Shown here in pieces: positions 1-18,070 of a stretch of DNA of 18,070 nt (within the stretch, counting starts at the first letter, position 1; the number at the start of each line of letters is the position of its first letter). The stretch spans positions 1 to 18,070 of IMG/VR virus record IMGVR_UViG_2660238548_000002; one strand, written 5' to 3'. Source of the stretch: a virus. Taxonomy: Duplodnaviria; Heunggongvirae; Uroviricota; Caudoviricetes. The notes beneath the pieces were generated by a model. The model did not search any database, was not told where the DNA came from, and saw nothing but the letters and a program-made list of their open reading frames with translations. The position numbers and the translations under genes were made by a program.

Positions 1-19
1 GCTGGGAAGGCTGGGTCAT
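1..19 (-). CDS. 5' fragment (MTQPSQ...) of the gene downstream of the adaptor, continuing beyond the window; a tail gene by position
   Basis: ATG at 19..17 on minus strand preceded by GGAGGG; lies 138 bp downstream of adaptor stop. Only 6 codons are in the window. Confidence 0.3.
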
Positions 20-127
20 ATCCCTCCGGCAGAAGCAGAAAAAGCTTATTATGCTTCCATCAGAAACGATGATCTGGCAGCCTGAGTTCACAGATAAAAC
101 ACTCTCCAGGAAAACCGGGGCGGTTCA
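1..127. repeat. Left copy of a ~127-bp inverted repeat; reverse complement matches 17944..18070 with about 8 mismatches
   Basis: Block-by-block comparison of revcomp(1..127) with 17944..18070. Contains an RBS and ATG for an outward-reading gene. Confidence 0.85.
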
Positions 128-157
128 CAAAGCTGGGCTGGATCCAACTGATAGCCA

Positions 158-763
158 TCAGGACAACCTCGCAATGGTAAACTCGTCAACCGGTGGCTGT
201 GGTTCCTGTGATTCATTCTGGCTATGCGAGCCAGCACTAAGAATCACGCGATTGTACATATTGAGGGCAAACGTACCGAGGTCTGCATTCCCAGTCAGCG
301 CCATGTTAATAGCTGCCGCAAGACGCCAGGCCAACGCCTCCATAAAAATGGCATCAAACATGTTCACATCTGAAACGCGAGATACATACTTGAGCCATGC
401 CTGCGGCTGGTCTGTGTAGATCAACTTTCCTGTTCCGTTGGTGTCTGCACCAACTTCGTACTGAACGCGCATTGCTGCTGTTGGATTGCGTACACCAGGA
501 AGCATAATTTCAGTAATGCGCAGACAATCGGACGGGTACTGGTACGCATATTCCCAGTCAGGCGGTGGATTGCTCGTATCTGCAAGCGCCACGCGTTTGG
601 TAGCAAAGTTCCAGTCAAAATCAGAAAGAACAGCATCACGGCAGGCCTCAAAGTGCAGCGAACATTCCCCCGCTTCCTTGCTGGCTTCCGTCAGGCTGTT
701 AATGCTGCGACTGTTGCCAATATTGGACAGCGCACGATTACAGATCTCTACTACAGAGGCCAT
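158..763 (-). CDS. Head-to-tail adaptor / gatekeeper protein, T7 gp11-like
   Basis: Listed ORF 158..766 starts at GTG; the ATG at 763 overlaps the upstream TGA (TGATG). N-terminal ALSNIG...INSL and DFDWNF motifs resemble recalled T7 gp11. Position is downstream of the capsid gene. Confidence 0.55.
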   Translation of the reverse strand: MASVVEICNRALSNIGNSRSINSLTEASKEAGECSLHFEACRDAVLSDFDWNFATKRVALADTSNPPPDWEYAYQYPSDCLRITEIMLPGVRNPTAAMRVQYEVGADTNGTGKLIYTDQPQAWLKYVSRVSDVNMFDAIFMEALAWRLAAAINMALTGNADLGTFALNMYNRVILSAGSHSQNESQEPQPPVDEFTIARLS

Positions 764-1086
764 CACTCACCTCCGTTACCGTACAGAGTTTCAGCCGCTG
801 ATTTTTCTACACCCCCGGAAACAGGAGCGATCGCCATATCAGTGATCTGCAGATCGGCGCTGCGATTAACACCATCGTCAGTTTCTCTGGCAGACAGGCC
901 TCGAATAACAGCCTTTGCAGTTATCATCACTTCCGTTCCGACGCCCTTAGGTTGCGCCTTCAGCTTATTCAATGTGTCGTTATTAAGAGTGATGCACAGC
1001 CCCCATGGGTATTCATCGCGAGTTCTGGTTTCTCCGCTCTCATCCTGGTAGCTGTCAGTGCCGGTTTTGAGGTTTACGAGTTCCAT
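763..1086 (-). CDS. Hypothetical small late protein (107 aa), possibly virion-associated
   Basis: ATG at 1086 with AGGAG 7 nt upstream. In the late operon between capsid and adaptor. Confidence 0.5.
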   Translation of the reverse strand: MELVNLKTGTDSYQDESGETRTRDEYPWGLCITLNNDTLNKLKAQPKGVGTEVMITAKAVIRGLSARETDDGVNRSADLQITDMAIAPVSGGVEKSAAETLYGNGGE

Positions 1087-1097
1087 ATACACTCCTG

Positions 1098-1119
1098 CAA
1101 TAAAGGGGCCGAAGCCCCT
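1098..1119 (-). terminator. Intrinsic terminator inside the late operon, downstream of the capsid-proximal genes
   Basis: On the minus strand: AGGGGC-TTCG-GCCCCT hairpin followed by TTTATTG, lying between the stop at 1137 and the next RBS. Confidence 0.55.
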
Positions 1120-1136
1120 TGTCTGATTCGCGAGGC

Positions 1137-1472
1137 TTACACGCCCAGTTCTTTACGCTTATCTGCGATCTTCTCGCGGAGCGTTTCAGCTTTGGCGTTA
1201 TGGTGTGGCTTCTCGTTAAAGAGCAATTCGTACTCTTCACGGAGCTTATCCAGTTCACCATCATCTGACACATCGTTGATGATTTTGGTGCTGGTTGCTG
1301 CCATTGACACCTTTCCTGCAACTTTTGCTTTTGCCTGTCTGGCTGCATCGTTAACAGGTTCCAGTGCGCTACCAGGCTCACCTTCGTATTCGATTTCTGC
1401 CCCCTCCGGCCACAGAGTGTTATGGATATGAGAGAGGCGCAGAACGCGGTATCTTGGTTTCTCACCTGACAT
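1137..1472 (-). CDS. Hypothetical late protein (111 aa), acidic with a coiled-coil C-terminus
   Basis: ATG at 1472 with AAGGTGA RBS; the listed ORF extends to a GTG at 1481 without an RBS. Confidence 0.5.
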   Translation of the reverse strand: MSGEKPRYRVLRLSHIHNTLWPEGAEIEYEGEPGSALEPVNDAARQAKAKVAGKVSMAATSTKIINDVSDDGELDKLREEYELLFNEKPHHNAKAETLREKIADKRKELGV

Positions 1473-1482
1473 CGATATCACC

Positions 1483-1920
1483 TTAACCAGTTACTTTTGA
1501 GCGGATCGGATACGGCGTATTGGCATCAACATCAAGACTGATACCAGCAGTGAATTCGCCAGCCGTTAGTGGGCCAGTTGCGACGGAGTAGTTAACACGC
1601 AGATATCGCTGAACACCGGCAGGCACCTTTGCAGAAACAACTCGTTTACCTGCTGTCAGGGCGGTCTTTGCCAGTGCGCCACTATCATAAATAGTGGTCC
1701 ATGAGCTGTTATTCTCACTCGTCTGCAACTGGATGTTTACAGTTGCATCACCGCTTGCCGCGGCGGCTGTGTTAACCAGCGCCCAAAACTCAAGCGGGTA
1801 ACCCACGCCGATATCACGACGTTTTCCGTCAATTGGACCGAGATCGATTACGTCAGTAGAAGCCGCGGTATTCGTAACCGCCTGAGCTTCGGAGAACATC
1901 AACAGTTTGTCGGTGATCAT
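1483..1920 (-). CDS. Putative capsid-associated structural protein (145 aa, beta-rich; decoration or cement candidate)
   Basis: ATG at 1920 with GGAG 8 nt upstream. Immediately downstream of the major capsid gene; T/S/A/V/G-rich composition. Confidence 0.4.
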   Translation of the reverse strand: MITDKLLMFSEAQAVTNTAASTDVIDLGPIDGKRRDIGVGYPLEFWALVNTAAAASGDATVNIQLQTSENNSSWTTIYDSGALAKTALTAGKRVVSAKVPAGVQRYLRVNYSVATGPLTAGEFTAGISLDVDANTPYPIRSKVTG

Positions 1921-1971
1921 CTTCTTTCTCCATTAGTGGGTCTGTTACGACCCACAGGTTAATAACAGGCG

Positions 1972-2964
1972 TTACACCACACGGGCTTCTGTTTCCAGAA
2001 GCGCATCAGTCTCACGGATTGGTACACCACGGAATGAAGTCCACCACTCGCCTTCTGTCTCTTTTACGCTGATCGCCAGAGATGTTTTCTCCAGAGATTG
2101 CAGATCAAGAGCCTGGCCTACAGTGCGGTTCATGTAGAACACCGGGCGGCCCATGCCACGGTTTGGAATGCGATGCAGTGCTTTAACCATCAACTTCGCA
2201 ATATTTGCTGCAGAGGAAGGTTCTGAAAGATTGCTGACATCGATGTTTGCAATGCGAACAACATAACGCCAGTCACGCAGAGCAAGCCCGTTGTCCCATT
2301 TGTAATGGGTACGGTAGCCTTCGTACTTGCCGCCATTCGCATCTTCCAGTGTCACCTGGCCTTTATCTTCCATCTGGATGCCAGCCTTCTGCCCTTTCGG
2401 GAAGATGCCATGCACGGTGTTTTCGCCCCACACCACTAACCAGATAGAGGTGTTATCTGTACCCGTGCCACCAGCATCAATGATGTTCTGAGCATTACCC
2501 GCAGACAGGCTGGAATAGCGGGAGGACAGTCCCATAAACTGCTGAGGGTTAACGCTGGAATCACCATAAAACAGCGTCTGCGCCATCTGCTGATTCATCG
2601 CTTCAATAAATGCGCGGTCTTCAGACAGGCGGAATTCGGCGGTATTGCCGTTCAGATCAGCCAGTGACTTATCGACTTCAGCATAGGTTTCCAGCATGCC
2701 AACGGAATCGGTTACCTGCACTGTGGTTGATTTGCTTGGCTGTACGCCATAGTTCAGCAAACGCCAGGTAGCTGAAGGTAAACCAGAACGAATGGTGGTT
2801 CGGTGTCCGGTAGGAAGGTTCCCTTCGACAAAAGGCATATCCTGAAGGATCGGGTTAGTTTGACCGAGAAGCTCGATAATCTTATCGACTTTCCCGTTTG
2901 GATCGACGCGCTTACCCCAGTCAGCCAGCGTTAGCGCAGTTAAGCCTTTAACAGCCATTGTCAT
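1972..2964 (-). CDS. Major capsid protein (about 330 aa)
   Basis: Follows the scaffold gene in portal-scaffold-capsid order; size typical of T7 gp10-type capsid proteins. The ATG at 2958 has better RBS spacing than the one at 2964. Confidence 0.7.
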   Translation of the reverse strand: MTMAVKGLTALTLADWGKRVDPNGKVDKIIELLGQTNPILQDMPFVEGNLPTGHRTTIRSGLPSATWRLLNYGVQPSKSTTVQVTDSVGMLETYAEVDKSLADLNGNTAEFRLSEDRAFIEAMNQQMAQTLFYGDSSVNPQQFMGLSSRYSSLSAGNAQNIIDAGGTGTDNTSIWLVVWGENTVHGIFPKGQKAGIQMEDKGQVTLEDANGGKYEGYRTHYKWDNGLALRDWRYVVRIANIDVSNLSEPSSAANIAKLMVKALHRIPNRGMGRPVFYMNRTVGQALDLQSLEKTSLAISVKETEGEWWTSFRGVPIRETDALLETEARVV

Positions 2965-2972
2965 TTCCTCTC

Positions 2973-3668
2973 TTATTTGCCATAGAGCACTTCGGCCGCA
3001 CTACGCTGGCCTTCATTACCACCGGTGACCATGCCATCTTCAGACATCGCCTTTCCGATTTTCACGAACGTCTTGACCAGATCAGGGTGATTACCCAGTC
3101 CGGTGGTGTTCAGATATTCTTTGAGCTCAGGTGTCCCGAACTGGTCAAGCGCACGCTGCGCGGCGCTAAGGTTAGAAATCAACTTGTCGCCACCGATTTC
3201 TTTGTCAGCTTTTACATCAGCAGCCCACTGCTCGGTTGTTTTCTGCCAGGCTTCTGCCTGGCGCTGCTGAACACCTGCCAGAATCTTCGGATAAGCATCA
3301 ACCAGCTTTTGCGCTTGCTCGTTGGTCAGGTTTAGTTCTCGCGCCACCGGCTCGAATTCCTTCAACGCTTCTGTATCCAGCTCTACGCCTTCGGCAGCCT
3401 GAAACTCGTACTTCTCAGGCGCACCCTCTGGTTTATCGCCGTCCTTTTTTTCATCCAGCTTATCGTTTTCAGGCTTTTTGTCAGCAGCAGGTTTATCGCC
3501 ATCAGCAACAGGTTGTGGCTTATCACCTTCCTGTTGTGATGGATCACCAACTGGAGCAGGGTTATCACCTGCAGGCGCTGACGGTTCTGACGCAGCCGGA
3601 GCTGCTCCACCATCGACTGGTTGCTCATTGCAAAGACGGCTATACAGCAAACGCTCAAATAAATTCAT
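2973..3668 (-). CDS. Scaffolding protein (acidic, Pro/Ala/Asp/Lys-rich N-terminus, helical C-terminus)
   Basis: Low-complexity acidic composition and position between portal and capsid. ATG at 3668 has AGGAG 5 nt upstream; the listed ORF starts at GTG 3674. Confidence 0.65.
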   Translation of the reverse strand: MNLFERLLYSRLCNEQPVDGGAAPAASEPSAPAGDNPAPVGDPSQQEGDKPQPVADGDKPAADKKPENDKLDEKKDGDKPEGAPEKYEFQAAEGVELDTEALKEFEPVARELNLTNEQAQKLVDAYPKILAGVQQRQAEAWQKTTEQWAADVKADKEIGGDKLISNLSAAQRALDQFGTPELKEYLNTTGLGNHPDLVKTFVKIGKAMSEDGMVTGGNEGQRSAAEVLYGK

Positions 3669-3670
3669 GA

Positions 3671-3967
3671 TCACTCCTGTTCACTGGCCTCTTTGGCCAT
3701 CTTCAAATACTGTTCAGGGCAATGCGCCATAACGCGCTGAAACAGTTCCAGCGCCAGATTGCGTTGCCCCTCATTAAATGCCATTGCCATAGCGTCCATC
3801 GGCGAGATAGCGGAAAACACACGGCCTTTCTCCAGTACCGACCAGACAACCCGACGCCCCTGTTCACAGCTCATGACAAAGCGAATGTCATCAATTTCAC
3901 GCTGTGCCATGTCACGTTGCTTACGGGCGTTTTCTTCTTTCAGTTGATCGTCTTCGTAATCTGTCAT
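3671..3967 (-). CDS. Hypothetical small head-module protein (98 aa)
   Basis: ATG at 3967 overlaps the portal stop (ATGA); its own stop lies 2 nt before the scaffold ATG. Tightly coupled within the operon. Confidence 0.55.
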   Translation of the reverse strand: MTDYEDDQLKEENARKQRDMAQREIDDIRFVMSCEQGRRVVWSVLEKGRVFSAISPMDAMAMAFNEGQRNLALELFQRVMAHCPEQYLKMAKEASEQE

Positions 3968-5643
3968 TGTGATTGCCCACCCTGACCACTAACTGCATTC
4001 GCCATAGCTGACAAAACACTCGGATCCGAAGTTTTAGCTTCGCTTAGCGTCTTGGCCCCCTGTGCCGCCGCCATCCCCATCGCCATCATTTGTTGCTGCT
4101 GTTGCTGCTGTGCCCGTTGCTGGCGAGCCTGCTCAACCTGTTCCTGCGGAACAATGACGGTTGGAGACACTCCGGACATATCAGCGAATGCATCGATCGC
4201 CTGATCAACGTTGAGTTTGTCGAGAGCTTCTGGTTTCGCTTGCGCAAGTTGACCAATGAAGTTAACCGTGGACGCCAGACTGGACAGGCCGATAGACTTC
4301 TGCGCCTGAGCCATGACGGAAATGTATTCGACCTTCAGGGGCATGCCTTCCATCGCGTCAGGCGGTGGCGGCAGCATGTTTTTACGCACCATCATCGAGA
4401 AAGCGCGGTCAATGAGAGGATTAAGACATTCGTCGTTCAGACGCTCCAGAACCGGCCCCAACATCAGAAGTTTTTCTTCTTTCATTTCGATCACCGCTTC
4501 AACAGGCATCGAGCGGGTATTGATGTTCTGCAACATCATGAACAGATCGACAAAGTAGGCGCTGTTAATGATTTGACGAGTGTCCTGAATGTCTGCCACC
4601 AAATCTGCTGTACTGGGGTTAACCAGATAAGCAGGCCTGAAGCCATCCTGACCAGTAATCTGATCGATATACGTGATGTCGCCAGGAAGAAGGGAGGCGC
4701 GCTGATTCTTGAGGGAAGTCGGAGCAACCATCGGCGGATTGGTGGCTTTATCAATCAACTGCGACTTGCGCTTCTGGAGAAGCTGCAATGCCTTAACAGG
4801 TCCAAGCGCCAGCATGCCCGGGCATGATGATCCATAAACATCTTCACCGTTAACTTCCCAGCGCGGAGCCATAATTGGAAACTCATCGAATCCGGACTCA
4901 CGCAACAACTTGTCGTTATCGCCACCAACCTCGTAATAAACCGATTTGAATGGCTTGTTCTTGCTATCCAGCTTCGATGTATCGCGGTCAATGTTCGGGT
5001 AAACCGAATGCATCACGTCAATCCACTTCTCGTAGGTGCCGCTTTCCCACATGCTTTTTACGGATTCGCTGACGTTATTTAGCCCGAACTCCTGAACAAG
5101 CTGACGAACAGTCATAGAGAACTTGCGAAAACAGGTGTCAACACTGCCACGAGGTGAGTTAGCCAGGTAGTAACTGCCTATCGGGAATGGCATTGTGCGA
5201 ATGATGTCCTCATCATCCTCCAGTACCGCCATTGCACCGGTGCTGTATGTGCCGAGGCTTCCGTATAACTGCGGCAGCGACTGATAGAGATTCGACTTAT
5301 TGAACATATCGTTCATGCGGTTCTGCACCGCCTCAAGCCACAACTTAACAGGGCCATAATCCATCATTTCAGGATCTGGCGTAGCCAGGCGAAACCACGG
5401 ACGCGCAGGGCTTGTGATGCCTGACATCATGCCGCTGGCGAGAGTGCGCGCCGCCATAGTCCCGGTCGAATCAATAATGCGTGTATTGCGCCGATCGTTA
5501 CGGTTGGCCTCAGAAGTCAGAAAGCGGGAACCACGCGGGTTGATGTAATCACTCAACTCGCGCCAGTGCGGCTCGAACGACTGACGCTCGCTTTCAAGTT
5601 GTGCGAACTGTTTGTTCAATCGCTCTTTAGTTGTTTCCGCCAT
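3964..5643 (-). CDS. Portal protein, T7 gp8-like head-to-tail connector
   Basis: 559 aa. N-terminal region and the Gln/Ala/Met-rich C-terminal tail resemble recalled T7 gp8. Sits upstream of scaffold and capsid. Confidence 0.75.
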   Translation of the reverse strand: MAETTKERLNKQFAQLESERQSFEPHWRELSDYINPRGSRFLTSEANRNDRRNTRIIDSTGTMAARTLASGMMSGITSPARPWFRLATPDPEMMDYGPVKLWLEAVQNRMNDMFNKSNLYQSLPQLYGSLGTYSTGAMAVLEDDEDIIRTMPFPIGSYYLANSPRGSVDTCFRKFSMTVRQLVQEFGLNNVSESVKSMWESGTYEKWIDVMHSVYPNIDRDTSKLDSKNKPFKSVYYEVGGDNDKLLRESGFDEFPIMAPRWEVNGEDVYGSSCPGMLALGPVKALQLLQKRKSQLIDKATNPPMVAPTSLKNQRASLLPGDITYIDQITGQDGFRPAYLVNPSTADLVADIQDTRQIINSAYFVDLFMMLQNINTRSMPVEAVIEMKEEKLLMLGPVLERLNDECLNPLIDRAFSMMVRKNMLPPPPDAMEGMPLKVEYISVMAQAQKSIGLSSLASTVNFIGQLAQAKPEALDKLNVDQAIDAFADMSGVSPTVIVPQEQVEQARQQRAQQQQQQQMMAMGMAAAQGAKTLSEAKTSDPSVLSAMANAVSGQGGQSQ

Positions 5644-5657
5644 TTCAATGACTCCGG

Positions 5658-5864
5658 TTACTGACCAAGCAGCGTTTTACCGCTGGTATTAGCGGTTGAT
5701 GTGTCGCCCTGAGAACCGGTAAGAAGCGTAGAACTACGACCAGCAGCAGCGCGACGGCGACGTGTTTCTTCGTCGCGGGCATCAACAACGGCGGCATCCT
5801 GCTCCTGTGGTGCTGCCTGAACTTCTGGTGTTGCAGGCACTGATGGTGAGCTACCCATGCACAT
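5658..5864 (-). CDS. Small Ala/Gln/Arg-rich low-complexity protein (68 aa), possibly an internal virion protein
   Basis: ATG at 5864 with GGAG RBS; stop 12 nt before the portal RBS. Resemblance to T7 gp7.3 is from memory and weak. Confidence 0.4.
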   Translation of the reverse strand: MCMGSSPSVPATPEVQAAPQEQDAAVVDARDEETRRRRAAAGRSSTLLTGSQGDTSTANTSGKTLLGQ

Positions 5865-5932
5865 ATCAATGACTCCGTACGCAATTAAATTATTACCAAT
5901 TTAACCACAAATGATTTACCTATCGTAGATAG

Positions 5933-5969
5933 TTGACATTTAACGCACGAATTATTACCTTTCAGGTAA
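5933..5969 (+). promoter_or_regulatory. Candidate promoter (TTGACA at 5933..5938) with a perfect TTACC-N5-GGTAA palindrome at 5955..5969
   Basis: Perfect -35 hexamer, AT-rich -10 region, and a palindrome identical in form to those at the cI/cro region. Points toward the noncoding region and tRNA. Confidence 0.4.
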
Positions 5970-6029
5970 GCAAAGAGTTCATTCCGGTTATTAACCTGAC
6001 TAGCTTGTCGTTAAATTGAACAGGTGGGG

Positions 6030-6290
6030 TGAGATTTTATTTTGAGCAGTACGGCGTATGGCACATGCGCCGATAGCGGTCTGGATACGTTTAAGGGGCA
6101 CTCTCCCTTGCTCTGGCAAACGAACCAGGTAGCCGGGATGTGCAAGTCGAGCGGTTTTATTCCGCGCACGGGGATTCACCATCCCGGCGATTCGGTGTGA
6201 CACCTCGGAAGAGACGAGGGTACAACGATGAGAGCATTTATGGAACCGCGACAAAGTGTGGCGCCTTAACAGGCTAAGTGCTCTCAGCGT
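6030..6290 (+). ncRNA. Candidate structured noncoding RNA upstream of the tRNA (class unknown)
   Basis: No + strand ORF of 60 aa or more across 5885..6753. Contains a perfect 9-bp stem (GCCGGGATG 6131..6139 / CATCCCGGC 6180..6188) and several further hairpins. Confidence 0.25.
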
Positions 6291-6291
6291 T

Positions 6292-6368
6292 GTGGCATTA
6301 GCTCAGTTGGACAGAGCAACCGCCTTCTAAGCGGCTGGTCGCAGGTTCGAATCCTGCATGCCACGCCA
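6292..6368 (+). tRNA. tRNA-Arg (anticodon UCU), 77 nt with encoded CCA
   Basis: Manual fold: 7-bp acceptor stem GTGGCAT/ATGCCAC, D-arm GCTC...GAGC, anticodon loop CTTCTAA, T-arm GCAGG-TTCGAAT-CCTGC, discriminator G then CCA. Pair 27-43 is an A-C mismatch. Confidence 0.9.
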
Positions 6369-6411
6369 GAATCACGCCTAAGGACCGTGATGCCAGAAGT
6401 TCCAGGTGCTT

Positions 6412-6454
6412 GGCGGTGATGGTTTCCATTGAAGGACTATCACCGCCCTTTTTA
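6412..6454 (+). terminator. Intrinsic terminator downstream of the tRNA
   Basis: GGCGGTGAT ... ATCACCGCC stem followed by CTTTTTA. Confidence 0.5.
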
Positions 6455-6531
6455 CAGCAGGACGCCATTGCGATGACTTCATGCTGTAAACCCGTACAGC
6501 CACGGAAGGCATAACTCATTGCTTACAGTTC

Positions 6532-6555
6532 GCCCGGTTCACCGGGCATTTTTTT
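6532..6555 (+). terminator. Intrinsic terminator
   Basis: GCCCGG-TTCA-CCGGGC hairpin followed by ATTTTTTT. Confidence 0.7.
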
Positions 6556-6614
6556 AAGGTGTGAATCATGAAATACGAATTCGATGGATTTTAATGTCGT
6601 GACACGTCACAAAC

Positions 6615-6642
6615 AGCCAGCCGATAAGCTGGCTTTGTTTTA
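6615..6642 (+). terminator. Intrinsic terminator-like hairpin
   Basis: AGCCAGC-CGATAA-GCTGGCT followed by TTGTTTTA. Confidence 0.45.
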
Positions 6643-6697
6643 TCCTCATCAGAGGATATCAACGACATTATCCCCTCATAGGGATACGTTTTTCATA

Positions 6698-6726
6698 ATG
6701 ACCGAAGATTACCTTAAAGGTAGAAT
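6698..6726 (+). promoter_or_regulatory. Candidate promoter of the 246-aa gene (-10 TAGAAT at 6721..6726) overlapped by an operator-like palindrome TTACC-N5-GGTAG at 6709..6723
   Basis: -10 hexamer about 28 nt upstream of the ATG; a weak -35 (ATGACC) at 17-bp spacing; palindrome lies between them. Confidence 0.4.
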
Positions 6727-6753
6727 CAGAAAAAAACCTAAAAGGGCCTGGAC

Positions 6754-7494
6754 ATGCTTGAATCACTTAAAGAATACCTATCTTCAACCGTTAATACCGC
6801 TTCGCAAAGGGTCAGAAATCCAGTGTTTGGAGCGTTCGCACTGTCATGGTGCGCCTTTAACTGGAAGTCGATTTTATACTTACTCCTCAGCGACTCCAGC
6901 ATCATCGACAAGATCACCTACATTTCCAGCAATAGCAGTTGGAAAACGGTATTAGCATTCCCATGTGTTTCAGCAATAATCCTGTGCGGCGGCATGCCCT
7001 GGATCAACAACGTGATTTCAAAGTGGCAAGCCAAACCTCTTGATAATTACGATTCGATAGAGAACCACCGGAAGGCCAAGCGCATTCATCGCGCCACACG
7101 CCTGCAGCGCCTGAAGGCAAAGCACGATGTGACATACGACAAAGTTAAGACTGGCGCCGAAAAAGACATACAGGCTATGAAGGAAAGAATTACGGAGTCA
7201 CAGGCCAGGATGGGTGAGCTAACGTCGGAAAGAGATAGGCTCTCCGATAAGGTTTTGGAATTGAATAAGAAGCTGGAAAACATGCAATCAGTGGCTGCAG
7301 CGTTAAAGATTGAGGCAGAAAAGTCCGCCAGAATGCTTGAAGATAGGGAGGCCAAAATAAATAATCTCATACAAGAATTAAAGGAAAAAGAAAAGGAAAG
7401 TATCGTATTGCATATGGGCCATGAACCCTTGCGAAAAACATATACATCACAGGCTGAGAGAATGATTGCTGAAGCCGTGAAAAATAAGCAATAA
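6754..7494 (+). CDS. Orphan accessory protein: two predicted TM helices at the N-terminus, a basic linker and a long coiled-coil C-terminus (246 aa); function unknown
   Basis: Opposite strand to the late operon, visibly AT-rich, with many AGA/AGG Arg and ATA Ile codons. Its stop (7492..7494) lies 1 nt from the terL stop (7496..7498). Confidence 0.7.
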   Translation: MLESLKEYLSSTVNTASQRVRNPVFGAFALSWCAFNWKSILYLLLSDSSIIDKITYISSNSSWKTVLAFPCVSAIILCGGMPWINNVISKWQAKPLDNYDSIENHRKAKRIHRATRLQRLKAKHDVTYDKVKTGAEKDIQAMKERITESQARMGELTSERDRLSDKVLELNKKLENMQSVAAALKIEAEKSARMLEDREAKINNLIQELKEKEKESIVLHMGHEPLRKTYTSQAERMIAEAVKNKQ

Positions 7495-7495
7495 A

Positions 7496-8971
7496 TCACG
7501 CAAACGGGTCGTAATCTGTGATGGCCTTGCCTTGCTGGTTCTGCTGACCGGGAATTCGCAGGCGCTTCGACACAGGGAAAGCAAACGTCAGCAATAGCGC
7601 ATCGCCTTTCCCCGGCGAACGCCCAAGTCGTTCTTTGATATCTTCCTTCGGTTCGATAACGATTTTACCGTCCACGCGAACTTTGTACTCTGCCGTCGAC
7701 AGGTCGTCCGCTGTTTCCTGGTCATCCAGCATACCGCCCAGCCTCAGCCATGTCTTACATGAGTTGAACATCTCCCCACGCTTGTTGAGCATCTGCGGGT
7801 CAGTAGACGCGCCACCGAACGGAACAAGTTGCCATGTACGTCCCCAGCCATCACCGATTGACTTCAAACCGGTTCCGTAACCGAAGTCGATGAATACCGC
7901 GTCAGCCTGATACTTGTCTTCAAAGTCAGCGATGCGCTTCGCCATAATCAGATCGTCAGTGGTCTTGTTGCCAGTCCACAGCACCTTACTGTGCAGCCCC
8001 TGCCGCAGGTATATCACAGCGTCATCAACGCCGGAGTATGCCGGGTCAACGCCGATTATCACCGGAGCATGTGCCACCTGCGCAGCAGTTACCACCCGTT
8101 TCATTGCCTCGTCAGTAAGGCCGGTAGGGATAAACTGCAATTCAGATGCATCAGGGAATATGCCGCGCACACGGATTTTAACGAAGTCGCTGTCTTCCCC
8201 GTAGTCATCAACCCATTTCTGCAACTGCTGTTTGTTAGTGCCTTCCACCGTCCGGCTGTCAATCTGCGCAGTTTTCCAGCGGTGTTTATATTTGCGGAAA
8301 CATTCGCGGAAACGTCCGGTATTACGCGTCGGGTTTCCGAACGCCACCCAGATAATCTCAGTGTCTTCGTCCGTAAGCGCCCCCTCGGCAACTTCCCACA
8401 CCAGATCCGCAATGTTCGACGCTTCATCAAACACCACGATGATGCGTTTGCGCTCGTTGTGTAGTCCGGCGAATGCCTCGGTGTTGTGCTCAGACCAGGG
8501 GATTGCGTCAGCTCGCCACCGCTTGTCGTGCCCAGGATCATTGCTGTACATCGCGGTAGCGGTACAGGTAAACCAGTCTTTCGTGATAGCAAGGTTCGAC
8601 CACTTGATAATTTCCGGCCAGGTCTTCGTTCGTAGCTGGTTGTCGGTGTTGGCGGTCACCACGACCTTACAATCCTCGCAAGTGGACATGCCCCAGTTGA
8701 TCAGCATTGAGATGAATGCGGATTTACCAATACCGTGACCAGAAGCGCGTGCCAGCATAAGCGGCTGATAGCGCGTCTCTGGATTCTGCAGGTGATCACG
8801 TATCTCTCGGAACGCATCAGCCTGCCACTGACGTGGGCCGGTAGCATGTGCCAGTTCAGTCCCCTCTTCCCCCCAAGGGAACGCATAGAGGGCATAGCCA
8901 AGCGGATCGTGAGTGAACCCTGCAATATCCTCGATTAACTGCTCTTCAGGAGATAACGCTGTATCTGTCAC
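7496..8971 (-). CDS. Terminase large subunit
   Basis: 491 aa with Walker A-like SGHGIGKS near the N-terminus and a C-terminal nuclease-like region. GTG start overlaps the terS stop (GTGA); immediately downstream of terS. Confidence 0.85.
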   Translation of the reverse strand: MTDTALSPEEQLIEDIAGFTHDPLGYALYAFPWGEEGTELAHATGPRQWQADAFREIRDHLQNPETRYQPLMLARASGHGIGKSAFISMLINWGMSTCEDCKVVVTANTDNQLRTKTWPEIIKWSNLAITKDWFTCTATAMYSNDPGHDKRWRADAIPWSEHNTEAFAGLHNERKRIIVVFDEASNIADLVWEVAEGALTDEDTEIIWVAFGNPTRNTGRFRECFRKYKHRWKTAQIDSRTVEGTNKQQLQKWVDDYGEDSDFVKIRVRGIFPDASELQFIPTGLTDEAMKRVVTAAQVAHAPVIIGVDPAYSGVDDAVIYLRQGLHSKVLWTGNKTTDDLIMAKRIADFEDKYQADAVFIDFGYGTGLKSIGDGWGRTWQLVPFGGASTDPQMLNKRGEMFNSCKTWLRLGGMLDDQETADDLSTAEYKVRVDGKIVIEPKEDIKERLGRSPGKGDALLLTFAFPVSKRLRIPGQQNQQGKAITDYDPFA

Positions 8972-9564
8972 TGATTGCCATCCTGACGTTCTTTGAGTCG
9001 CTTCCTGGCTGCTGCTATGCGATCAGCAATTGTCACATTCACATTAACATCCAAGCGTTCTTTGAATGCGTTGACGTCGACGTGCTTACCAATCAGTTCG
9101 AGGTTCTTCACCTTGTCAGGCCATTTAATTTTTTTGAGGATTGTCTCTATCGAATCCTCGTTCATGTTCATGATGGTCGATGACAGATCAAAGCCGCTAA
9201 GCGTAGTGCGCCAGATTTTCGGCCACTCACGGATTGGTTTAAGGCTCCCATCGTCGTTGAGGATGTCGATCACGTCCATCTGGTCGATCTCCACTAGGCG
9301 CATGAGAACGTAATCAGCACTGACGCGCATTCGTTTGTTGCGCTCCTCCATCAACTCGGCAATCCGTTTTTGAATGCGTTCATCGCGCATCATGACACTG
9401 GCTTTAACTGCCGCTGTATTTGGGGAGAATCCTGCGTTAATCGCTGCCTGAGTCTGGTTTTCAGGCGTTTTGATGTATGACTGGCAATAAGCCTCCTGCA
9501 TTGCTGTGAGCGGCTTAAATTGCGTTGATTTGCGTTTATAGGTTTTAGGTTCAGCAGGCATCAT
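8968..9564 (-). CDS. Terminase small subunit
   Basis: Family-typical N-terminal LTAMQEAYCQSY...NAGFSPNTAAVKAS. Start placed at ATG 9564 (GGTGG upstream); the listed ORF's further extension (TITTTVTITT) runs through a terminator and repeats. Confidence 0.75.
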   Translation of the reverse strand: MMPAEPKTYKRKSTQFKPLTAMQEAYCQSYIKTPENQTQAAINAGFSPNTAAVKASVMMRDERIQKRIAELMEERNKRMRVSADYVLMRLVEIDQMDVIDILNDDGSLKPIREWPKIWRTTLSGFDLSSTIMNMNEDSIETILKKIKWPDKVKNLELIGKHVDVNAFKERLDVNVNVTIADRIAAARKRLKERQDGNQ

Positions 9565-9571
9565 AACCACC

Positions 9572-9602
9572 GTGGTAATAGTTACCGTTGTGGTAATAGT
9601 AA
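9572..9602. repeat. Two 13-bp direct repeats GTGGTAATAGT(T/A)A 18 bp apart, just upstream of the terS start
   Basis: Read directly from the sequence; the first copy forms the palindrome GGTAATAGTTACC. Candidate packaging or regulatory site. Confidence 0.5.
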
Positions 9603-9606
9603 CATG

Positions 9607-9633
9607 CAAAATAAAGCCGCCATAGTTGGCGGC
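9607..9633 (-). terminator. Intrinsic terminator immediately upstream of terS
   Basis: On the minus strand: GCCGCCA-ACTA-TGGCGGC followed by TTTATTTTG, in the 75-bp gap between the 70-aa gene and terS. Confidence 0.65.
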
Positions 9634-9638
9634 AGTAT

Positions 9639-9851
9639 TCAAAGTCCATCAAATTCATCGTAAAAACTCTCGTCAAGATACCCTTCCCATTTACCGCGAA
9701 TGAAAATTACATCCTCGCCGCAAGGGTGCTGACTGTCGATAACTATATCCCTCCTGGCGCAACCATACTTATGCATGAGAAATTTAACCTCTTTCGGAAA
9801 ATTTGCTGAGTTATCTCTCATATCTTCAAGGTCGTAGCGTATTTTTGGCAT
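9639..9851 (-). CDS. Hypothetical small protein (70 aa)
   Basis: ATG at 9851 with GAGGTG RBS directly upstream; the listed ORF extends to 9866. Confidence 0.5.
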   Translation of the reverse strand: MPKIRYDLEDMRDNSANFPKEVKFLMHKYGCARRDIVIDSQHPCGEDVIFIRGKWEGYLDESFYDEFDGL

Positions 9852-9867
9852 AACACCTCGTGACATG

Positions 9868-10206
9868 TCACACTATTAATTTCGTTTCATGCCAGCCTTT
9901 GGTCACCCAGCATTGCGAGTCACCATTACACGGGCATGAATTCACAGGAACTCTCTCGCCGCACTTACCGCAACGTTTTCTGCTGATCGATTTTATACGC
10001 CCGCGCACGCGTGCATCATCCTGGCGGATCAGTAACGCTATATACTCACCAAATTCGTAAGGCGCACGCCCGGGGCGACGTGTGGCACAGTTACGCTCCA
10101 GCATTTCAATTTCCTGAGCATCAAGCACAATCTCCAGCTTACGTACACCGGATTCAGCTTGTCTGGCTCTCTGAGCGGCTTTGCGCTCTGCTGCTGATTT
10201 AGCCAT
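9868..10206 (-). CDS. Hypothetical protein (112 aa) with a basic N-terminus and a C-terminal Cys4 zinc-ribbon (CGKCG...CPC)
   Basis: ATG at 10206, 2 nt after the upstream stop. Function unknown; a regulatory role is only a guess from position. Confidence 0.5.
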   Translation of the reverse strand: MAKSAAERKAAQRARQAESGVRKLEIVLDAQEIEMLERNCATRRPGRAPYEFGEYIALLIRQDDARVRGRIKSISRKRCGKCGERVPVNSCPCNGDSQCWVTKGWHETKLIV

Positions 10207-10480
10207 CAATATTCACCTTTATCGCGAACACCTTTACCGGTTTATCGCCGAAGTGGGGATGTGTGATTGTCTTGATTTCATATCCGTCATACGGAATATC
10301 AATTCTGCGGCTGGAATCGTCGCGCTTCGGATATCCCTTTGTGATAATCAGGCGGTCATACTCCCGGAACATAATTCGCTTATTCCAATAGTCATTACAC
10401 AGGCGATACTCCTCGGTTTTCTCGCCACGAATCATGGCATCGAAGTATTCACCTTTTACGGCAAGTTGCAGGTTAGCCAC
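10199..10480 (-). CDS. ASCH/DUF3850-like small protein (93 aa)
   Basis: GTG start with AGGAGG 7 nt upstream. N-terminal LQLAVKGEYFDAMIRGEKTEEYR resembles the recalled DUF3850/ASCH pattern. Confidence 0.45.
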   Translation of the reverse strand: MANLQLAVKGEYFDAMIRGEKTEEYRLCNDYWNKRIMFREYDRLIITKGYPKRDDSSRRIDIPYDGYEIKTITHPHFGDKPVKVFAIKVNIDG

Positions 10481-10757
10481 GACCTTCCTCCTTTGGCTTG
10501 TGAATTTGTATCGTCATGCCGCTTTGAGTGGTGACTACAATGACAGAACCAGGCTGAAGGCTGTTAAGATTGAATGCTTCGTAAAACGAATCCAATGCCA
10601 GTGCTTTTTTATTCTTTCGGTTCCACCAACGCCATCCCTTGCTACAGGCTACACTGACAATCCACTGCCCACTCCTGTAAGCCATATAAAACCAGATGAG
10701 CAAAACCTGAAGGAAGGCCATCCAGTCAATAATCGTATATTTCGCGAAGGAGTCCAT
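10473..10757 (-). CDS. Small membrane protein (94 aa) with one hydrophobic helix
   Basis: ATG at 10757 overlaps the upstream TGA (TGATG) and has a strong AGGAGGT RBS. Hydrophobic segment YTIIDWMAFLQVLLIWFYMAY. Confidence 0.55.
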   Translation of the reverse strand: MDSFAKYTIIDWMAFLQVLLIWFYMAYRSGQWIVSVACSKGWRWWNRKNKKALALDSFYEAFNLNSLQPGSVIVVTTQSGMTIQIHKPKEEGRG

Positions 10758-11329
10758 CAATTCACCTCCTGCGGCGGTTCTGGTAGCGGCATCCAGAACA
10801 AGACGTTCCCTAACCACGATAAAGTGCCGTCGCTCAACTCCACGTATTCCCCTTGTACCTGTCCTGCCATATACTCGCCGTGCTTTGAATAAATTAAAAT
10901 CCAATCATCTTGAGCGGGCATTCGCTCACTACAGCTTATCCAACCATCCGGAGTTACCGGAGAGTTGCCCGATAGCTCGTTCAACTTGTAAGTCTGGCTT
11001 ACAAGTTCGGCTTCCAATTCTGCTATGCGCTTCTCTGATGCTTCCAGCTCAACACGCAGCTTCCCTACCGTTAGCGCAATATCCTCGTTCTCCTGGTCGC
11101 GGCGTTTGATGTATTGCTGGTTTCTTTCCCGTTCATCCAGTAGTGCCAGCACGGTTTCTGGTCCGGCCAGAAGTTTGAAGGCGTTGAGCGCATCAATATC
11201 CACACCGTAATCTTTAAGTTCCTGTTCACTTAACAAATCATCATCAACTGGCAACATTAACAGGCGTTCCATTGCCGGAATTGCACGTTCTGCCGCCATT
11301 CGCAGTGCCTGATAGTCAATCTTGCTCAC
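10757..11329 (-). CDS. Ea22/Ead-like protein with a C-terminal DUF551-type domain (190 aa)
   Basis: GTG start with AAAGGAGG RBS. C-terminal W...FWMPLPEPP resembles the DUF551 signature common in lambdoid early regions. Confidence 0.5.
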   Translation of the reverse strand: MSKIDYQALRMAAERAIPAMERLLMLPVDDDLLSEQELKDYGVDIDALNAFKLLAGPETVLALLDERERNQQYIKRRDQENEDIALTVGKLRVELEASEKRIAELEAELVSQTYKLNELSGNSPVTPDGWISCSERMPAQDDWILIYSKHGEYMAGQVQGEYVELSDGTLSWLGNVLFWMPLPEPPQEVN

Positions 11330-11982
11330 TGGTTGCCTCCTTTTCGAAGCTCTGCGGCAAAGTCAGTGGCATGTTCACCGAGTAGTTTCCAGTTATCGCG
11401 TATATCAGATGCAAATGACTGTTCGGATTTTGAGTTACATTTCTGTGCAAACATCTCCAATCCCTGCGCCCGCACTTCAGCCAGGCATTTGCGAAACTCG
11501 GAAACGTACTGTTCGACGCTCATTCCCCAGCTAAGTGGACATTCATTGAATGTTTCGCCTTCGTGCTCTTCATCAGGTAGCTCTTTGGTAAAGAACTCAC
11601 GCTCAATGGCGTGGAGTGTGTCAGCAAAACGACGTAAGTTACTCAAACCTACCGTAATGGAGAATTCAGGAGCATCACATCCGACGCCCATCTGCTGATA
11701 AACGGCGGTTTTGAAGGCCTTCAGCGCCGCATTCTCCGCTGCCAGCTCCGAAAACTTCTCGTGTGCCAACTTAACAGCTGCATCAGCCTGCTTAATTGAC
11801 TCAATCGCTTTCTGCTGGTCTTCGGCCAGCGCATTAGCACGCACCAGTTGCACTTCCAGTTGCGTTGCCAAATCGCTGATCAGCTTTGCCACGCTGCGCA
11901 TATCAACGGCACCACATTCTGCTTTCAGTTCCGAAGCCATCTCATGCCCGGCGGTAACTAACCCTTTGATATTACAGTCCAT
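11326..11982 (-). CDS. Hypothetical coiled-coil protein (218 aa)
   Basis: ATG at 11982 with GAGGG RBS. No recognisable domain. Confidence 0.5.
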   Translation of the reverse strand: MDCNIKGLVTAGHEMASELKAECGAVDMRSVAKLISDLATQLEVQLVRANALAEDQQKAIESIKQADAAVKLAHEKFSELAAENAALKAFKTAVYQQMGVGCDAPEFSITVGLSNLRRFADTLHAIEREFFTKELPDEEHEGETFNECPLSWGMSVEQYVSEFRKCLAEVRAQGLEMFAQKCNSKSEQSFASDIRDNWKLLGEHATDFAAELRKGGNQ

Positions 11983-12027
11983 CTTTACCCTCGCTTATCC
12001 ACATAACTTATTGATTACATTGATAAC

Positions 12028-12055
12028 TAAAAAGATCGTCGATTCATGCCGATCT
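12028..12055 (-). terminator. Possible intrinsic terminator overlapping the HNH gene stop
   Basis: AGATCG ... CGATCT stem flanked by an A-tract and a T-tract; the 11-nt loop makes it weak. Confidence 0.3.
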
Positions 12056-12652
12056 ATTTTTCATCAGTGATTCATAAAACTTTTGCCACTTATGCCGACC
12101 GAAATTAGCCTTCGAGTTACAGCTCGAACAAAGGCAAATAAGGTTCTCCTGACGACAGTCTTGCTTGTCGTAATTGATGTGATGAGTTGTTAGCCTTTTG
12201 TCTGTTCCATCACAACCTGGGTTCTGACAAGTAAAACCATCTCGCTCAATAACCCTCTTGCTCGTTTCTCGGAAATCCCACGGATACGGCAATCTCGATA
12301 ATCCACCAGACCAGTTTGGATTTCCTTCCCCCTTCATCAGAGAAGAACGCATTATGTTGGAACACTGTTTCGAGCAGCATTTATGACGCTTCTCATGACT
12401 CAAGAAAACGGAGAACGAAGATCCGCATACGCAGCATATTTTTAATACTCGCTTTAGTTCCCGATTTACCGTCTTGCCTCGCTGTGAAATTCCTACACAC
12501 TGAAGTGAGCAGAACCTTGAAGATGAGTTGGCTCGCTTAACCTGATATTGCCTGCCACATACGGGGCAAACCTTTTCGATTTTCCCACCCTTCCAATTCG
12601 GGTTTTTATCACCGGATACAATCAATCCCGCAGCATTGGGCTTCTCGCTCAT
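12044..12652 (-). CDS. HNH homing-type endonuclease with duplicated NPNW(K/S)GG modules (202 aa)
   Basis: C-terminal HHINYDK...ENLICLCSSCN is an HNH motif; two NPNWxGG repeats. AT-rich. ATG at 12652 overlaps the upstream stop (ATGA). Confidence 0.8.
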   Translation of the reverse strand: MSEKPNAAGLIVSGDKNPNWKGGKIEKVCPVCGRQYQVKRANSSSRFCSLQCVGISQRGKTVNRELKRVLKICCVCGSSFSVFLSHEKRHKCCSKQCSNIMRSSLMKGEGNPNWSGGLSRLPYPWDFRETSKRVIERDGFTCQNPGCDGTDKRLTTHHINYDKQDCRQENLICLCSSCNSKANFGRHKWQKFYESLMKNRSA

Positions 12653-13002
12653 AGTTCCTCAACCTCCCATCCACCACCGAGCTTTTTAGGTTTTGGATAA
12701 GCAACCTGAAAGACAAACGGATAGCTGTCTGCCGCAACCTTCATCTTGACTCTCGCATCGTCAGTAAAGACTGACTTACTTCCCTTAACGTCCACCATCA
12801 CCAACTGCCCGTCAGCCAACATCACGGCAAAATCTACAGTCAGGAAGCAGTTGTCAGCCAGCCGCAGCTTGATACCCTCGAACCGATACCAGGCGACTTC
12901 CCCTGCACGTTTACGCTGCTCAAGGTGCTGGCAATACGCAGATTCTGTTTTGTTCATCTGGCCTGTTTTGAGTCGACCAAGAGCCTGTATCTGTTTTCTC
13001 AT
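12649..13002 (-). CDS. DUF1064-like phage protein (117 aa)
   Basis: Pattern ...YRFEGIKLRLADNCFLTVDFAVM...VDVKG resembles recalled DUF1064. Translationally coupled to the HNH gene. Confidence 0.45.
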   Translation of the reverse strand: MRKQIQALGRLKTGQMNKTESAYCQHLEQRKRAGEVAWYRFEGIKLRLADNCFLTVDFAVMLADGQLVMVDVKGSKSVFTDDARVKMKVAADSYPFVFQVAYPKPKKLGGGWEVEEL

Positions 13003-13005
13003 GAT

Positions 13006-13082
13006 TTACCTCTAAGGTAATTAAAAACCACATAAGGCACAAAATCAATAGATCTAAGAATATTTTGTTACCCATTGGGTAA
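13006..13082. promoter_or_regulatory. Two perfect TTACC-N5-GGTAA palindromes (13006..13020 and 13068..13082) upstream of the DUF1064 gene
   Basis: The first palindrome starts 4 nt upstream of the ATG and contains the RBS; the second lies about 60 bp further upstream. Confidence 0.5.
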
Positions 13083-13119
13083 TTATTGAGGCGTAAAAAA
13101 ATGCGCTATCGCGCTGGTA

Positions 13120-13920
13120 TTACTTGATAAATCCTGCTGCCTTTCCTCGCCTGTATTCCTCCATCAGCCACTGCGCCGGTGTTATTCCCCCCAGGGTGGC
13201 GGCGTTAGGCATGCACCCGAAACTTCGCCCTGGTGGATGGTAAACGTCTCTCCCTGTGTCCGGAGGTGTACTCATGGGTTCTGGCTTTGCCTGTATGCTG
13301 ATCACCGGATCGGGTATCTGCTGTCCGGAAGCCACCTTTTTCGCCCAATCATCGAGCAACCTGCGCGCGTGTTTCTCAACCTCAATCTCGCTAAGCTGGC
13401 GCTGATACATTGCACGGCGGGTATCACATACGACCCAGTACATAACCGGATGTCGCCACGGGAATCTTTCGGGACCACCAGGATATAAACTTTTTTCCTT
13501 GCTGTACCGGTGAAACTCCGCCATCACATCGTCAATGGTGACGCCAAGAACCATCTTGCTGTCTTTACACCACTTGATGAATTGCCCTGGCGACGGCCAG
13601 AACGGAGATTCACTGGCGCGGGCGTGGCGCATACCAGCAGAAACCTGTTCACGGGTTCGGATCCCCCCTTCGGCAAACGCAGCAATCCACTGCTGTTTTG
13701 CAGCAACTTCCTGCTCTGGCGTCTTCAGGTTGGTTACCACTGCCGCCGGAAACAGTTGTTTCAGCTGTTTGAAAAGGGCATCAACAAGCCTCTCTGCTGA
13801 CATGTTCACCACGTTGTCATTGTTGGTGTACTGATGCTCATAACCTGACATGCGAGAAAGGGCTTCTCCGTCACGGTTTTGTATCGCGGTAAAAACGTTG
13901 TTCACAAGAAATCCTCCCAT
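13120..13920 (-). CDS. Lambda P-like replication protein (helicase loader)
   Basis: Central QWIAAFAEGGIRTREQVSAGMRHAR...PFWPSPGQFIKWC aligns with the recalled lambda P region RRQWVLAFRENGITTMEQVNAGMRVAR...PFLPSPGQFVAWC. Strong GGAGGA RBS. Confidence 0.8.
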   Translation of the reverse strand: MGGFLVNNVFTAIQNRDGEALSRMSGYEHQYTNNDNVVNMSAERLVDALFKQLKQLFPAAVVTNLKTPEQEVAAKQQWIAAFAEGGIRTREQVSAGMRHARASESPFWPSPGQFIKWCKDSKMVLGVTIDDVMAEFHRYSKEKSLYPGGPERFPWRHPVMYWVVCDTRRAMYQRQLSEIEVEKHARRLLDDWAKKVASGQQIPDPVISIQAKPEPMSTPPDTGRDVYHPPGRSFGCMPNAATLGGITPAQWLMEEYRRGKAAGFIK

Positions 13921-14717
13921 GCTTCAGGGCTGTTCCAGTGCGGAACGTTGTTATCAGGTAATGTTGATTGCTTCTGTCTGCTAATCTGCAGCCGCCTTGC
14001 CAGCTTCTGCTCCCACTGTGCCTGATGGTATGCCTTACCCTCAGCCATCCAGTAAATTCTGAACTCTGCAAGTTCCTGTGCCGTTGGCAGACTGTCCAGG
14101 TAGATCCCCTGCAATGAGCTTTTCCGAAGAAAGTCATCTGATGGTTGCCATTGTTCATGCATGACAAATTTGCCTAATTGCCCTGGCCCACCAGGAGGAA
14201 CAAAGTTATTCATCACGGCGTTGTTTGCGCCGGGGTCATGAGGCACAGAATCCCCGGTTTTTGTTCTGCTCTCCCTCTCTTGGTTAAATGACTGGTTATA
14301 TGACTGGTTCTGGATCCCGTTTTTGGGATCATTCAACATCCCGTTTTTGGGATCATTCAACATCCCGTTTTTGGGTATATTCCCGTTTTCGGTAACATTA
14401 CCGTTTTCGGGTTCATTACCCCCTTCCCGGTTGCCTTTAATGTTCCCGTTTTTGGTTATATTAAGAGAGAAAACCCGCACTCTTTTCGTCGCTCCCTTTC
14501 TCTCTCCGGTATCTGAAATAAGCCCCATTTTCATGAGCGATATAAGCCCGGACTGCACGGTTTTTTTATTCAGGCAAGTGTCTTTAACGAGGCGTTCTAT
14601 GCTGGGGTAGCAGAGGTTATATTCATCGGCTCTGTCAGCCATCGAGAGCAGTATGAGCTTTAATGATGAGCTACCTGGGTCTGTCTCCCAGGCCCAATCT
14701 GTTGCATGTCTGCTCAT
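13902..14717 (-). CDS. Replication initiator, O-like (N-terminal HTH, repeat-encoded linker)
   Basis: Lies upstream of and overlapping the P-like gene; iterons are embedded in the coding sequence and encode the tandem KNGMLNDP repeat. Confidence 0.65.
   Translation of the reverse strand: MSRHATDWAWETDPGSSSLKLILLSMADRADEYNLCYPSIERLVKDTCLNKKTVQSGLISLMKMGLISDTGERKGATKRVRVFSLNITKNGNIKGNREGGNEPENGNVTENGNIPKNGMLNDPKNGMLNDPKNGIQNQSYNQSFNQERESRTKTGDSVPHDPGANNAVMNNFVPPGGPGQLGKFVMHEQWQPSDDFLRKSSLQGIYLDSLPTAQELAEFRIYWMAEGKAYHQAQWEQKLARRLQISRQKQSTLPDNNVPHWNSPEAWEDFL
14314..14460. repeat. Origin-type iterons: two perfect 24-bp tandem copies (ATCCCGTTTTTGGGATCATTCAAC) plus about 4 degenerate copies of the CCCGTTTT(T)GG core
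   Basis: Read directly from the sequence. Each unit contains an ATCCC/GGGAT inverted repeat; the array lies inside the O-like gene as in lambda ori. Confidence 0.75.
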
Positions 14718-14732
14718 GATTAATCTCCGCTA

Positions 14733-14933
14733 TCAGCTTGAATGTTGTGGGGAGGAATTAATCATGATCTGCTTAATCTCTGCCCTGATGCGACGGTTTG
14801 ATTCCATGGTGCACTCAACACAGTGTCCGTTGTAAACCCAGCGTTCACTGTCATGTCCGTGCTTACATGATTTTCCGGTGTAGTAGCGTTTAAGTCCGCG
14901 CTTTGCGGCATCAATACGTGTAATGATTTCCAT
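14733..14933 (-). CDS. Small Cys/His-rich zinc-finger protein (66 aa) in the cII position
   Basis: ATG at 14933; motif CKHGHD...HCVEC. Sits between the cro-like gene and the O-like gene; function unknown. Confidence 0.4.
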   Translation of the reverse strand: MEIITRIDAAKRGLKRYYTGKSCKHGHDSERWVYNGHCVECTMESNRRIRAEIKQIMINSSPQHSS

Positions 14934-15037
14934 GGTAAGCCCTGTTATTAGTATTGGGATTACGGTTATTTTGTGCTGACACAAAAAAAAGATCAACCAG
15001 ATTTGGTTTTTTATTACCTTTAAGGTGCGAATAGATA

Positions 15038-15061
15038 TGAAAAGACCGCAGGATGGCGGTC
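15038..15061 (-). terminator. tR1-like intrinsic terminator downstream of the cro-like gene
   Basis: On the minus strand: GACCGC-CATCCT-GCGGTC followed by TTTTC. Position matches lambda tR1. Confidence 0.4.
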
Positions 15062-15083
15062 TACAGAGGTTTGTGGCTGGATA

Positions 15084-15314
15084 TCATGAGTAGAAGAAGT
15101 ATGCCAGTTCTGCTTTTGAGCGCAGCCATTGTCTTGTTTTACAGGCTTTAAAAAGCCCATTCATCAATACTTTACCTGGCATTTTGCGCTTACCTGTTAA
15201 GTGAGTCTGGATATAGTGACTCGTCGTTCCGGCTTCCTGTGCGAAGGCTTCACGCTCATCCGGAGTAAGTGCAAGCCAGTGCTTTTTGAAATCGAAATGT
15301 CCGTTATCGCTCAT
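15084..15314 (-). CDS. Cro-like HTH regulator (76 aa)
   Basis: Divergent from the repressor gene and first gene of the rightward-equivalent operon. HTH-like segment LTPDEREAFAQEAGTTSHYIQ. Confidence 0.6.
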   Translation of the reverse strand: MSDNGHFDFKKHWLALTPDEREAFAQEAGTTSHYIQTHLTGKRKMPGKVLMNGLFKACKTRQWLRSKAELAYFFYS

Positions 15315-15350
15315 AGCTATTGCCTGATATTTATTTCAGATAATAAATAT

Positions 15351-15413
15351 TCACCCATAAGGTAACAAAAATCAAGGATAGTTACCTATGGGGTGCATTT
15401 ACCTGTTGGGTAA
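15351..15413. promoter_or_regulatory. Divergent immunity promoter region with three operator-like sites (15351..15365, 15382..15396, 15399..15413)
   Basis: Lies between the divergent cro-like and cI-like starts. Three TTACC-N5-GGTAA family palindromes, echoing an OR1-OR3 layout. Confidence 0.6.
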
Positions 15414-15468
15414 TATTGCTTTAAATTGAATCATCTACTGATTCATATATGAGGCGATTCTCCAGAAA

Positions 15469-16053
15469 ATGAAAAGTATCCAGGACGTCCGCAGGCAAAA
15501 TCTCAACGACTTGATCGACCGTGAATTCAATGGTGTTCAGACGCGGATGGCAGAAAAACTTGGAACTCAGGCAAATCTGGTAAACCGCTGGGCTCTTGGC
15601 AAGAAGGTTATCGGCGACCAGGTTGCGCGAAAAATTGAAGCTGCCGCCAATAAACCCCGTAACTGGCTTGATATCGATCGCTCGCTTTCTCAGGAGGGGT
15701 TTCAGCCTGTCGGCCCAAGCGACATTGGTCAGCTGGCGGCTCACAACCTGGAACGCTGGATGAGCGAAAGCCGCGACCTTTCAACACAGGGAAAACTTCA
15801 CCGCGCATCCGGCGTCGCCCAGGTGACAATCAGCCGCCTGTTAAACAATGAGGTCAGTGTTTCCATTTCCACCCTGGAGAATGTTGCATCCGCATTCGGG
15901 CGTCACGGATATGAACTACTGATTCACCCGCACGACCCTGCGACTATCAACTATGACCGCTCGCGCTACGCATTGTTACCCGAAACCGAGAAAGCAAAGA
16001 TCGAAAGTTACATTGAATTTGTCATCAACCAGAACGAAAAAAACAAACAATAA
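15469..16053 (+). CDS. CI-like repressor with two HTH (XRE-type) domains and no S24 peptidase domain (194 aa)
   Basis: Two HTH-like segments (residues about 20..60 and 95..150). Divergent from cro and followed by a strong terminator. Confidence 0.65.
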   Translation: MKSIQDVRRQNLNDLIDREFNGVQTRMAEKLGTQANLVNRWALGKKVIGDQVARKIEAAANKPRNWLDIDRSLSQEGFQPVGPSDIGQLAAHNLERWMSESRDLSTQGKLHRASGVAQVTISRLLNNEVSVSISTLENVASAFGRHGYELLIHPHDPATINYDRSRYALLPETEKAKIESYIEFVINQNEKNKQ

Positions 16054-16075
16054 AATCATATTTTTCAGTAAGTAA

Positions 16076-16097
16076 GCCGCCTTCTGGCGGCTTTTTT
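16076..16097 (+). terminator. Intrinsic terminator after the repressor gene
   Basis: GCCGCC-TTCT-GGCGGC followed by TTTTTT. Confidence 0.85.
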
Positions 16098-16110
16098 ATT
16101 GCCTGTTCAA

Positions 16111-16187
16111 TTACCTAATGGGTAATTTTTTTAACTCATATCTATTGACATCAAACCAGATACGCATAATTATTACCTAAACGGTAA
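16111..16187 (+). promoter_or_regulatory. pL-like early promoter (TTGACA at 16145..16150) flanked by two perfect TTACC-N5-GGTAA operators (16111..16125 and 16173..16187)
   Basis: Perfect -35 hexamer and AT-rich -10 region; one operator upstream and one overlapping the start region, upstream of the + strand early genes. Confidence 0.55.
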
Positions 16188-16206
16188 CAGACCGAGGTAA
16201 CAAGTT

Positions 16207-16359
16207 ATGCAGTGGAAAATCATCAACGGTTGGTACTGCGTTACTGCATGCGGATTCATGAGCTGGAAGTTCCGCACCTTACAGGAAGGCATTAAGTGGG
16301 CTTTCGTCAGCAAAGAAGCTCGCGATGTGGCCAACGATAACGAGATATGGGAGGGATGA
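16207..16359 (+). CDS. Small Trp/Cys-rich protein (50 aa), first ORF of the leftward-equivalent early operon
   Basis: ATG at 16207 with GAGG upstream; below the ORF-track size cutoff, translated by hand as MQWKIINGWYCVTACGFMSWKF... Confidence 0.35.
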   Translation: MQWKIINGWYCVTACGFMSWKFRTLQEGIKWAFVSKEARDVANDNEIWEG

Positions 16360-16361
16360 TA

Positions 16362-16661
16362 ATGAACGTTAATCAGCAGAAAAATCTTCAAAAAATCATG
16401 CTGGCATTCGACAAGGACTACCGCCTGTCAGAACAGCTATATGACCGACAAGTTGAACTGATTGAGAGTATCCGGCTTCACCAACTGGCCTCAACTTTCG
16501 ACGTTGTAACAGGCAAAGGCGTTCGTCAGGAAGTGCTGGAGGCTGCTAAAGACAGCCCTGAGTTCGAAGAACTGATGGATGCCTACCGGCGCGAGGCAAT
16601 GGCAATTATCGCCCGCTGGGATCTGGCGGATCGGATTGATGGGCAGAGGGAAGCGGCATGA
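16362..16661 (+). CDS. Hypothetical early protein (99 aa)
   Basis: ATG at 16362 with GGAGGG 6 nt upstream; stop overlaps the exonuclease start (ATGA). The listed ORF starts at 16347. Confidence 0.55.
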   Translation: MNVNQQKNLQKIMLAFDKDYRLSEQLYDRQVELIESIRLHQLASTFDVVTGKGVRQEVLEAAKDSPEFEELMDAYRREAMAIIARWDLADRIDGQREAA

Positions 16662-17557
16662 TGCAGAACGCTGGAATCATGGATAGAACAAAATACATCG
16701 GAGGAAGCGATGTTGCAGGGATTCTTGGAATTAGCCCATGGCGCACCCCGCTTGAGGTTTATCTGGATAAGGTCAAGCCACGTGTCAAACCAGTAGACCC
16801 AAGCAAGCAGAAAGTTTTCACGCGTGGCCAGCGTATGGAGCCATACGTAATAGACCTGCTTTCTGAGGAAACAGGGATGGAAATCGTTCATCGCGGAAAC
16901 CGCTATATCCACCGTGATTACGATTTTATTGCAGCTGAGATCGATGCAGAAGCAGCGTCAGGCGAGAACATTGAGATCAAAACAGTTAGTCCGTTCAAAG
17001 CCAAAGAATGGGGAGAAATCCAGACAGATGCAATTCCTGTGCATTACACGGCCCAGGCCATGCACGGGTTGATGGTTACAAACAAACAGGCATGCGTTTT
17101 CGGTGTGCTTATCGGTGGTGACGACTTCCGAATCTATCGGGTTGAGCGTGATGAAGAAACTATCCAGGCGATCTTAGAAAAAGAAATCGCTTTCTGGGAC
17201 CGAGTGAAAAATCTTAACCCGCCGGAAGCTACCAGCGTAAGCGATGTATCGCTGATGTTTGAGAAAGATGCCGGGACAAGTATCGAGGCTGACGGAAAGG
17301 CACTCGCACTATTCAACGATCTACGAGACATGAAGTCACGCAGAAAATCACTGGAAGAAGAAATAGCTATATCAGAAGAGAAGCTGAAGATGTACATGCA
17401 AGAGCACTCAGTCCTGACCCTGGACGGAAAGCCGCTCTGCACATGGAAATCTCAGATCAGCAACAGATTCGACCAGAAGCTATTCCAGTCAGTACACCCT
17501 GAGTTATTCGAAAAATTCAAAACAACAACGACACAACGCGTCTTCAGAATGAAGTAA
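16658..17557 (+). CDS. YqaJ-type viral recombination exonuclease
   Basis: N-terminal YIGGSDVAGILGISPWRTPLEVY matches the YqaJ signature. Immediately upstream of a RecT-family gene. Confidence 0.8.
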   Translation: MMQNAGIMDRTKYIGGSDVAGILGISPWRTPLEVYLDKVKPRVKPVDPSKQKVFTRGQRMEPYVIDLLSEETGMEIVHRGNRYIHRDYDFIAAEIDAEAASGENIEIKTVSPFKAKEWGEIQTDAIPVHYTAQAMHGLMVTNKQACVFGVLIGGDDFRIYRVERDEETIQAILEKEIAFWDRVKNLNPPEATSVSDVSLMFEKDAGTSIEADGKALALFNDLRDMKSRRKSLEEEIAISEEKLKMYMQEHSVLTLDGKPLCTWKSQISNRFDQKLFQSVHPELFEKFKTTTTQRVFRMK

Positions 17558-17566
17558 GGAGAAAAA

Positions 17567-17983
17567 ATGTCTATCAATGCACTTAAGGCAGCGGCTACCG
17601 GTAACCAAGTTGCACATCATAATGAGAAACCAACAACTCTGGCCGGACTTCTGGCAGACCCAAAAATTAAAGCTCAGATGGCTTTGGCACTTCCAAAGCA
17701 CATGACAGCAGACCGTCTGGCGCGCATAGCAACCACAGAGATCCGAAAGGTTCCAAAACTTGCATCATGCGACCAAGCCAGCTTCCTGGGGGCAATTATG
17801 CAATGTGCCCAATTGGGTCTTGAACCAGGCGGAGCTCTTGGACACGCTTACCTGATACCGTTCGACAAACGCCAGAAAGTAAATGGAAGATGGGAAACCG
17901 TATCTACAGAAGCACAGCTGATTATCGGCTATCGCGGAATGATTGAACCGCCCCGGGTTTCCTGGAGAGTATTTTATCTGTGA
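17567..17983 (+). CDS. RecT-family single-strand annealing protein, C-terminally truncated (138 aa; last ~13 codons read from unrelated repeat sequence)
   Basis: Strong RBS TAAGGAG. LGAIMQCAQLGLEPG...AYLIPF...IIGYRGMI are RecT-like, but homologs are about 270 aa. The reading frame leaves RecT-like sequence at about 17943 where the inverted repeat begins. Confidence 0.65.
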   Translation: MSINALKAAATGNQVAHHNEKPTTLAGLLADPKIKAQMALALPKHMTADRLARIATTEIRKVPKLASCDQASFLGAIMQCAQLGLEPGGALGHAYLIPFDKRQKVNGRWETVSTEAQLIIGYRGMIEPPRVSWRVFYL

Positions 17984-18070
17984 ACTCAGGCTGCCAGATC
18001 ATTATTTCCGATGGAAGCATAATAAGCTTTTTCTGCTTCTGCCGGAGGAATATGGCCCAGCCTTTCCAGC
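17944..18070. repeat. Right copy of the ~127-bp inverted repeat (reverse complement of 1..127)
   Basis: Direct comparison with the window start; contains an RBS and ATG at 18052. Confidence 0.85.
18052..18070 (+). CDS. 5' fragment (MAQPFQ...) of an outward-reading gene homologous to the one at the window start
   Basis: ATG at 18052 preceded by GGAGG. Parallels the MTQPSQ start at 19..1 on the minus strand. Confidence 0.3.

Follow-up and report, generated by a model that had tools for sequence, protein, structure and literature searches.

An IS-bounded 17.8-kb segment, almost certainly from a phiV10-type prophage, with an apparently standard packaging and head module

The closest described phages

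The phages of the phiV10/epsilon15 group are temperate and short-tailed, integrate at guaA and are governed by a repressor/antirepressor switch (PMC9782041, PMC11522302). They make up the epsilon15 group, or genus Uetakevirus, whose members are temperate podoviruses infecting enterobacteria. The type of the group, the Salmonella phage epsilon15 (NC_004775), has a solved capsid (PDB 3J40), and phiV10 (NC_007804; Uetakevirus phiV10) was sequenced about two decades ago. Bordetella phage BPP-1 (PDB 3J4U) and Cobetia phage Carin-1 (PDB 8CJZ/8CK0/8CK1) differ in host and genus, but have the head, adaptor and nozzle families in common with the DNA analysed here.

This DNA, the window, is the whole stretch of 18,070 nucleotides. 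Bases 128-17946 match Uetakevirus phages (PAS61, phiv142-3 and TL-2011b) and E. coli prophages adjoining guaA, the latter at 98% DNA identity, and the database records of the relatives are classed under Uetakevirus. PAS61, phiv142-3 and TL-2011b are 97-98% identical at the nucleotide level across 128-16664, the early region included. phiV10 is 98% identical across 128-9659, but its early region has no match beyond 9659, and L001 diverges within the nin-like region at about 9660-9847 and 10963-11824. Gene order, including the tRNA-Arg and the cargo slot described below, is the same in phiV10, PAS61, phiv142-3, TL-2011b and ZX5, and every phage or prophage match begins at position 128.

There are no integrase, tail or lysis genes within the window, and the words prophage and podovirus therefore rest on the relatives at 98% identity. 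In these, the adaptor gene is followed by a nozzle gene and the gene of a T7_gp14-family core protein, and the tail tube, sheath and tape-measure genes that an earlier note on this DNA had considered just beyond the window are absent downstream. The same note's impression that the layout recalls temperate podoviruses was borne out by these relatives. We are highly confident that the window represents 17.8 kb of a phiV10-type prophage, with a standard packaging and head module, in a copy that is interrupted by insertion sequences and most likely defective.

Insertion sequence ends and the state of the prophage

The left end of the window is the 3' end of an IS3-family insertion sequence (1..127, plus strand), with the C-terminus of transposase OrfB (...IPPAEAEKAYYASIRNDDLAA*) and a terminal inverted repeat that ends at 127; in 4084 of 5426 E. 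coli genomes it matches loci named 'IS3 family transposase' at 98.5-100% identity. The gene that it cuts off is that of the tail nozzle, an epsilon15 gp12 homologue of which the first 10 codons are left (128..158, minus strand). At the right end (17567..18070, plus strand) recT breaks off near codon 126 where another IS3-family end adjoins it; this end occupies 17944-18070 and is inverted relative to the first. The two IS ends, 127 nt each, have 8 mismatches between them, and on both sides the phage sequence gives way precisely at the terminal inverted repeat of the IS (TGAACCG...). Since IS3-family elements interrupt both the nozzle gene and recT, this copy of the prophage is probably defective.

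An intact and inducible prophage, whose terminal IS sequences are assembly breaks or mis-joins at repeats and not interruptions of the two genes, seems improbable to us. The length of exactly 127 nt of both IS segments, the typical contig-end overlap from a de Bruijn assembler with k=127, does make the window look like a whole short-read contig, and neither the nozzle::IS nor the recT::IS junction is present in any of the 5426 complete E. coli genomes. A repeat-induced break would however still require reads that link phage sequence to an IS end, the phage DNA stops at the inverted repeat on both sides as in true insertions, and the recT::IS junction, with an identical fusion ORF, is found also in independent assemblies. 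Most improbable, in our view, is a composite transposon in which a pair of inverted IS3-family elements would mobilise the 17.8 kb that they enclose, head and replication genes of the phage included. The segment is flanked by inverted IS ends that turn the same side inward, but these differ at 8/127 positions, neither target duplications nor a further copy of the unit were seen, and a 29-kb contig that ends at the recT::IS junction would, judged by its length, run about 11 kb past the left end of the window without an IS break, which would imply independent insertions.

Packaging genes and head

The probably defective prophage is collinear with epsilon15 gp1-gp12, the order of a temperate podovirus and not of a new mosaic, and the minus-strand block listed in the earlier note (terS, terL, portal, scaffold-like, capsid, three small genes and adaptor) was located in full. 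The small terminase subunit gene, terS (8968..9564, minus strand), belongs to PF03592 (E=1e-29). With a start at 9564 the product is ~198 aa, and TerS of Tyrion and epsilon15 have 197-198 aa; by this comparison 9564 is probably the true start, and a RefSeq-style call to 9642 probably overruns the upstream hairpin. This hairpin with its T-run (9616-9633; element 9582..9633, minus strand) lies just upstream of terS, and between the two stands a palindrome TTACC-N5-GGTAA (9582-9596, minus strand); epsilon15 has a terminator and a repressor site annotated at the equivalent places. Another, operator-like copy of the palindrome is found upstream of gp3 and the portal gene (5955..5969), where the identical palindrome at the same position in epsilon15 is annotated as a repressor site, and the window holds 7 copies against 0.04 expected. 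Upstream of terS and of gp3 the late genes have a hairpin and operator-like palindromes of their own.

The large subunit, TerL (7496..8971, minus strand; phrog_2, E=1e-52), is 94% identical to epsilon15 gp2 and 53% to the Carin-1 terminase. Neither TerL nor the scaffold-like protein (2973..3674, minus strand; phrog_458), a homologue of epsilon15 gp6, had a sequence match in Pfam, NCBIfam or PDB, and PHROG matches, synteny and close homologues are the basis for their roles. The scaffold-like gene is named 'protease' or 'peptidase' in databases and its product has 46-48% identity to BPP-1 Bbp18 and Carin-1 gp44; its position and its acidic, Pro-rich N-terminus point to a scaffold role.

The gap of 1.6 kb between terL and the portal gene contains a tRNA-Arg with anticodon UCU (6292..6368, plus strand), which is kept in relatives (PMC9782041), and an opposite-strand cargo gene (6754..7494, plus strand) with a GC content of 44.5%, whose 246-aa product matches phrog_4780 (labelled 'unknown function'). 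By hydropathy, the N-terminus of this protein includes a hydrophobic segment, and its C-terminal half is charged and coiled-coil-like. The gene takes the place of the Gp49-family gene that phiV10 and L001 have between terL and the tRNA; it lies in the same slot in 7/7 contigs among the matches listed, and is found in 5 of the 5426 complete E. coli genomes.

The head operon begins with the gene of a 68-aa protein (5658..5864, minus strand; phrog_831) that is 88% identical to epsilon15 gp3. The portal protein (3964..5643, minus strand; PF12236, E=1e-187) is of the T7 gp8 superfamily, T7 gp8 itself matching the same model, and aligns with the Carin-1 portal (PDB 8ck0_A) with E=6e-179. A Bbp19-like small protein homologous to epsilon15 gp5 (3671..3967, minus strand; PF25181, E=2e-16) and the scaffold-like protein come next, followed by the major capsid protein (1972..2964, minus strand), which is of the epsilon15 gp7/BPP-1 Bbp17 family (PF20911, E=2e-149; NF045672 equivalog, E=9e-124; PDB 3j4u_A 1e-128, 8cjz_Y 1e-87 and 3j40_A 2e-85). 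The three small genes thought to be interposed between capsid and adaptor are indeed there, but as conserved members of the module and not as insertions, two of them being capsid accessory genes. They encode a Bbp16-family cement protein (1483..1920, minus strand; PF21190, E=5e-47) that matches the BPP-1 cementing protein (PDB 3j4u_H, E=1.5e-25) and the Carin-1 decoration protein (PDB 8cjz_B, E=1.6e-22), a protein 40% identical to epsilon15 gp9 (1137..1481, minus strand; phrog_590, E=4e-61), and a capsid staple/decoration protein of the epsilon15 gp10 type (763..1086, minus strand; PF21628, E=6e-51; PDB 3j40_N, E=9.5e-21), labelled 'capsid staple protein' by RefSeq in relatives.

Between the second and third of these genes lies a GC-rich hairpin, AAGGGGC-UUCG-GCCCCUU (1103..1120, minus strand), with a UUCG loop, -12.7 kcal/mol and a local fold z-score of only -1.45. 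In 6 Uetakeviruses a hairpin occupies this same place, and the epsilon15 record has the equivalent hairpin annotated as a rho-independent terminator (7664-7686). The intrinsic terminator proposed earlier at 1098..1119 thus exists as a conserved hairpin but not in canonical form, as a proper T-tract is missing and a terminator scan left it unflagged; it would be a weak terminator or an RNA-stability element.

The head-to-tail adaptor (158..766, minus strand; phrog_394 'tail protein', E=8e-87), a homologue of epsilon15 gp11, likely starts at the ATG at 763, giving 201 aa, and matches the Carin-1 connector (PDB 8ck1_E) with E=3e-26. Its AF2 model (pLDDT 85) was aligned by Foldseek with 8ck1_E (TM 0.86) and with T7 gp11 (7box_M; E=9e-7, TM 0.60), and the 202-aa protein is by this model an adaptor with the T7 gp11 fold. 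The nozzle ATG overlaps its stop codon (TGATG); the full-length nozzle homologue of L001, 823 aa, is 44.6% identical along its length to Carin-1 gp36, a structurally validated 'tail nozzle'.

The structural roles in the window are assigned from the BPP-1 and Carin-1 structures, the solved homologues matched being Carin-1 portal, major capsid protein, cement and connector, BPP-1 major capsid protein and cement, and epsilon15 gp7 and gp10. By analogy, a procapsid would assemble on the T7-gp8-superfamily portal, aided by the scaffold-like protein, with a shell of HK97-fold capsid protein of the epsilon15-gp7/BPP-1-Bbp17 type that Bbp16-type cement and gp10-type staple proteins may reinforce. TerS and TerL would package the DNA into the procapsid, and the T7-gp11-fold adaptor would then close the portal and dock the nozzle.

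Early region and comparison with lambda, T7 and related phages

The replication module (13120..14717, minus strand) consists of an initiator gene with HTH_36 and DnaT domains (13902-14717, minus strand), containing six iterons of 18-24 nt (14314-14466), and a lambda-P-family helicase loader (13120-13920, minus strand). In the immunity region (15084..16053) a cro-like gene (15084-15314, minus strand) and a divergent repressor (15469-16053, plus strand) are accompanied by palindromes at 15399, 16111 and 16173; the repressor, with only helix-turn-helix matches in Pfam, is of the SPC32H type (PDB 5d50, E=4e-42). Of the lambda-like cI/cro/O/P region described earlier, the arrangement, the P protein and the iterons inside the initiator gene hold, but the initiator is not lambda O, and it is SPC32H Rep that the repressor matches. 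A nin-like block of small genes ahead of the late genes is a further trait in common with lambdoid phages. Only in its layout is the early region lambdoid. No antiterminator-type family was matched among the scanned ORFs between P and terS, a scan that excluded the 143-aa ORF 10473-10904. The terminase pair does precede the head genes, but its supposed lambdoid kinship fails: it is unrelated to Nu1/A, and BLASTP gave no significant match to any structural or terminase protein of lambda or T7.

The virulent T7 has an RNA polymerase gene of its own, whereas the epsilon15 record lists none. We consider very improbable a novel, recently formed mosaic that would have joined a T7-like head module to lambdoid terminase genes ahead of it, within the backbone of a temperate lambdoid phage. 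In its favour are the lambda-P homologue, the iterons and a real likeness to T7 (Autographiviridae). The gene order is collinear with T7 genes 8-12, the common order being portal, scaffold, capsid, (terminator), adaptor, nozzle and internal core proteins; the portal family PF12236 and the adaptor fold are in common, and relatives carry the T7_gp14-family protein. The capsid, scaffold, adaptor and terminase proteins are however not in T7's Pfam families, T7 carries its terminase genes at the far right end, and the T7 motifs noted earlier did not hold up, BLASTP against T7 gp8, gp9, gp10A, gp11 and gp19 giving nothing significant. Portal, capsid and adaptor match the epsilon15/BPP-1/Carin-1 lineage, to the whole of which the resemblance to T7 in order and fold is common; it is ancient and not a recent graft. 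With the full architecture present at 98% identity in phiV10 and throughout the genus, the window has an ordinary, already known organisation and not that of a new hybrid.

The actual mosaic joint is the capsid-shell cassette. epsilon15 is close to the window in portal (80% amino-acid identity) and adaptor (85%) as well as TerL, and shares the gp9-gp10 hairpin and the palindromes, but in the shell cassette (major capsid protein, gp8, gp9 and gp10; window 775-3008) nucleotide matches are lacking and amino-acid identity is only 35-43%, with 43% for gp7. Its replication genes are other ones, and its record has no annotated lambda-P-type gene. The major capsid protein is 62% identical to BPP-1 Bbp17 and 47% to that of Carin-1, and identities to these two phages are 43-46% for cement, 44-51% for portal and 33% for adaptor, with 45% for the nozzle of Carin-1. 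A gp10-type gene was not found in the 12-kb head-to-nozzle region of Carin-1 by BLASTP, and in BPP-1 it (Bbp20) adjoins the portal gene and does not follow the capsid gene. From the phiV10 group itself, the window copy differs in its 246-aa cargo protein and its two IS insertions.

Affiliation and state of the prophage

The element belongs to a phage group that is already known, has a name and has been characterised structurally, the genus Uetakevirus. In megablast searches of phage records, phiV10 is 98% identical over positions 128-9659, and vB_EcoP_PAS61, phiv142-3, TL-2011b, ZX5 and the O157 typing phages 9 and 10 match at 97-98% over most of 128-16664. Nucleotide identity is 83% to Tyrion and, outside the capsid cassette, 74-81% to epsilon15. 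From gp1 (terS) to gp12 (nozzle) the gene order is that of the epsilon15 and phiV10 records, including a gene on the opposite strand behind terL, and the major capsid protein falls within the epsilon15 gp7 family by the criterion of that family. The records of phiV10, epsilon15, Tyrion and SPN1S are all filed under Uetakevirus, and ZX5 and PAS61 were assigned to it by their papers (PMC9782041, PMC11522302). The literature on the group (PMC9782041, PMC11522302) describes temperate phages with short tails that insert at the guaA 3' end, encode a single tRNA and switch by means of a repressor and an antirepressor. ZX5 and PAS61 are described as having a tyrosine integrase, this guaA insertion site and a short-tailed virion with a tailspike (PMC9782041, PMC11522302); the integrase and tailspike genes and the guaA integration lie outside the IS-bounded window and are present in the 98%-identical relatives. 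At least 80% of the window is covered in 49 complete E. coli genomes, and the block corresponds to prophages integrated beside guaA. The temperate podovirus suspected in the earlier note can accordingly be named, by its phiV10-group identity and the gene order of epsilon15, but the proposed hybrid of T7 and lambda is no new mosaic, as the architecture is that of known Uetakevirus phages. The correct label is a Uetakevirus (phiV10-type) prophage fragment and not a T7/lambda hybrid, which has little import beyond annotation.

All phage and prophage matches start at 128 and stop at 17946. Positions 1-127 come from the end of an IS3-family element: they encode the C-terminus of a transposase and include a terminal repeat whose last bases are ...CGGTTCA, and 17944-18070 is the same type of IS end in inverted orientation, differing at 8 of 127 positions. 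The left IS interrupts the nozzle gene after codon 10 and the right one interrupts recT at about codon 126. Each of the two IS stretches measures exactly 127 nt, the length that an assembler run with k=127 would leave at the ends of its contigs, so the window seems to be an entire short-read contig that breaks off in repeats. Neither IS-phage junction was found in 5426 complete E. coli genomes. Other assemblies do contain an identical recT::IS fusion ORF, among them one 29-kb contig which, judging from its size, would extend about 11 kb beyond the left end of the window, and other contigs with the same cargo gene, the opposite-strand gene between terL and the tRNA, have an intact nozzle gene of 823 aa. 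The two insertions thus seem to be independent events, the one in the nozzle gene being the more private. A composite transposon, in which the two IS ends would flank a mobile segment, was considered and rejected. This copy most likely does not form infectious particles, and it is marked as a decaying prophage by the IS elements within recT and the nozzle gene, which is relevant to the prediction of inducible phages from draft assemblies.

The late block and its exchangeable parts

The layout of the late block read from the sequence alone is real, and the ORF map of the window bears out its coordinates; almost all long ORFs in 158-15314 are on the minus strand. The terS gene (8968-9564, minus strand, PF03592; to 9642 with an upstream TTG) probably starts at the ATG at 9564, because the homologues in Tyrion and epsilon15 are 197-198 aa and this start gives about 198 aa, in agreement with both. 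It is on this sequence comparison more plausible than the TTG. The RefSeq TerS proteins of relatives are 224 aa long, and their TTG start takes the reading frame across both an operator-like palindrome and a hairpin followed by a T-run (9616-9633). The product of terL (7496-8971, minus strand) has only PHROG matches among the family searches and none in Pfam, NCBIfam or PDB sequence searches. Its identity is 94% with gp2 of epsilon15 and 53% with the terminase of Carin-1, and four aligned Uetakevirus TerL proteins are 79-94% identical. Hints of its class (headful or cos) come from record notes only, in epsilon15 an HHpred match to Sf6 gp2 and in phiV10 a reference to P1 PacB.

A gap of 1.6 kb between terL and a 68-aa gene (5658-5864, minus strand) holds the plus-strand cargo gene (6754-7494) and a plus-strand tRNA-Arg(UCU) at 6292-6368; Rfam found nothing besides this tRNA in the whole window. 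The cargo gene has a GC content of 44.5% and encodes a 246-aa protein of phrog_4780, of unknown function, whose N-terminal segment is hydrophobic and whose C-terminal half is charged and resembles a coiled coil. In phiV10 and most relatives the slot is instead occupied by a Gp49-family gene. Only 5 of 5426 complete E. coli genomes have the 246-aa gene, but the assembly collection contains 172 blocks with it, and all seven contigs shown carry it in this same slot. Its weak coiled-coil matches in PADLOC (LmuB, JetC and PbeC, E=5e-4 to 6e-3) were taken as composition noise and not as evidence of a role in defence. The slot between terL and the tRNA is a site of interchangeable cargo genes.

The remaining genes are all on the minus strand. 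The portal (3964-5643) matches PF12236 (E=1e-187) and the Carin-1 portal 8ck0 (6e-179); for 8CK0, 8CJZ and 8CK1 the identity as Carin-1 was taken from the Foldseek entry descriptions. It is followed by a Bbp19-like 98-aa gene (3671-3967) and a 233-aa gene (2973-3674), whose product had no match in Pfam, NCBIfam or PDB sequence searches and for which we infer a scaffold role from position and composition. No domain match in our searches of this sequence supports its label as a protease or peptidase, which seems to have spread from an old remark on similarity in the record of epsilon15. The capsid gene (1972-2964) matches PF20911 (497 bits, cut-off 27) and the NCBIfam equivalog 'MCP_gp7_epsi_15' (NF045672, 412.9 bits, cut-off 75), and its solved relatives are those of BPP-1 (3j4u, 1e-128), Carin-1 (8cjz) and epsilon15 (3j40), found by PDB sequence search. 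Three small genes follow, encoding a Bbp16-family cement protein (1483-1920; PF21190; 3j4u_H, 1.5e-25), a homologue of epsilon15 gp9 of unknown function (1137-1481) and a homologue of the epsilon15 gp10 staple (763-1086; PF21628; 3j40_N, 9.5e-21), and the block ends with the adaptor (158-766, 201/202 aa). The small genes had been described as interposed between capsid and adaptor. They are not insertions but are conserved as gp8, gp9 and gp10 of epsilon15, and two of them are capsid accessory genes.

Identity to epsilon15 is at the protein level 94% for TerL, 80% for the portal, 75% for the scaffold and 85% for the adaptor, but within the capsid cassette it falls to 35-43% (capsid 43%, cement 36%, gp9 40%, staple 42%). 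The capsid is nearer to Bbp17 of BPP-1 and gp08 of BcepC6B (62%) than to epsilon15 gp7. Since the nucleotide match to epsilon15 ends at 774 and restarts at 3009, and amino acid identity drops inside, the capsid gene, the three accessory genes and the last 12 or so codons of the scaffold gene (775-3008) have been exchanged as one cassette. In Uetakevirus, such a set of capsid protein and three accessory genes moves as a single exchangeable unit. The staple homologue of BPP-1, Bbp20 (49% over 81 aa; 8752-9081 of its record), adjoins the portal instead of following the capsid gene. BPP-1 has both cement-type and staple-type genes, and its solved capsid entry contains the cement protein only. Other variable spots are the cargo slot (6565-7499), two parts of the nin-like region of small genes between P and terS (9660-9847 and 10963-11824), which differ from L001, a relative locus with a full-length nozzle homologue, and, compared with phiV10, the entire early region. 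These joints are ordinary modular exchange within the genus.

Directly ahead of the ribosome-binding site of gp10, between the gp9 and gp10 homologues, the minus strand can form the hairpin AAGGGGC-UUCG-GCCCCUU (1103-1120), with a GC-rich stem of 7 bp, a UUCG loop and -12.7 kcal/mol. Its position is kept in six genomes, among them Tyrion, 65FD, a Klebsiella prophage-derived phage, SPN1S and epsilon15, the last two with a different stem sequence. The stem-loop that the earlier note took for an intrinsic terminator is present and conserved, but the T/U run of such a terminator is missing 3' of the stem, where the tail in the lineage of the window is UAUUGCAG, and a terminator scan that needs at least 5 T in 8 did not call it. 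Its local folding does not stand out (z = -1.45). In epsilon15, where the record annotates the hairpin as a rho-independent terminator, the T-tail is better, CUUUUCUAU; in T7, the terminator T-phi sits between genes 10 and 11. We read the hairpin as a conserved structural RNA element which at most is a leaky terminator or an RNA-stability element.

Early region, lambda and control of the late genes

The early region is lambdoid in layout, with a repressor gene on the plus strand (15469-16053) and, diverging from it, a cro-like gene on the minus strand (15084-15314), iterons within the initiator gene (13902-14717) and an adjoining helicase loader of the lambda P family (PF06992, E=1.5e-56). The six iterons of 18-24 nt (ATCCCGTTTTTGGG...) at 14314-14466 encode a repeated PKNGMLND peptide motif and are the likely replication origin. 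To this extent the region is lambda-like, as was noted, but initiator, repressor and terminase are of other kinds. The initiator has HTH_36 and DnaT domains, unlike lambda O. A lambda cI-type repressor has a C-terminal self-cleavage domain, whereas Pfam yields helix-turn-helix domains only for the repressor of the window, and this protein matches PDB 5d50 (E=4e-42), an entry that according to a note in the epsilon15 record is SPC32H Rep. The terminase proteins of lambda showed no similarity to TerL and TerS by BLASTP (E=1.5 for A, E=11 for Nu1). No antiterminator-type family was found in the scanned ORFs between P and terS, the 143-aa ORF at 10473-10904 excluded. The nin-like region also contains a 202-aa Cys-rich ORF like an HNH endonuclease (12044-12652; phrog_1271, E=2e-23), with weak PADLOC matches to ZorE-type HNH proteins; its DNA is shared with L001, where the equivalent stretch (about 23718-24326) has no annotated gene.

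The window has seven copies of a 15-bp palindrome, TTACC-N5-GGTAA, where 0.04 would be expected, and the palindrome precedes every transcription unit. One copy is in the gap between repressor and cro (15399), two, in the stretch from the repressor gene to the leftward operon, flank a near-consensus promoter (16111 and 16173), and two come after P (13006 and 13068). The remaining two, just upstream of terS behind the hairpin with the T-run (9582) and upstream of gp3 and the portal (5955), are kept in phiV10, Tyrion, SPN1S and epsilon15. It is possible, rather than probable, that the late morphogenetic genes are gated directly by the prophage repressor and not by a lambda-style antitermination cascade. 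The late module is predicted to be entered at gated points of its own and not simply to be driven from the immunity region. The same palindrome is already labelled as repressor-binding sites in the epsilon15 GenBank record, and direct gating would therefore at best confirm an existing prediction; to our knowledge, these labels are predictions only.

Relationship with T7

In pairwise BLASTP of the portal, scaffold, capsid, adaptor and TerL with T7 gp8, gp9, gp10A, gp11 and gp19, none of the five pairs was significant (portal E=0.053, capsid and scaffold E of at least 1.2, adaptor E=25, TerL-gp19 E=0.52). The portal does share PF12236 with gp8, but no protein of the window matches the families of gp9 (PF05396), gp10A (PF21703), gp11 (PF17212), gp18 (PF11123) or gp19 (PF22530), the capsid belonging to PF20911 instead of PF21703 and the scaffold matching nothing in place of PF05396. 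A tblastn search with the capsid matched 106 phage records, and T7-group phages were absent both from 40 of these sampled along the whole ranking and from the organism breakdown. The terminase genes are at the right genome end in T7, whereas here they lie ahead of the portal, with a TerS of PF03592 and a TerL that has no Pfam match. T7-like phages encode their own RNA polymerase, and none is annotated in the complete epsilon15 record.

The adaptor has no match to PF17212 ("tail tubular protein A"). A 26-sequence alignment gave an AlphaFold2 model (pLDDT 85), which was compared with the PDB by Foldseek. The top match was the Carin-1 connector (E=3e-17, TM 0.86), and a long series of podovirus adaptors came next, T7 gp11 among them (7box_M, E=9e-7, TM 0.60; also 6r21 and 7ey7). 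On this modelled structure, the adaptor would be homologous to gp11 at the level of fold and not as a member of its sequence family.

Portal and capsid do not fall in siphovirus or myovirus families, and beyond the window the relatives continue with a nozzle and a T7_gp14-family protein and not with tail tube, sheath or tape-measure genes. The nozzle, downstream of the adaptor, is 823 aa long with 44.6% full-length identity to the structurally validated tail nozzle of Carin-1, and after it come a small protein, the T7_gp14-family core protein (PF24072) and three large proteins. The gene order is thus collinear with that of T7, from gene 8 to about gene 16. Of the T7-like head module, the deep gene order, the PF12236 portal and, on the model, the adaptor fold hold, but the families of capsid, scaffold and terminase do not: portal and gp14 are remote T7 homologues, as the adaptor would be by its predicted fold, and the other three belong to non-T7 families. 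The resemblance to T7 is a deep property of the entire lineage of epsilon15, BPP-1 and Carin-1.

Follow-up and report, generated by a model that had tools for sequence, protein, structure and literature searches.

A short palindrome, TTACC-N5-GGTAA, recurs at the immunity promoters and at accessory and late-region units of a tailed virus (IMG/VR record IMGVR_UViG_2660238548_000002), which raises the question of which protein recognises it and which transcription units it controls. The DNA analysed, hereafter the window, is 18,070 nucleotides long and, by synteny and nucleotide identity, is part of a phiV10/epsilon15-like (Uetakevirus) prophage of E. coli: between 12900 and 16700 it is 98% identical to phiV10, with the same gene order. 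Prophages of this type were found in 561 of 5426 complete E. coli genomes (~10%). From the evidence below, the palindrome is very probably the operator of the prophage repressor Rep, present at nearly every promoter, through which Rep would directly silence the units concerned, accessory and late ones included.

A palindrome restricted to intergenic DNA

An unbiased scan ranked TTACC-N5-GGTAA as the commonest 5+5 palindrome of the window, phiV10, epsilon15, BUCT711 and Tyrion, and its extended consensus is ATTACC-nnWnn-GGTAAT. Seven perfect copies were observed in the window versus 0.01 expected from 200 shuffles, the same order as the ~0.02 estimated in the first-pass annotation, and 10 sites had at most one mismatch (seven perfect, three with one mismatch; 0.28 expected). 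The motif scan recovered the six perfect copies listed in that annotation (5955, 13006, 13068, 15399, 16111 and 16173) and one that it had overlooked (9582-9596). Its one-mismatch list was right for 6709 and 15351 and lacked 9564-9578, while 15014-15028 and 15382-15396 turned out to have two mismatches (GGTGC for GGTAA); relatives hold a site at both of these positions. Equal frequency in coding DNA had been put forward as an argument against an operator. We found the opposite: our gene model leaves 13.3% of the window non-coding, and in it none of the 12 sites, the two-mismatch ones included, has a single base within a gene.

Up to two mismatches, ~4.5 hits are expected by chance in the window, and eight further two-mismatch hits (5159, 8104, 8724, 8867, 9691, 10046, 11577 and 15190), which lie in coding DNA, were judged to be chance matches. 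Everted half-sites, also proposed earlier, were dropped as artefacts: the copy at 9574-9586 is the junction of the tandem canonical sites 9564 and 9582, and that at 14391-14402 consists of two neighbouring replication iterons (gap of 2 versus 3 bases). Some sites can also be read as TACCT-N3-AGGTA, which resembles the MqsA box, a lead given no weight here.

Operator placement in the immunity region

Rep (194 aa, 15469..16053, + strand) and a Cro-like helix-turn-helix protein (76 aa, 15084..15314, - strand), a possible second binder of the operators, are encoded on either side of three sites, as had been described. The OR3-like operator (15399..15413, perfect) overlaps the proposed rep promoter TTACCT-17-TAAATT (15399-15427, +). 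At 17 bp from it lies the OR2-like operator (15382..15396), whose position holds a perfect copy in epsilon15, SPC32H and the Klebsiella and Citrobacter relatives. The OR1-like operator (15351..15365, one mismatch, TCACC) overlaps the spacer and the -10 of the cro-like gene's rightward promoter (-35 TTGATT, 15375-15370, -). The Cro-like protein is 76% identical to epsilon15 gp39, its helix-turn-helix is invariant across phiV10, epsilon15 and SPC32H, and it matches phrog_35, "transcriptional repressor" (E=5.6e-13). Just past the cro terminator (15062-15043) comes the weak site 15014..15028, 17 nt upstream of the promoter TTGATC-17-CAAAAT of the next early gene (14996-14968, -); its homologue has one mismatch in phiV10, Tyrion, BUCT711 and UTME-9.

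The pL-like promoter, TTGACA-17-AATTAT (16145..16173, +; 10/12 matches, with -35 and -10 invariant in the alignment), reads into the 50-aa, 104-aa and recE-like genes and is bracketed by two perfect operators, again in line with the earlier description. The distal one (16111..16125), placed after the rep terminator (16074-16093), stops 19 nt short of the -35, and the proximal one (16173..16187) runs from the last T of the -10 over the transcription start; their centres are 62 bp apart.

The middle promoter, terS and the accessory units

The same arrangement was found at the middle promoter, TTGATT-17-TTTAAT (13020..13048, -), which was read by eye, is conserved in the alignment and leads into the DUF1064, HNH and downstream early genes. 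Its distal operator (13068..13082, perfect), located beyond the terminator that follows replication gene P, stops 19 nt short of the -35. The proximal operator (13006..13020, perfect), 62 bp away, extends from the final base of the -10 to a point 3 nt short of the DUF1064 ATG (13002) and includes the ribosome-binding site.

Upstream of terS the motif is present, as had been noted, in the form of canonical tandem operators rather than the everted form then assigned. The first (9582..9596, perfect) is separated by 19 nt from the preceding terminator stem (9633-9616); the second (9564..9578, one mismatch), 18 bp from the first, is directly upstream of the conserved terS ATG (9561) and contains the ribosome-binding site GGTGG. 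We found no convincing sigma-70 promoter between terminator and terS in the window, phiV10, epsilon15, SPC32H or Tyrion.

Two further sites are associated with accessory units. The perfect operator 5955..5969, between the gp3/portal operon (-) and the tRNA unit (+), overlaps the -10 of a conserved promoter, TTGACA-17-TACCTT (5933-5961, +), and downstream of this promoter and a 326-nt leader lies tRNA-Arg(TCT) (6292..6368, +), the sole Rfam match in the window. In the direction of gp3/portal, the sigma-70 search gave nothing convincing. The site 6709..6723 (one mismatch, GGTAG) overlaps both spacer and -10 of the promoter ATGACC-17-TAGAAT (6698-6726, +) of the 246-aa accessory gene (6754-7494). 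BUCT711 and EC.W1-9 carry a 246-aa cassette with the same operator and promoter layout. Because the operator is retained in three diverged cassette alleles, the other two being just 65% and 41% identical, silencing of accessory cassettes by Rep is supported.

Conservation in related phages and prophages

A motif scan of relatives had been suggested as a check, and it bore out the proposal: TTACC-N5-GGTAA was the top-ranking palindrome in 11 relatives (phages and prophages of seven genera), at homologous positions. The spacing of the pairs at the pL and middle promoters was 61-63 bp in all 12 sequences (the window plus the 11 relatives), and in the alignments the operators and the -35/-10 hexamers were unchanged while the flanks had diverged. 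In whole genomes of relatives, sites also occur at the tail, lysis and integrase regions; the complete UTME-9 prophage (98% identical) has 12 perfect and 6 one-mismatch sites, which reach every promoter-bearing intergenic region.

The closest precedent is epsilon15, whose record (GenBank AY150271.2) labels the same palindrome "protein_bind: repressor", a label that may itself be a prediction. The labelled sites are at terS, gp3/portal, the tailspike gene, pL and the middle promoter, and all but the tailspike position are matched by sites in the window. Epsilon15 has 11 perfect copies of the identical palindrome at the same locations, including between rep and gp39, with the same 62-bp pairs and 17/30-bp cluster. 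It differs in having three pL sites versus two in the window, and the repressors are 43% identical; conversely, the middle rep-cro site is degenerate in the window, and the extra operator at the 246-aa cassette is missing from epsilon15. The epsilon15 annotation and the conservation support the main reading of the first-pass annotation, an immunity-repressor operator perhaps shared with the Cro-like protein. The control that it had suggested over accessory and late-region units gains support from the epsilon15 sites before terS, gp3/portal and tailspike and from the retained cassette operator.

A search of the literature in full text gave no match to the operator sequences and no relevant paper on Uetakevirus operators. 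The epsilon15 repressor sites were reportedly annotated by Kropinski et al. in 2007.

The repressor Rep

Rep is 100% identical to phiV10 gp40 and 42-43% identical to the Rep proteins of SPC32H and epsilon15. A phmmer comparison with 5D50_A (SPC32H Rep) aligned residues 1-190 of 194 (E=4e-42), so that homology covers the full length: the N-terminal helix-turn-helix, the middle and the C-terminal tetramerisation/Ant-binding domains. Pfam returned helix-turn-helix families only and no S24 peptidase domain. The protein is thus an immunity repressor, as first described, but not of the lambda-cI type then assumed: judged by its sequence it is of the SPC32H type, which would be inactivated by an antirepressor, unlike lambda CI. 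The lysis-lysogeny switch formed by Rep and Ant in SPC32H is said to have been worked out by Kim and Ryu in 2013 and Kim et al. in 2016 (PDB 5D50, 5D4Z). The Ant of phiV10 shares 88% identity with that of SPC32H and has a LexA box upstream (L001, 20822-20837); in the prophage analysed here the antirepressor gene would lie outside the window. SPC32H thus shares with the window a full-length homologous repressor and the same motif at the same places, and differs in the moderate Rep identity and in that the window itself lacks the antirepressor gene.

Secondary accounts describe SPC32H Rep as binding palindromic DNA as a tetramer (PMC9638917) and its tetramerisation domain as a type associated with DNA looping (PMC9986798). 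When the identical repressor of ZX5 was overexpressed, holin and endolysin transcripts fell by more than 99.9% (PMC9782041). This fall was possibly indirect.

Alternative binders and functions

An improbable alternative is that the dispersed sites are bound chiefly by the Cro-like protein, which would lower expression of early, accessory and late units during lytic growth, with Rep confined to the immunity region. Operators common to Cro and CI are the rule among lambdoid phages, and the invariant helix-turn-helix and the PHROG match would fit such a role. Conservation cannot tell the two proteins apart, since the Cro-like protein is equally conserved. The same applies to comparison with distant homologues: the motif is kept in all enterobacterial relatives with the (N/T)LVNRW repressor helix (NLVNRW in Rep, invariant in the alignment) and was not found near distant Rep relatives with a different helix; around those related at the N-terminus, from Paraburkholderia, Hydrogenovibrio and Thiomicrospira, we found neither the motif nor a clear alternative palindrome. 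This co-absence is a negative correlation only and does not separate Rep from Cro. Nor was a scan of viral contigs with the Rep alignment of use for covariation, because all repressors it returned were 100% identical. What speaks for Rep is that the epsilon15 annotators assigned the sites to the repressor, that a lysogen needs every unit silenced, and that the 62-bp pairs suit the kind of protein that Rep is reported to be, a tetramer having two units for DNA binding, whereas a small Cro is expected to be a dimer.

Some of the sites could instead act as roadblocks or clamps against readthrough, in the manner of stoperators, rather than by promoter occlusion, a reading that we consider rather unlikely and that concerns the terS sites (9564, 9582) and the post-terminator sites 13068, 15014 and 16111. 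Four sites or site pairs do lie 9-19 nt past a terminator stem or T-tract, and the interval before terS lacks a detectable sigma-70 promoter in the five sequences named above, yet an activator-dependent late promoter may exist there. Besides, the sites are palindromic and have no orientation specificity, and those at the pL and middle promoters keep a fixed 19 nt to the -35 and 62 bp to the proximal partner, which points to promoter control. It is hardly credible, finally, that the palindrome is a site for an Enterobacterales host factor or a module boundary promoting recombination, with no specific link to the repressor. The motif is identical in phages of Escherichia, Salmonella, Klebsiella, Enterobacter, Citrobacter, Erwinia and Scandinavium while Rep identity drops to 41%, and exchangeable cassettes are flanked by sites; against this, the Rep DNA-binding domain, especially the (N/T)LVNRW helix, is conserved wherever the motif occurs, and placement over -10 and +1 and in a tripartite cluster between rep and cro is operator-like. 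The host DNA flanking the UTME-9 prophage (~7 kb) contains a single one-mismatch hit versus 18 inside, and we know of no E. coli regulator with a TTACC-N5-GGTAA consensus.

Proposed mechanism and comparison with known systems

For Rep as the binder, we infer that it binds the sites, loops the paired ones and represses from those in the late region. Rep, as a repressor of the SPC32H/epsilon15 type, has an N-terminal helix-turn-helix and C-terminal domains for dimerisation and tetramerisation. With 10 bp between the half-site centres, a pair of DNA-binding domains would reach consecutive major grooves along the same face of the helix. At pR and the 246-aa-gene promoter, bound Rep would cover spacer and -10; at the tRNA unit it would cover the -10, and at the pL and middle promoters the start of transcription. 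With a second operator 62 bp (~six helical turns) upstream, one Rep tetramer could hold both sites, leaving the promoter in a small loop. Single operators at several places fit a two-site tetramer less neatly. The three-site cluster would form a lambda-like switch between rep and the cro-like gene, with rep autoregulated. Since the operators lie on promoter cores, Rep in a lysogen would directly silence every lytic unit, among them the tRNA-Arg unit, the 246-aa accessory gene and terS with the late region, and induction would proceed via a LexA-controlled antirepressor encoded outside the window. More tentatively, and we think it possible but doubtful, Rep may be a genome-wide silencer that forms ~62-bp loops at the pL and middle promoters, so that incoming cassettes must carry or evolve operators and the terS sites serve as post-terminator roadblocks. 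The 61-63 bp spacing in 12 of 12 sequences and the operator-tagged cassettes are compatible with this reading and are not proof of it.

As in lambda CI/Cro, divergent repressor and cro-like genes in the window are separated by three operators, which overlap the promoters of both; the window also has an operator-bearing leftward promoter and probably a 17-bp palindromic site for a dimeric helix-turn-helix unit. Unlike in lambda, Rep has no S24 autocleavage domain, the pL sites bracket the promoter 62 bp apart instead of being adjacent, and the operators are scattered genome-wide, not limited to the immunity region in combination with a late antiterminator. One repressor acting through many dispersed operators to silence most units is also the pattern of P1 C1, the mycobacteriophage L5 gp71 stoperators and RP4 KorA. 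The proteins are unrelated, however. P1 and L5 sites are asymmetric, and L5 stoperators work in a single orientation from within transcribed regions; the sites in the window are symmetric, intergenic and associated with promoters.

The sites in the window are an ordinary new instance of an already known feature, as the same sites are annotated in epsilon15, and they alter no open question, because the principle is recorded for that phage and the repressor family has a solved structure. For the prophage, tRNA-Arg and the 246-aa gene probably belong to the lytic phase and not to lysogenic conversion. The result is an operator map for a common type of E. coli prophage, which helps the annotation and engineering of phiV10-type reporter phages.

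Distribution of the TTACC-N5-GGTAA palindrome

Positions 12900-16700 of the window share 98% identity with Escherichia phage phiV10, a member of the genus Uetakevirus, and similar DNA is present in 561 of the 5426 complete E. coli genomes. The window's genes run in the phiV10 and epsilon15 order, in reverse. The head genes, portal (3964-5643), gp3 (5658-5864), terL (7496-8971), terS, the early-right genes, the replication P and DnaT-like genes and the cro-like gene (15084-15314) lie on the minus strand, and the repressor gene rep (15469-16053) and the leftward recombination genes on the plus strand. In strain UTME-9, a complete prophage with 98% identity was found at the guaA 3' end.

The palindrome TTACC-N5-GGTAA occurs seven times without mismatch in the window, against 0.01 expected from shuffled sequences, and ten times when up to one mismatch is allowed (0.28 expected). 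It ranked first among all 5+5 palindromes in an unbiased scan applied alike to the window and four relatives. The six perfect sites listed by the first-pass annotation (first bases 5955, 13006, 13068, 15399, 16111 and 16173) had exact coordinates; its list had missed a perfect site at 9582-9596 and a one-mismatch site at 9564-9578, and the sites at 15014 and 15382, which it gave as one-mismatch variants, have two mismatches each. Together with those at 6709 and 15351, all 12 sites lie wholly within non-coding DNA, which makes up 13.3% of the window in the gene model made here. Pooling 54 perfect sites from six genomes gave the 17-bp consensus ATTACC-nnWnn-GGTAAT, with A or T at the central base in 98% of them.

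Two reported "everted" arrangements of the half-sites had other origins: the one at 9574-9586 is simply the junction of two tandem terS operators, and the one at 14391-14402, with a different gap, is produced by two adjacent iterons in the array at 14314-14466. This array, inside the DnaT-like gene, holds six iterons of the form (A/T)TCCCGTTTT(T/C)GG spaced by 24, 24, 18, 18 and 45 bp, and is probably the replication origin. An additional 12-bp tandem pair is located at 14281-14304.

Sites overlap or bracket promoters

In alignments of the window, phiV10, epsilon15 and SPC32H, operators and promoter hexamers were invariant while their flanks had diverged. At the leftward promoter pL (TTGACA-17-AATTAT, 16145-16173), the first base of the proximal operator is the last T of the -10, and the distal operator, 3' of the rep terminator, ends 19 nt upstream of the -35. 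The same design was found at the middle promoter after replication gene P (TTGATT-17-TTTAAT, 13048-13020, minus strand), whose proximal operator includes a ribosome-binding site and ends 3 nt upstream of the DUF1064 start codon. Both pairs are spaced by 62 bp in the window, and each of the 12 sequences examined has a spacing of 61-63 bp at the two promoters. The set comprised the window, phiV10, epsilon15, SPC32H, Tyrion, BUCT711, UTME-9, and prophages of Erwinia, Klebsiella, two Citrobacter species and Scandinavium.

Three sites separate rep from the cro-like gene. Site 15351 covers spacer sequence and the -10 of the rightward promoter, whose -35 is TTGATT at 15375-15370, and site 15399 overlaps TTACCT-17-TAAATT, a conserved candidate promoter for rep. 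In between is site 15382, which has a degenerate sequence in the phiV10 lineage and no mismatch in epsilon15 and SPC32H. Site 15014, 3' of the cro terminator, precedes a TTGATC-17-CAAAAT promoter by 17 nt. In the operator over the rightward promoter (15351-15365 and its homologues), one half-site is always TCACC instead of TTACC; the side that carries it is the opposite one in epsilon15-lineage as compared with phiV10-lineage phages. TCACC is also found in the operator before the lysis genes in four of the five relatives having that site. As read from these sequences, this recurrence suggests selection for a weaker operator variant.

Sites outside the immunity region

Site 6709 covers the -10 of an ATGACC-17-TAGAAT promoter ahead of a 246-aa gene (6754-7494; phrog_4780, function unknown) that occupies a variable slot; this allele is present in only five of 5426 E. 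coli genomes. Homologues in Klebsiella phage BUCT711 (65% identity) and phage EC.W1-9 (41%) retain the operator over the -10 of a GTGACT-17-TAxxxT promoter, with two mismatches in BUCT711 and none in EC.W1-9. The protein has a hydrophobic N-terminus followed by a long charged coiled coil, and its remaining matches are weak, coiled-coil ones to defence-system proteins (LmuB, JetC).

The UTME-9 prophage carries 12 perfect and six one-mismatch sites, in every promoter-bearing intergenic region, including those adjoining the BRO-N and YafO cassettes, the lysis genes and the integrase gene. In the flanking host DNA (about 7 kb) there was a single one-mismatch match. This spread and the kept operators of the 246-aa cassette support, at the level of sequence, the earlier proposal that the repressor would also control units beyond the immunity region.

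A conserved promoter on the plus strand (TTGACA-17-TACCTT), whose -10 overlaps site 5955, leads via a 326-nt leader to tRNA-Arg(TCT). This untranslated leader (5966-6291) had no Rfam match; it folds better than shuffled sequences (z = -3.06), and in epsilon15 the corresponding region is annotated with an RNase III site. AGA codons, read by this tRNA, are concentrated in early and accessory genes of the window (seven in the DnaT-like gene, five in the 246-aa gene) and nearly absent from head and portal genes. On the minus strand, the ~90 bp from this operator to the gp3 start codon (5865-5954) are almost invariant across phiV10, epsilon15 and SPC32H, with unrelated DNA on the other flank; no convincing late-operon sigma-70 promoter was seen in this segment upstream of gp3/portal.

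The terS start codon, ATG at 9561, is conserved with epsilon15, SPC32H and Tyrion (197 aa, GGTGG upstream), so both terS operators are intergenic. Both are 3' of a terminator, the second includes the terS ribosome-binding site, and no sigma-70 promoter was seen at either. The longest terS ORF, from TTG at 9642 (8968-9642, 224 aa) and annotated likewise in phiV10, is probably too long.

Probable assignment of the sites to the repressor

The epsilon15 GenBank record labels the same sequences "protein_bind, repressor, lysogeny" before terS, gp3/portal and the tailspike gene, three times at pL and once at the middle promoter. The window's repressor, Rep, has the same sequence as phiV10 gp40 and shares 43% identity with the epsilon15 and SPC32H proteins, and its residues 1-190 match the solved SPC32H Rep (PDB 5D50; E=4e-42). 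HTH was the only domain found in Rep, with no autocleavage domain detected. NLVNRW, the presumed recognition helix, is invariant. Both an (N/T)LVNRW helix and the motif are retained in five further enterobacterial prophages, whose Rep identity goes down to 41%, and distant N-terminal-domain relatives that have SIVNQH or TQVSRL in its place are without the motif. In phage ZX5, overexpression of the identical repressor abolished free phage and lowered holin and endolysin transcripts by >99.9% (PMC9782041). Antirepressor Ant is 88% identical between phiV10 and SPC32H, whereas identity of its target repressor is only 42-43%. In the phiV10 segment compared (20543-20837), CTGTATAAATACACAG, a LexA box, lies directly upstream of ant.

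Taken as a sequence-based assignment, the sites are likely Rep operators. According to secondary literature, SPC32H Rep is a tetramer that binds palindromic sites with DNA-binding pairs drawn from different dimers (PMC9638917), and its C-terminal domain resembles the tetramerisation domains of DNA-looping regulators (PMC9986798). Rep tetramers would sit on operators overlapping or bracketing each promoter, and we infer that each 62-bp pair (~six helical turns) is probably looped, bridged by one tetramer. The Cro-like protein, whose HTH is also invariant and matches phrog_35, may share these operators with Rep; conservation does not discriminate between the two proteins. The terS and post-terminator sites could act as roadblocks instead of occluding promoters. 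The palindrome is unlikely to be bound by a host factor or to serve purely as a recombination boundary, since sites are placed over promoter cores and the motif is tied to the Rep helix.

The genus's type phage already has this motif on record, as dispersed sites assigned to the repressor, and structural work has characterised the repressor family. What this analysis adds is at the level of the instance: a corrected site list, the promoter geometry, the conserved 61-63 bp pairing and an operator-tagged accessory cassette.

Follow-up and report, generated by a model that had tools for sequence, protein, structure and literature searches.

We found that positions 6048 to 6294 on the plus strand of the window, the 18,070-nucleotide stretch of a Caudoviricetes genome analyzed here (IMG/VR record IMGVR_UViG_2660238548_000002), are a conserved non-coding RNA and one copy of a widespread, unannotated family. 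The element begins with a core of ~175 nt, built from hairpins P1, P2, P4, and P6 and two pseudoknots of the loop-to-strand type; after the core comes P7, an arm of ~19 bp adjoining a tRNA-Arg(TCT) gene. Comparison of homologues established its strand and its fold (hairpins P1, P2, P4, and P6, pseudoknot PK2, and the P7 arm), and also that it is non-coding, has spread as a module through unrelated phages, and is located at the starts of early operons. Across several unrelated phage groups of Escherichia coli and its relatives, the family forms the promoter-proximal part of repressor-controlled (early) transcripts. The parts of the window copy are as follows, the hairpin called P1 being distinct from phage P1.

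6048 to 6222, plus strand: RNA core, matched end to end by covariance model R1 (142.6 bits)
6052–6059 paired with 6065–6072, plus strand: hairpin P1, loop GGCAC at 6060–6064, from covariation
6081–6084 paired with 6125–6128 (span 6081 to 6128), plus strand: P2, closing a variable sub-domain
6061–6064 (GCAC, loop of hairpin P1) with 6140–6143 (GUGC), plus strand: candidate pseudoknot PK1, from complementarity
6151 to 6165, plus strand: P3, a variable hairpin, GCGG-TTTTATT-CCGC in the window
6171–6174 paired with 6182–6185, plus strand: P4 hairpin, conserved loop YUCACCA at 6175–6181
6177–6180 (CACC, loop of P4) with 6194–6197 (GGUG), plus strand: pseudoknot PK2, from compensatory change
6203 to 6219, plus strand: P6 hairpin, CCUCG/CGAGG with conserved loop GAAGAGA
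6221–6227 with 6288–6294 and 6229–6240 with 6275–6286, plus strand: P7 arm, variable tip at 6241–6274, from per-sequence folding
6292 to 6368, plus strand: tRNA-Arg, anticodon TCT (ARAGORN; Rfam tRNA model, 68.9 bits)

The original prediction had described 6030–6290, upstream of a tRNA, as a candidate structured RNA whose stems should be conserved and covary in related phages, and both expectations were borne out, with strongly covarying helices in a module conserved across unrelated phage types. Specifically, 96.8% of pair cells were paired among 50 distinct homologues, with double changes at 13 pairs, a result reached by 0 of 500 shuffles; a second covariation scoring gave 97.2% and 11 pairs, again reached by none of 500 shuffles, while slid controls had only 24–47% of cells paired. 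Additionally, the folding energy of 6045–6298 was −103.3 kcal/mol versus −86.0 ± 4.9 for shuffles (z = −3.56). The G.U pairs are valid on the plus strand only, which assigns the RNA to that strand.

Hairpin P1, which had been proposed near 6052–6072 and has arms CGGCGTAT/ATGCGCCG, contains a pair that switches from G-C to A-U in 23 of the 50 sequences, and its U.G and G.U pairs fix the plus strand. Double changes were present at three of the four pairs of P2 (e.g., CUGG/CCAG, CCACA/UGUGG, CUGAGAG/CUCUCAG), the sub-domain of which has distal helices in the window at 6088–6092/6118–6122 and 6093–6098/6104–6109 (read from single sequences only). P4 covaried at three of four pairs (ACGA/UCGU, ACGC/GCGU, GGGA/UCCC, UUGA/UCAA, GCGC/GCGC), and P6, the predicted CCTCG-GAAGAGA-CGAGG hairpin, had double changes at four of five (CCUGG/CCAGG, GCCGG/CCGGC, CCCGG/CCGGG, CCAGG/CCUGG). 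In PK2, CACC:GGUG became AACC:GGUU in the cdtI/Stx2c group and did so again in locus L238, which has a different P2/P3 background. The sides of PK1 were complementary in 49 of 50 sequences (the single mismatch being L182), the 3′ side lying within the invariant stretch GGUAGCCGGRAUGUGCAAG; because these sides are invariant, covariation cannot bear on PK1. At the P3 position, a hairpin of differing sequence was seen in all lineages inspected, by reading rather than by a statistical score.

Two helices of the original prediction did not enter the conserved fold. The 9-bp stem exists and pairs with 6180–6188, but its 5′ arm is 6132–6140 rather than 6131–6139 and it is specific to the lineage of the window, while the GGTGTGACACC hairpin lies outside the fold according to the comparative data, its sequence being half of a pseudoknot. 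The 9-bp stem and the local GGTG-TGA-CACC hairpin were accordingly rejected as conserved helices, since these data favor P4 and PK2.

The P7 flanks form ~19 bp in all 28 of 28 representatives (mean −27.2 kcal/mol, z −7.0) around a tip of 1–162 nt, and the whole helix is swapped in one lineage (GGGUAGCUCAC/GUGAGCUACUC). We folded each sequence individually here because MAFFT misaligned the inner helix of the joined flanks, from which RNAalifold recovered the outer stem only. The last three bases of P7 are the first three of tRNA-Arg. With about two turns of near-continuous double helix, the arm resembles an RNase III hairpin, and cleavage is predicted.

As had been anticipated, the element could not be assigned to a known RNA family. 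Searches of Rfam 15 gave no match within 6030–6290, whether at the gathering threshold or relaxed to E ≤ 10, with the tRNA as the sole match in the window, and the element likewise had no Rfam 15 match in eight homologous loci. ARAGORN and the Rfam tRNA model detected no tRNA or tRNA-like gene in 6030–6290, T-arm-like hairpins being confined to the P7 tips of some relatives. The element is also not described in the published work that we covered on phage P1 ban, EHEC prophage sRNAs, mEp phages, epsilon15 (apart from its genome paper), and structured-RNA surveys.

Homologues were present in 1,843 of 5,426 complete E. coli genomes, the element itself never being annotated, and those found so far were all in enterobacterial phages, which fits a partner in the host machinery. 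A taxonomic scan of 596 Gb used a 16-base degenerate pattern that was too unspecific, yielding true matches at six of 120 loci, three of which came from Kosakonia, Phytobacter, and E. whittamii. The module is conserved as a discrete segment across unrelated phage types, moves between phages, and has a single copy per phage. In lambdoid prophages, the core lies 95–390 nt past the cI stop codon (loci read in detail), that is, in the pL leader, and a CI-type repressor gene with an S24 peptidase motif was located upstream on the same strand in 71 of the 139 loci examined. The promoter preceding the cdtI element bears an ATGTA..TACAT repeat, as in the cI-cro region, and the cdtI leader runs for ~590 nt, with a 10-bp GC-rich hairpin and then UCUUUUU ahead of the first ORF. 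The annotations of cdtI and mEp390 include no N gene. An apparent coexistence with nutL/N in L091 and L048 was set aside: TGCTCTTTAACAA past the core was first taken as boxA, but a closer look revealed an inserted, reverse-oriented ORF flanked by a direct repeat.

Other settings differed in what surrounds the element. A promoter was found directly upstream in many contexts, and in L018 and the lytic Klebsiella phage SopranoGao, which carries one further copy, the core starts at most about 10 nt from the predicted transcription start. This does not hold for phage P1: in P1-type phages the element sits between tRNA-Ile and ban, in the C1-controlled ban operon, and in phage P1 itself it is 2.3 kb from the annotated promoter, with RNA genes (three tRNAs together with a dicF-like region) arrayed along the rest of the ban leader. 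In epsilon15-like phages, including the window, the element follows an operator-bearing promoter. The sequence after the core varied as well, being P7, another module, an ORF with a ribosome-binding site (L072, phage P1 ban), or a tRNA.

In the window, the surroundings of the RNA comprise the following features.

5933 to 5961, plus strand: putative early promoter, −35 TTGACA at 5933–5938, 17-nt spacer, weak −10 TACCTT at 5956–5961
5955 to 5969, unstranded: operator palindrome TTACC-N5-GGTAA, overlapping the −10 hexamer
5968 to 6047, plus strand: 5′ leader, containing a decayed remnant of a long-hairpin module (GTCGTTAAAT at 6007–6016)
6412–6447, 6532–6547, 6615–6634, and 6669–6686, plus strand: four terminator-like hairpins with T runs, at the end of the unit

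The TTGACA motif and the palindrome, TTACC-TTTCA-GGTAA, were located where the original prediction had put them, and its proposal of a promoter with an operator was likewise supported. The palindrome occurs 10 times in the window versus 0.28 expected, indicating a real operator family; the copies cluster around a double-HTH repressor gene (15469..16053), and depositors labelled the homologous site in epsilon15 'repressor, lysogeny'. The promoter arrangement is conserved in SPN1S and epsilon15 too, but the −10 is weak and a consensus promoter scan did not call it, so the promoter is a reading of the sequence. The long-hairpin module of the 5′ leader is intact, by alignment, in Salmonella, Klebsiella, and Enterobacter relatives, and in epsilon15 carries the depositors' label 'RNaseIII, mRNA processing'. 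The terminator-like hairpins of the 6412..6686 region number four versus 0.8 expected.

The reading that we tentatively prefer is that of a cis-acting leader which conditions early transcription or the fate of the transcript, put-like in role and unrelated to put of HK022. Transcription of the element would start from the TTGACA promoter at 5933, which repressor bound at 5955–5969 would shut off, and the element would constitute a 5′ leader of roughly 325 nt on the tRNA-Arg precursor. While emerging from RNA polymerase, the core may act in cis on the elongation complex at its early stage, or on the transcript being made, permitting read-through of long, untranslated, terminator-containing leaders; the mode would be processive antitermination or Rho protection, as for the differently structured put RNA of HK022. 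RNase III and RNase P would later process the RNA at the long hairpins of P7 type and at the adjacent tRNA, freeing the leader from the downstream part.

In favor of this reading, the element is early and promoter-proximal, as judged from the operator family, the CI-type genes upstream, the cdtI repeat, the predicted starts in L018 and SopranoGao, and the C1 control of the ban operon in phage P1. It also belongs to longer transcripts: by strict criteria, a terminator was present within 80 nt of the core end in only one of 37 representatives, and the sequence after the core is interchangeable. The leaders are long and untranslated and contain terminators, as in cdtI; by relaxed criteria, 27 of 37 representatives had a hairpin and T run ahead of their first ORF of at least 100 aa, versus 16 of 37 on the opposite strand, and in epsilon15 the ribosome-binding site of an ORF lies 5 nt past a terminator.

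Several observations sit uneasily with a cis-acting leader. Antitermination and polymerase binding are steps that we infer, there is no homology to put, and the element has one copy versus putL and putR in HK022. The terminator bias under relaxed criteria is modest, and strict criteria showed no strand bias overall. Four terminators close the unit in the window, where a separate promoter seems to serve ORF 6754, and in phage P1 the distance to the annotated promoter is large. In phiv142-3, the unit ends after the element with only a tRNA and terminators before a convergent terminase gene. Finally, two thirds of the core are gone from epsilon15 while its arrangement of terminator and then ORF persists, so that the core is not indispensable there.

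It is possible, if somewhat doubtful, that the core is instead the product, a stable RNA that RNase III and/or RNase P would cut from the early transcript and that would then act in trans; its target would belong to the host or the phage, as in protein sequestration or counter-defence. The complex fold with invariant unpaired stretches would suit such a role, as would the discrete module that moves between phages and the ~19-bp helices flanking the core, the upstream one being that labelled as an RNase III site in epsilon15. The phiv142-3 unit looks like a pure RNA cassette, the phage P1 ban leader otherwise holds RNA genes, and a direct junction with tRNA genes recurs in two unrelated phage types, namely in 28 of 45 Uetakevirus-like loci, with tRNA-Arg at most 320 nt past the element, and in 12 of 13 P1-like loci, with tRNA(CAT) at most 60 nt before it. 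However, nearby tRNA genes are absent from 71 of 139 loci, and the phage P1 and L072 copies are placed right on an ORF's 5′ UTR and lack a processing hairpin downstream. Moreover, the layout of an independent sRNA gene, namely a dedicated promoter plus an intrinsic terminator immediately past the RNA, was not found, most contexts lacking a terminator or promoter of the element's own.

Whether in cis or in trans, the element may represent a previously unrecognized class of RNA whose direct target is a conserved piece of enterobacterial machinery just as the lytic program begins, a proposal we make guardedly; it would be either a third, structurally unrelated polymerase-modifying (antitermination/anti-Rho) RNA or an excised early RNA that neutralizes a host factor.

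A sensor is unlikely, that is, a riboswitch-like aptamer for a metabolite, an ion, or tRNA that tunes early-operon expression to host physiology. The size, pseudoknots, and invariant junction nucleotides recall large aptamers, the position in a 5′ UTR would be apt, tRNAs are near, some P7 tips have T-arm-like sequences, and the alternative 9-bp pairing of the window lineage (6132–6140/6180–6188) excludes P4, PK1, and PK2. That pairing, however, is not conserved beyond the lineage, and there is no conserved expression platform over a terminator or ribosome-binding site. Unlike those of metabolite riboswitches, the downstream genes are heterogeneous (ban, recombination genes, tRNA, and small unknown ORFs).

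The adjoining tRNA, which shares three bases with the element and accompanies it in over half of the Uetakevirus-like loci, invites the view that the sequence serves only the expression, stability, or 5′ processing of tRNA-Arg. We consider this quite improbable given that the majority of homologues have no tRNA, that the tRNA is upstream of the element in phage P1, and that homology between the window and lambdoid copies stops at the tRNA border.

The original prediction had found no plus-strand ORF of 60 aa or more in 5885..6753, which proved incorrect, as a mechanical ORF (6584..6955, 123 aa) begins inside this interval; ORFs on the minus strand include 6000..6254 (84 aa) and 6298..6519 (73 aa). 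None of these three was conserved or had a credible family match. Its own alternative of a decayed gene remnant was contradicted by 41 representatives, in which no frame was open throughout and lengths spanned all three modulo-3 classes. Although 6000..6254 and a plus-strand ORF at 6042..6200 overlap the element, some GenBank records place hypothetical proteins over it, and PHROGs gave one weak match (E = 3e-4 over 21 aa), a protein-coding gene was rejected by the frame analysis, PHROGs, and Pfam (no match). It is highly improbable that the region holds no RNA element at all and is instead a protein gene (small or decayed), a site acting as DNA, or a set of hairpins formed by chance, since pairing at the RNA level is maintained by compensatory changes, among them G.U pairs specific to one strand.

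A 175-nt pseudoknotted RNA stands at the heads of early operons in the well-studied phage P1 and lambdoid prophages, unannotated in 1,843 RefSeq genomes, without an Rfam family, and carried by about one third of sequenced E. coli genomes. Control of early transcription by this RNA, if real, would account for early-left expression in N-less lambdoid phages behind untranslated, terminator-containing leaders of 0.6–1 kb and would be a new way of achieving processive antitermination; a trans-acting RNA would instead be a new early phage effector. Either way, spurious "hypothetical protein" calls over the element are corrected, and the covariance model is a ready marker for prophage early promoters, including those of Stx2c- and Cdt-converting phages.

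Among known systems, a likeness of GGTAGC to RfaH/ops was set aside, as only the 6-mer is in common and the flanks do not fit by eye. The lambdoid copies take the genomic position that in lambda belongs to the pL leader, with nutL boxA/boxB and, ahead of N, an RNase III site; the long hairpins in the leader of the element are plausible RNase III sites as well. P6, a 5-bp GC-rich stem with a purine-rich loop, is reminiscent of what we take to be the lambda boxB consensus, and the 3′ strand of P7 (UGCUCUUUCC or UGCUCUCAGC) presumably resembles boxA. Unlike in lambda nut, however, the boxA-like bases are paired inside P7 and replaced outright in one lineage, and no N gene was seen in the relatives inspected. 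The species 1 and 2 RNAs of T4 are stable non-tRNA RNAs in a phage tRNA unit, released by tRNA-processing enzymes, and we know of no homology between them and the element. ROOL and GOLLD are also complex folded RNAs of phages and prophages that, as here, often lie beside tRNA genes, but they exceed 500 nt, occur in other bacterial groups, and are both in Rfam, where neither matches the element. In Gram-positive hosts, EAR of Bacillus subtilis and the RNA part of conAn are reportedly structured RNAs past the main promoter with which polymerase reads through terminators; both are unrelated to the element, and conAn also needs a protein.

The closest parallel in role is put. Homology was rejected, given that BLAST returned only a chance 13-mer inside nun, model R1 was blank in HK022 and HK639, and the put sequences, read directly, were unlike the element. 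The putL and putR RNAs of HK022 and the put-like RNAs of HK639 are cis-encoded, folded antiterminators located after a lambdoid early promoter and before terminators (PMC9378689; HK639 annotation). Each put is ~70 nt with two stems and occurs twice per phage, whereas the core, at ~175 nt, has pseudoknots and no fewer than four helices and occurs once, with a putative antitermination role. Mutants of rpoC in the zinc-binding domain of β′ abolish put function. What the two have in common is a folded RNA just past an early promoter and ahead of terminators, at a position with no N gene, the action of which would not depend on the identity of the downstream genes.

The segment at 6048..6294 of the window (+ strand), here called the element, is almost certainly a genuine folded RNA, and its family has no entry in Rfam 15. 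The original prediction had placed a candidate structured RNA, rich in hairpins and of no assignable family, at 6030-6290, and Rfam 15 indeed returned the tRNA alone, even at E ≤ 10 on a 921-nt region. A 254-nt stretch folded at -103.3 kcal/mol, whereas its dinucleotide shuffles averaged -86.0 ± 4.9 (z = -3.56). From an alignment of 41 representative homologs (A2), in which compensatory changes were read off, we derived the fold of a core (6048..6222), which is followed by an arm, P7.

Conserved features of the element
6052-6059 with 6065-6072, + strand: helix P1
6081-6084 with 6125-6128, + strand: helix P2, closing a variable sub-domain
+ strand: P3, a variable hairpin
+ strand: invariant strand GGUAGCCGGRAUGUGCAAG
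P1 loop GCAC with 6140-6143, + strand: candidate pseudoknot PK1, complementary to invariant GUGC, one mismatch (in homologous locus L182)
6171-6174 with 6182-6185, + strand: helix P4, loop YUCACCA conserved
P4 loop CACC with GGUG at 6194-6197, + strand: pseudoknot PK2, with compensatory change
6203-6207 with 6215-6219, + strand: helix P6, loop GAAGAGA
6221-6227 with 6288-6294 and 6229-6240 with 6275-6286, + strand: P7, its final three bases being the first three of the tRNA

In A2, 97.2% of pair cells were paired and 11 of 29 pairs had double changes, a level reached in none of 500 shuffles, with slid controls at 24-46%. A model-based alignment of 50 distinct sequences (A4), which included Kosakonia, Phytobacter, E. 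whittamii, and SopranoGao and was fitted to the nested helices, with pseudoknot columns not modeled as pairs, gave 96.8%, 13 of 32 pairs, 0 of 500 shuffles, and 24-47%, respectively. In the cdtI/Stx2c group the CACC:GGUG of PK2 is replaced by AACC:GGUU, a change that recurs in L238, whose P2/P3 background differs. Neither side of the candidate PK1 pairing varies. U.G occupied P1 pair 6 in 49 of 50 sequences, and G.U pairs were frequent in P1 and P4; since these pairs are valid on the + strand only, the element is assigned to that strand.

The individual hairpins, TTGACA hexamer, and palindrome named in the original prediction were all found in the sequence. Its perfect 9-bp stem also exists, with the 5′ arm at 6132-6140, one base from the position first reported, but is perfect in the window lineage only, because of the GGGAUG and the GGGA/UCCC version of P4 there; elsewhere GCC/GGC and a few further pairs are left. 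This stem, which occupies the 3′ arm of P4 together with some of PK2, was rejected as a conserved helix. A local GGTG-TGA-CACC hairpin was likewise rejected: CAGC breaks it in phage P1 and the cdtI group has a mismatch, whereas PK2 is retained. The absence of + strand ORFs of 60 aa or more across 5885..6753 was inexact: a mechanical ORF of 123 aa begins at 6584, and the minus strand has ORFs of 84 and 73 aa. We rejected a protein-coding reading of the element, which has no conserved frame (a stop-free frame anchored on the conserved motif was present in at best 15 of 41 sequences), core lengths of 149 to 181 nt with all three classes modulo 3 represented, and no Pfam match for ORFs over it. 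The sole PHROGs match (21 residues, E = 3e-4), for a minus-strand ORF over the element, most likely reflects ORFs miscalled there in phage records.

The core was followed by CAAC..GAGAGCA...UGCUCUC..GUUG in 28 of 43 representatives, and in all 28 the P7 flanks folded to approximately 19 bp (mean -27.2 kcal/mol, z = -7.0), with tips of 1 to 162 nt across representatives. One Klebsiella lineage had swapped the whole inner P7 helix in a compensatory manner (GGGUAGCUCAC / GUGAGCUACUC). In other lineages the core was followed by a different 3′ module, by more P7-like modules, or by an ORF that has a ribosome-binding site of its own (L072; ban in phage P1). The P7 tips of BUCT554 (L007), L102, L106, and SPN1S (L005) at times held T-arm-like tRNA hairpins (GGTTCGAATCC, GGTTCGATTCC), and that of L106 a nearly complete tRNA-like sequence; ARAGORN, applied to SPN1S and BUCT554, called no tRNA in their tips.

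In BLAST against phage records, 6051..6295, without its surroundings, shared 82% identity with a segment of lambdoid phages (Stx2c-converting phages, cdtI, 2H10, and Ayreon), and 6051..6213 about 80% with a segment of phages P1, P7, D6, SJ46, and RCS47. Weaker matches came from Uetakeviruses of Salmonella, Klebsiella, and Enterobacter, from SopranoGao, a lytic phage of Klebsiella, and from phages whose deposits name Stenotrophomonas. Matches were present in 1,843 of 5,426 complete E. coli genomes (1,923 chromosomal places, 554 plasmid), and among the matches listed no annotated feature other than the tRNA lay over them. An exact-pattern scan of IMG/VR supplied 119 further loci, and clustering at 93% yielded the 43 representatives. 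The element is a genuine, widespread, unannotated structured RNA family. In L091, the core and a reverse-oriented ORF were seemingly inserted into the leader, with the direct repeat GAGCCTGATGTGGTGAAAAGACAGGCA on both sides, a hint of the way in which the module passes from one phage to another.

Context classes of 139 loci
71 loci: preceded on the same strand by a CI-type repressor (HTH and S24 peptidase motif), no adjacent tRNA
45 loci: Uetakevirus-like, tRNA-Arg(TCT) downstream in 28
13 loci: P1-like, tRNA(CAT) ≤60 nt upstream in 12
10 loci: other, tRNA(CAT) upstream in 5

These lambdoid, P1-like, and Uetakevirus-like contexts place the element in a repressor-controlled early unit, usually at its very start, in three unrelated temperate phage types. 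Where lambdoid loci were read in detail, the stop codon of the repressor gene was 95-390 nt upstream of the core. The cdtI promoter between cI and the element (TTGACA..CATAAT) bears the ATGTA..TACAT inverted repeat of the cI-cro intergenic region and, on this sequence reading, is therefore pL with OL. Elsewhere in cdtI (777-965, minus strand), Rfam matches, to C4 antisense RNA at 68.4 bits and to isrK at 60 bits, adjoin the antirepressor gene. In L018 and SopranoGao, the core begins about 10 nt or less from the predicted transcription start. The phage P1 element is 14 nt past trnI and ahead of ban, within the C1-controlled ban operon, which also holds a dicF-like region and two more tRNAs.

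The window itself is from an epsilon15/phiV10-like (Uetakevirus) phage or prophage, with 96-97% identity to phiv142-3, TL-2011b, and phiV10 over 5860-6760.

Setting of the element in the window
3964..5643, minus strand: head-tail connector gene (Pfam Head-tail_con, E = 1e-187), one flank of the island
6292..6368, + strand: tRNA-Arg(TCT), on the island between connector and terminase genes
7496..8971, minus strand: large terminase gene, the other flank
5955, 6709, 9564, 9582, 13006, 13068, 15351, 15399, 16111, 16173: operator-family sites

The palindrome TTACC-N5-GGTAA (≤1 mismatch) occurs at these 10 sites versus 0.28 expected, paired and intergenic, on both sides of a double-HTH repressor gene (15469..16053), and probably all operators of the phage are among them. 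The copy at 5955 overlies the -10 hexamer of the putative promoter ahead of the element. The depositors of epsilon15 annotated the homologous site as repressor-binding and assigned RNase III processing to the hairpin module just 5′ of the core. On the + strand after the tRNA are four terminator-like hairpins versus 0.8 expected; in succession at 6412-6686, up to the next ORF, they form an unusually heavy stop before the convergent terminase genes. That ORF (6754..7494; 246 aa; predicted coiled coil; phrog_4780, a family of unknown function) comes with a separate promoter-like site (6698-6726), overlapped by the operator copy at 6709-6723, and looks like an inserted moron because phiv142-3 is without it. 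A 113-aa ORF (9868..10209, minus strand) has cysteine pairs at its C-terminus and an arginine-rich N-terminus (AERKAAQRARQAESGVRK) that bears a superficial likeness to the arginine-rich motifs with which N-type antiterminators bind RNA.

Lambdoid leaders are long and untranslated: that of cdtI runs about 590 nt from the start to the first annotated ORF and includes a GC-rich hairpin of 10 bp with UCUUUUU after it, and in many others a conserved GGCGGTCG..CGACCGCC hairpin is succeeded by a T run and a further P7-like module. The lambdoid pL leaders of L011 (2750-3000), L104, L120, and L072 contain repeated P7-like modules (CACAAC..AAAGCGC..GUCGUUAAAUC..GCGCUYYCARUUGUGG) and a conserved GCUGUGUGUAGUCUUGGCGGUCG..CGACCGCC followed by a T run, which appear to be further conserved leader RNA structures. 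One early-left leader, that of BUCT709 (L133, 2380-3060), has seven or more hairpins with GGAAAGAC loops, similar in appearance to boxB hairpins or to CsrA-binding sites. Under relaxed criteria, 27 of 37 representatives had a stable hairpin with a T run in the segment from the core to the first ORF of ≥100 aa, versus 16 of 37 on the opposite strand of these segments; strict terminator criteria gave no overall strand bias. A strict terminator lay ≤80 nt from the core in only 1 of 37, so that the core is normally the 5′ part of a longer RNA.

We infer, tentatively, that the element acts in cis on early transcription or transcript fate. It is promoter-proximal, lacks its own terminator, is indifferent to the sequence that follows, is restricted to enterobacterial hosts, and precedes long untranslated, terminator-bearing leaders where an N gene is absent (none is annotated in cdtI or mEp390). 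In E. coli, Rho normally cuts long untranslated RNAs short unless the elongation complex is modified, as by the rrn boxA system, lambda N, or HK022 put. The window copy would be the leader of a tRNA-Arg precursor made from a putative repressor-controlled promoter. Several facts count against cis action and fit instead an excised, trans-acting stable RNA, a lesser but real possibility to which the flanking RNase III-type helices and tRNA adjacency also point: in phiv142-3 the cassette consists of RNA genes alone, four terminators follow the window tRNA, and the phage P1 element is far from the promoter. Moreover, epsilon15 (L257, 1410-1595) retains the promoter, operator, and upstream hairpin module and has lost the core's 3′ two thirds, P7, the tRNA, and the first terminator, and yet keeps a terminator-then-ORF arrangement, with a ribosome-binding site 5 nt past the remaining terminator. 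A riboswitch-like sensor is improbable, the downstream genes being too varied, and so is a mere tRNA leader, as most copies have no tRNA.

The searchable literature, whose coverage is incomplete, yielded no account of the element, and an earlier one may exist elsewhere. As functional analogs, the put RNAs of HK022 and HK639 come closest, but the element is not a member of that group, having no sequence or model similarity to them, a different size and architecture, and a single copy per phage. Possible resemblances to lambda nut are a boxB-like P6 and a boxA-like P7 3′ strand; one lineage has these boxA-like bases wholly replaced.

Follow-up and report, generated by a model that had tools for sequence, protein, structure and literature searches.

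What is a tRNA-Arg gene with anticodon UCU doing between the terminase and portal genes of a prophage, and is it there for the sake of the accessory gene that follows it? The stretch of DNA analysed here, hereafter the window, comprises 18,070 nt and is, to judge from its sequence, a phiV10/epsilon15-like (Uetakevirus) podovirus prophage of E. coli, in which the cro-like gene, the replication genes, both terminase genes, a small gene, the portal gene and the capsid genes lie on the minus strand. The tRNA gene and a gene for a protein of 246 aa lie on the plus strand between the terminase and portal genes, the tRNA together with the leader RNA that precedes it being directed opposite to the terminase, portal and capsid genes. 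An earlier note on this DNA had taken the tRNA and the 246-aa gene for a co-acquired cassette, in which the tRNA would support the translation of a cargo rich in rare codons. The genes that define the setting are:

3964-5643, minus strand: portal gene
5658-5864, minus strand: small gene upstream of the portal gene
6292-6368, plus strand: tRNA-Arg(UCU) of the argU family, with encoded CCA and C at 6335 (ARAGORN, Rfam, alignments)
6568-7495: hypervariable cargo slot, from the tRNA unit to the large terminase stop codon (homology break; differing genes in relatives)
6754-7494, plus strand: 246-aa cargo gene, phrog_4780, its product hydrophobic in the N-terminal part and forming a long coiled coil in the C-terminal part
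7496-8971, minus strand: large terminase gene
8968-9642, minus strand: small terminase gene
15469-16053: HTH repressor gene

We think it fairly probable that positions 5933-6555 constitute a self-contained plus-strand transcription unit, composed of an operator-bearing promoter, a leader RNA, the tRNA and two terminators, which would be under the control of the phage repressor and whose tRNA would supplement the decoding of AGA (and AGG), the 246-aa gene being a separate cargo. The finding of a phage tRNA-Arg(UCU) is in itself ordinary, such phage-borne genes being textbook accessories, and its tie to the neighbouring gene is corrected below. Less ordinary is the leader, an unannotated multi-helix RNA supported by covariation and without an Rfam family, in E. 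coli and P1, both of them well studied.

The tRNA is the sole one that ARAGORN calls in the window (tRNA-Arg, anticodon tct, 6292-6368, plus strand), and the Rfam model RF00005 matches it with 68.9 bits (E 1.8e-13, gathering score 29), flagging 27-43 as a non-standard pair, such that the earlier description of an intact tRNA-Arg with anticodon UCU is upheld. The 3' CCA is encoded, and A20, C35 and U36, the identity elements for ArgRS, can be read in the sequence; these features, together with the discriminator G73, the anticodon loop CUUCUAA and the T arm, are shared with E. coli argU, the rare decoder of AGA/AGG, from which the D arm differs solely at D-loop position 21. The acceptor stem, in contrast, reads GUGGCAU/AUGCCAC where argU has GCGCCCU/AGGGCGC, and the anticodon stem is altered by compensatory changes. 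Overall 63 of 77 aligned positions are identical, most of the remainder being compensatory changes in stems, which agrees with the earlier statement that this is not a copy of the host argU. Among 52 copies from phages of E. coli, Klebsiella and Salmonella the acceptor and anticodon stems exhibit two-sided changes and G-U wobbles, and the tRNA-Arg identity elements, the anticodon and the encoded CCA are kept across the genera; stems maintained in this manner point to a functional gene.

The tRNA-Arg is also an already known, long-annotated and lineage-wide feature of phiV10/epsilon15-like prophages. It is annotated in phiv142-3, in O157 typing phages 9 and 10, in SPC32H and in RefSeq E. coli genomes, and the same gene is found at the same position in phiV10, phiv142-3, O157 typing phages 9 and 10, SPN9TCW and SPC32H, with 97-99% identity within the phages of E. 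coli. What sets the window apart from these relatives is C in place of T at tRNA position 43, together with a less common cargo gene past the tRNA. The argO and argN genes of Stx-converting lambdoid phages (about 81-83% match over the core) likewise represent rare-codon tRNA-Arg genes borne by temperate phages of E. coli, but they differ in genomic position and neighbours, being situated upstream of stx in the late region, and we know of no structured leader of the window's kind for them. The close relative vB_EcoP_ZX5 is reported to have one tRNA, an attP beside the integrase and, like phiV10 and epsilon15, an attB at the 3' end of guaA (PMC9782041). Because phages of the Uetakevirus type integrate at guaA, and because virion genomes have the tRNA in their interior, with the portal and terminase genes on either side, the gene is not the remnant of an attachment site. 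Unlike argU, which lies at a chromosomal prophage attachment site, it resides inside the phage genome, behind a structured leader RNA.

The elements of the putative unit, and the promoter-like site of the cargo gene beyond it, are:

5933-5961, plus strand: candidate sigma-70 promoter of the leader-tRNA unit, with -35 TTGACA (5933-5938), a 17-nt spacer and a weak -10 TACCTT (5956-5961)
5955-5969, unstranded: operator-like palindrome TTACC-N5-GGTAA, a perfect copy, over the -10 hexamer and the transcription start
6052-6219, plus strand: 5' domain of the leader RNA, with helices P1, P2, P3/P3b and P4 and two candidate pseudoknots (covariance model, covariation)
6221-6294, plus strand: closing helix P5 with a variable insert, its 3' strand UUGUG (6290-6294) overlapping tRNA G1-G3 (RNAalifold)
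6412-6455, plus strand: intrinsic terminator 1, a 14-bp stem followed by a U-run (terminator scan)
6532-6555, plus strand: intrinsic terminator 2, GCCCGG-TTCA-CCGGGC followed by a T-run (terminator scan, relatives)
6698-6726, plus strand: promoter-like site of the 246-aa gene, with -35 ATGACC, a 17-nt spacer and -10 TAGAAT (promoter scan)

The roughly 430 nt upstream of the tRNA are non-coding and, in phages of E. coli, Klebsiella and Salmonella, are made up of invariant blocks between variable stretches bearing indels. Within this region the whole leader RNA spans 6052-6294 (about 240 nt, five helices) on the plus strand, which the many G-U pairs identify as the RNA strand. For 37 non-redundant sequences RNAalifold predicts 47 pairs, 17 of them with compensatory changes, and for P5 it pairs columns 219-238 with columns 348-391, with several compensatory changes. 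A covariance model of the 5' domain only (R1) scores 139 bits on the 5' domain of the window. When the 5' domain is considered in alignment A4, 99% of cells are paired, as against 30-43% with the partners slid, and 11 pairs have changed on both sides as against 4.3 in shuffles, a count reached by 0 of 500 shuffles. An independent set drawn from the genomes of 23 enterobacterial species with a different anchor, and confirmed by R1, again has 99% of cells paired, with 11 of 24 pairs changed on both sides. The structure of the leader is thus well supported by covariation in two separately anchored alignments.

Individual elements behave similarly. The candidate pseudoknot between CACC (6177-6180) and GGUG (6194-6197) has undergone a double change from C-G to A-U in Stx2a_1447 and mEp460, and hairpin P4 retains a constant loop, GAAGAG(A/U), on a stem that has changed in P1 and a Stx phage. 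Comparison of Rfam 15 with positions 5860-6760 gave, the tRNA aside, no match at E<=5, and with the whole window no match at gathering scores. A reading of UGCUCUUU..GUUGUGG as boxA and boxC elements of the rrn type was discarded, both segments being paired in a covarying helix and the window having UGCUCUC. The variable insert of the leader often contains hairpins resembling a T arm (CUGGUUCAAUUCCAG or AGGUUCGAUUCCUUU), for example in the P5 inserts of SPC32H (L006), L095 and Stx2a_1447 (L129), and in some loci lacking the tRNA (L050, L111) GUUGUGG is followed by a sequence resembling a D arm, GGUUAGCUCAGG..GGUUAGAGC. ARAGORN called no tRNA at these T-arm-like or D-arm-like sequences, and at 85% thresholds it found only unconvincing matches in the sequence 3' of the leader in tRNA-less loci. 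Extra P5-like units (CAAC, a long helix, GUUGUGG) flank the leader on its upstream or downstream side in some phages, namely in mEp460 (L128, 3380-3520), in BUCT711 (L003, about 2080-2170) and in L014.

Leader and tRNA are contiguous to the point of overlap. The leader ends with UUGUG at 6290-6294 and the first nucleotide of the tRNA is 6292, leaving no gap; the junction, CGTT directly followed by GTGGCATT, is identical in all 28 distinct tRNA-bearing units, throughout which the 5' strand of P5 stays complementary to tRNA G1-G3. Copies of the leader without a tRNA have the same GUUGUGG end and then unrelated sequence. Since the tRNA begins inside the last helix of the leader, it is transcribable only from a promoter upstream of 6052, and since there is no room for a promoter of its own, it must be co-transcribed with the leader.

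The promoter of the leader-tRNA unit would be the candidate site at 5933-5961. Its -10 is weak and the site falls below the threshold of the promoter scan; its hexamers are invariant, and its spacer variable, among relatives from E. coli, Klebsiella and Salmonella, and in other phages clear promoters are found just upstream of the leader RNA. At the other end, terminator 1 is kept as a hairpin in the Klebsiella and Salmonella relatives while the sequence of its stem has changed. The palindrome that covers the -10 hexamer, TTACC-N5-GGTAA, has ten matches in the window against 0.28 expected (at 5955, 6709, 9564, 9582, 13006, 13068, 15351, 15399, 16111 and 16173), and in relatives its half-sites are invariant and its spacer variable. 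The pairs 15351/15399 and 16111/16173 flank the HTH repressor gene, one pair lying between the cro-like and HTH genes and the other just downstream of the HTH gene, and two further palindromes closely precede the start codon that the small terminase gene probably uses. The copy at 6709-6723, with one mismatch, covers the -10 of the promoter-like site of the 246-aa gene, and the EC.W1-9 homologue has a perfect TTACCTTGAAGGTAA at the same place.

From this distribution we infer that the phage repressor binds TTACC-N5-GGTAA and would, in the lysogen, silence both the leader-tRNA unit and the 246-aa gene, both of which would then fire early on induction. As the same operator-like palindrome is present at both promoters, the unit and the 246-aa gene may be expressed simultaneously. 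By analogy with the dispersed regulon of the C1 repressor of phage P1, the scattered sites suggest that the Uetakevirus repressor may control many dispersed promoters.

The leader extends well beyond this lineage. A scan of viral contigs with one invariant leader block yielded 119 loci, to which five were added to give 124, and 84 of these are of Uetakevirus type; at the others the leader is located just downstream of sigma-70 promoters with lambda-like operators. Among 5426 complete E. coli genomes, 1834 contain the 5' domain of the leader by blastn, in 1913 chromosomal and 554 plasmid places. In phage P1 it lies between trnI and ban, within the C1-controlled ban operon; in mEp460, Stx2a_1447 and phiSTEC1575-Stx2k it immediately follows the gene for the cI-type repressor and opens the leftward early operon; and it also occupies the PL position of e14/SfV-type lambdoid and Stx phages. 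With R1 we find one copy per window or locus and, in E. coli K-12, no copy in the 10 kb of the e14 left end and immunity region or in 2.5 kb at argU; by eye, the ymfK-ymfJ intergenic region of e14 contains a promoter and no leader copy. A terminator-like hairpin occurs within 700 nt downstream of the leader at 115 of 129 loci, compared with 58 of 129 on the antisense side. The leader region is annotated in no record, and no description of the RNA was found in the literature searched, the coverage of which was partial.

Several details of these loci may be recorded alongside. In mEp460 a strong terminator is situated about 170 nt past the leader, ahead of the first early gene. P1-type elements (P1 itself, L127, and L152) have trnI, a tRNA-Ile2 with anticodon CAT, 15 nt upstream of the leader, and in Phytobacter ursingii prophages (L141, L163) a tRNA-Ile lies about 450 nt downstream of it. 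Two annotated antisense ORFs are probably spurious, PhiV10p04 across the tRNA (3699-3950 of L002) and mEp460 gp37 across the leader (2943-3311 of L128).

Of known elements, the put RNA of HK022 and nutL of lambda, with N, come closest in position: in lambdoid phages the leader is found downstream of the repressor gene and operators, heading the leftward early operon, with a terminator after it. More generally, as expected of a put-like element, it closely follows early promoters and precedes terminators. At about 150-170 nt for its 5' domain the leader is, however, far larger; it folds into several helices with pseudoknots, is single-copy per phage rather than present twice, and occurs also in the P1 ban operon and in the cargo slot of Uetakevirus. 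The compact two-stem-loop element in both early operons that typifies put was not found at these loci, which have one copy with five helices and pseudoknots. Whether the leader is an undescribed family of structured, pseudoknotted RNA that heads repressor-controlled early transcripts in enterobacterial temperate phages, present in about one third of complete E. coli genomes, seems to us an evenly balanced question. Such an RNA could act in cis, by controlling elongation or termination of the early transcript or by stabilising RNA; alternatively it could be a stable early RNA acting in trans, set free, for instance, through RNase P cleavage at the tRNA junction. Were the leader to control early transcription, or to be a stable early RNA, this would add a new regulatory layer to the induction of common prophages, including the Stx-converting ones.

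The tRNA could chiefly be a processing module, RNase P cleavage at its 5' side setting the 3' end of a leader that is the real product. RNase P processing of the phage regulatory RNAs C4 of P1 and CI of P4 provides a precedent. The last helix of the leader overlaps tRNA G1-G3 at an invariant junction, the leader is far more widely spread than the tRNA and occurs without it in 26 of 72 Uetakevirus loci, in lambdoid phages and in P1, and tRNAs of other specificities adjoin it in P1 and in Phytobacter prophages. Against this, the full set of tRNA-Arg identity elements, the anticodon and the CCA are kept across genera, which would be needless for a mere cleavage signal; as an account of what the tRNA is mainly for we judge it unlikely, noting that processing and decoding are compatible roles.

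The reading that we favour, a repressor-controlled unit with a decoding tRNA, can be put as a sequence of steps. The unit would run from a promoter with the palindrome over its -10, through the pseudoknotted leader of about 240 nt and the tRNA-Arg(UCU), to two intrinsic terminators; the repressor would silence it in the lysogen and release it on induction or infection; RNase P would free the tRNA from the leader; and the tRNA would supplement the scarce host decoder of AGA (and AGG) during the translation of early and accessory genes rich in AGA/AGG, codons of which the late genes make hardly any use. The 246-aa gene would be expressed from its own operator-bearing promoter.

Codon use within the window is in keeping with such a role. 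The 246-aa gene contains five AGA and four AGG among its 15 Arg codons, or 36.6 per 1000 codons, compared with 3.1 per 1000 in the late genes (Fisher p = 3e-6) and 17.8 per 1000 in the early genes (p = 0.05), five of which reach 30-40 per 1000. The enrichment that had been claimed for the 246-aa gene is therefore real relative to the late genes and not unique to it. Both this gene and the early genes exceed the late genes in AGA/AGG, as expected where a tRNA compensates for codon use. Among relatives, the presence of the tRNA does not track codon usage, whether in the cargo ORFs of related loci (18.8 AGA/AGG per 1000 in tRNA-less loci vs 12.9 in tRNA-bearing ones) or in the early genes of the tRNA-less relative Tyrion (16.5 per 1000 vs 17.8 in the window). 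Since 26 of 72 related loci are without the tRNA and Tyrion has the same AGA/AGG load, any translational benefit is dispensable, and it must be modest, because about one third of the relatives do without the tRNA and their codon use is unchanged.

That tRNA presence does not follow codon usage weakens a simple idea of codon supply, and it lends something to the proposal that the tRNA is mainly a counter-measure, which would stand in for host tRNA-Arg lost in the course of infection through cleavage or depletion, anticodon nucleases such as those of the colicin D type being one conceivable agent. The notion of phage tRNAs resistant to host nucleases is well established, and the anticodon and acceptor stems of this one differ from those of argU around an identical anticodon loop. 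It is, however, that same loop which known nucleases recognise, the locus has no linked gene for a nuclease or for defence, and the proposal, being speculative, appears to us quite improbable.

There is also the A27-C43 mismatch to consider. Position 43 (6335) is C in the window and T in all 51 other copies, a near-identical prophage with the same 246-aa gene among them. The mismatch reported earlier is thus present, and it is not a feature of the lineage; given T43 in every other copy, it is either a private substitution of the window genome or a sequencing error. It may weaken the window's copy of the tRNA. That this copy is impaired or decaying through the mismatch, as the uniqueness of C43 among 52 copies might suggest, is nonetheless very improbable, the change being a single mismatch at the top of the anticodon stem of a tRNA that still scores 68.9 bits with Rfam, and possibly a sequencing error.

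There remains the relation of the tRNA unit to the gene downstream. The 246-aa ORF, an annotated CDS in a 99%-identical E. coli prophage (RefSeq), begins 385 nt past the tRNA and, as the earlier note had it, on the same strand; the interval contains four terminator-like hairpins (6412-6447, 6532-6547, 6615-6634 and 6669-6686) in addition to the promoter-like site at 6698-6726. Homology with phiV10-like phages stops at 6568-6677 and restarts in the terminase gene; relatives carry various genes in this slot, phiV10 for instance an unrelated 123-aa gene, and the 246-aa gene is found at the DNA level in five of 5426 complete E. coli genomes. The slot is complete in 72 related loci: the tRNA is accompanied by a homologue of the gene in 13 of them and is present alone in 33, 25 contain neither and one contains just the homologue. 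The tRNA is thus at its fixed position in 46 of 72 loci, beside many different neighbours, and homologues stand next to it in 13 of 14 Uetakevirus cases (Fisher p = 0.013, with shared ancestry not corrected for).

The protein belongs to family phrog_4780 of PHROGs, of which the 120 homologues listed among 204 are all from Enterobacteriaceae and those named, among the matches listed, are hypothetical, DUF3450-domain or coiled-coil proteins. The family is present also in lambdoid prophages, between the replication and nin genes and on the opposite strand, where its genes have 36-42% GC and 15-25 AGA/AGG per 1000, with no tRNA within 3.5 kb. Co-occurrence of tRNA and gene within shared boundaries was found neither in the related loci nor in the lambdoid prophages. 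We take the 246-aa gene to be a separate, independently mobile and AT-rich cargo, whose rare codons would be a trait of its family and not a consequence of the tRNA.

The proposal that tRNA and gene were acquired together as a cassette, the tRNA existing to translate the rare-codon cargo, can point to AGA/AGG at nine of 15 Arg codons, to the above association of homologues with the tRNA and to the same operator-like site at both promoters, but it is already contradicted and scarcely tenable, given that 33 of 46 tRNA-bearing loci have other cargo, that homology with close relatives breaks between tRNA and gene, that the family occurs with the same codon bias and without a tRNA in lambdoid prophages, that terminator-like hairpins and a separate promoter-like site intervene, and that cargo in tRNA-less loci is the richer in AGA/AGG.

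As to the cargo protein itself, hydrophobicity is strongest at residues 63-85 and the coiled coil covers 134-220. Searches of Pfam returned only coiled-coil noise (PEARLI-4 at 23 bits, below the cut-off), as did PADLOC (coiled-coil segments of LmuB/JetC), and an AlphaFold model is all-helical and poor (pTM 0.29). Our guess, held with low confidence, is an accessory protein anchored in the membrane, of the kind that acts in superinfection exclusion or abortive infection. An ORF of 123 aa at 6584-6955 was rejected as a gene on account of its low-complexity, implausible content and its overlap with the annotated 246-aa gene, its match in length to phiV10 p03 being a coincidence. Only 1 nt separates the ends of the 246-aa gene and of the large terminase gene, which converge (7492-7498), and no terminator lies in between; at the equivalent position phiV10 has one annotated.

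Two minor observations concern the neighbouring minus-strand genes. The small terminase ORF probably starts further downstream than its TTG codon at 9642 (9561-9642, minus strand): the Pfam domain starts only at residue 44, the small terminase of EC.W1-9 is annotated 27 residues shorter than the window ORF, and two operator-like sites lie within the first 27 codons. Finally, between the small gene and the leader promoter, a block at 5885-5930, TTAAATTATTACCAATTTAACCACA.ATGATTTA..TATCGTAG, is nearly invariant across phages of E. coli, Klebsiella and Salmonella and may serve the minus-strand head genes as a late promoter or as the site of a regulator.

What the first reader, a model, noticed from the sequence alone, without database searches (positions are those of the whole stretch)
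6754..7494. Orphan 246-aa membrane/coiled-coil gene inserted antisense between terL and portal
A single + strand gene sits inside an otherwise minus-strand packaging and head operon. It is AT-rich and its promoter region carries an operator-like palindrome. It uses many rare AGA/AGG Arg and ATA Ile codons (AGA or AGG at 7 of the Arg codons inspected by hand). Its stop codon lies 1 nt from the convergent terL stop with no terminator between. The protein has two predicted TM helices followed by a long coiled coil and matches no family I can name. This is the classic signature of a moron with a host-directed or phage-directed function, such as superinfection exclusion or abortive infection.
Basis: partly seen in the sequence, partly recalled or inferred. 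Interest (0 to 1): 0.75.

Follow-up and report, generated by a model that had tools for sequence, protein, structure and literature searches.

The report
Swappable membrane-anchored coiled-coil phage cargo gene
A real, horizontally swapped accessory gene of a phiV10/epsilon15-like E. coli prophage encodes a membrane-anchored coiled-coil protein of an uncharacterised family that sits in accessory-gene hotspots of several temperate phage types, and its promoter carries the phage's own repressor-type operator; it is a good but untested candidate for a phage-versus-phage exclusion gene.

Summary
It is not an orphan. It matches phrog_4780 (E 1e-88), has over 200 homologs in Enterobacteriaceae, and 295 50%-identity clusters match at E<1e-10. 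None matches Pfam, PADLOC, NCBIfam or PDB beyond coiled-coil noise.

The window is a phiV10/epsilon15-like (Uetakevirus) prophage. Against phiv142-3, bases ~6678-7499 are an 822-bp insertion in a variable tRNA-Arg/terL hotspot. In E. coli this hotspot is empty, holds unrelated cargo, or holds at least five alleles of this family (28-65% identity).

Relatives sit as lone antisense genes in lambdoid prophages and a phage-plasmid, in the validated P2 gpA-portal defence hotspot, and beside CBASS on Klebsiella plasmids.

The protein has a conserved module (two TM helices, basic stretch, stalk base; dN/dS 0.09) and a non-homologous, swappable coiled-coil tail.

New here: the promoter palindrome (TTACC-N5-GGTA, overlapping the -10) is one of 11 such sites in the window (0.34 expected), including the clusters flanking the repressor gene. 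Expression is therefore probably tied to the phage switch.

An exclusion or abortive-infection role is plausible but untested.

The parts
6754..7494 (+). CDS, 246 aa plus stop: membrane-anchored coiled-coil protein, member of phrog_4780
   Evidence: ORF list and translation. phrog_4780 E 1e-88. The conserved module gives dN/dS 0.09 between two alleles.
6754..7233 (+). Conserved N-terminal module (residues 1-160): amphipathic helix 2-20, TM1 23-45 (kink at invariant N36), short loop helix 50-60, TM2 from 64, basic juxtamembrane stretch 104-125, and the base of the stalk up to the 'MGELT' motif
   Evidence: Mean pairwise identity is 77% among 39 homologs. Invariant residues come from A1/A3/A5. 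AF2 model pLDDT 91.5.
6820..6888 (+). Hydrophobic helix 1 (residues 23-45), carrying the family motif NP..GAF..SW..FNW
   Evidence: KD peak is 1.31 in this protein and the family mean is 1.48. W32 and N36 are invariant in 70 diverse members.
6943..7005 (+). Hydrophobic helix 2 (residues 64-84), continuous with the long stalk helix
   Evidence: KD peak 1.95. The AF2 model shows one helix spanning residues 63-245.
7063..7128 (+). Basic juxtamembrane segment (residues 104-125, NHRKAKRIHRATRLQRLKAKHD)
   Evidence: Net charge after TM2 is +3.4 to +5 across the family, whereas the TM1-TM2 loop is acidic. The positive-inside rule therefore gives an N-in/C-in topology.
7234..7491 (+). Variable C-terminal coiled-coil tail (residues 161-246)
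   Evidence: Mean pairwise identity is 17%. In 54 pairs the N-module is >85% identical while the tail is <25% identical. Heptad periodicity. No tblastn match in phages.
6698..6726 (+). Predicted sigma-70 promoter: -35 ATGACC (6698-6703), 17-nt spacer, -10 TAGAAT (6721-6726)
   Evidence: Promoter scan. The promoter is conserved in cassettes from seven phages (A4).
6709..6723 (.). Operator-type palindrome TTACC-TTAAA-GGTA(G), lying in the spacer and overlapping the -10
   Evidence: Pattern search: 11 sites in the window against 0.34 expected. The site is present in 7 of 8 Uetakevirus-resident alleles of the family.
6742..6746 (+). Shine-Dalgarno-like AAGGG, 7 nt upstream of the ATG
   Evidence: Read directly from the sequence.
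6678..7499 (.). Segment present here but absent from the 'empty' site of phage phiv142-3; it holds the cassette (promoter, operator and gene)
   Evidence: blastn and alignment against L003.
6292..6368 (+). tRNA-Arg (anticodon UCU), a conserved neighbour of the hotspot; it reads AGA
   Evidence: ARAGORN, Rfam, RefSeq annotation.
6412..6686 (+). Four + strand terminator-like hairpins (6412-6447, 6532-6547, 6615-6634, 6669-6686) between the tRNA and the cargo promoter. 6598-6675 matches the segment immediately 3' of phiV10 gene gp03 (92% identity), including its hairpin.
   Evidence: Terminator scan. blastn to phiV10.
7496..8971 (-). Large terminase subunit gene, convergent with the cargo gene and abutting it
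   Evidence: ORF list. Annotated as terminase large subunit in phiV10 and relatives.
5956..5968 (.). Operator-type site TACCTTTCAGGTA, between the hotspot and the small ORF and portal genes
   Evidence: The site is conserved at the same place in phiV10, phiv142-3, BUCT711, EC.W1-9, pHL15EC-2 and a Yersinia prophage.
9583..9595 (.). Operator-type site just upstream of the short terS start
13007..13081 (.). Two operator-type sites (13007-13019, 13069-13081) in the gap after the replication-P gene
15015..15027 (.). Operator-type site in the gap after the cro-like gene
15352..15412 (.). Three operator-type sites (15352, 15383, 15400) between the divergent cro-like gene (15084-15314, -) and the HTH repressor gene (15469-16053, +)
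   Evidence: The repressor has an HTH_3 domain. The region is 98% identical to phiV10 and ZX5.
16112..16186 (.). Two operator-type sites (16112, 16174) after the repressor gene, around a TTGACA promoter for the + strand early operon

Best explanation
The gene is swappable accessory cargo of a Uetakevirus prophage. It encodes an inner-membrane protein whose most likely job is phage-versus-phage conflict, either exclusion or abortive infection of competing phages.

Shown:
- It is a real gene under strong purifying selection.
- It lies in a variable hotspot between tRNA-Arg and terL.
- It has its own promoter.
- It belongs to a large uncharacterised family found almost only on temperate phages and other mobile elements.

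Inferred, protein anatomy:
- Two transmembrane helices place both ends in the cytoplasm.
- TM2 runs straight on as a helix of about 180 residues, whose first third is conserved.
- The distal coiled coil is replaced wholesale between alleles.
- I read the conserved membrane module as the anchor or effector, and the swappable cytoplasmic tail as the specificity element that meets a component of an incoming or replicating phage at the inner membrane.

Inferred, regulation:
- A 15-bp palindrome of the same form as the prophage's own immunity-region operators overlaps the -10.
- The phage repressor (and/or Cro) would then gate the promoter. Expression would be low in the stable lysogen and rise when repression is lifted at induction or on fresh infection.
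- Convergent late transcription through terL could later shut the gene off.
- In lambdoid hosts that lack this operator system, the same cassette would be constitutive.
For: Insertion and hotspot:
- An 822-bp segment is absent from phiv142-3.
- phiV10 carries a Gp49-family gene instead.
- 507 E. coli genomes share the flanks with at least 8 different span classes.
- At least five diverged alleles of this family (28-65% identity) sit between flanks that are about 95% identical.
- About 15 of 59 evenly sampled prophages carry one, judged by span class.

Recurrence on mobile elements:
- As a lone antisense gene in Klebsiella and Yersinia Uetakeviruses.
- As a lone antisense gene in four lambdoid prophages, between the replication genes and ninB.
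- As a lone antisense gene in an SSU5-like phage-plasmid.
- Distant members lie in the gpA-portal hotspot of two P2-like prophages. That hotspot carries old/tin and validated defence systems (PMC9122126).
- Another member lies directly after a DUF1778/GNAT toxin-antitoxin pair and about 2 kb from a type II CBASS operon on Klebsiella plasmids.

Protein:
- The N-module is 77% identical on average and the tail 17%; 54 pairs combine >85% with <25%.
- dN/dS is 0.09 for the N-module.
- AF2 pLDDT is 91.5, with one helix spanning residues 63-245.
- Heptad signal.
- The charge pattern indicates N-in/C-in.

Regulation:
- TACC-N5-GGTR occurs at 11 sites against 0.34 expected. Three lie between the cro-like and repressor genes and two lie after the repressor gene.
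- The immunity region is 98% identical to ZX5, whose repressor shuts off lytic transcription when overexpressed (PMC9782041).
- The site overlaps the -10 in 7 of 8 Uetakevirus alleles of the family, including a 28%-identical one. No such site was found at the cargo position in the phiV10 (Gp49 cargo) or empty loci.
Against: - No experiment bears on function.
- No homology was found to any known exclusion or defence protein. The Pfam, PADLOC, NCBIfam, PDB-sequence and fold searches returned only coiled-coil noise.
- Hotspot and island neighbourhood is guilt by association. Phage hotspots also carry non-defence cargo.
- A cytoplasmic tail is not what one expects of a periplasm-facing injection blocker.
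- If the repressor really silences the promoter in lysogens, the protein cannot protect a quiescent lysogen. That weakens the classical superinfection-exclusion reading.
- Binding of the repressor to the palindrome is inferred from sequence alone.
- The palindrome also persists in 2 of 4 lambdoid-resident copies whose resident phages lack such operators. It might therefore serve another purpose.
- The topology rests on hydropathy and the positive-inside rule, and TM1 is only weakly hydrophobic in this allele.
Confidence: 0.45

Rival explanations
1. Classical lysogen-expressed moron. The gene is transcribed constitutively from the prophage, and its product blocks DNA entry of superinfecting phages at the inner membrane, as P22 SieA or HK97 gp15 do.
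For: It has its own promoter, an antisense orientation, AT-richness and accessory status. It is predicted to be an inner-membrane protein. In lambdoid hosts nothing matching the palindrome lies in the immunity region, so expression there would be constitutive. A single isolated operator may repress only weakly.
Against: An operator-type site overlaps the -10 in Uetakevirus hosts. The variable, presumably specificity-bearing part is predicted to be cytoplasmic rather than periplasmic. There is no similarity to SieA, SieB or Imm-type families.
Confidence: 0.2
2. A non-defensive helper for the phage's own lytic cycle. Examples would be a membrane anchor that organises replication or packaging (as phi29 p16.7 does: TM, coiled coil, then a C-terminal binding domain), or a modulator of lysis timing or membrane state.
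For: Probable control by the phage switch would make it an early lytic gene. The TM plus long coiled-coil architecture fits a scaffold. It sits among packaging genes.
Against: It is missing from many otherwise ~95%-identical phages, including viable isolates such as phiv142-3 and phiV10. The tail is replaced by unrelated sequence between alleles. Relatives occur in unrelated phage types, on plasmids and in a validated defence hotspot.
Confidence: 0.15
3. A host-directed lysogenic-conversion factor that acts on the host's membrane stress response, cell division or fitness in the gut rather than on phages.
For: It is membrane-anchored cargo carried by prophages of enteric bacteria from animals and humans. 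Function is unknown.
Against: The wholesale tail replacement and deep allelic divergence between near-identical flanks look like an arms race with a variable partner rather than interaction with a conserved host target. The ZX5 study found no host phenotype from lysogeny by a related phage, but that phage carries different cargo at this site (PMC9782041).
Confidence: 0.1
4. The transcript is what matters. Read-through from the cargo promoter into terL, with no terminator, gives antisense RNA that damps leaky late-gene expression, and the protein is secondary.
For: The stop abuts terL in most alleles and no strong terminator follows. Lambda sieB has the same geometry against N.
Against: Strong purifying selection on the protein (dN/dS 0.09). 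The family is conserved in contexts with other downstream genes. One allele has a 211-nt gap before terL.
Confidence: 0.05

Closest known systems
Lambda/P22 SieB (superinfection exclusion protein B, Pfam PF14163)
   Same: - A single accessory gene set antisense inside a long phage operon. In lambda its stop directly abuts the convergent N stop.
- Two N-terminal hydrophobic helices are followed by a strongly basic juxtamembrane stretch and a helical cytoplasmic part.
- It acts in phage-versus-phage conflict: it halts lytic growth of other lambdoid/P22-like phages (PMC10883804).
   Different: - No detectable homology: no Pfam hit at E<=1, and hhalign probability is 0.8%.
- SieB is shorter (184 aa as annotated) and has no long coiled coil or swappable tail.
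- No immunity-type operator is known to me in its promoter.
P22 SieA
   Same: A prophage-encoded inner-membrane protein that is sufficient on its own to exclude related short-tailed phages. Its extant types are highly diverged, <30% identical (PMC10883804).
   Different: SieA is 162-164 aa with three predicted TM helices and no coiled coil. It is expressed from the prophage. No sequence similarity was detected in the family scans.
Cargo of the P2 gpA-portal hotspot (old, tin and other validated systems; Rousset et al. 2022)
   Same: Variable single- or few-gene cargo next to the packaging and portal genes of a temperate phage. Two distant members of this family sit in exactly that P2 hotspot.
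   Different: The hotspot here lies in a different phage genus, between tRNA-Arg and terL. This family was not among the systems named in the passages of that paper that I read.
Morons in the sense of Hendrix and colleagues (e.g. HK97 gp15, lambda bor/lom)
   Same: An extra gene absent from relatives, with its own promoter and deviant base composition, lying between genes of an essential operon.
   Different: It has no terminator of its own. The promoter carries a phage-operator-type site, so autonomous expression from the repressed prophage, which is part of the usual definition, is doubtful.
Mycobacteriophage L5/Bxb1 'stoperators' (from my own knowledge, not checked here)
   Same: Many copies of the repressor's binding site are scattered through intergenic gaps along the genome, in addition to the sites at the early promoters.
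   Different: The sites here are symmetric 15-bp palindromes, far fewer in number, and in an enterobacterial podophage. Repressor binding has not been shown.

Membership tests
phrog_4780 (phage protein family of unknown function) | Significant match to the family profile over most of its length | tested here: met
   E 1.1e-88, residues 1-219 against profile 1-215 of 275. Related profiles phrog_13369, 35327 and 24478 match more weakly.
SieB (PF14163) | Sequence or profile homology to SieB | tested here: not met
   No Pfam hit at E<=1. hhalign of the 70-sequence family alignment against lambda SieB gives probability 0.8%.
SieB (PF14163) | Two N-terminal membrane helices followed by a cytoplasmic C-terminal part | tested here: met
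   Hydropathy and charge analysis for this family. The lambda SieB sequence was read directly. This is an architectural resemblance only.
SieB (PF14163) | Aborts lytic growth of superinfecting phages midway through the cycle | not testable with these tools
   Requires infection experiments.
SieA-type injection blockers | Small polytopic inner-membrane protein (three TM helices, about 160 aa) that blocks DNA entry | tested here: not met
   Two hydrophobic helices and a helix of about 180 residues. The SieA description comes from PMC10883804. The DNA-entry phenotype is not testable here.
Moron (Hendrix definition) | Gene absent from close relatives, inserted between conserved genes | tested here: met
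   Absent from phiv142-3 and many E. coli prophages.
Moron (Hendrix definition) | Own promoter and own terminator | tested here: inconclusive
   A promoter is predicted and conserved. No terminator follows the gene.
Moron (Hendrix definition) | Expressed from the repressed prophage | not testable with these tools
   The operator-type site over the -10 argues that it may not be. RNA-seq of the lysogen is needed.
Known anti-phage defence systems (PADLOC-DB v2.0.0) | Match of the protein, or of diverse family members, to a defence-protein profile outside the coiled-coil region | tested here: not met
   Only LmuB/JetC/PbeC coiled-coil segments match, at E 5e-4 or weaker for this protein. The same holds for 70 family members.
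Defence-hotspot or defence-island cargo | Family members located in validated defence hotspots or within a few genes of known systems | tested here: met
   P2-like gpA-portal hotspot in two prophages. About 2 kb from a type II CBASS operon and directly adjacent to a DUF1778/GNAT pair on pGN-2 and pkle02. This applies to relatives, not to the window gene itself.
Repressor-controlled phage promoter | Operator of the same sequence form as the immunity-region operators, overlapping the core promoter | tested here: met
   TTACC-N5-GGTA at 6709-6722 overlaps the -10. Ten other sites exist, including clusters on both sides of the repressor gene.
Repressor-controlled phage promoter | Repressor or Cro binds the site and changes transcription | not testable with these tools
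   Requires EMSA or footprinting and reporter assays.

The most novel reading that the evidence does not exclude
This would be the first described member of a large, previously unrecognised family of modular inner-membrane phage-conflict proteins. Each has a conserved two-helix membrane module with a stalk base, plus a cassette-swapped cytoplasmic coiled-coil 'reader'. The family spreads between hotspots of at least four temperate phage lineages. In Uetakeviruses it is plugged into the phage's own repressor/operator network, so it would be armed only when the prophage wakes up or a phage genome first enters the cell. That would make it a lytic-phase exclusion or abortive module rather than a lysogen-expressed one.
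Probability: 0.25. Interest if true: 0.7.

Novelty: new member of a known kind. Interest (0 to 1): 0.5.

Why it matters
If the family proves to act against phages, it would add a widespread single-gene, membrane-based system with no relative among catalogued defence genes. Its conserved and swappable halves make specificity directly testable by tail swaps.

It also defines a so-far undescribed cargo hotspot (tRNA-Arg/terL) in a prophage genus present in about 9% of complete E. coli genomes (507 of 5426).

Finally, it points to an operator network (11 TTACC-N5-GGTAA sites) that reaches beyond the immunity region to the packaging, head and cargo promoters. That would change how 'moron' expression is assumed to work in these phages.

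Tried and rejected
Protein-family and structure searches:
- Pfam, NCBIfam and PADLOC on the protein and on 70 diverse relatives gave only coiled-coil noise.
- The PDB sequence-profile search gave the same noise.
- The afdb50 library was unavailable.
- Homology to lambda SieB was rejected.

Literature:
- No paper mentions phrog_4780 or WP_194874439.
- The DefensePredictor supplements contain no matching sequence.
- Brenes & Laub 2025 is not held.
- No held paper describes epsilon15/phiV10 operators.

Leads that went nowhere:
- LF82 transcriptome: prophage Gally is P22-like and carries no member. I could not link the Cyrano 'coiled-coil' moron CYRAN_102 to this family.
- The variable tail has no tblastn match in 50,697 phage records, so there is no evidence for a mimicry or decoy origin.
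- Small ORFs upstream of the members in P2-like and Vibrio loci are not homologous to each other, so they are not a conserved partner.
- Rfam found nothing in 5600-7700 except the tRNA.
Full report
**What the window is.** The region matches phiV10/epsilon15-like podophages (genus Uetakevirus) and prophages in 507 of 5426 complete E. coli genomes. The stretch around the finding is 99.8% identical to E. coli UTME-12. On the minus strand lie the capsid genes, the portal gene (3964-5643), a small ORF (5658-5864), terL (7496-8971), terS (8968-9642) and the replication genes. An HTH repressor gene (15469-16053, +) and a cro-like gene (15084-15314, -) diverge from each other.

**Checking the observation.**
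- The ORF at 6754-7494 (+, 246 aa) exists and is annotated in RefSeq as a hypothetical protein.
- Its GC content is 44.5%, against 51-54% in its neighbours.
- 9 of 15 Arg codons are AGA or AGG and 5 of 18 Ile codons are ATA, against almost none in the structural genes.
- One base separates its stop from the terL stop, and no convincing terminator follows.
- It is not the only + strand feature: a tRNA-Arg(UCU) sits at 6292-6368.
- It is not an orphan. It matches phrog_4780 at E 1e-88.
- It has more than 200 homologs in E. coli, Klebsiella, Enterobacter, Citrobacter, Salmonella, Cronobacter and others.
- A profile search of 1.84 billion cluster representatives finds 295 clusters at E<1e-10, reaching Yersinia, Pantoea and Vibrio.

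**It is cargo in a hotspot.**
- Compared with phage phiv142-3, window bases ~6678-7499 are an 822-bp insertion that replaces about 11 bp.
- phiV10 instead carries a 123-aa Gp49-family gene, inserted at a different point of the same gap.
- Across E. coli genomes the interval between the tRNA and terL comes in at least eight length classes.
- I inspected one representative of each of several classes. They held a 139-140-aa protein, the Gp49-family gene, both together, or diverged members of this same family: 272, 282, 233 and 201 aa, at 57, 59, 28 and 41% identity.
- By span class, about 15 of 59 evenly sampled prophages carry a family member.
- The flanks are about 95% identical, whereas synonymous sites between alleles are saturated (pS about 0.9). 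Old alleles are therefore being swapped into young backbones.

**Where relatives live.** Every context I looked at is a mobile element.
- The same terL-portal junction in a Klebsiella phage, a circularised E. coli phage genome and a Yersinia prophage.
- A lone antisense gene between the replication genes and ninB in four lambdoid or lambdoid-like prophages of Klebsiella, Enterobacter and Salmonella.
- A lone antisense gene in an SSU5-like phage-plasmid.
- The gpA-portal gap of two P2-like prophages. This is the hotspot that holds old/tin and several experimentally validated anti-phage systems (PMC9122126).
- Klebsiella plasmids, directly after a DUF1778/GNAT toxin-antitoxin pair and about 2 kb from a type II CBASS operon.
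- A small Vibrio island flanked by recombinases.

**The protein.**
- With a 70-sequence alignment, AlphaFold gives a confident all-helical model (pLDDT 91.5). It has helix 2-20, helix 23-45 with a kink at N36, a short helix 50-60, and then one unbroken helix from residue 63 to 245.
- The two hydrophobic helices are hydrophobic across the whole family.
- The N-tail is slightly positive, the 18-residue loop is acidic, and the 40 residues after TM2 carry a net charge of +3 to +5. This pattern indicates both termini in the cytoplasm.
- Residues 130-222 show significant heptad periodicity.
- Among 39 homologs, residues 1-160 are on average 77% identical and the remainder 17%. In 54 pairs the first part is over 85% identical while the tail is under 25%.
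- The conserved part gives dN/dS 0.09 between two alleles, and the tails cannot be aligned.
- The tails are therefore replaced rather than merely diverged.
- No library recognises the conserved module. The tested sources were Pfam, NCBIfam, PADLOC, PDB sequences, BFVD and PDB folds.

**The promoter and its palindrome.**
- A sigma-70-like promoter (ATGACC, 17 nt, TAGAAT) lies at 6698-6726. It is conserved in cassettes from seven phages.
- The palindrome TTACCTTAAAGGTA lies in the spacer and overlaps the -10.
- A search for TACC-N5-GGTR finds 11 distinct sites in the window against 0.34 expected:
  - three between the cro-like and repressor genes;
  - two after the repressor gene, around a TTGACA promoter for the + strand early operon;
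  - single sites in the gaps after the cro-like gene (one) and after the replication-P gene (two);
  - one just upstream of the short terS start;
  - one between the hotspot and the portal-side genes;
  - the cargo promoter itself.
- The immunity region is 98% identical to that of phage ZX5. Overexpressing the ZX5 repressor abolishes lytic transcription (PMC9782041).
- The simplest reading is that these are the repressor/Cro operators and that the cargo promoter is one of their targets.
- The site is present at the same position in 7 of 8 Uetakevirus-resident alleles, including the 28%-identical one, whose promoter sequence is otherwise different.
- At the hotspot in the phiV10 (Gp49 cargo) and phiv142-3 (empty) loci, the pattern search finds no such site.
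- In lambdoid-resident copies the site is intact in two and decayed in two, and those phages have no such sites in their immunity regions. This fits an origin in Uetakeviruses and loss of constraint after transfer, but four cases are few.

**What it most likely does.** Function cannot be computed here. The following features all fit a gene engaged in conflict with other phages:
- accessory status;
- deep allelic diversity between near-identical flanks;
- wholesale tail swapping;
- exclusive residence on mobile elements;
- presence of relatives in a validated defence hotspot and beside CBASS.

I propose that the conserved membrane module is the anchor or effector and that the cytoplasmic tail is the specificity element. 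The operator suggests expression is low in the quiet lysogen and rises when repression is lifted. Convergent late transcription through terL would be a possible later off-switch. These steps are all inferred. I put 0.45 on this overall account.

**Closest known analogue.** Lambda/P22 SieB is the nearest in design. It is an antisense single gene whose stop abuts the convergent N stop in lambda. It has two N-terminal membrane helices, a basic juxtamembrane stretch and a helical cytoplasmic part. Profile comparison shows no homology, so this protein may work like SieB but is not a member of that family.

**Rivals.**
- A helper for the phage's own cycle, such as a membrane scaffold like phi29 p16.7 (0.15).
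- A host-directed conversion factor (0.1).
- An antisense-RNA role for the read-through transcript (0.05).

**Verdict.** The sequence observations are sound. 'Orphan' is wrong. 'Moron with an exclusion function' is plausible but unproven, and its regulatory picture needs revising. This is a new, uncharacterised family within a known kind of element (phage hotspot cargo). It is of moderate interest and readily testable.

Noticed in passing
window 5956, 6710, 9583, 13007, 13069, 15015, 15352, 15383, 15400, 16112, 16174: Eleven copies of a 15-bp palindrome (TTACC-N5-GGTAA; 0.34 expected) are spread over nearly every major intergenic gap of the prophage, not only the immunity region. The layout recalls mycobacteriophage 'stoperators'. 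It suggests the repressor touches the packaging, head and cargo promoters directly.
   Followed up: partly
window 6292-6368 (+): A tRNA-Arg(UCU) is conserved next to the hotspot in all related prophages, whatever the cargo. AGA/AGG codons are common in the cargo gene (9 of 15 Arg) and in several early genes (e.g. 13902-14717: 9 of 14), but nearly absent from structural genes. The tRNA may therefore support early and accessory gene expression.
   Followed up: partly
window 6548-6677; L002 (phiV10) 3648-3725: The stretch between the 6532-6547 hairpin and the cargo promoter matches the segment immediately 3' of gp03 in phiV10, including its hairpin. It is also present at the 'empty' site of phiv142-3. 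The empty site may be a deletion remnant and the window locus a composite. The phiV10 record annotates this hairpin as a minus-strand terminator, but its T-run is on the + strand.
   Followed up: partly
E. coli loci L022, L023; phiV10 L002 3273-3644: Alternative cargo at the same hotspot: a 123-aa 'Gp49 family protein' (phiV10 gp03, noted as similar to Sf6 gene 66) and an unrelated 139-140-aa hypothetical protein, sometimes both in tandem. Their functions were not examined.
   Followed up: no
window 8968-9642 (-), site at 9583-9595: The long terS ORF (224 aa, TTG start) contains an operator-type site 47-59 nt inside it. Relatives annotate a shorter terS (197 aa) that would start just downstream of the site, so the short start is probably the real one.
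   Followed up: no
window 6298-6519 (-) and 6584-6955 (+): Two mechanical ORFs overlap real features. The first overlaps the tRNA gene and is annotated in phiV10 as gp04. The second overlaps the cargo promoter and the 5' end of the cargo gene. Both are probably spurious.
   Followed up: no
L024 (K. pneumoniae plasmid pGN-2) 5998-7054: On many large conjugative Klebsiella plasmids the family member is cut short by an IS1 insertion after about 100 codons. An intact 287-aa copy exists on plasmid pkle02 (L025).
   Followed up: partly
window about 9900-15000 versus L001 (E. coli UTME-12): The coordinate offset between the window and UTME-12 shifts by about 448 bp between terS and the replication genes. 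The window is therefore not collinear with that strain throughout, and the early region is mosaic.
   Followed up: no
L016 (phage lambda) 1983-2537 (+) versus 2538-2939 (-): In the lambda reference record, sieB ends at the base immediately before the stop of the convergent N gene. This is the same abutting convergent geometry seen for the cargo gene and terL here.
   Followed up: partly

Follow-up and report, generated by a model that had tools for sequence, protein, structure and literature searches.

Our analysis points to the stretch between positions 9563 and 9633 as the place where, in an epsilon15-like temperate podovirus, the early-right operon gives way to the packaging operon and where an intrinsic terminator would be followed by a weak terS promoter operated directly by the prophage repressor, Rep, a reading to which we give a probability of about 0.65 on the basis of sequence comparison. 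The window, i.e., the whole stretch of 18,070 nucleotides that was analyzed, is an epsilon15/phiV10-like (Uetakevirus) E. coli prophage whose late genes run along the minus strand, and matches to the 9563-9633 region are found in approximately one-third of complete E. coli genomes. Hairpin and gene-layout counts refer to 14 relatives compared at genus level and belonging to different genera, and conservation of individual operator and promoter bases was scored over 28 unique relative sequences. The same operator layout, together with homologues of Rep and Cro, is present in all 12 of the relatives with sequence reaching that far. Comparison with relatives shows the region between the hairpin and terS to be non-coding, and an Rfam search returned a tRNA-Arg as its sole match, with no RNA family over the hairpin/terS region.

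The terminator stem-loop, GCCGCC-AACTAT-GGCGGC (GCCGCCAACTATGGCGGC; 9616..9633, minus strand), has a 7-bp stem with six G-C pairs and a 4-nt loop, is followed by UUUAUUUU, and has a predicted folding energy of -13.8 kcal/mol; folding of the 106-nt region gave z = -3.7 compared with shuffles. The T tract itself, TTTATTTT (9608..9615, minus strand), is conserved as TTT(G/A)TTTT. A hairpin with a U-tract on the minus strand was part of the original prediction, and both elements are there (9633-9616, then 9615-9608), with the hairpin kept in 11 of the 14 relatives and missing from BUCT554, L007, and L009; the gap before terS, put at 75 bp, measures 74-77 nt from the TGA at 9641-9639 to the ATG at 9564 or 9561. 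The sole stem changes preserve pairing (C-G to U-G and G-C to G-U, both in L016) and no compensatory double changes were seen among the relatives, a covariation test being uninformative with so little variation in the stem. The A/G position in the T tract seemed to correlate with the base 5′ of the stem, but the alignment shows no pair there, and we rejected this. Across the window, terminator-like sites in general show no enrichment (25 vs. 18.6 expected). Judged by its folding energy, its conservation, and the annotation of the epsilon15 record, the hairpin and U tract are predicted to be a good, conserved intrinsic terminator that closes the early-right operon.

Two direct repeats lie between this terminator and the start codon, as had been noticed before: they are 14 nt long with one mismatch, at 9572-9585 and 9590-9603, 18 bp from start to start. 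Our motif analysis indicates that these "direct repeats" are almost certainly two prophage-repressor operators, arranged as tandem 17-bp palindromes 18 bp apart. Operator O1 (ATTACCACAACGGTAAC; 9581..9597), of the form ATTACC-N5-GGTAAT, is an exact copy of TTACC-N5-GGTAA and holds the core of the first repeat, and operator O2 (ATTACCACGGTGGTTAT; 9563..9579) has one mismatch and overlaps both the Shine-Dalgarno sequence GGTGG (9571-9567) and the first ATG. The motif TTACC-N5-GGTAA occurs in 10 copies in the window against 0.28 expected, a count that none of 200 shuffles reached, and these copies are intergenic: they flank rep, lie over the predicted PL/PR hexamers, and stand ahead of mid-operon genes, terS, and the portal operon. 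Examination of the 28 unique relatives demonstrated that the half-sites are invariant and the N5 spacer variable, which fits a dimer-bound site; the E. coli variants change only in the spacers, the inter-operator base, and the first ATG, and the half-sites are identical in every relative found, down to 41% Rep identity.

We infer the operator sequence from the annotation of the epsilon15 depositor in combination with the motif analysis described here. In that record, the feature at 12-27 labeled "repressor" corresponds to window positions 9596-9581, i.e., the position of O1, and the same label is attached to the mid-operon, portal, and tailspike sites and to sites left of rep. The mid-operon pair in the window (13006..13082, with the motif at 13006-13020 and 13068-13082) has a small terminator just ahead and corresponds to the epsilon15 "repressor" site at 35906-35922, so that this unit parallels terS in the order of terminator, operators, and ATG; in L015 and L016, the mid-operon promoter likewise carries the tandem 18-bp operator pair. 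A single operator at 5955..5969, upstream of the portal/structural operon, has its epsilon15 homologue at 2931-2947, again labeled "repressor." The suggestion that the repeats are a regulator-binding site is thus upheld in the form of predicted Rep operators, but the regulator would be the prophage repressor and not a separate late factor. It is also possible that Cro or another conserved protein binds the late sites.

The same distribution bears on the other role offered for the repeats, a pac or TerS recognition site from which packaging starts, which we consider highly improbable. The repeats do adjoin terS, a note in the epsilon15 record assigns TerL to the headful, Sf6/P22-like type, and the GenBank records of several relatives are linearised ≤30-70 bp from the repeats. 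However, these record starts map to window positions 9682, 9636, 9607, and 9561, and the linearisation looks arbitrary because the start points differ among phages. Moreover, the 10 motif copies in 18 kb cluster around rep and operon starts, so the motif is not specific to terS, and the symmetric half-site conservation before terS is the same as that of the operators beside rep.

The rep gene (15469..16053, plus strand) encodes a homologue of the Rep of SPC32H, with a full-length match to PDB 5D50 (E = 4e-42), approximately 45% identity between the two repressors, and a conserved recognition helix, NLVNRW. Operators lie beside rep at 15351-15365, 15399-15413, 16111-16125, and 16173-16187, and the motif copies near rep coincide with the predicted PR and PL hexamers. 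For SPC32H, the phage in which Rep has been studied biochemically (Kim & Ryu 2013; Kim et al. 2016, as summarized in PMC9638917), Rep is reported as a tetramer on palindromic sites and as inactivated by a LexA-controlled antirepressor.

Directly 3′ of the hairpin, terS most likely has its own repressor-controlled promoter, because a promoter-like block interleaved with the operators is invariant even where the hairpin is missing. This candidate can be read in two ways. In model A, an extended -10 element, TGtTACTAT (9596..9604, minus strand; TG-n-TACTAT, 4/6), has its TG, TA, and TAT unchanged; in model B, a -35-like ATGTTA (9605-9600, minus strand), which shares model A bases, is paired over 16 bp with a candidate -10, AACTAT (9578..9583, minus strand; 3/6 + 3/6), that lies between O1 and O2 and appears as AATTAT or TAAAAT in relatives. 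Both models score under the threshold of our consensus scan, and with 3-4 of 6 matches per hexamer an activator might be needed. The block TG..TA.TAT is nevertheless unchanged in all 28 unique sequences, among them the hairpin-less BUCT554, L007, and L009, in which the homology boundary falls just upstream of the TG. The register between the model B -10 and its operator is the same as at PL (AATTAT-TACC, a -10 fused to the ATTACC operator), and the mid-operon site of L016 has a canonical TTGACA-17-AATTAT promoter with the same 18-bp operator pair in the same register.

Taken together, the mechanism we propose is as follows. The hairpin and U tract would terminate transcripts arriving from PR and the mid-operon promoter, and a weak sigma-70 promoter lacking a good -35 (TGtTACTAT or ATGTTA-16-AACTAT) would lie directly 3′ of the hairpin, interleaved with O1 and O2. 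In the lysogen, Rep on both operators would silence terS-terL directly, and the pairing of the operators would fit a tetrameric Rep of the SPC32H type. Once Rep is inactivated, the PL, PR, mid-operon, terS, and portal promoters would all open together, and with operator-bearing promoters opening jointly a Q-like factor would not be required. Rep binding at O1 and O2, promoter activity, the transcription start, and terminator efficiency are all deduced from sequence in this proposal, under which direct control by a single repressor appears to extend to every lytic transcription unit.

The original prediction was instead that late gene expression probably needs read-through or antitermination at this point. 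Under such an explanation there would be no promoter 3′ of the hairpin, terS and the late genes would be transcribed from the early-right promoters, and the repeats would merely modulate this, with help that might come from a ribosome stopping 4-5 nt upstream or from the 112-aa protein encoded upstream. We consider this unlikely, although several observations speak for it: the conserved terminator is a strong one, both promoter candidates are weak, the T tract and the first ATG (9564) are just 43 bp apart, and a conserved gene for a DNA-binding-like protein lies just upstream with its putative site. In addition, the hairpin begins 5 nt past the TGA of the last early gene, a stop codon is found 4-5 nt ahead of the stem in 8 of 14 relatives across three ORF contexts, and an insertion homologous to UvsY.-1 has preserved the frame into this stop. 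Against it, Rep operators here would be redundant if PR and the mid-operon promoter, which already bear operators, were the sole promoters, and the three hairpin-less relatives retain the whole TG..TA.TAT-O1-O2 block. Ribosome masking of the hairpin is not general, given the distance of approximately 30 nt between last stop and hairpin in epsilon15, Tyrion, L012, and L015; the distance between the GTGAC-N2-GTCAC repeat, the putative site of the 112-aa protein, and terS varies from approximately 100 to 300 nt; and N15 encodes a Q-type activator in addition to its homologue of the 112-aa protein. A late promoter downstream of the hairpin, which had been named as the finding that would speak against the prediction, is present in silico only, as the conserved candidate block, and the case for obligatory read-through is weakened accordingly. 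Given the position of the stop codon in 8 of the 14 relatives, some translation-dependent read-through into terS is possible.

The block is also informative about whether O1 and O2 could act as roadblocks of the "stoperator" type, with Rep blocking leaky upstream transcription in the lysogen and so backing the terminator, in place of any local promoter. Several unit boundaries well along the rightward transcription path do carry operators, each right after a terminator, an arrangement that recalls the genome-wide repressor sites of other temperate phages. We think this improbable nonetheless, since the palindromic sites are symmetric and keep the register to -10-like hexamers that is seen at PL, a pure roadblock would leave no role for the invariant TG..TA.TAT upstream of O1, and the identical tandem pair in L016 sits inside a consensus promoter.

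The annotation of terS itself needs correction. The gene (Terminase_2; 8968..9561, minus strand) has its true start at the second ATG, at 9561, giving MPAEPK..., whereas PGAP places the TerS start at a TTG at 9642 (224 aa), which would turn the hairpin and repeats into coding sequence for the N-terminal 27 residues. The frame is open from 9642 and RefSeq annotates a 675-nt CDS in E. coli, but this explanation is barely credible: six relatives have in-frame stops 6-42 nt ahead of the ATG, four phage records (epsilon15, Tyrion, BUCT554, and SPC32H) have proteins starting with MPAEPK, and the Shine-Dalgarno GGTGG stands 5 nt ahead of the ATG at 9561. Family profiles align from residue 29 onward only, with both Pfam and PHROG matches to TerS beginning past residue 28 of the long ORF, and the first ATG (9564) is mutated in some E. 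coli variants. The profile starts, the MPAEPK annotations, the mutated first ATG, and the upstream in-frame stops therefore indicate that the PGAP start is over-extended, and the RefSeq TerS model in this prophage family is 27 codons too long at its start, hiding the regulatory region within a CDS.

Upstream of the terminator, Pfam and PHROG searches of the early-right ORFs identified neither a Q-like antiterminator nor a lysis gene, in agreement with what had been noted; the Q gene is absent because this phage group puts its lysis genes far downstream. The 70-aa ORF described there is present at 9639..9851 (minus strand), and we additionally identified it as a homologue of T4 UvsY.-1 (46% identity up to residue 64), joined in frame to the last six codons (DEFDGL*) of a resident micro-ORF. 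It is an accessory insertion, missing from the other 13 relatives compared, and homology to phiV10-type phages resumes at 9659. The 112-aa protein (9868..10206, minus strand), which belongs to phrog_536 and equals gp49 of epsilon15 and gp46 of N15, is encoded in all 14 relatives by the last or one of the last genes before terS. Its N-terminal half is RHH-like, and its C-terminal part shows a CxxC...C...C pattern whose cysteines, C79, C82, C91, and C99, are unchanged in homologues ranging from N15 to Vibrio phages; the Cys4 motif ascribed to it is thus confirmed, and the zinc ribbon itself is putative. Pfam and PDB sequence searches with this protein gave no match, and its AlphaFold model has a pLDDT of 63 (low confidence). 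N15 has a Q-type late activator as well as a homologue of this protein, which therefore does not simply stand in for Q.

Two side observations, both of them potentially new, concern this upstream region. An inverted repeat, GTGAC-N2-GTCAC, shows tight linkage to the family of the 112-aa protein; in the window (GTGACATGTCAC; 9860..9871) it overlaps the stop codon of the 112-aa gene and is the putative cognate site of the protein. Such repeats are found beside intrinsic terminators at three operon ends, i.e., early-right, terL, and gp18. The linkage was assessed by a protein-first test, as a motif-first scan for TGTGACATGTCACA found the protein gene in 32 of 120 stretches that were too short to judge. 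The second observation is a micro-ORF of eight codons, MxDEFDGF, which is often found to end 4 nt ahead of terminators, its stop lying 4 nt from the GTGAC-N2-GTCAC repeat or from a hairpin. A search of the literature on late regulation in the genus, and on GTGACATGTCAC and DEFDGF, found nothing relevant. The CRP consensus has a spacing of N6, and we rejected a CRP-like site for this repeat on its wrong spacing (N4 vs. N6); the 112-aa protein as an activator of a terS promoter from a fixed position was rejected on the varying distance between repeat and terS. We tentatively suggest a second layer of control, in which the 112-aa protein binds GTGAC-N2-GTCAC and, with the micro-ORF, tunes termination and read-through at operon ends, including into terS. 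At minimum, this would make phrog_536 a new family of DNA-binding proteins for which a cognate site is defined. Confirmation would provide a cognate DNA site for a widespread, uncharacterized phage protein family and would place a conserved phage micro-ORF beside terminators.

The closest known system is epsilon15 itself (AY150271.2), in which a rho-independent terminator (stem_loop 39646-39672) and the "repressor" protein_bind feature at 12-27 are annotated upstream of terS, in near-identical sequence (GGCCGCCgactatGGCGGCtttgtttt, then TGTTACTATTACCAAAACGGTAAT), with the same gene order of gp49 homologue, terminator, operator, and terS, and with the operator motif likewise at the rep, mid-operon, and portal sites. 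The arrangement of a terminator and a repressor site before terS is therefore already known, and our finding of these two elements adds little, because that record already marks both. The record differs in marking O1 alone, with neither O2 nor a promoter, and epsilon15 differs in having neither the 70-aa ORF nor the micro-ORF and in the longer distance from its last stop to the hairpin. SPC32H (PDB 5D50/5D4Z) also has sets of operators, including one before terS, and a full-length homologous Rep, with only approximately 45% identity to the Rep of the window, and the antirepressor falls outside this window. In mycobacteriophage L5, gp71 "stoperators" are repressor sites spread through transcription units, and the likeness lies in one prophage repressor with sites far beyond the immunity region, at or within lytic units; the L5 sites are asymmetric, orientation-dependent, and numerous and act on elongation, whereas those described here, few in number, are symmetric and paired and stand in promoter register. 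The zinc-finger late activators P2 Ogr and P4 Delta share with the 112-aa protein a small size, a Cys4 motif, and a gene position close to the early/late boundary, but Pfam, PDB, and PHROG searches gave no sequence similarity between them, and the repeat linked to the 112-aa protein lies at gene and operon ends, at a variable distance from terS, and not at approximately -55 of late promoters. The Q systems of lambda and P22 (pR′/tR′) share an intrinsic terminator between early and packaging genes. There, a promoter and a Q-binding element lie upstream of the terminator; here, operators and a promoter-like block lie downstream of it, Pfam/PHROG searches gave no Q family for any early-right ORF, terS follows directly after the terminator, and upstream lysis genes are replaced by lysis genes after the tailspike, approximately 25 kb downstream in epsilon15. 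Direct control of terS by Rep would thus explain how epsilon15-like prophages can manage without a Q-type late regulator.

The 1.7 kb around the terS-upstream region has matches in 1959 of 5426 complete E. coli genomes (best 98% identity) and in the epsilon15/phiV10 group (genus Uetakevirus: phiV10, TL-2011b, ZX5, SPN1S, epsilon15 and Tyrion), and in the closest E. coli genome the element adjoins guaA, behind an integrase. The minus strand carries the late genes. From high to low coordinates, rep (15469-16053, plus strand) is followed by a cro-like gene (15314-15084, minus strand), replication genes, a DUF1064-family gene (labeled Holliday junction resolvase in PHROGs), HNH endonuclease, Ead/Ea22, DUF4752 and ASCH genes, then a gene encoding a 112-aa protein, a 70-aa ORF, terS and terL and, after an antisense accessory region, the portal, protease and capsid genes. 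This accessory region (6292-7494, plus strand), where relatives carry different genes, contains a tRNA-Arg(TCT) (6292-6368), three terminator-like hairpins (6412-6447, 6532-6547 and 6615-6634), a promoter-like site (6698-6726) overlapped by an imperfect Rep operator (6709-6723), and a 246-aa gene convergent with terL (6754-7494; phrog_4780, unknown function). A 20-nt terminator-like hairpin (TGGGATCATTCAACATCCCG, in turn followed by TTTTTGGG) is also present as a tandem duplicate, 24 bp apart, at 14324-14367 on the plus strand, opposite to that of the replication-initiator gene (13902-14717).

Immediately upstream of terS, we confirmed a hairpin (GCCGCCAACTATGGCGGC, 9633-9616, minus strand; predicted -13.8 kcal/mol) followed by a T tract (TTTATTTT), with the stop codon of the upstream ORF at 9641-9639 and ATG codons at 9564 and 9561. 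Terminator-like sites as a class are not enriched within the window, and the case for this hairpin therefore rests on conservation: this hairpin, with its T tract, recurs in 11 of 14 relatives taken from E. coli, Salmonella, Enterobacter, Citrobacter, Klebsiella, Scandinavium, Superficieibacter, Kluyvera, Pseudescherichia and Buttiauxella, and the few substitutions found among relatives keep the pairing. The GenBank record of epsilon15 annotates a rho-independent terminator at 39646-39672 that aligns with this hairpin.

The direct repeats noted between the hairpin and terS (14 nt with one mismatch, 9572-9585 and 9590-9603) have this appearance because two 17-bp operators, O1 (9597-9581, ATTACCACAACGGTAAC) and O2 (9579-9563, ATTACCACGGTGGTTAT), stand 18 bp apart. 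In the epsilon15 record, a protein_bind feature, "repressor; lysogeny," is located at 12-27, directly upstream of terS; it aligns with 9596-9581 of the window and is the palindrome TTACC-N5-GGTAA. Allowing up to one mismatch, this palindrome occurs 10 times in the window versus 0.28 expected, a count reached in 0 of 200 shuffles. The rep gene has two copies to either side, which overlap the predicted promoters PR (TTGTTA-17-TATTAT) and PL (TTGACA-17-AATTAT); two more fall between the replication genes and the gene that follows them, two before terS, one before the portal operon and one, imperfect, in the accessory region. The Rep encoded in the window is homologous over its full length to the SPC32H repressor (PDB 5D50, E = 4e-42) and has a conserved recognition helix; SPC32H contains the same sets of operators, among them the set upstream of terS, and all relatives with enough flanking sequence encode Rep and Cro homologues and share this layout of sites. 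Across 28 unique terS-upstream sequences, the half-sites are invariant and the five central bases vary freely, a pattern characteristic of dimer-bound sites. E. coli copies with identical TerS differ only in the spacers, the base between O1 and O2, and the first ATG, and a change of this inter-operator base breaks the "direct repeat." The repeats thus fit the regulator-binding site of the original prediction, probably for Rep; a pac-type site or a site for an unknown regulator is not supported, since the motif matches the annotated repressor site of epsilon15 and has 10 copies in the window. The half-sites TTACC/GGTAA are common to all relatives found (L007-L016, L004-L006 and L302, representing approximately ten enterobacterial genera), and this sameness, which persists down to 41% Rep identity, is an unusually uniform immunity specificity for a group of temperate phages; immunity differences may lie in antirepressors instead.

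The PGAP annotation starts TerS at a TTG at 9642 (224 aa; 8968-9642, minus strand, or 12960-13634 in the RefSeq E. coli locus L001), 27 codons upstream of the ATG at 9561, placing the terminator and both operators inside the coding sequence. We assign the start to ATG 9561, because in-frame stops are present 6-42 nt upstream of this ATG in six relatives, TerS family profiles align from residue 29 only, TerS starts at MPAEPK in phage records, and the first ATG is lost in some E. coli variants. A Shine-Dalgarno sequence, GGTGG, is located 5 nt upstream of ATG 9561. We consequently consider the hairpin/operator region to be non-coding.

Operators imply a promoter, and between the T tract and O1 we find TGtTACTAT, in which TG, TA and TAT are invariant in all 28 unique sequences and are kept in three hairpin-less relatives with a different upstream gene (BUCT554, L007 and L009), where homology begins just before the TG. 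These bases could form a candidate extended -10 promoter (TGnTAsTAT) whose start site O1 would cover. Alternatively, they could provide a -35-like element, (A/G)TGnTA, with a 16-18 nt spacer containing O1 and a -10 between O1 and O2 (AACTAT in the window; AATTAT or TAAAAT in relatives). This second possible arrangement has strong parallels elsewhere. The -10 of PL (AATTAT) is fused to its operator in the same register, a mid-operon unit in Buttiauxella (L016) places the same pair of operators, 18 bp apart, within a consensus TTGACA-17-AATTAT promoter, and the mid-operon unit of another relative (L015) reads small terminator, TTGCAA, the same operator pair, then ATG. The mid-operon unit of the window itself is ordered small terminator, operator, TTGATT-17-TTTAAT, operator, ATG. 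Since the terS and mid-operon units are alike, "terminator, repressor-controlled promoter, gene" is a repeated design in this phage group. We infer promoter activity, transcription start and Rep binding from these patterns, and the most likely reading is that terS-terL have their own Rep-controlled promoter, which the hairpin would insulate from early transcription.

The absence of Q-like antiterminator and lysis genes upstream of terS had been taken to indicate that late expression probably depends on antitermination or read-through at the hairpin. Our search did indeed find neither among the early-right ORFs. In this group, however, the lysis cassette comes far downstream of terS, following the tailspike and conversion genes, so that its absence before terS is the normal architecture and not a gap. 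Obligatory antitermination is not supported, given the candidate repressor-controlled promoter downstream of the hairpin. Some read-through into terS that depends on translation may nevertheless occur: a stop codon is located 4-5 nt before the hairpin in 8 of 14 relatives, which is the best remaining support for read-through, and, given the usual extent of a ribosome footprint, a ribosome terminating at this stop would be expected to mask the 5′ side of the stem.

The 112-aa protein (gene at 9868-10206, minus strand) belongs to phrog_536 (PHROGs label "transcriptional regulator"), and is the counterpart of epsilon15 gp49 and N15 gp46. Its sequence shows an RHH-like pattern and, toward the C terminus, four invariant cysteines; no Pfam or PDB entry matches it, and it is encoded near terS in 14 of 14 relatives, with phrog_536 homologues also present in N15, ZF40, P2-like Yersinia phages and Vibrio phages. 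Because N15 carries its own Q-type late activator as well as the homologue, this protein is not simply a Q substitute. A 12-bp palindrome (GTGACATGTCAC, 9860-9871) overlaps the stop codon of its gene, and the window has another copy (GTGACACGTCAC, 6599-6610), 4 nt ahead of the plus-strand terminator that spans 6615-6634. The epsilon15 locus (L004) has three copies, at positions 2142, 19517 and 39612. Listed here without regard to position, they are one at the gp49 stop, 22 nt before the terminator; one 2 nt before the terminator after gp18; and one between terL and an antisense gene, 5 nt before the terminator of the latter. Copies adjoin intrinsic terminators at three operon ends in epsilon15-like genomes, and others are found at 3767 in the N15 locus (L099) and at 5125, 7622 and 14944 in that of ZF40 (L101). 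In 80 loci picked by protein homology alone (63 unique proteins, 898 kb in total), including N15-like proteins with 33-35% identity to epsilon15-type ones, GTGAC-N2-GTCAC is present in 110 copies, versus 0.86 expected from length and a first-order Markov mean of 0.3. Of the 63 unique loci, 62 have the repeat at least once, and in 37 it overlaps the stop codon of the phrog_536 gene itself, e.g., N15 gp46 (GTGACTGGTCAC), with the TGA within the left half-site in 34 of these 37. The central dinucleotide varies by lineage and the half-sites are constant. Enrichment, near-universal occurrence, stop overlap and constant half-sites together suggest that this repeat is the likely cognate DNA site of the 112-aa family. 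A literature search found no paper containing the repeat sequence.

The 70-aa ORF (9639-9851, minus strand) is homologous to T4 UvsY.-1 (46% identical across residues 1-64), with its last six residues, DEFDGL, falling outside that family. None of the 13 other relatives compared has it, and homology to phiV10-type phage DNA picks up again at 9659; it is an accessory insertion rather than a late-gene regulator. This UvsY.-1 homologue resides in a temperate podovirus prophage, its other matches are almost exclusively to T4-type (T-even-like) phages, and PH444 alone among phage records has a close copy. The insertion is fused in frame to the last codons (9639-9659, minus strand) of a resident 8-codon micro-ORF (MHDEFDGF, MRDEFDGF, MTDEFDGF or MLDEFDGF), which in phiV10-type relatives and four other genera ends 4 nt before the terS-upstream hairpin. 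A second copy, MKYEFDGF (~6555-6581, plus strand), sits 4 nt ahead of the inverted repeat at 6599-6610, the general form being M-x-(D/Y)-E-F-D-G-F-stop, in which the stop precedes a terminator hairpin or inverted repeat by 4 nt. A degenerate IMG/VR scan for M-x-DEFDGF-stop (~40 bits, approximately zero chance hits expected) identified at least 120 stretches (L304-L423), with 57 unique contexts in unrelated flanks among the matches listed and all synonymous codon variants represented. In about half of these 57 listed contexts a terminator-like hairpin starts within 30 nt of the stop, and in 23 at 4-5 nt. The micro-ORF, which is widespread in IMG/VR, could encode a leader-like peptide or a small effector, and, together with the repeat linked to phrog_536, is worth following up.

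Overall, the features described were all confirmed and the original prediction is partly right: its terminator and regulator-binding site hold, whereas its mechanism, in which antitermination is obligatory and the repeats serve an unknown regulator or packaging, is not supported. Elsewhere in the window, a terminator-like hairpin (AGACCGCCATCCTGCGGTCT then TTTC; 15043-15062, minus strand) directly 3′ of the cro-like gene is alike in position to lambda tR1, and no N-like antiterminator was recognized in the window. In the epsilon15 record, repressor sites are annotated ahead of three units (terS, portal and tailspike), and the terS-upstream feature is an E. coli copy of this already annotated arrangement.

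Follow-up and report, generated by a model that had tools for sequence, protein, structure and literature searches.

The question raised by this locus is what a compact array of small genes contributes between the replication and packaging modules of a prophage, and which of its members are exchangeable. The window is the whole stretch of viral DNA that was analysed, 18,070 nucleotides in length. The cluster lies at 9639-11982, with all genes on the minus strand, between lambda-P-type replication genes and terS. The phage is placed among the Uetakevirus (phiV10/epsilon15/TL-2011b-like) E. coli prophages. On one side of the cluster, upstream, are a DnaT/HTH initiator gene (13902-14717), a lambda-P gene (13120-13920), a DUF1064 gene (12649-13002, minus strand) and an HNH endonuclease gene (12044-12652, minus strand), and on the other side terS, terL and portal follow in this order. 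This is the position between replication and packaging modules that had been given by an earlier sequence-only reading. The DUF1064 and HNH genes, both identified by Pfam and PHROG matches, lay outside the cluster as that reading drew it and are upstream members of the same putative unit. The HNH gene is missing from 82 compared loci and is an insertion relative to phiV10.

Six ORFs, with ribosome-binding sites, were counted in 9639-11982, and we number them g1 to g6 from the DUF1064 side toward terS. Five small genes had been listed before; the unlisted one is g6 (9639-9851). The tight packing with overlapping stops and starts was found as described, with overlaps of 4, 1, 8 and 8 nt. We put a probability of about 80% on the reading that a Uetakevirus E. 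coli prophage carries here, at the far end of its early-right arm, a hypervariable array of accessory genes, of the ordinary kind found at this place in E. coli phages of the phiV10/epsilon15 type, its six co-oriented genes being translationally coupled. The six genes stand downstream of DUF1064 and of the HNH gene that was inserted there, and a conserved terminator closes the array just before terS. The analysis corrects the gene count, the starts of g3 and g6 and the phage group, and it recognises 'ea'/exo-xis cassettes transplanted to the rightward arm. Plus-strand ORFs were also considered as genes. One of them (10181-10534) matches phrog_20945 (8.8e-55), yet stops interrupt it in 9 of 54 distinct alleles, and the plus-strand ORFs were set aside as shadows.

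Gene content was compared across relatives. Among 60 related loci, 57 different gene orders were seen and the ORFs fell into 81 families; the variable stretch measured 1.6-4.2 kb. This bears out the description of a hypervariable accessory region. The anchors are conserved, the g5/terS/terL end being 97-100% identical in most loci and DUF1064 about 74%. The first gene after DUF1064 is g1-like in 56 of the 60 loci. Genes g2, g3 and g4 form one block whose ends fall at gene boundaries. Its identity to the early-left "ea" region of P22-like phages is about 95%, and the part that CUS-3 has in common with the window, positions 10209-11328, corresponds exactly to these three genes. Intragenic breakpoints were seen too, in g1 after residue 53 and in g2, where residues 1-45 differ from ST104 orf8. 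On our reading g1-g4 and g6 are exchangeable cassettes moved by recombination at or near gene boundaries, and they are shared with P22-like 'ea' regions, lambdoid/Stx exo-xis regions and T-even phages. Since close relatives lack them, g1-g4 and g6 are probably dispensable for lytic growth. The term accessory thus suits these five genes; it does not suit g5, which is present in all 72 loci selected by terS. One conserved gene is in this way set apart from five exchangeable ones. Parts of the stretch occur in 3487 of 5426 complete E. coli genomes, with at least 80% coverage in none. Because about two thirds of these genomes contain part of the stretch, wide relevance can be expected of any function established in future for Ea22-DUF551, DUF4752, the small ASCH protein or the UvsY.-1 homologue.

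The region had been called nin-like. Like the lambda nin region, it lies between P and the late genes and holds small ORFs of a non-essential kind, and g5 homologues occur in true nin regions. Unlike it, the window has no nin family (NinB, NinG, NinH, Q and others), and Pfam and PHROG searches of the six genes gave none either, so that the likeness holds for position only. The gene families present here, Ead/Ea22, EaE-like, DUF551, DUF4752 and ASCH, are typical of two other regions, the lambda exo-xis region and the P22/HK620 'ea' early-left region. The order Ea22-like, DUF4752, ASCH is that of ST104 orf8-orf7-orf6 beside xis/int, with ~95% nucleotide identity. However, the exo-xis/'ea' regions lie leftward between recombination genes and xis/int, whereas here the genes are in the rightward arm, beyond the replication genes, and are followed by g5 and a terminator instead of xis/int. 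By family assignment, all six genes belong to families that have been catalogued before, few of them with a known function, and the array is a fresh combination of known cassettes. The ZX5 Uetakevirus paper does not treat the genes of this cluster.

The first gene, g1 (11326-11982, minus strand; 218 aa), is an EaE-like mosaic protein with a GAGGG ribosome-binding site and matches to phrog_492, 250 and 368. It is acidic (net charge -12) and is laid out as a heptad-rich N-terminal part of ~90 aa followed by a rare C-terminal domain; no Pfam match was found. Residues 1-53 are 92% identical to phiV10 p46 'eae-like', and beyond that point the two are unrelated. The C-terminal ~50 aa are ~52% identical to P22-like EaE. 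This is the gene that had been called a coiled-coil protein, and a heptad pattern was indeed detected in its first ~90 residues, only about 2 sd above shuffles.

The second gene, g2 (10757-11329, minus strand; 190 aa, net charge -18), starts with a GTG that overlaps the g1 stop (GTGA) and is preceded by GGAGG. It had been described as a DUF551-type Ea22-like protein, and Pfam agreed on both parts: Ead_Ea22 (PF13935 / IPR025153) matched with E 6.5e-28 (98.5 bits vs a gathering cut-off of 27), and DUF551 matched residues 129-187 with E 3.8e-12. The heptad signal at residues 78-122 was 2.7 sd above shuffles. The match to ST104 orf8 is segmental, with ~90% identity in the central coil. An Ead_Ea22 coiled coil followed by DUF551 as a variable C-terminal domain is the architecture named Ea22 'V2' (PMC10834534), and g2 shares this order and, like the characterised C-terminal domains, is acidic. 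Unlike the lambda and Stx Ea22 proteins, g2 is shorter, has a different N-terminal segment and sits in the rightward arm past the replication genes, not in the exo-xis/early-left region. Characterised Ea22 relatives push lambda and Stx phages toward lysogeny (PMC7093339, PMC10834534), an effect measured on the proteins of lambda, Phi24B and P27 in their exo-xis setting and not on g2 or its position. By analogy, g2 would be an Ea22-type coiled-coil oligomer that presents a DUF551 head and is expected to favour lysogeny. The sequence-only reading would have been refuted by confident housekeeping assignments for all members of the cluster; no member could be given one, nor an anti-defence role. 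Its statement that none can be given a role is too strong for g2, which has lysogeny-biasing relatives.

The third gene, g3 (10473-10757, minus strand; 94 aa), had been described as a single-helix membrane protein with overlapping start and stop. Its ATG at 10757 and the stop of the gene before it have one base in common (TGATG), and its end overlaps the next gene by 8 nt. One N-terminal hydrophobic helix is followed by a basic stretch; the hydropathy peak at residues 8-26 has a Kyte-Doolittle 19-residue mean of 1.65, which is borderline for a membrane helix. We regard g3 as a small, putatively membrane-anchored protein. It belongs to DUF4752 (PF15944; E 6.9e-36, 122.6 bits vs a gathering cut-off of 27, profile positions 2-84 of 84) and to phrog_667. 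The family is narrow, with 47 clusters that fall in Enterobacteriaceae throughout, and g3 was found in 11 of the 72 terS-selected loci. Our literature search found no paper that mentions DUF4752.

The fourth gene, g4 (10199-10480, minus strand; 93 aa; phrog_625, 6.5e-51), encodes a putative ASCH-like (PUA-like) protein. The earlier label ASCH/DUF3850-like survives in its first half, weakly: Pfam ASCH (PF04266) scored 14.2 bits against a cut-off of 21.2 (E 0.071), below threshold and only over profile positions 1-23 and the 23 residues at the N-terminus, and weak ASCH matches were obtained for 11 of 31 homologues (best E 0.002). DUF3850 was not matched in Pfam, and a g4 profile found no ASCH structure in the PDB. 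The NCBI name is 'ASCH domain-containing' or 'RNA-binding protein'. We read g4 as a putative small PUA/ASCH-like protein, probably one that binds RNA. It is present in 36 of the 72 loci, every time directly upstream of g5.

The gene that had been overlooked, g6 (9639-9851, minus strand), starts at an ATG with a GAGG ribosome-binding site and encodes 70 aa; an alternative start at 9866 would give 75 aa. Its product is acidic (net charge -5), matches phrog_1541 (2.7e-39) and is homologous to T4 UvsY.-1, with 49% identity over 87% of the length (E 2e-13). The local Pfam copy gave no match for g6. A 70-aa Salmonella orthologue with 89% identity carries PF26882 Phage_T4_Y11B in a precomputed table. 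We assign g6 to the UvsY.-1 family of small proteins. Purifying selection was seen for g4 (dN/dS 0.18), g5 (0.07) and g6 (0.06 against the Salmonella orthologue). This last value, the Salmonella orthologue and the homology to T4 uvsY.-1 show that g6 is a real gene. Matches to g6 occur in 695 phage records, and the names of almost all of them are those of T-even-type phages. Its T4 relative lies downstream of uvsY, whereas g6 belongs to the prophage of a temperate podovirus and stands between g5 and the terminator. It is present in 19 of the 72 loci, and four aligned loci without it carry a 186-bp internal deletion remnant in its place.

As to what the exchangeable genes do, they most likely modulate the host or the choice between lysis and lysogeny. 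A more specific reading, compatible with this one, is that g1-g4 and g6 are anti-defence or superinfection genes, which inhibit host immunity or exclude other phages. Accessory regions have been proposed as places where counter-defence genes concentrate (Silas et al., bioRxiv 10.1101/2023.04.06.535777), and the cluster resembles the regions in that study in its conserved flanks (DUF1064; g5/terS), its fast gene turnover among near-identical genomes, its small ORFs without known function and its mosaic boundaries at gene borders. The small size of the proteins, the strong acidity of g1, g2 and g6, the hypervariable content between conserved anchors and the horizontal spread over unrelated phage lineages, including T-even phages, also fit. 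However, unlike those regions, the interval contains a core gene, g5, and no counter-defence phenotype is reported for its genes. Searches of the six genes with defence models (PADLOC) and named NCBI families (NCBIfam) gave no match, and only the adjoining HNH gene matched ZorE/IscB-type HNH models. The literature search gave no paper tying DUF4752, DUF551 or these ASCH proteins to anti-defence, and the sole experimentally studied relative, Ea22, acts on the lysogeny decision and not on immunity. We regard an anti-defence role as rather unlikely, and keep modulation of the host or the lysogeny decision as the preferred reading.

The remaining gene, g5 (9868-10206, minus strand; 112 aa), is a fixed core gene of this phage group and is not accessory. 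In each of the 72 terS-selected loci it lies 74-672 nt upstream of terS with at most one other gene in between. Its product is a basic helical protein (pI 9.6; phrog_536) with a C-terminal Cys cluster spaced CxxC-x8-CxC-x5-C, in which C79 and C82 are invariant, C99 is nearly invariant and C91/C93 are kept among close relatives. It had been described as a zinc-ribbon protein; beside the conserved Cys cluster it has a larger helical N-terminal part. Single-sequence and profile searches of the PDB gave nothing significant for g5, nor for g1, g2 and g4. An AlphaFold model from an alignment of homologues with at least 76% identity was unusable (pLDDT 60), and a diverse 57-sequence alignment gave pLDDT 92. 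The latter model had no significant structural neighbour among solved structures or BFVD viral models; its weak, non-significant neighbours were RHH DNA binders (CopG/Arc/MetJ) and the TraR/DksA zinc finger. The g5 family, which PHROG labels 'transcriptional regulator', recurs in accessory/nin regions of lambdoid, N15-like, P2-like, Vibrio and Aeromonas phages. Apparent fusions of the g5 module to other proteins were uninformative: the gene calls had run on into DUF1367, DUF1064 or terminase fragments. We regard g5 as most likely a nucleic-acid-binding regulator, a candidate that would combine an RHH-like helical part with a Cys4 knuckle.

Membership of g5 in the TraR/DksA group was also considered. 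[quoted passage not shown] The three best PDB profile matches were TraR (twice) and YbiI, covering helix 52-75, the Cys cluster and a C-terminal helix, but their E-values (0.055-0.085) were non-significant. Phage TraR homologues are found beside ea22 in the exo-xis region (PMC9239242, PMC8614690). A g5 homologue stands directly after gpA in a P2-like Yersinia phage. This is presumably the position where P2 carries orf80-83, including the TraR homologue Orf82. However, none of the 57 family members has a DxxDxA motif, the aligned g5 segment being PYEFGEYIA, and none matched Pfam zf-dskA_traR. The Cys spacing is not CxxC-x17-CxxC, and g5 has an additional basic N-terminal region of ~50 residues. 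In this extra basic N-terminal helix, and in its lack of a significant score to either, g5 differs from both the RHH and the TraR/DksA comparators. Membership was rejected on motif, Cys spacing, Pfam and fold, and action in the secondary channel is highly improbable. A nucleic-acid-binding regulator remains the preferred reading of g5.

Downstream of g6 lies an intrinsic terminator (9608-9633, minus strand; GCCGCCA-ACUA-UGGCGGC with a U tract), which was the best in the scan with 7 pairs, 6 of them GC. The 84-nt intergenic RNA folds with -26.6 kcal/mol (z -4.4). The terminator is kept in E. coli and Salmonella relatives, and the phiV10 annotation also has a terminator in this position. Between it and the terS start is a pair of TTACC-N5-GGTAA palindromes (9564-9598), the second of which overlaps the terS Shine-Dalgarno. 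A 14-mer search had presented this element as a unique 14-nt direct repeat upstream of terS with two copies; re-read as TTACC-N5-GGTAA, it gave ten sites in the window, where chance alone would give 0.28. The palindrome half-sites are invariant in 50 distinct terS-upstream sequences, and the spacers vary. An RNA switch of alternative hairpins over the terS Shine-Dalgarno was set aside, as copies of this palindrome are also present in promoter regions, well away from any ribosome-binding site.

The position of g5 beside this element raises the reading that it is the missing early-to-late switch of epsilon15-like phages, an RHH-type activator or anti-repressor that acts on the downstream terminator and palindromes and turns on terS and the late operon. 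The fixed place before terS and the PHROG label agree with this, no Q-like gene was found among the scanned ORFs, and identity between E. coli and Salmonella is 87% in the intergenic element against a synonymous divergence of 0.8-2.1 in neighbouring genes. However, g5 homologues lie far from terS in phages with a Q antiterminator (phiKO2 and an Edwardsiella lambdoid prophage, where the homologue is inside a true nin region beside DUF1367, NinG and Q), as well as in the P2-like Yersinia phage. The palindromes also flank the repressor gene, a layout typical of repressor/Cro operators, and the structural matches of g5 are non-significant. Because of the homologues in Q-containing nin regions and the motif at the repressor flanks, a dedicated late activator is weakened as a reading of g5, and we regard it as unlikely. 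We are equally doubtful of the wider proposal that g5 is a previously uncharacterised small zinc-binding regulator of the early-to-late transition or of host transcription through the terminator and palindrome element. The nucleic-acid-binding regulator is kept as the more general reading, and g5 and the repeated palindromes are the two leads that deserve experiment.

A second palindrome pair (13006-13084), in the intergenic region between P and DUF1064, would mark the upstream boundary of the putative DUF1064-HNH-g1-g6 unit, whose limits we infer. Pairs are also found upstream of the early-left genes and in the repressor/cro promoter region; the CI-like repressor is encoded at 15469-16053 and the Cro-like protein at 15084-15314. 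Because the unit is bracketed by palindromes that also flank the immunity repressor gene, the prophage repressor, as the likely binder, probably silences it directly. The palindromes that bracket the unit and precede terS suggest direct repressor silencing of middle and late units in epsilon15-like phages, and the genome papers on epsilon15 and phiV10 may already contain a description of such multi-site operators. The idea of a separate unit draws on two elements only, the palindromes and the terminator-like hairpin; a sigma-70 promoter scan found none passing the scan rules upstream of DUF1064 or terS. Single palindromes were found at 5955 and 6709. A Salmonella epsilon15-like phage has the same palindrome layout, and in VB_ST_E15 the same arrangement is present upstream of the resolvase gene.

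By DNA similarity, the window was placed in the phiV10/epsilon15/TL-2011b group of temperate E. coli podoviruses (genus Uetakevirus). Its relevant genes all lie on the minus strand, transcribed from high to low coordinates in the order cro, DnaT/HTH initiator (13902-14717), lambda-P (13120-13920), DUF1064 (12649-13002), HNH endonuclease (12044-12652), the cluster (9639-11982), terS, terL and portal. The Cro-like gene is divergent from a CI-like HTH repressor gene on the plus strand (15469-16053). The true start of terS, the small terminase subunit gene, is at ~9564; its 224-aa longest-ORF form was rejected as an artefact of in-frame TTG codons upstream. With lambda-P and the initiator on one side and terS, terL and portal on the other, the cluster was correctly located by the sequence-only reading between the replication and packaging modules. 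Six ~24-nt repeats, (A/T)TCCCGTTTTTGGG..., form an array at 14314-14466 within the DnaT/HTH initiator gene; by analogy with the lambda ori within gene O, this array probably serves as the replication origin of the phage.

The cluster had been described as five small accessory genes. This description was largely right except for the gene count, as the minus strand carries six ORFs, designated g1 to g6 in transcription order. g1 (11326-11982, 218 aa) has a GAGGG ribosome-binding site before its start. g2 (10757-11329, 190 aa) begins with GTG in a GTGA overlap with the g1 stop and is preceded by GGAGG, and the ATG of g3 (10473-10757, 94 aa), preceded by AGGAGG, has one base in common with the g2 stop. 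g4 (10199-10480, 93 aa) overlaps g3 by 8 nt, and g5 (9868-10206, 112 aa) overlaps g4 by 8 nt. g6 (9639-9851, 70 aa, or 75 aa from 9866) starts with ATG after GAGG. A 143-aa longest-ORF form of g3 was another artefact of in-frame upstream TTG codons. The dN/dS values against Salmonella orthologues were 0.18 for g4, 0.07 for g5 and 0.06 for g6; all three genes are under purifying selection. Plus-strand ORFs were rejected as shadows of genes. One of them, 10181-10534, antisense to g4, matches phrog_20945 (E 8.8e-55) and is interrupted by stop codons in 9 of 54 distinct alleles; phrog_20945 was probably built from wrong-strand gene calls.

The first 53 residues of g1 are 92% identical to phiV10 p46 ('eae-like'), with no relationship beyond, and the last ~50 resemble P22-like EaE proteins. 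No Pfam domain was found in g1, and its middle part is rare in cultured phages, residues 95-218 being matched at all by only 25 phage records. g2 combines Ead_Ea22 (E 6.5e-28) with DUF551 (E 3.8e-12), the architecture of the 'V2' Ea22 of Stx phages. Ea22 of lambda forms a tetramer in which a coiled-coil body carries an exchangeable C-terminal domain, and Ea22 favours lysogeny in lambda and tested Stx phages (PMC10834534, PMC7093339). g3 is a DUF4752 protein (E 6.9e-36), whose N-terminal hydrophobic helix (residues 8-26) is borderline and precedes a basic stretch; the family is narrow (47 clusters, Enterobacteriaceae only). g4 matches phrog_625, and its family is named 'ASCH domain-containing' by NCBI. 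Its match to Pfam ASCH is below threshold (14.2 versus 21.2 bits) and covers only the N-terminal 23 residues, and weak ASCH matches were obtained for 11 of 31 g4 homologues. g6 matches phrog_1541, is 89% identical to a Salmonella protein with Pfam Phage_T4_Y11B, and is 49% identical to T4 uvsY.-1 (E 2e-13); its matches extend to 695 phage records, T-even-type by name in nearly all. Anti-defence or host-takeover functions had been suggested for the region; PADLOC and NCBIfam gave no match for any of g1-g6.

Related viral contigs were fetched through g5 (80) and through terS (80 more), and gene order was compared in 60 loci spanning DUF1064 to terS. These loci fell into 57 distinct gene orders, with ORFs of 81 families in a variable stretch of 1.6-4.2 kb. 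In 56 of the 60 the leading gene is g1-like, though mosaic, and Ea22-like genes occur in 55, often two per locus. A non-circular sample was provided by the 72 loci selected through terS that had 1 kb or more of sequence upstream, in which g4 was present in 36, g6 in 19 and g3 in 11. Parts of the stretch were found in 3487 of 5426 complete E. coli genomes searched, and none covered 80% of it. Phage CUS-3 shares block 10209-11328, exactly g2, g3 and g4. In the P22-like ST104, the order Ea22-like, DUF4752, ASCH is as here at ~95% identity, but that copy adjoins xis/int in the early-left operon, whereas here it is in a nin-like position. The cluster is therefore a set of 'ea'/exo-xis cassettes in a nin-like position. 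The proposal of a nin-like accessory region thus holds as to its accessory nature; the content is of 'ea' rather than nin type, and one member, g5, is core. The pattern is that of well-known phage accessory regions, and the cluster combines catalogued cassettes in a new way, with no departure from known phage biology.

In the four aligned loci that lack g6, including the cultured phage TL-2011b, only its first ~22 and last ~25 nt remain, so g6 was lost there by a 186-bp internal deletion. Intact g6 had no close match among named cultured Uetakevirus records; the only phage record more than 60% identical to it is the unannotated 'phage PH444'. The g5-terS gap is 414-672 nt in some relatives (L148, L156, L159, L165 and L168-L170), compared with 122 or 308. 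In these long-gap relatives the g6 slot may hold other small cassettes, as a second mini accessory site.

All 72 terS-selected loci contained g5, in every case 74-672 nt upstream of terS; among them are lineages in which identity falls to 83-91% for terS and to 73-86% for g5. Its family is modest (181 representative clusters). Homologues occur in an Edwardsiella prophage, in a lambdoid nin region adjoining DUF1367, NinG and Q; in N15-like phiKO2, as Gp45; in a P2-like Yersinia phage, directly after gpA; and in Vibrio and Aeromonas phages. In a diverse alignment, the N-terminal helix is basic and another helix has the pattern 'PY..EYI..LIR.D'; C79 and C82 are invariant, and C99 nearly so. The AlphaFold model from this alignment was confident (pLDDT 92, pTM 0.69), with four helices (5-19, 30-42, 52-75, 100-108) plus a Cys knuckle. 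No significant structural neighbour of the model was found: Foldseek gave no PDB entry below E = 1, and only a same-family fragment came from BFVD. The best PDB matches of the sequence profile were TraR (twice) and YbiI (E 0.055-0.085). A TraR-type assignment was rejected, as g5 has no DxxDxA motif, a different Cys spacing, no Pfam zf-dskA_traR match and no fold match. We read g5 as a small nucleic-acid-binding regulator; an RHH-like nature is suggested with low confidence.

The best intrinsic terminator of the region (9616-9633, followed by a U tract) closes the unit and is conserved in E. coli and Salmonella relatives. Two apparent 14-nt direct repeats between it and terS are really two TTACC-N5-GGTAA palindromes. 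The window holds ten such sites, where chance predicts 0.28. Eight form four close pairs: between the repressor and early-left genes (16111 and 16173; 16111-16187), between the repressor and cro genes (15351 and 15399; 15351-15413), between P and DUF1064 (13006 and 13068; 13006-13082), and before terS (9564 and 9582; 9564-9596). Single sites lie at 5955-5969 and 6709-6723. One of the 15351/15399 sites overlaps the -35 of the only sigma-70 promoter found; no promoter passed the scan rules at 13003-13119 or before terS. The Salmonella epsilon15-like phage VB_ST_E15, whose repressor is 42% identical to that of the window, has the same layout: three palindromes lie on either side of the repressor gene, two precede the resolvase gene at the head of the corresponding unit, and the holin gene is preceded by one. 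In the simplest reading, the palindromes are probably operators through which the repressor and Cro control several transcription units. In the lysogen, the unit from DUF1064 to g6 and the late operon would then be silenced directly. Only g5 and these multi-site palindromes are leads with some novelty, and the epsilon15/phiV10 genome papers may already describe the palindromes. Directly after the P gene (13085-13125, minus), a short GCGC-GATA-GCGC hairpin followed by T7 sits where phiV10 has an annotated terminator; it does not reach the five pairs demanded by the terminator scan.

The HNH endonuclease ORF between DUF1064 and g1 encodes 202 aa. It was not found in any of 82 related loci compared, including phiV10 and TL-2011b, nor in PAS61 as annotated, and NZ_LR882057 has no CDS annotated for it. 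The ORF looks like a free-standing homing-endonuclease insertion. The equivalent phiV10 span is 614 nt shorter, and the complete DUF1064 and HNH stretch occurs in only 22 of the 5426 E. coli genomes. The DUF1064 allele beside it is ~74% identical to the common allele. Elsewhere, the stretch between terL and portal contains small ORFs and a tRNA-Arg (anticodon TCT; 6292-6368) on the plus strand, opposite the late genes.

Follow-up and report, generated by a model that had tools for sequence, protein, structure and literature searches.

Truncation of recT by an IS629 End in a Fragment of a phiV10-Like Prophage

Introduction

The window considered here is a stretch of 18,070 nucleotides from a tailed virus, analysed at its full length. 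Close to its right edge, a gene for a RecT-family protein breaks off after 138 codons, and its last codons resemble the sequence with which the window begins. What cut the gene, and why are the two ends of the window alike? A sequence-only reading placed the truncation near position 17943 and ascribed it to illegitimate recombination, by which the early operon was joined to a tail-gene module. Comparison with intact and interrupted relatives points instead to the insertion sequence IS629.

The Truncated recT Gene and Its Exonuclease Partner

The chimeric recT open reading frame (17567–17983, plus strand) encodes 138 aa, comprising RecT residues 1–126 and 12 residues encoded by IS629. Its native part (17567–17943, plus strand) covers codons 1–125 and two nucleotides of codon 126. 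Aligned with the 340-aa RecT that intact relatives encode, the product shows no difference over residues 1–126 and departs from it in its last 12 residues (EPPRVSWRVFYL), so identity extends only through residue 126 and the proposed truncation point holds. The 12 foreign codons are read from the right inverted repeat of IS629, and the stop codon lies within the element. The product is recognized by the Pfam RecT profile (PF03837) with 67.6 bits against a gathering score of 24; the match covers profile positions 2–67 of 198 (66 positions), compared with 2–187 for a full-length relative, and the domain is thus incomplete. Judging by its sequence, the 138-aa product is a fragment of a RecT gene and not a functional member of the family.

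The YqaJ-family recombination exonuclease encoded upstream (16658–17557, plus strand; 299 aa; Pfam YqaJ, 83.7 bits; phrog_434) is intact, as the sequence-only reading had stated. Its gene ends 9 nt before the recT start, and the protein is residue-identical to the copies adjoining full-length recT in four related prophages (L026–L029). Since about two thirds of the RecT annealing domain is missing, the YqaJ/RecT recombination pair is very probably non-functional, and the earlier suggestion of an inactivated recombination module would still stand.

Identity of the Window Ends

Positions 17944–18070 are the reverse complement of positions 1–127, with 8 mismatches in 127 nt. The likeness of the last recT codons to the start of the window, remarked on earlier, is therefore real; its attribution to an adaptor-tail intergenic region is not, since the shared sequence is the end of IS629 and the tail genes overlap. 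The recT junction resembles the window start because a second, inverted copy of IS629 is situated there.

The left arm (1–127, plus strand) belongs to an IS629 copy that extends leftward out of the window, and represents the right end of that copy. It matches the IS629 of phage JLK-2012 at 100% identity and the annotated IS629 of VT2-Sakai at 96.8%. Frame 2 of positions 2–85 reads LGRLGHIPPAEAEKAYYASIRNDDLAA followed by a stop, which is the C-terminus of OrfB, the DDE transposase (last 27 codons at 2–82, stop at 83–85); the 25-bp right inverted repeat occupies 103–127 and ends in ...GGTTCA. The right arm (17944–18070, minus strand) is the right end of a second variant in inverted orientation, with its body to the right of the window. 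Its inverted repeat lies at 17944–17968 and its OrfB C-terminus at 18069–17989 (stop at 17988–17986, minus strand). This arm shares 95.3% identity with Sakai IS629 and 100% with a 1310-bp copy from E. coli O157:H7 PV15-279; that copy carries the annotation "IS3 family transposase, programmed frameshift", and its OrfB contains the domains rve, rve_2, rve_3 and HTH_21. The PV15-279 copy (L001, 672–3647) is located in a different prophage, between a truncated exonuclease pseudogene and an excisionase gene, and that locus exemplifies a recombination module with an IS629-associated deletion.

IS629, with the synonyms and variants IS1203, IS1203v and IS3411, is a 1310-bp element of the IS3 family, and its 25-bp terminal repeat begins with TGAACCGCCCCGG. 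Elements of this kind carry orfA and orfB with a programmed -1 frameshift, OrfB containing a DDE (rve) integrase core. Both arms terminate in the 5'-TG...CA-3' manner of IS3-type elements (...CCGGGGCGGTTCA on the left, TGAACCGCCCCGG... on the right), the window holding right-end repeats only. The feature annotated as "inverted repeat from right end of IS629" in VT2-Sakai (AP000422) ends exactly at the arm tip, and phage records label the arm sequence "insertion sequence:IS629", "IS629 transposase" or "IS1203v". Identity to reference IS629 is 95–100% over the 127 nt present. Sister contigs run 243–371 nt beyond the recT junction into a gene fragment; in L003 the match to IS629 reaches 371 nt, and the fragment matches rve_2 and rve_3.

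The arms are also multi-copy and mobile sequences. Among 5,426 complete E. coli genomes, about 4,000 contain matches to them, at 23,848 places for the right arm and 24,792 for the left (4,084 genomes), and IS629 is found at about 24,000 places in 4,003 of the 5,426. The number of arm matches per genome has a median of 2–3 and a maximum of 49, about 4,400–4,600 places are on plasmids, and all E. coli matches are annotated "IS3 family transposase". By sequence, both window ends are the inward-pointing right ends of IS629 copies belonging to different sequence variants. IS629 subtypes are reported to differ by 55–60 bp (PMC3271280), and the 8 mismatches in 127 nt between the arms fit this divergence. 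A tectivirus-like or linear-plasmid terminal repeat, an invertible tail-fibre segment of the Gin/Cin type and a hairpin assembly artefact were rejected as sources of the terminal repeats, since the arms are plain IS629 ends.

The Empty Site and the recT Junction

The uninterrupted form of the site is present in two prophages (L026 and L029), which have no mismatches to the window up to 17946 and carry the 340-aa recT. Over 7.3 kb, L026 differs from the window solely by one 24-nt repeat unit. In both prophages recT is followed by an HTH gene, PerC, MT-A70 methylase, DUF1382, integrase and guaA. At the junction, the native sequence GGAATGAT|TGACCTTGCC is replaced in the window by GGAATGAT|TGAACCGCCCC. 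Homology to intact recT ends at 17946 and IS629 starts at 17944; the start is placed there because the letters TGA happen to be common to native DNA and the IS tip.

The right junction is spanned in none of the 5,426 complete E. coli genomes, the best matches ending at 17946, and the exact 31-nt strings across the right and left junctions gave no match in the viral, genome or metagenome contig collections. The recT::IS629 junction is present in independent isolate and metagenome assemblies, each such contig ending inside the IS (53, 243, 330 or 371 nt from the junction).

Three slightly divergent exo-recT alleles (L004, L005 and L006 against window 16368–17996) share the identical junction and the 138-aa product. 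The differences are silent at 17744 or 17797, several fall in the exonuclease gene and one is in the IS at 17971. Either an old insertion was spread by prophage recombination or one site was hit repeatedly. A JGI metagenome contig of 1414 nt (P0133) encodes a 140-aa RecT fragment which is identical to I126 and then continues with FHCITCYLGLLPLR; perhaps another element occupies the recT site there, or the contig is chimeric.

The Two Halves of recT in Sister Assemblies

The sequence-only reading had advised looking downstream for the missing RecT C-terminus, and it was found directly beyond the repeat in sister assemblies, followed by the remaining early-left operon, integrase and guaA. N-terminal partial RecT of 125 aa stands at the ends of 66 contigs. 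C-terminal partial RecT stands at contig ends with lengths of 214, 215 and 211 aa (62, 6 and 2 contigs, respectively), and across the two halves the residues are complete (125 + 215 = 340). Four pairs of GenBank accessions hold one half each: EED0283502/EED0284604, EEQ4771175/EEQ4769873, EEQ7192464/EEQ7192185 and EEQ8115997/EEQ8113434. In all four visible pairs the N- and C-terminal fragments appear to come from the same genome, as read from accession-number blocks and sister assemblies rather than from a single closed genome.

On the C-terminal side, contigs L032 and L033 start with ATTGACC and TTGACC (recT codon 126) and run through HTH, PerC, MT-A70, DUF1382 and integrase to guaA. On the N-terminal side, the flank reads ...GGAATGAT up to the IS, and one N-side contig ends at the equivalent of window position 17942. 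At least "AT" is therefore common to both flanks, each junction being read from a separate sequence. Judged from these letters, the shared "AT" would be consistent with duplication of a GAT target; a target duplication of 3–4 bp is reported for IS629 (PMC3271280).

The split halves of recT with no residue missing, together with the native end of the operon past the IS, identify the event in the sister assemblies as a simple IS insertion and not as a fusion between the early operon and a tail module. The flanks lie on different contigs, the IS being a collapsed repeat.

The Insertion in the Tail Gene

At the left end, IS629 cuts a gene for an 823-aa tail protein (phrog_376), of which the first 31 nt (10 codons and 1 nt) remain at 128–158 on the minus strand. 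The adjacent gene for a 202-aa tail protein (phrog_394; 158–766, minus strand), the "adaptor" of the sequence-only reading, is intact. The empty site is found in prophage L020, which is 99.84% identical over window positions 128–17470 (4 mismatches in 17.3 kb) and carries an intact 823-aa tail gene. Its alignment breaks at 127/128, which places the left IS629 31 nt inside this gene. In intact relatives the 201/202-aa and 823-aa tail genes overlap (ATGA) and no intergenic spacer separates them.

A 32-aa chimeric ORF at the left junction returned no record on look-up, and ten possible C-terminal fragments of the 823-aa tail protein, taken from the L020 allele, were absent from the collection. 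The left end of the IS629 element offers no in-frame start codon from which a fused C-terminal ORF could be predicted. Among the N-side contigs with the recT insertion, many are 20–431 kb long and run beyond the left IS site, so the left insertion appears to be a later, separate event in the sub-lineage of the window itself. The split tail gene would render this copy of the prophage defective.

Prophage Context

Window positions 128–16664 are 97–98% identical to phages of the phiV10/PAS61/TL-2011b type across the tail, capsid, portal, terminase, replication and immunity genes, and phiV10-like phages match the window only from 128 onward.

The DnaT-like/HTH_36 replication gene (13902–14717, minus strand) contains four copies of a 24-nt unit (ATCCCGTTTTTGGGATCATTCAAC and variants) at 14314–14421, which by their sequence resemble replication-origin iterons. 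L026 and L020 have one unit more; this extra unit, the sole indel that sets them apart from the window, accounts for a protein of 279 instead of 271 aa.

A tRNA-Arg gene (anticodon TCT; 6292–6368, plus strand) lies between the portal and terminase regions. It adjoins a variable moron ORF of 246 aa (6754–7494), where relatives carry different genes. Positions 9660–12850 are mosaic (Ead/Ea22, DUF551, DUF4752 and hypothetical proteins), and otherwise 97–99% identical prophages have unrelated gene sets there. Replacement of gene sets is typical of the nin-like region in phiV10-like phages. The 70-aa protein encoded at 9639–9851 is very common, and its look-up gave unrelated long contigs only.

The sister contigs L003 and L034 (JBBUZD010000042.1 and ABZFYR010000050.1; about 28.5–29.3 kb), which carry the recT insertion, all start about 10.6–10.9 kb beyond the left junction of the window. 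These start points suggest another repeat or an assembly break near the tailspike/antirepressor end of the prophage.

Proposed Course of Events

With high confidence, IS629 transposed into recT of a phiV10-like (Uetakevirus) prophage situated by guaA in E. coli, and a second variant later hit the tail gene, only 127 nt of each element being included in the window. The element (1310 bp, with a DDE transposase made by programmed frameshift) would have gone in directly behind 17943, the last native base, its transposase genes running antisense to recT. That insertion proceeded by DDE transposition is taken from the established biology of the IS3 family. The recT frame would then run 12 codons into the right inverted repeat and stop there, giving the 138-aa product. 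The C-terminal 214–215 codons of recT should be kept beyond the IS, with the remainder of the early-left operon, integrase and guaA after them, an arrangement visible in sister assemblies and extended here to the genome of the window. On the far side of this copy, GAT-TGACCTTGCCCGCC is expected, that is, recT from codon 126 onward. The second variant would have followed later, in inverted orientation and 31 nt inside the 823-aa tail gene, leaving a defective prophage.

The window consists of the 17.8 kb between the two IS629 copies and exactly 127 nt of each. Arms of this length are probably what a de Bruijn assembler with k = 127 leaves at the ends of contigs that reach a multi-copy repeat. 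Most likely, the window is a 17.8-kb part of a phiV10-like prophage on a draft contig that was broken at repeated IS copies.

Alternative Explanations

The two inverted copies could have recombined with each other, or an IS-mediated inversion or deletion could have taken place, in which case the neighbours beyond the IS in this particular genome would be non-native. A pair of inverted copies separated by 17.8 kb offers a substrate for inversion, and nothing was recovered beyond either IS for the source genome. IS629-mediated deletions are common, as at the PV15-279 locus, where the IS629-truncated exonuclease gene is joined to xis, and matching target duplications are kept at only 21 of 47 IS629 sites in O157 (PMC3271280). 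However, the 8 differences between the arms show that neither is a recent copy of the other, each arm is cleanly one variant with no sign of a hybrid within its 127 nt, and about 70 sister assemblies have a simple recT insertion. Such a rearrangement is considered unlikely.

It is distinctly improbable that the recT position is a preferred IS629 target, or that the bracketed 17.8-kb segment behaves like an invertible element or a composite transposon. In favour of a preferred target are the junction shared to the nucleotide by the three allele backgrounds, the break of P0133 after the same residue, and a loose resemblance of the native letters beyond the recT cut (TGACCTTGCCCGCCGC) to the IS629 tip (TGAACCGCCCCGG).

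An assembly artefact, through contig chimerism or inverted repeats created at the contig ends, would mean that the junction does not exist in the cell. The arms are indeed exactly 127 nt long, a common maximum k-mer size, and lie at the extreme ends of the window. Yet independent assemblies from different pipelines have the same junction to the residue and proceed to different depths in the IS, complementary recT halves stand at contig ends in dozens of genomes, and the arms, being no more than 94% alike, are not the k-mer overlap of one sequence. An artefact is therefore very improbable.

For the fusion of mid-recT to an adaptor-tail intergenic region, which would have joined the early operon to a tail module, speaks the inverted match of 17944–18070 to positions 1–127 beside the tail genes. 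Against it, these 127 nt are absent from that place in all phiV10-like phages and intact prophages, homology starting at 128; they are an IS629 end with thousands of occurrences in E. coli; at the tail-gene site of intact relatives there is no intergenic region; and in sister genomes the recT C-terminus lies directly past the repeat. The sequence after 17943 being the right end of IS629, illegitimate recombination between the modules, as first proposed, has hardly any probability left.

A natural short RecT ending in EPPRVSWRVFYL has a practically negligible chance: although GenBank lists a protein of exactly this 138-aa sequence under the name "recombination and repair protein RecT" (GCH79211.1), and 6 contigs from at least 4 assemblies (isolate and metagenome) encode it, its last 12 residues and stop are encoded by the IS629 inverted repeat, it covers 66 of 198 Pfam profile positions, and the best 120 homologues in a search of 5.8 billion proteins are 263–358 aa long, none being naturally as short as 138 aa or a short homologue with the same C-terminus, which the sequence-only reading had named as the sign of a natural variant.

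The preferred reading thus remains that of two IS629 insertions, and it describes ordinary biology that was known before. Insertions of IS629 have been amply documented in E. coli prophages and serve for strain typing. Terminal inverted repeats of k-mer length that match thousands of places mark a draft contig broken at IS copies, and they are no evidence of rearrangement between phage modules. In this strain, the two insertions predict the loss of RecT-dependent recombination and of a tail gene, and hence a defective prophage.

Comparison with Known Systems

The backbone of the window is that of the temperate podophages of the phiV10/PAS61/TL-2011b type (genus Uetakevirus), which reside as prophages by guaA; prophages such as UTME-12 and L026 add the same YqaJ-RecT module. 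The window differs from Uetakevirus prophages by its two IS629 insertions, in recT and in the large tail gene. The gene order, exonuclease and then RecT, is that of RecT/YqaJ (RecET-like) annealing modules, but only 126 of the 340 residues of the annealing protein precede the cut.

Two inverted IS copies bracketing a stretch of DNA recall the architecture of composite transposons such as Tn10 and Tn5, in which both IS copies and the cargo move as a unit, with one target duplication outside the outer ends. In contrast to these, the two insertions here appear to be sequential and independent, many sister contigs with the recT insertion running more than 20 kb past the left site, and the cargo is a fragment of a prophage.

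The IS629 copies of VT2-Sakai, VT1-Sakai and other O157:H7 Stx prophages share with the arms the terminal sequence TGAACCGCCCCGG..., the 25-bp right repeat and the OrfB C-terminus. Nothing of substance distinguishes the arms from Sakai-type IS629; only the insertion sites, codon 126 of recT and codon 11 of the 823-aa tail gene, are specific to the lineage. In O157 genomes, 62% of IS629 copies are located in prophages (PMC3271280), and the prophage location found here is that of most copies of this element.
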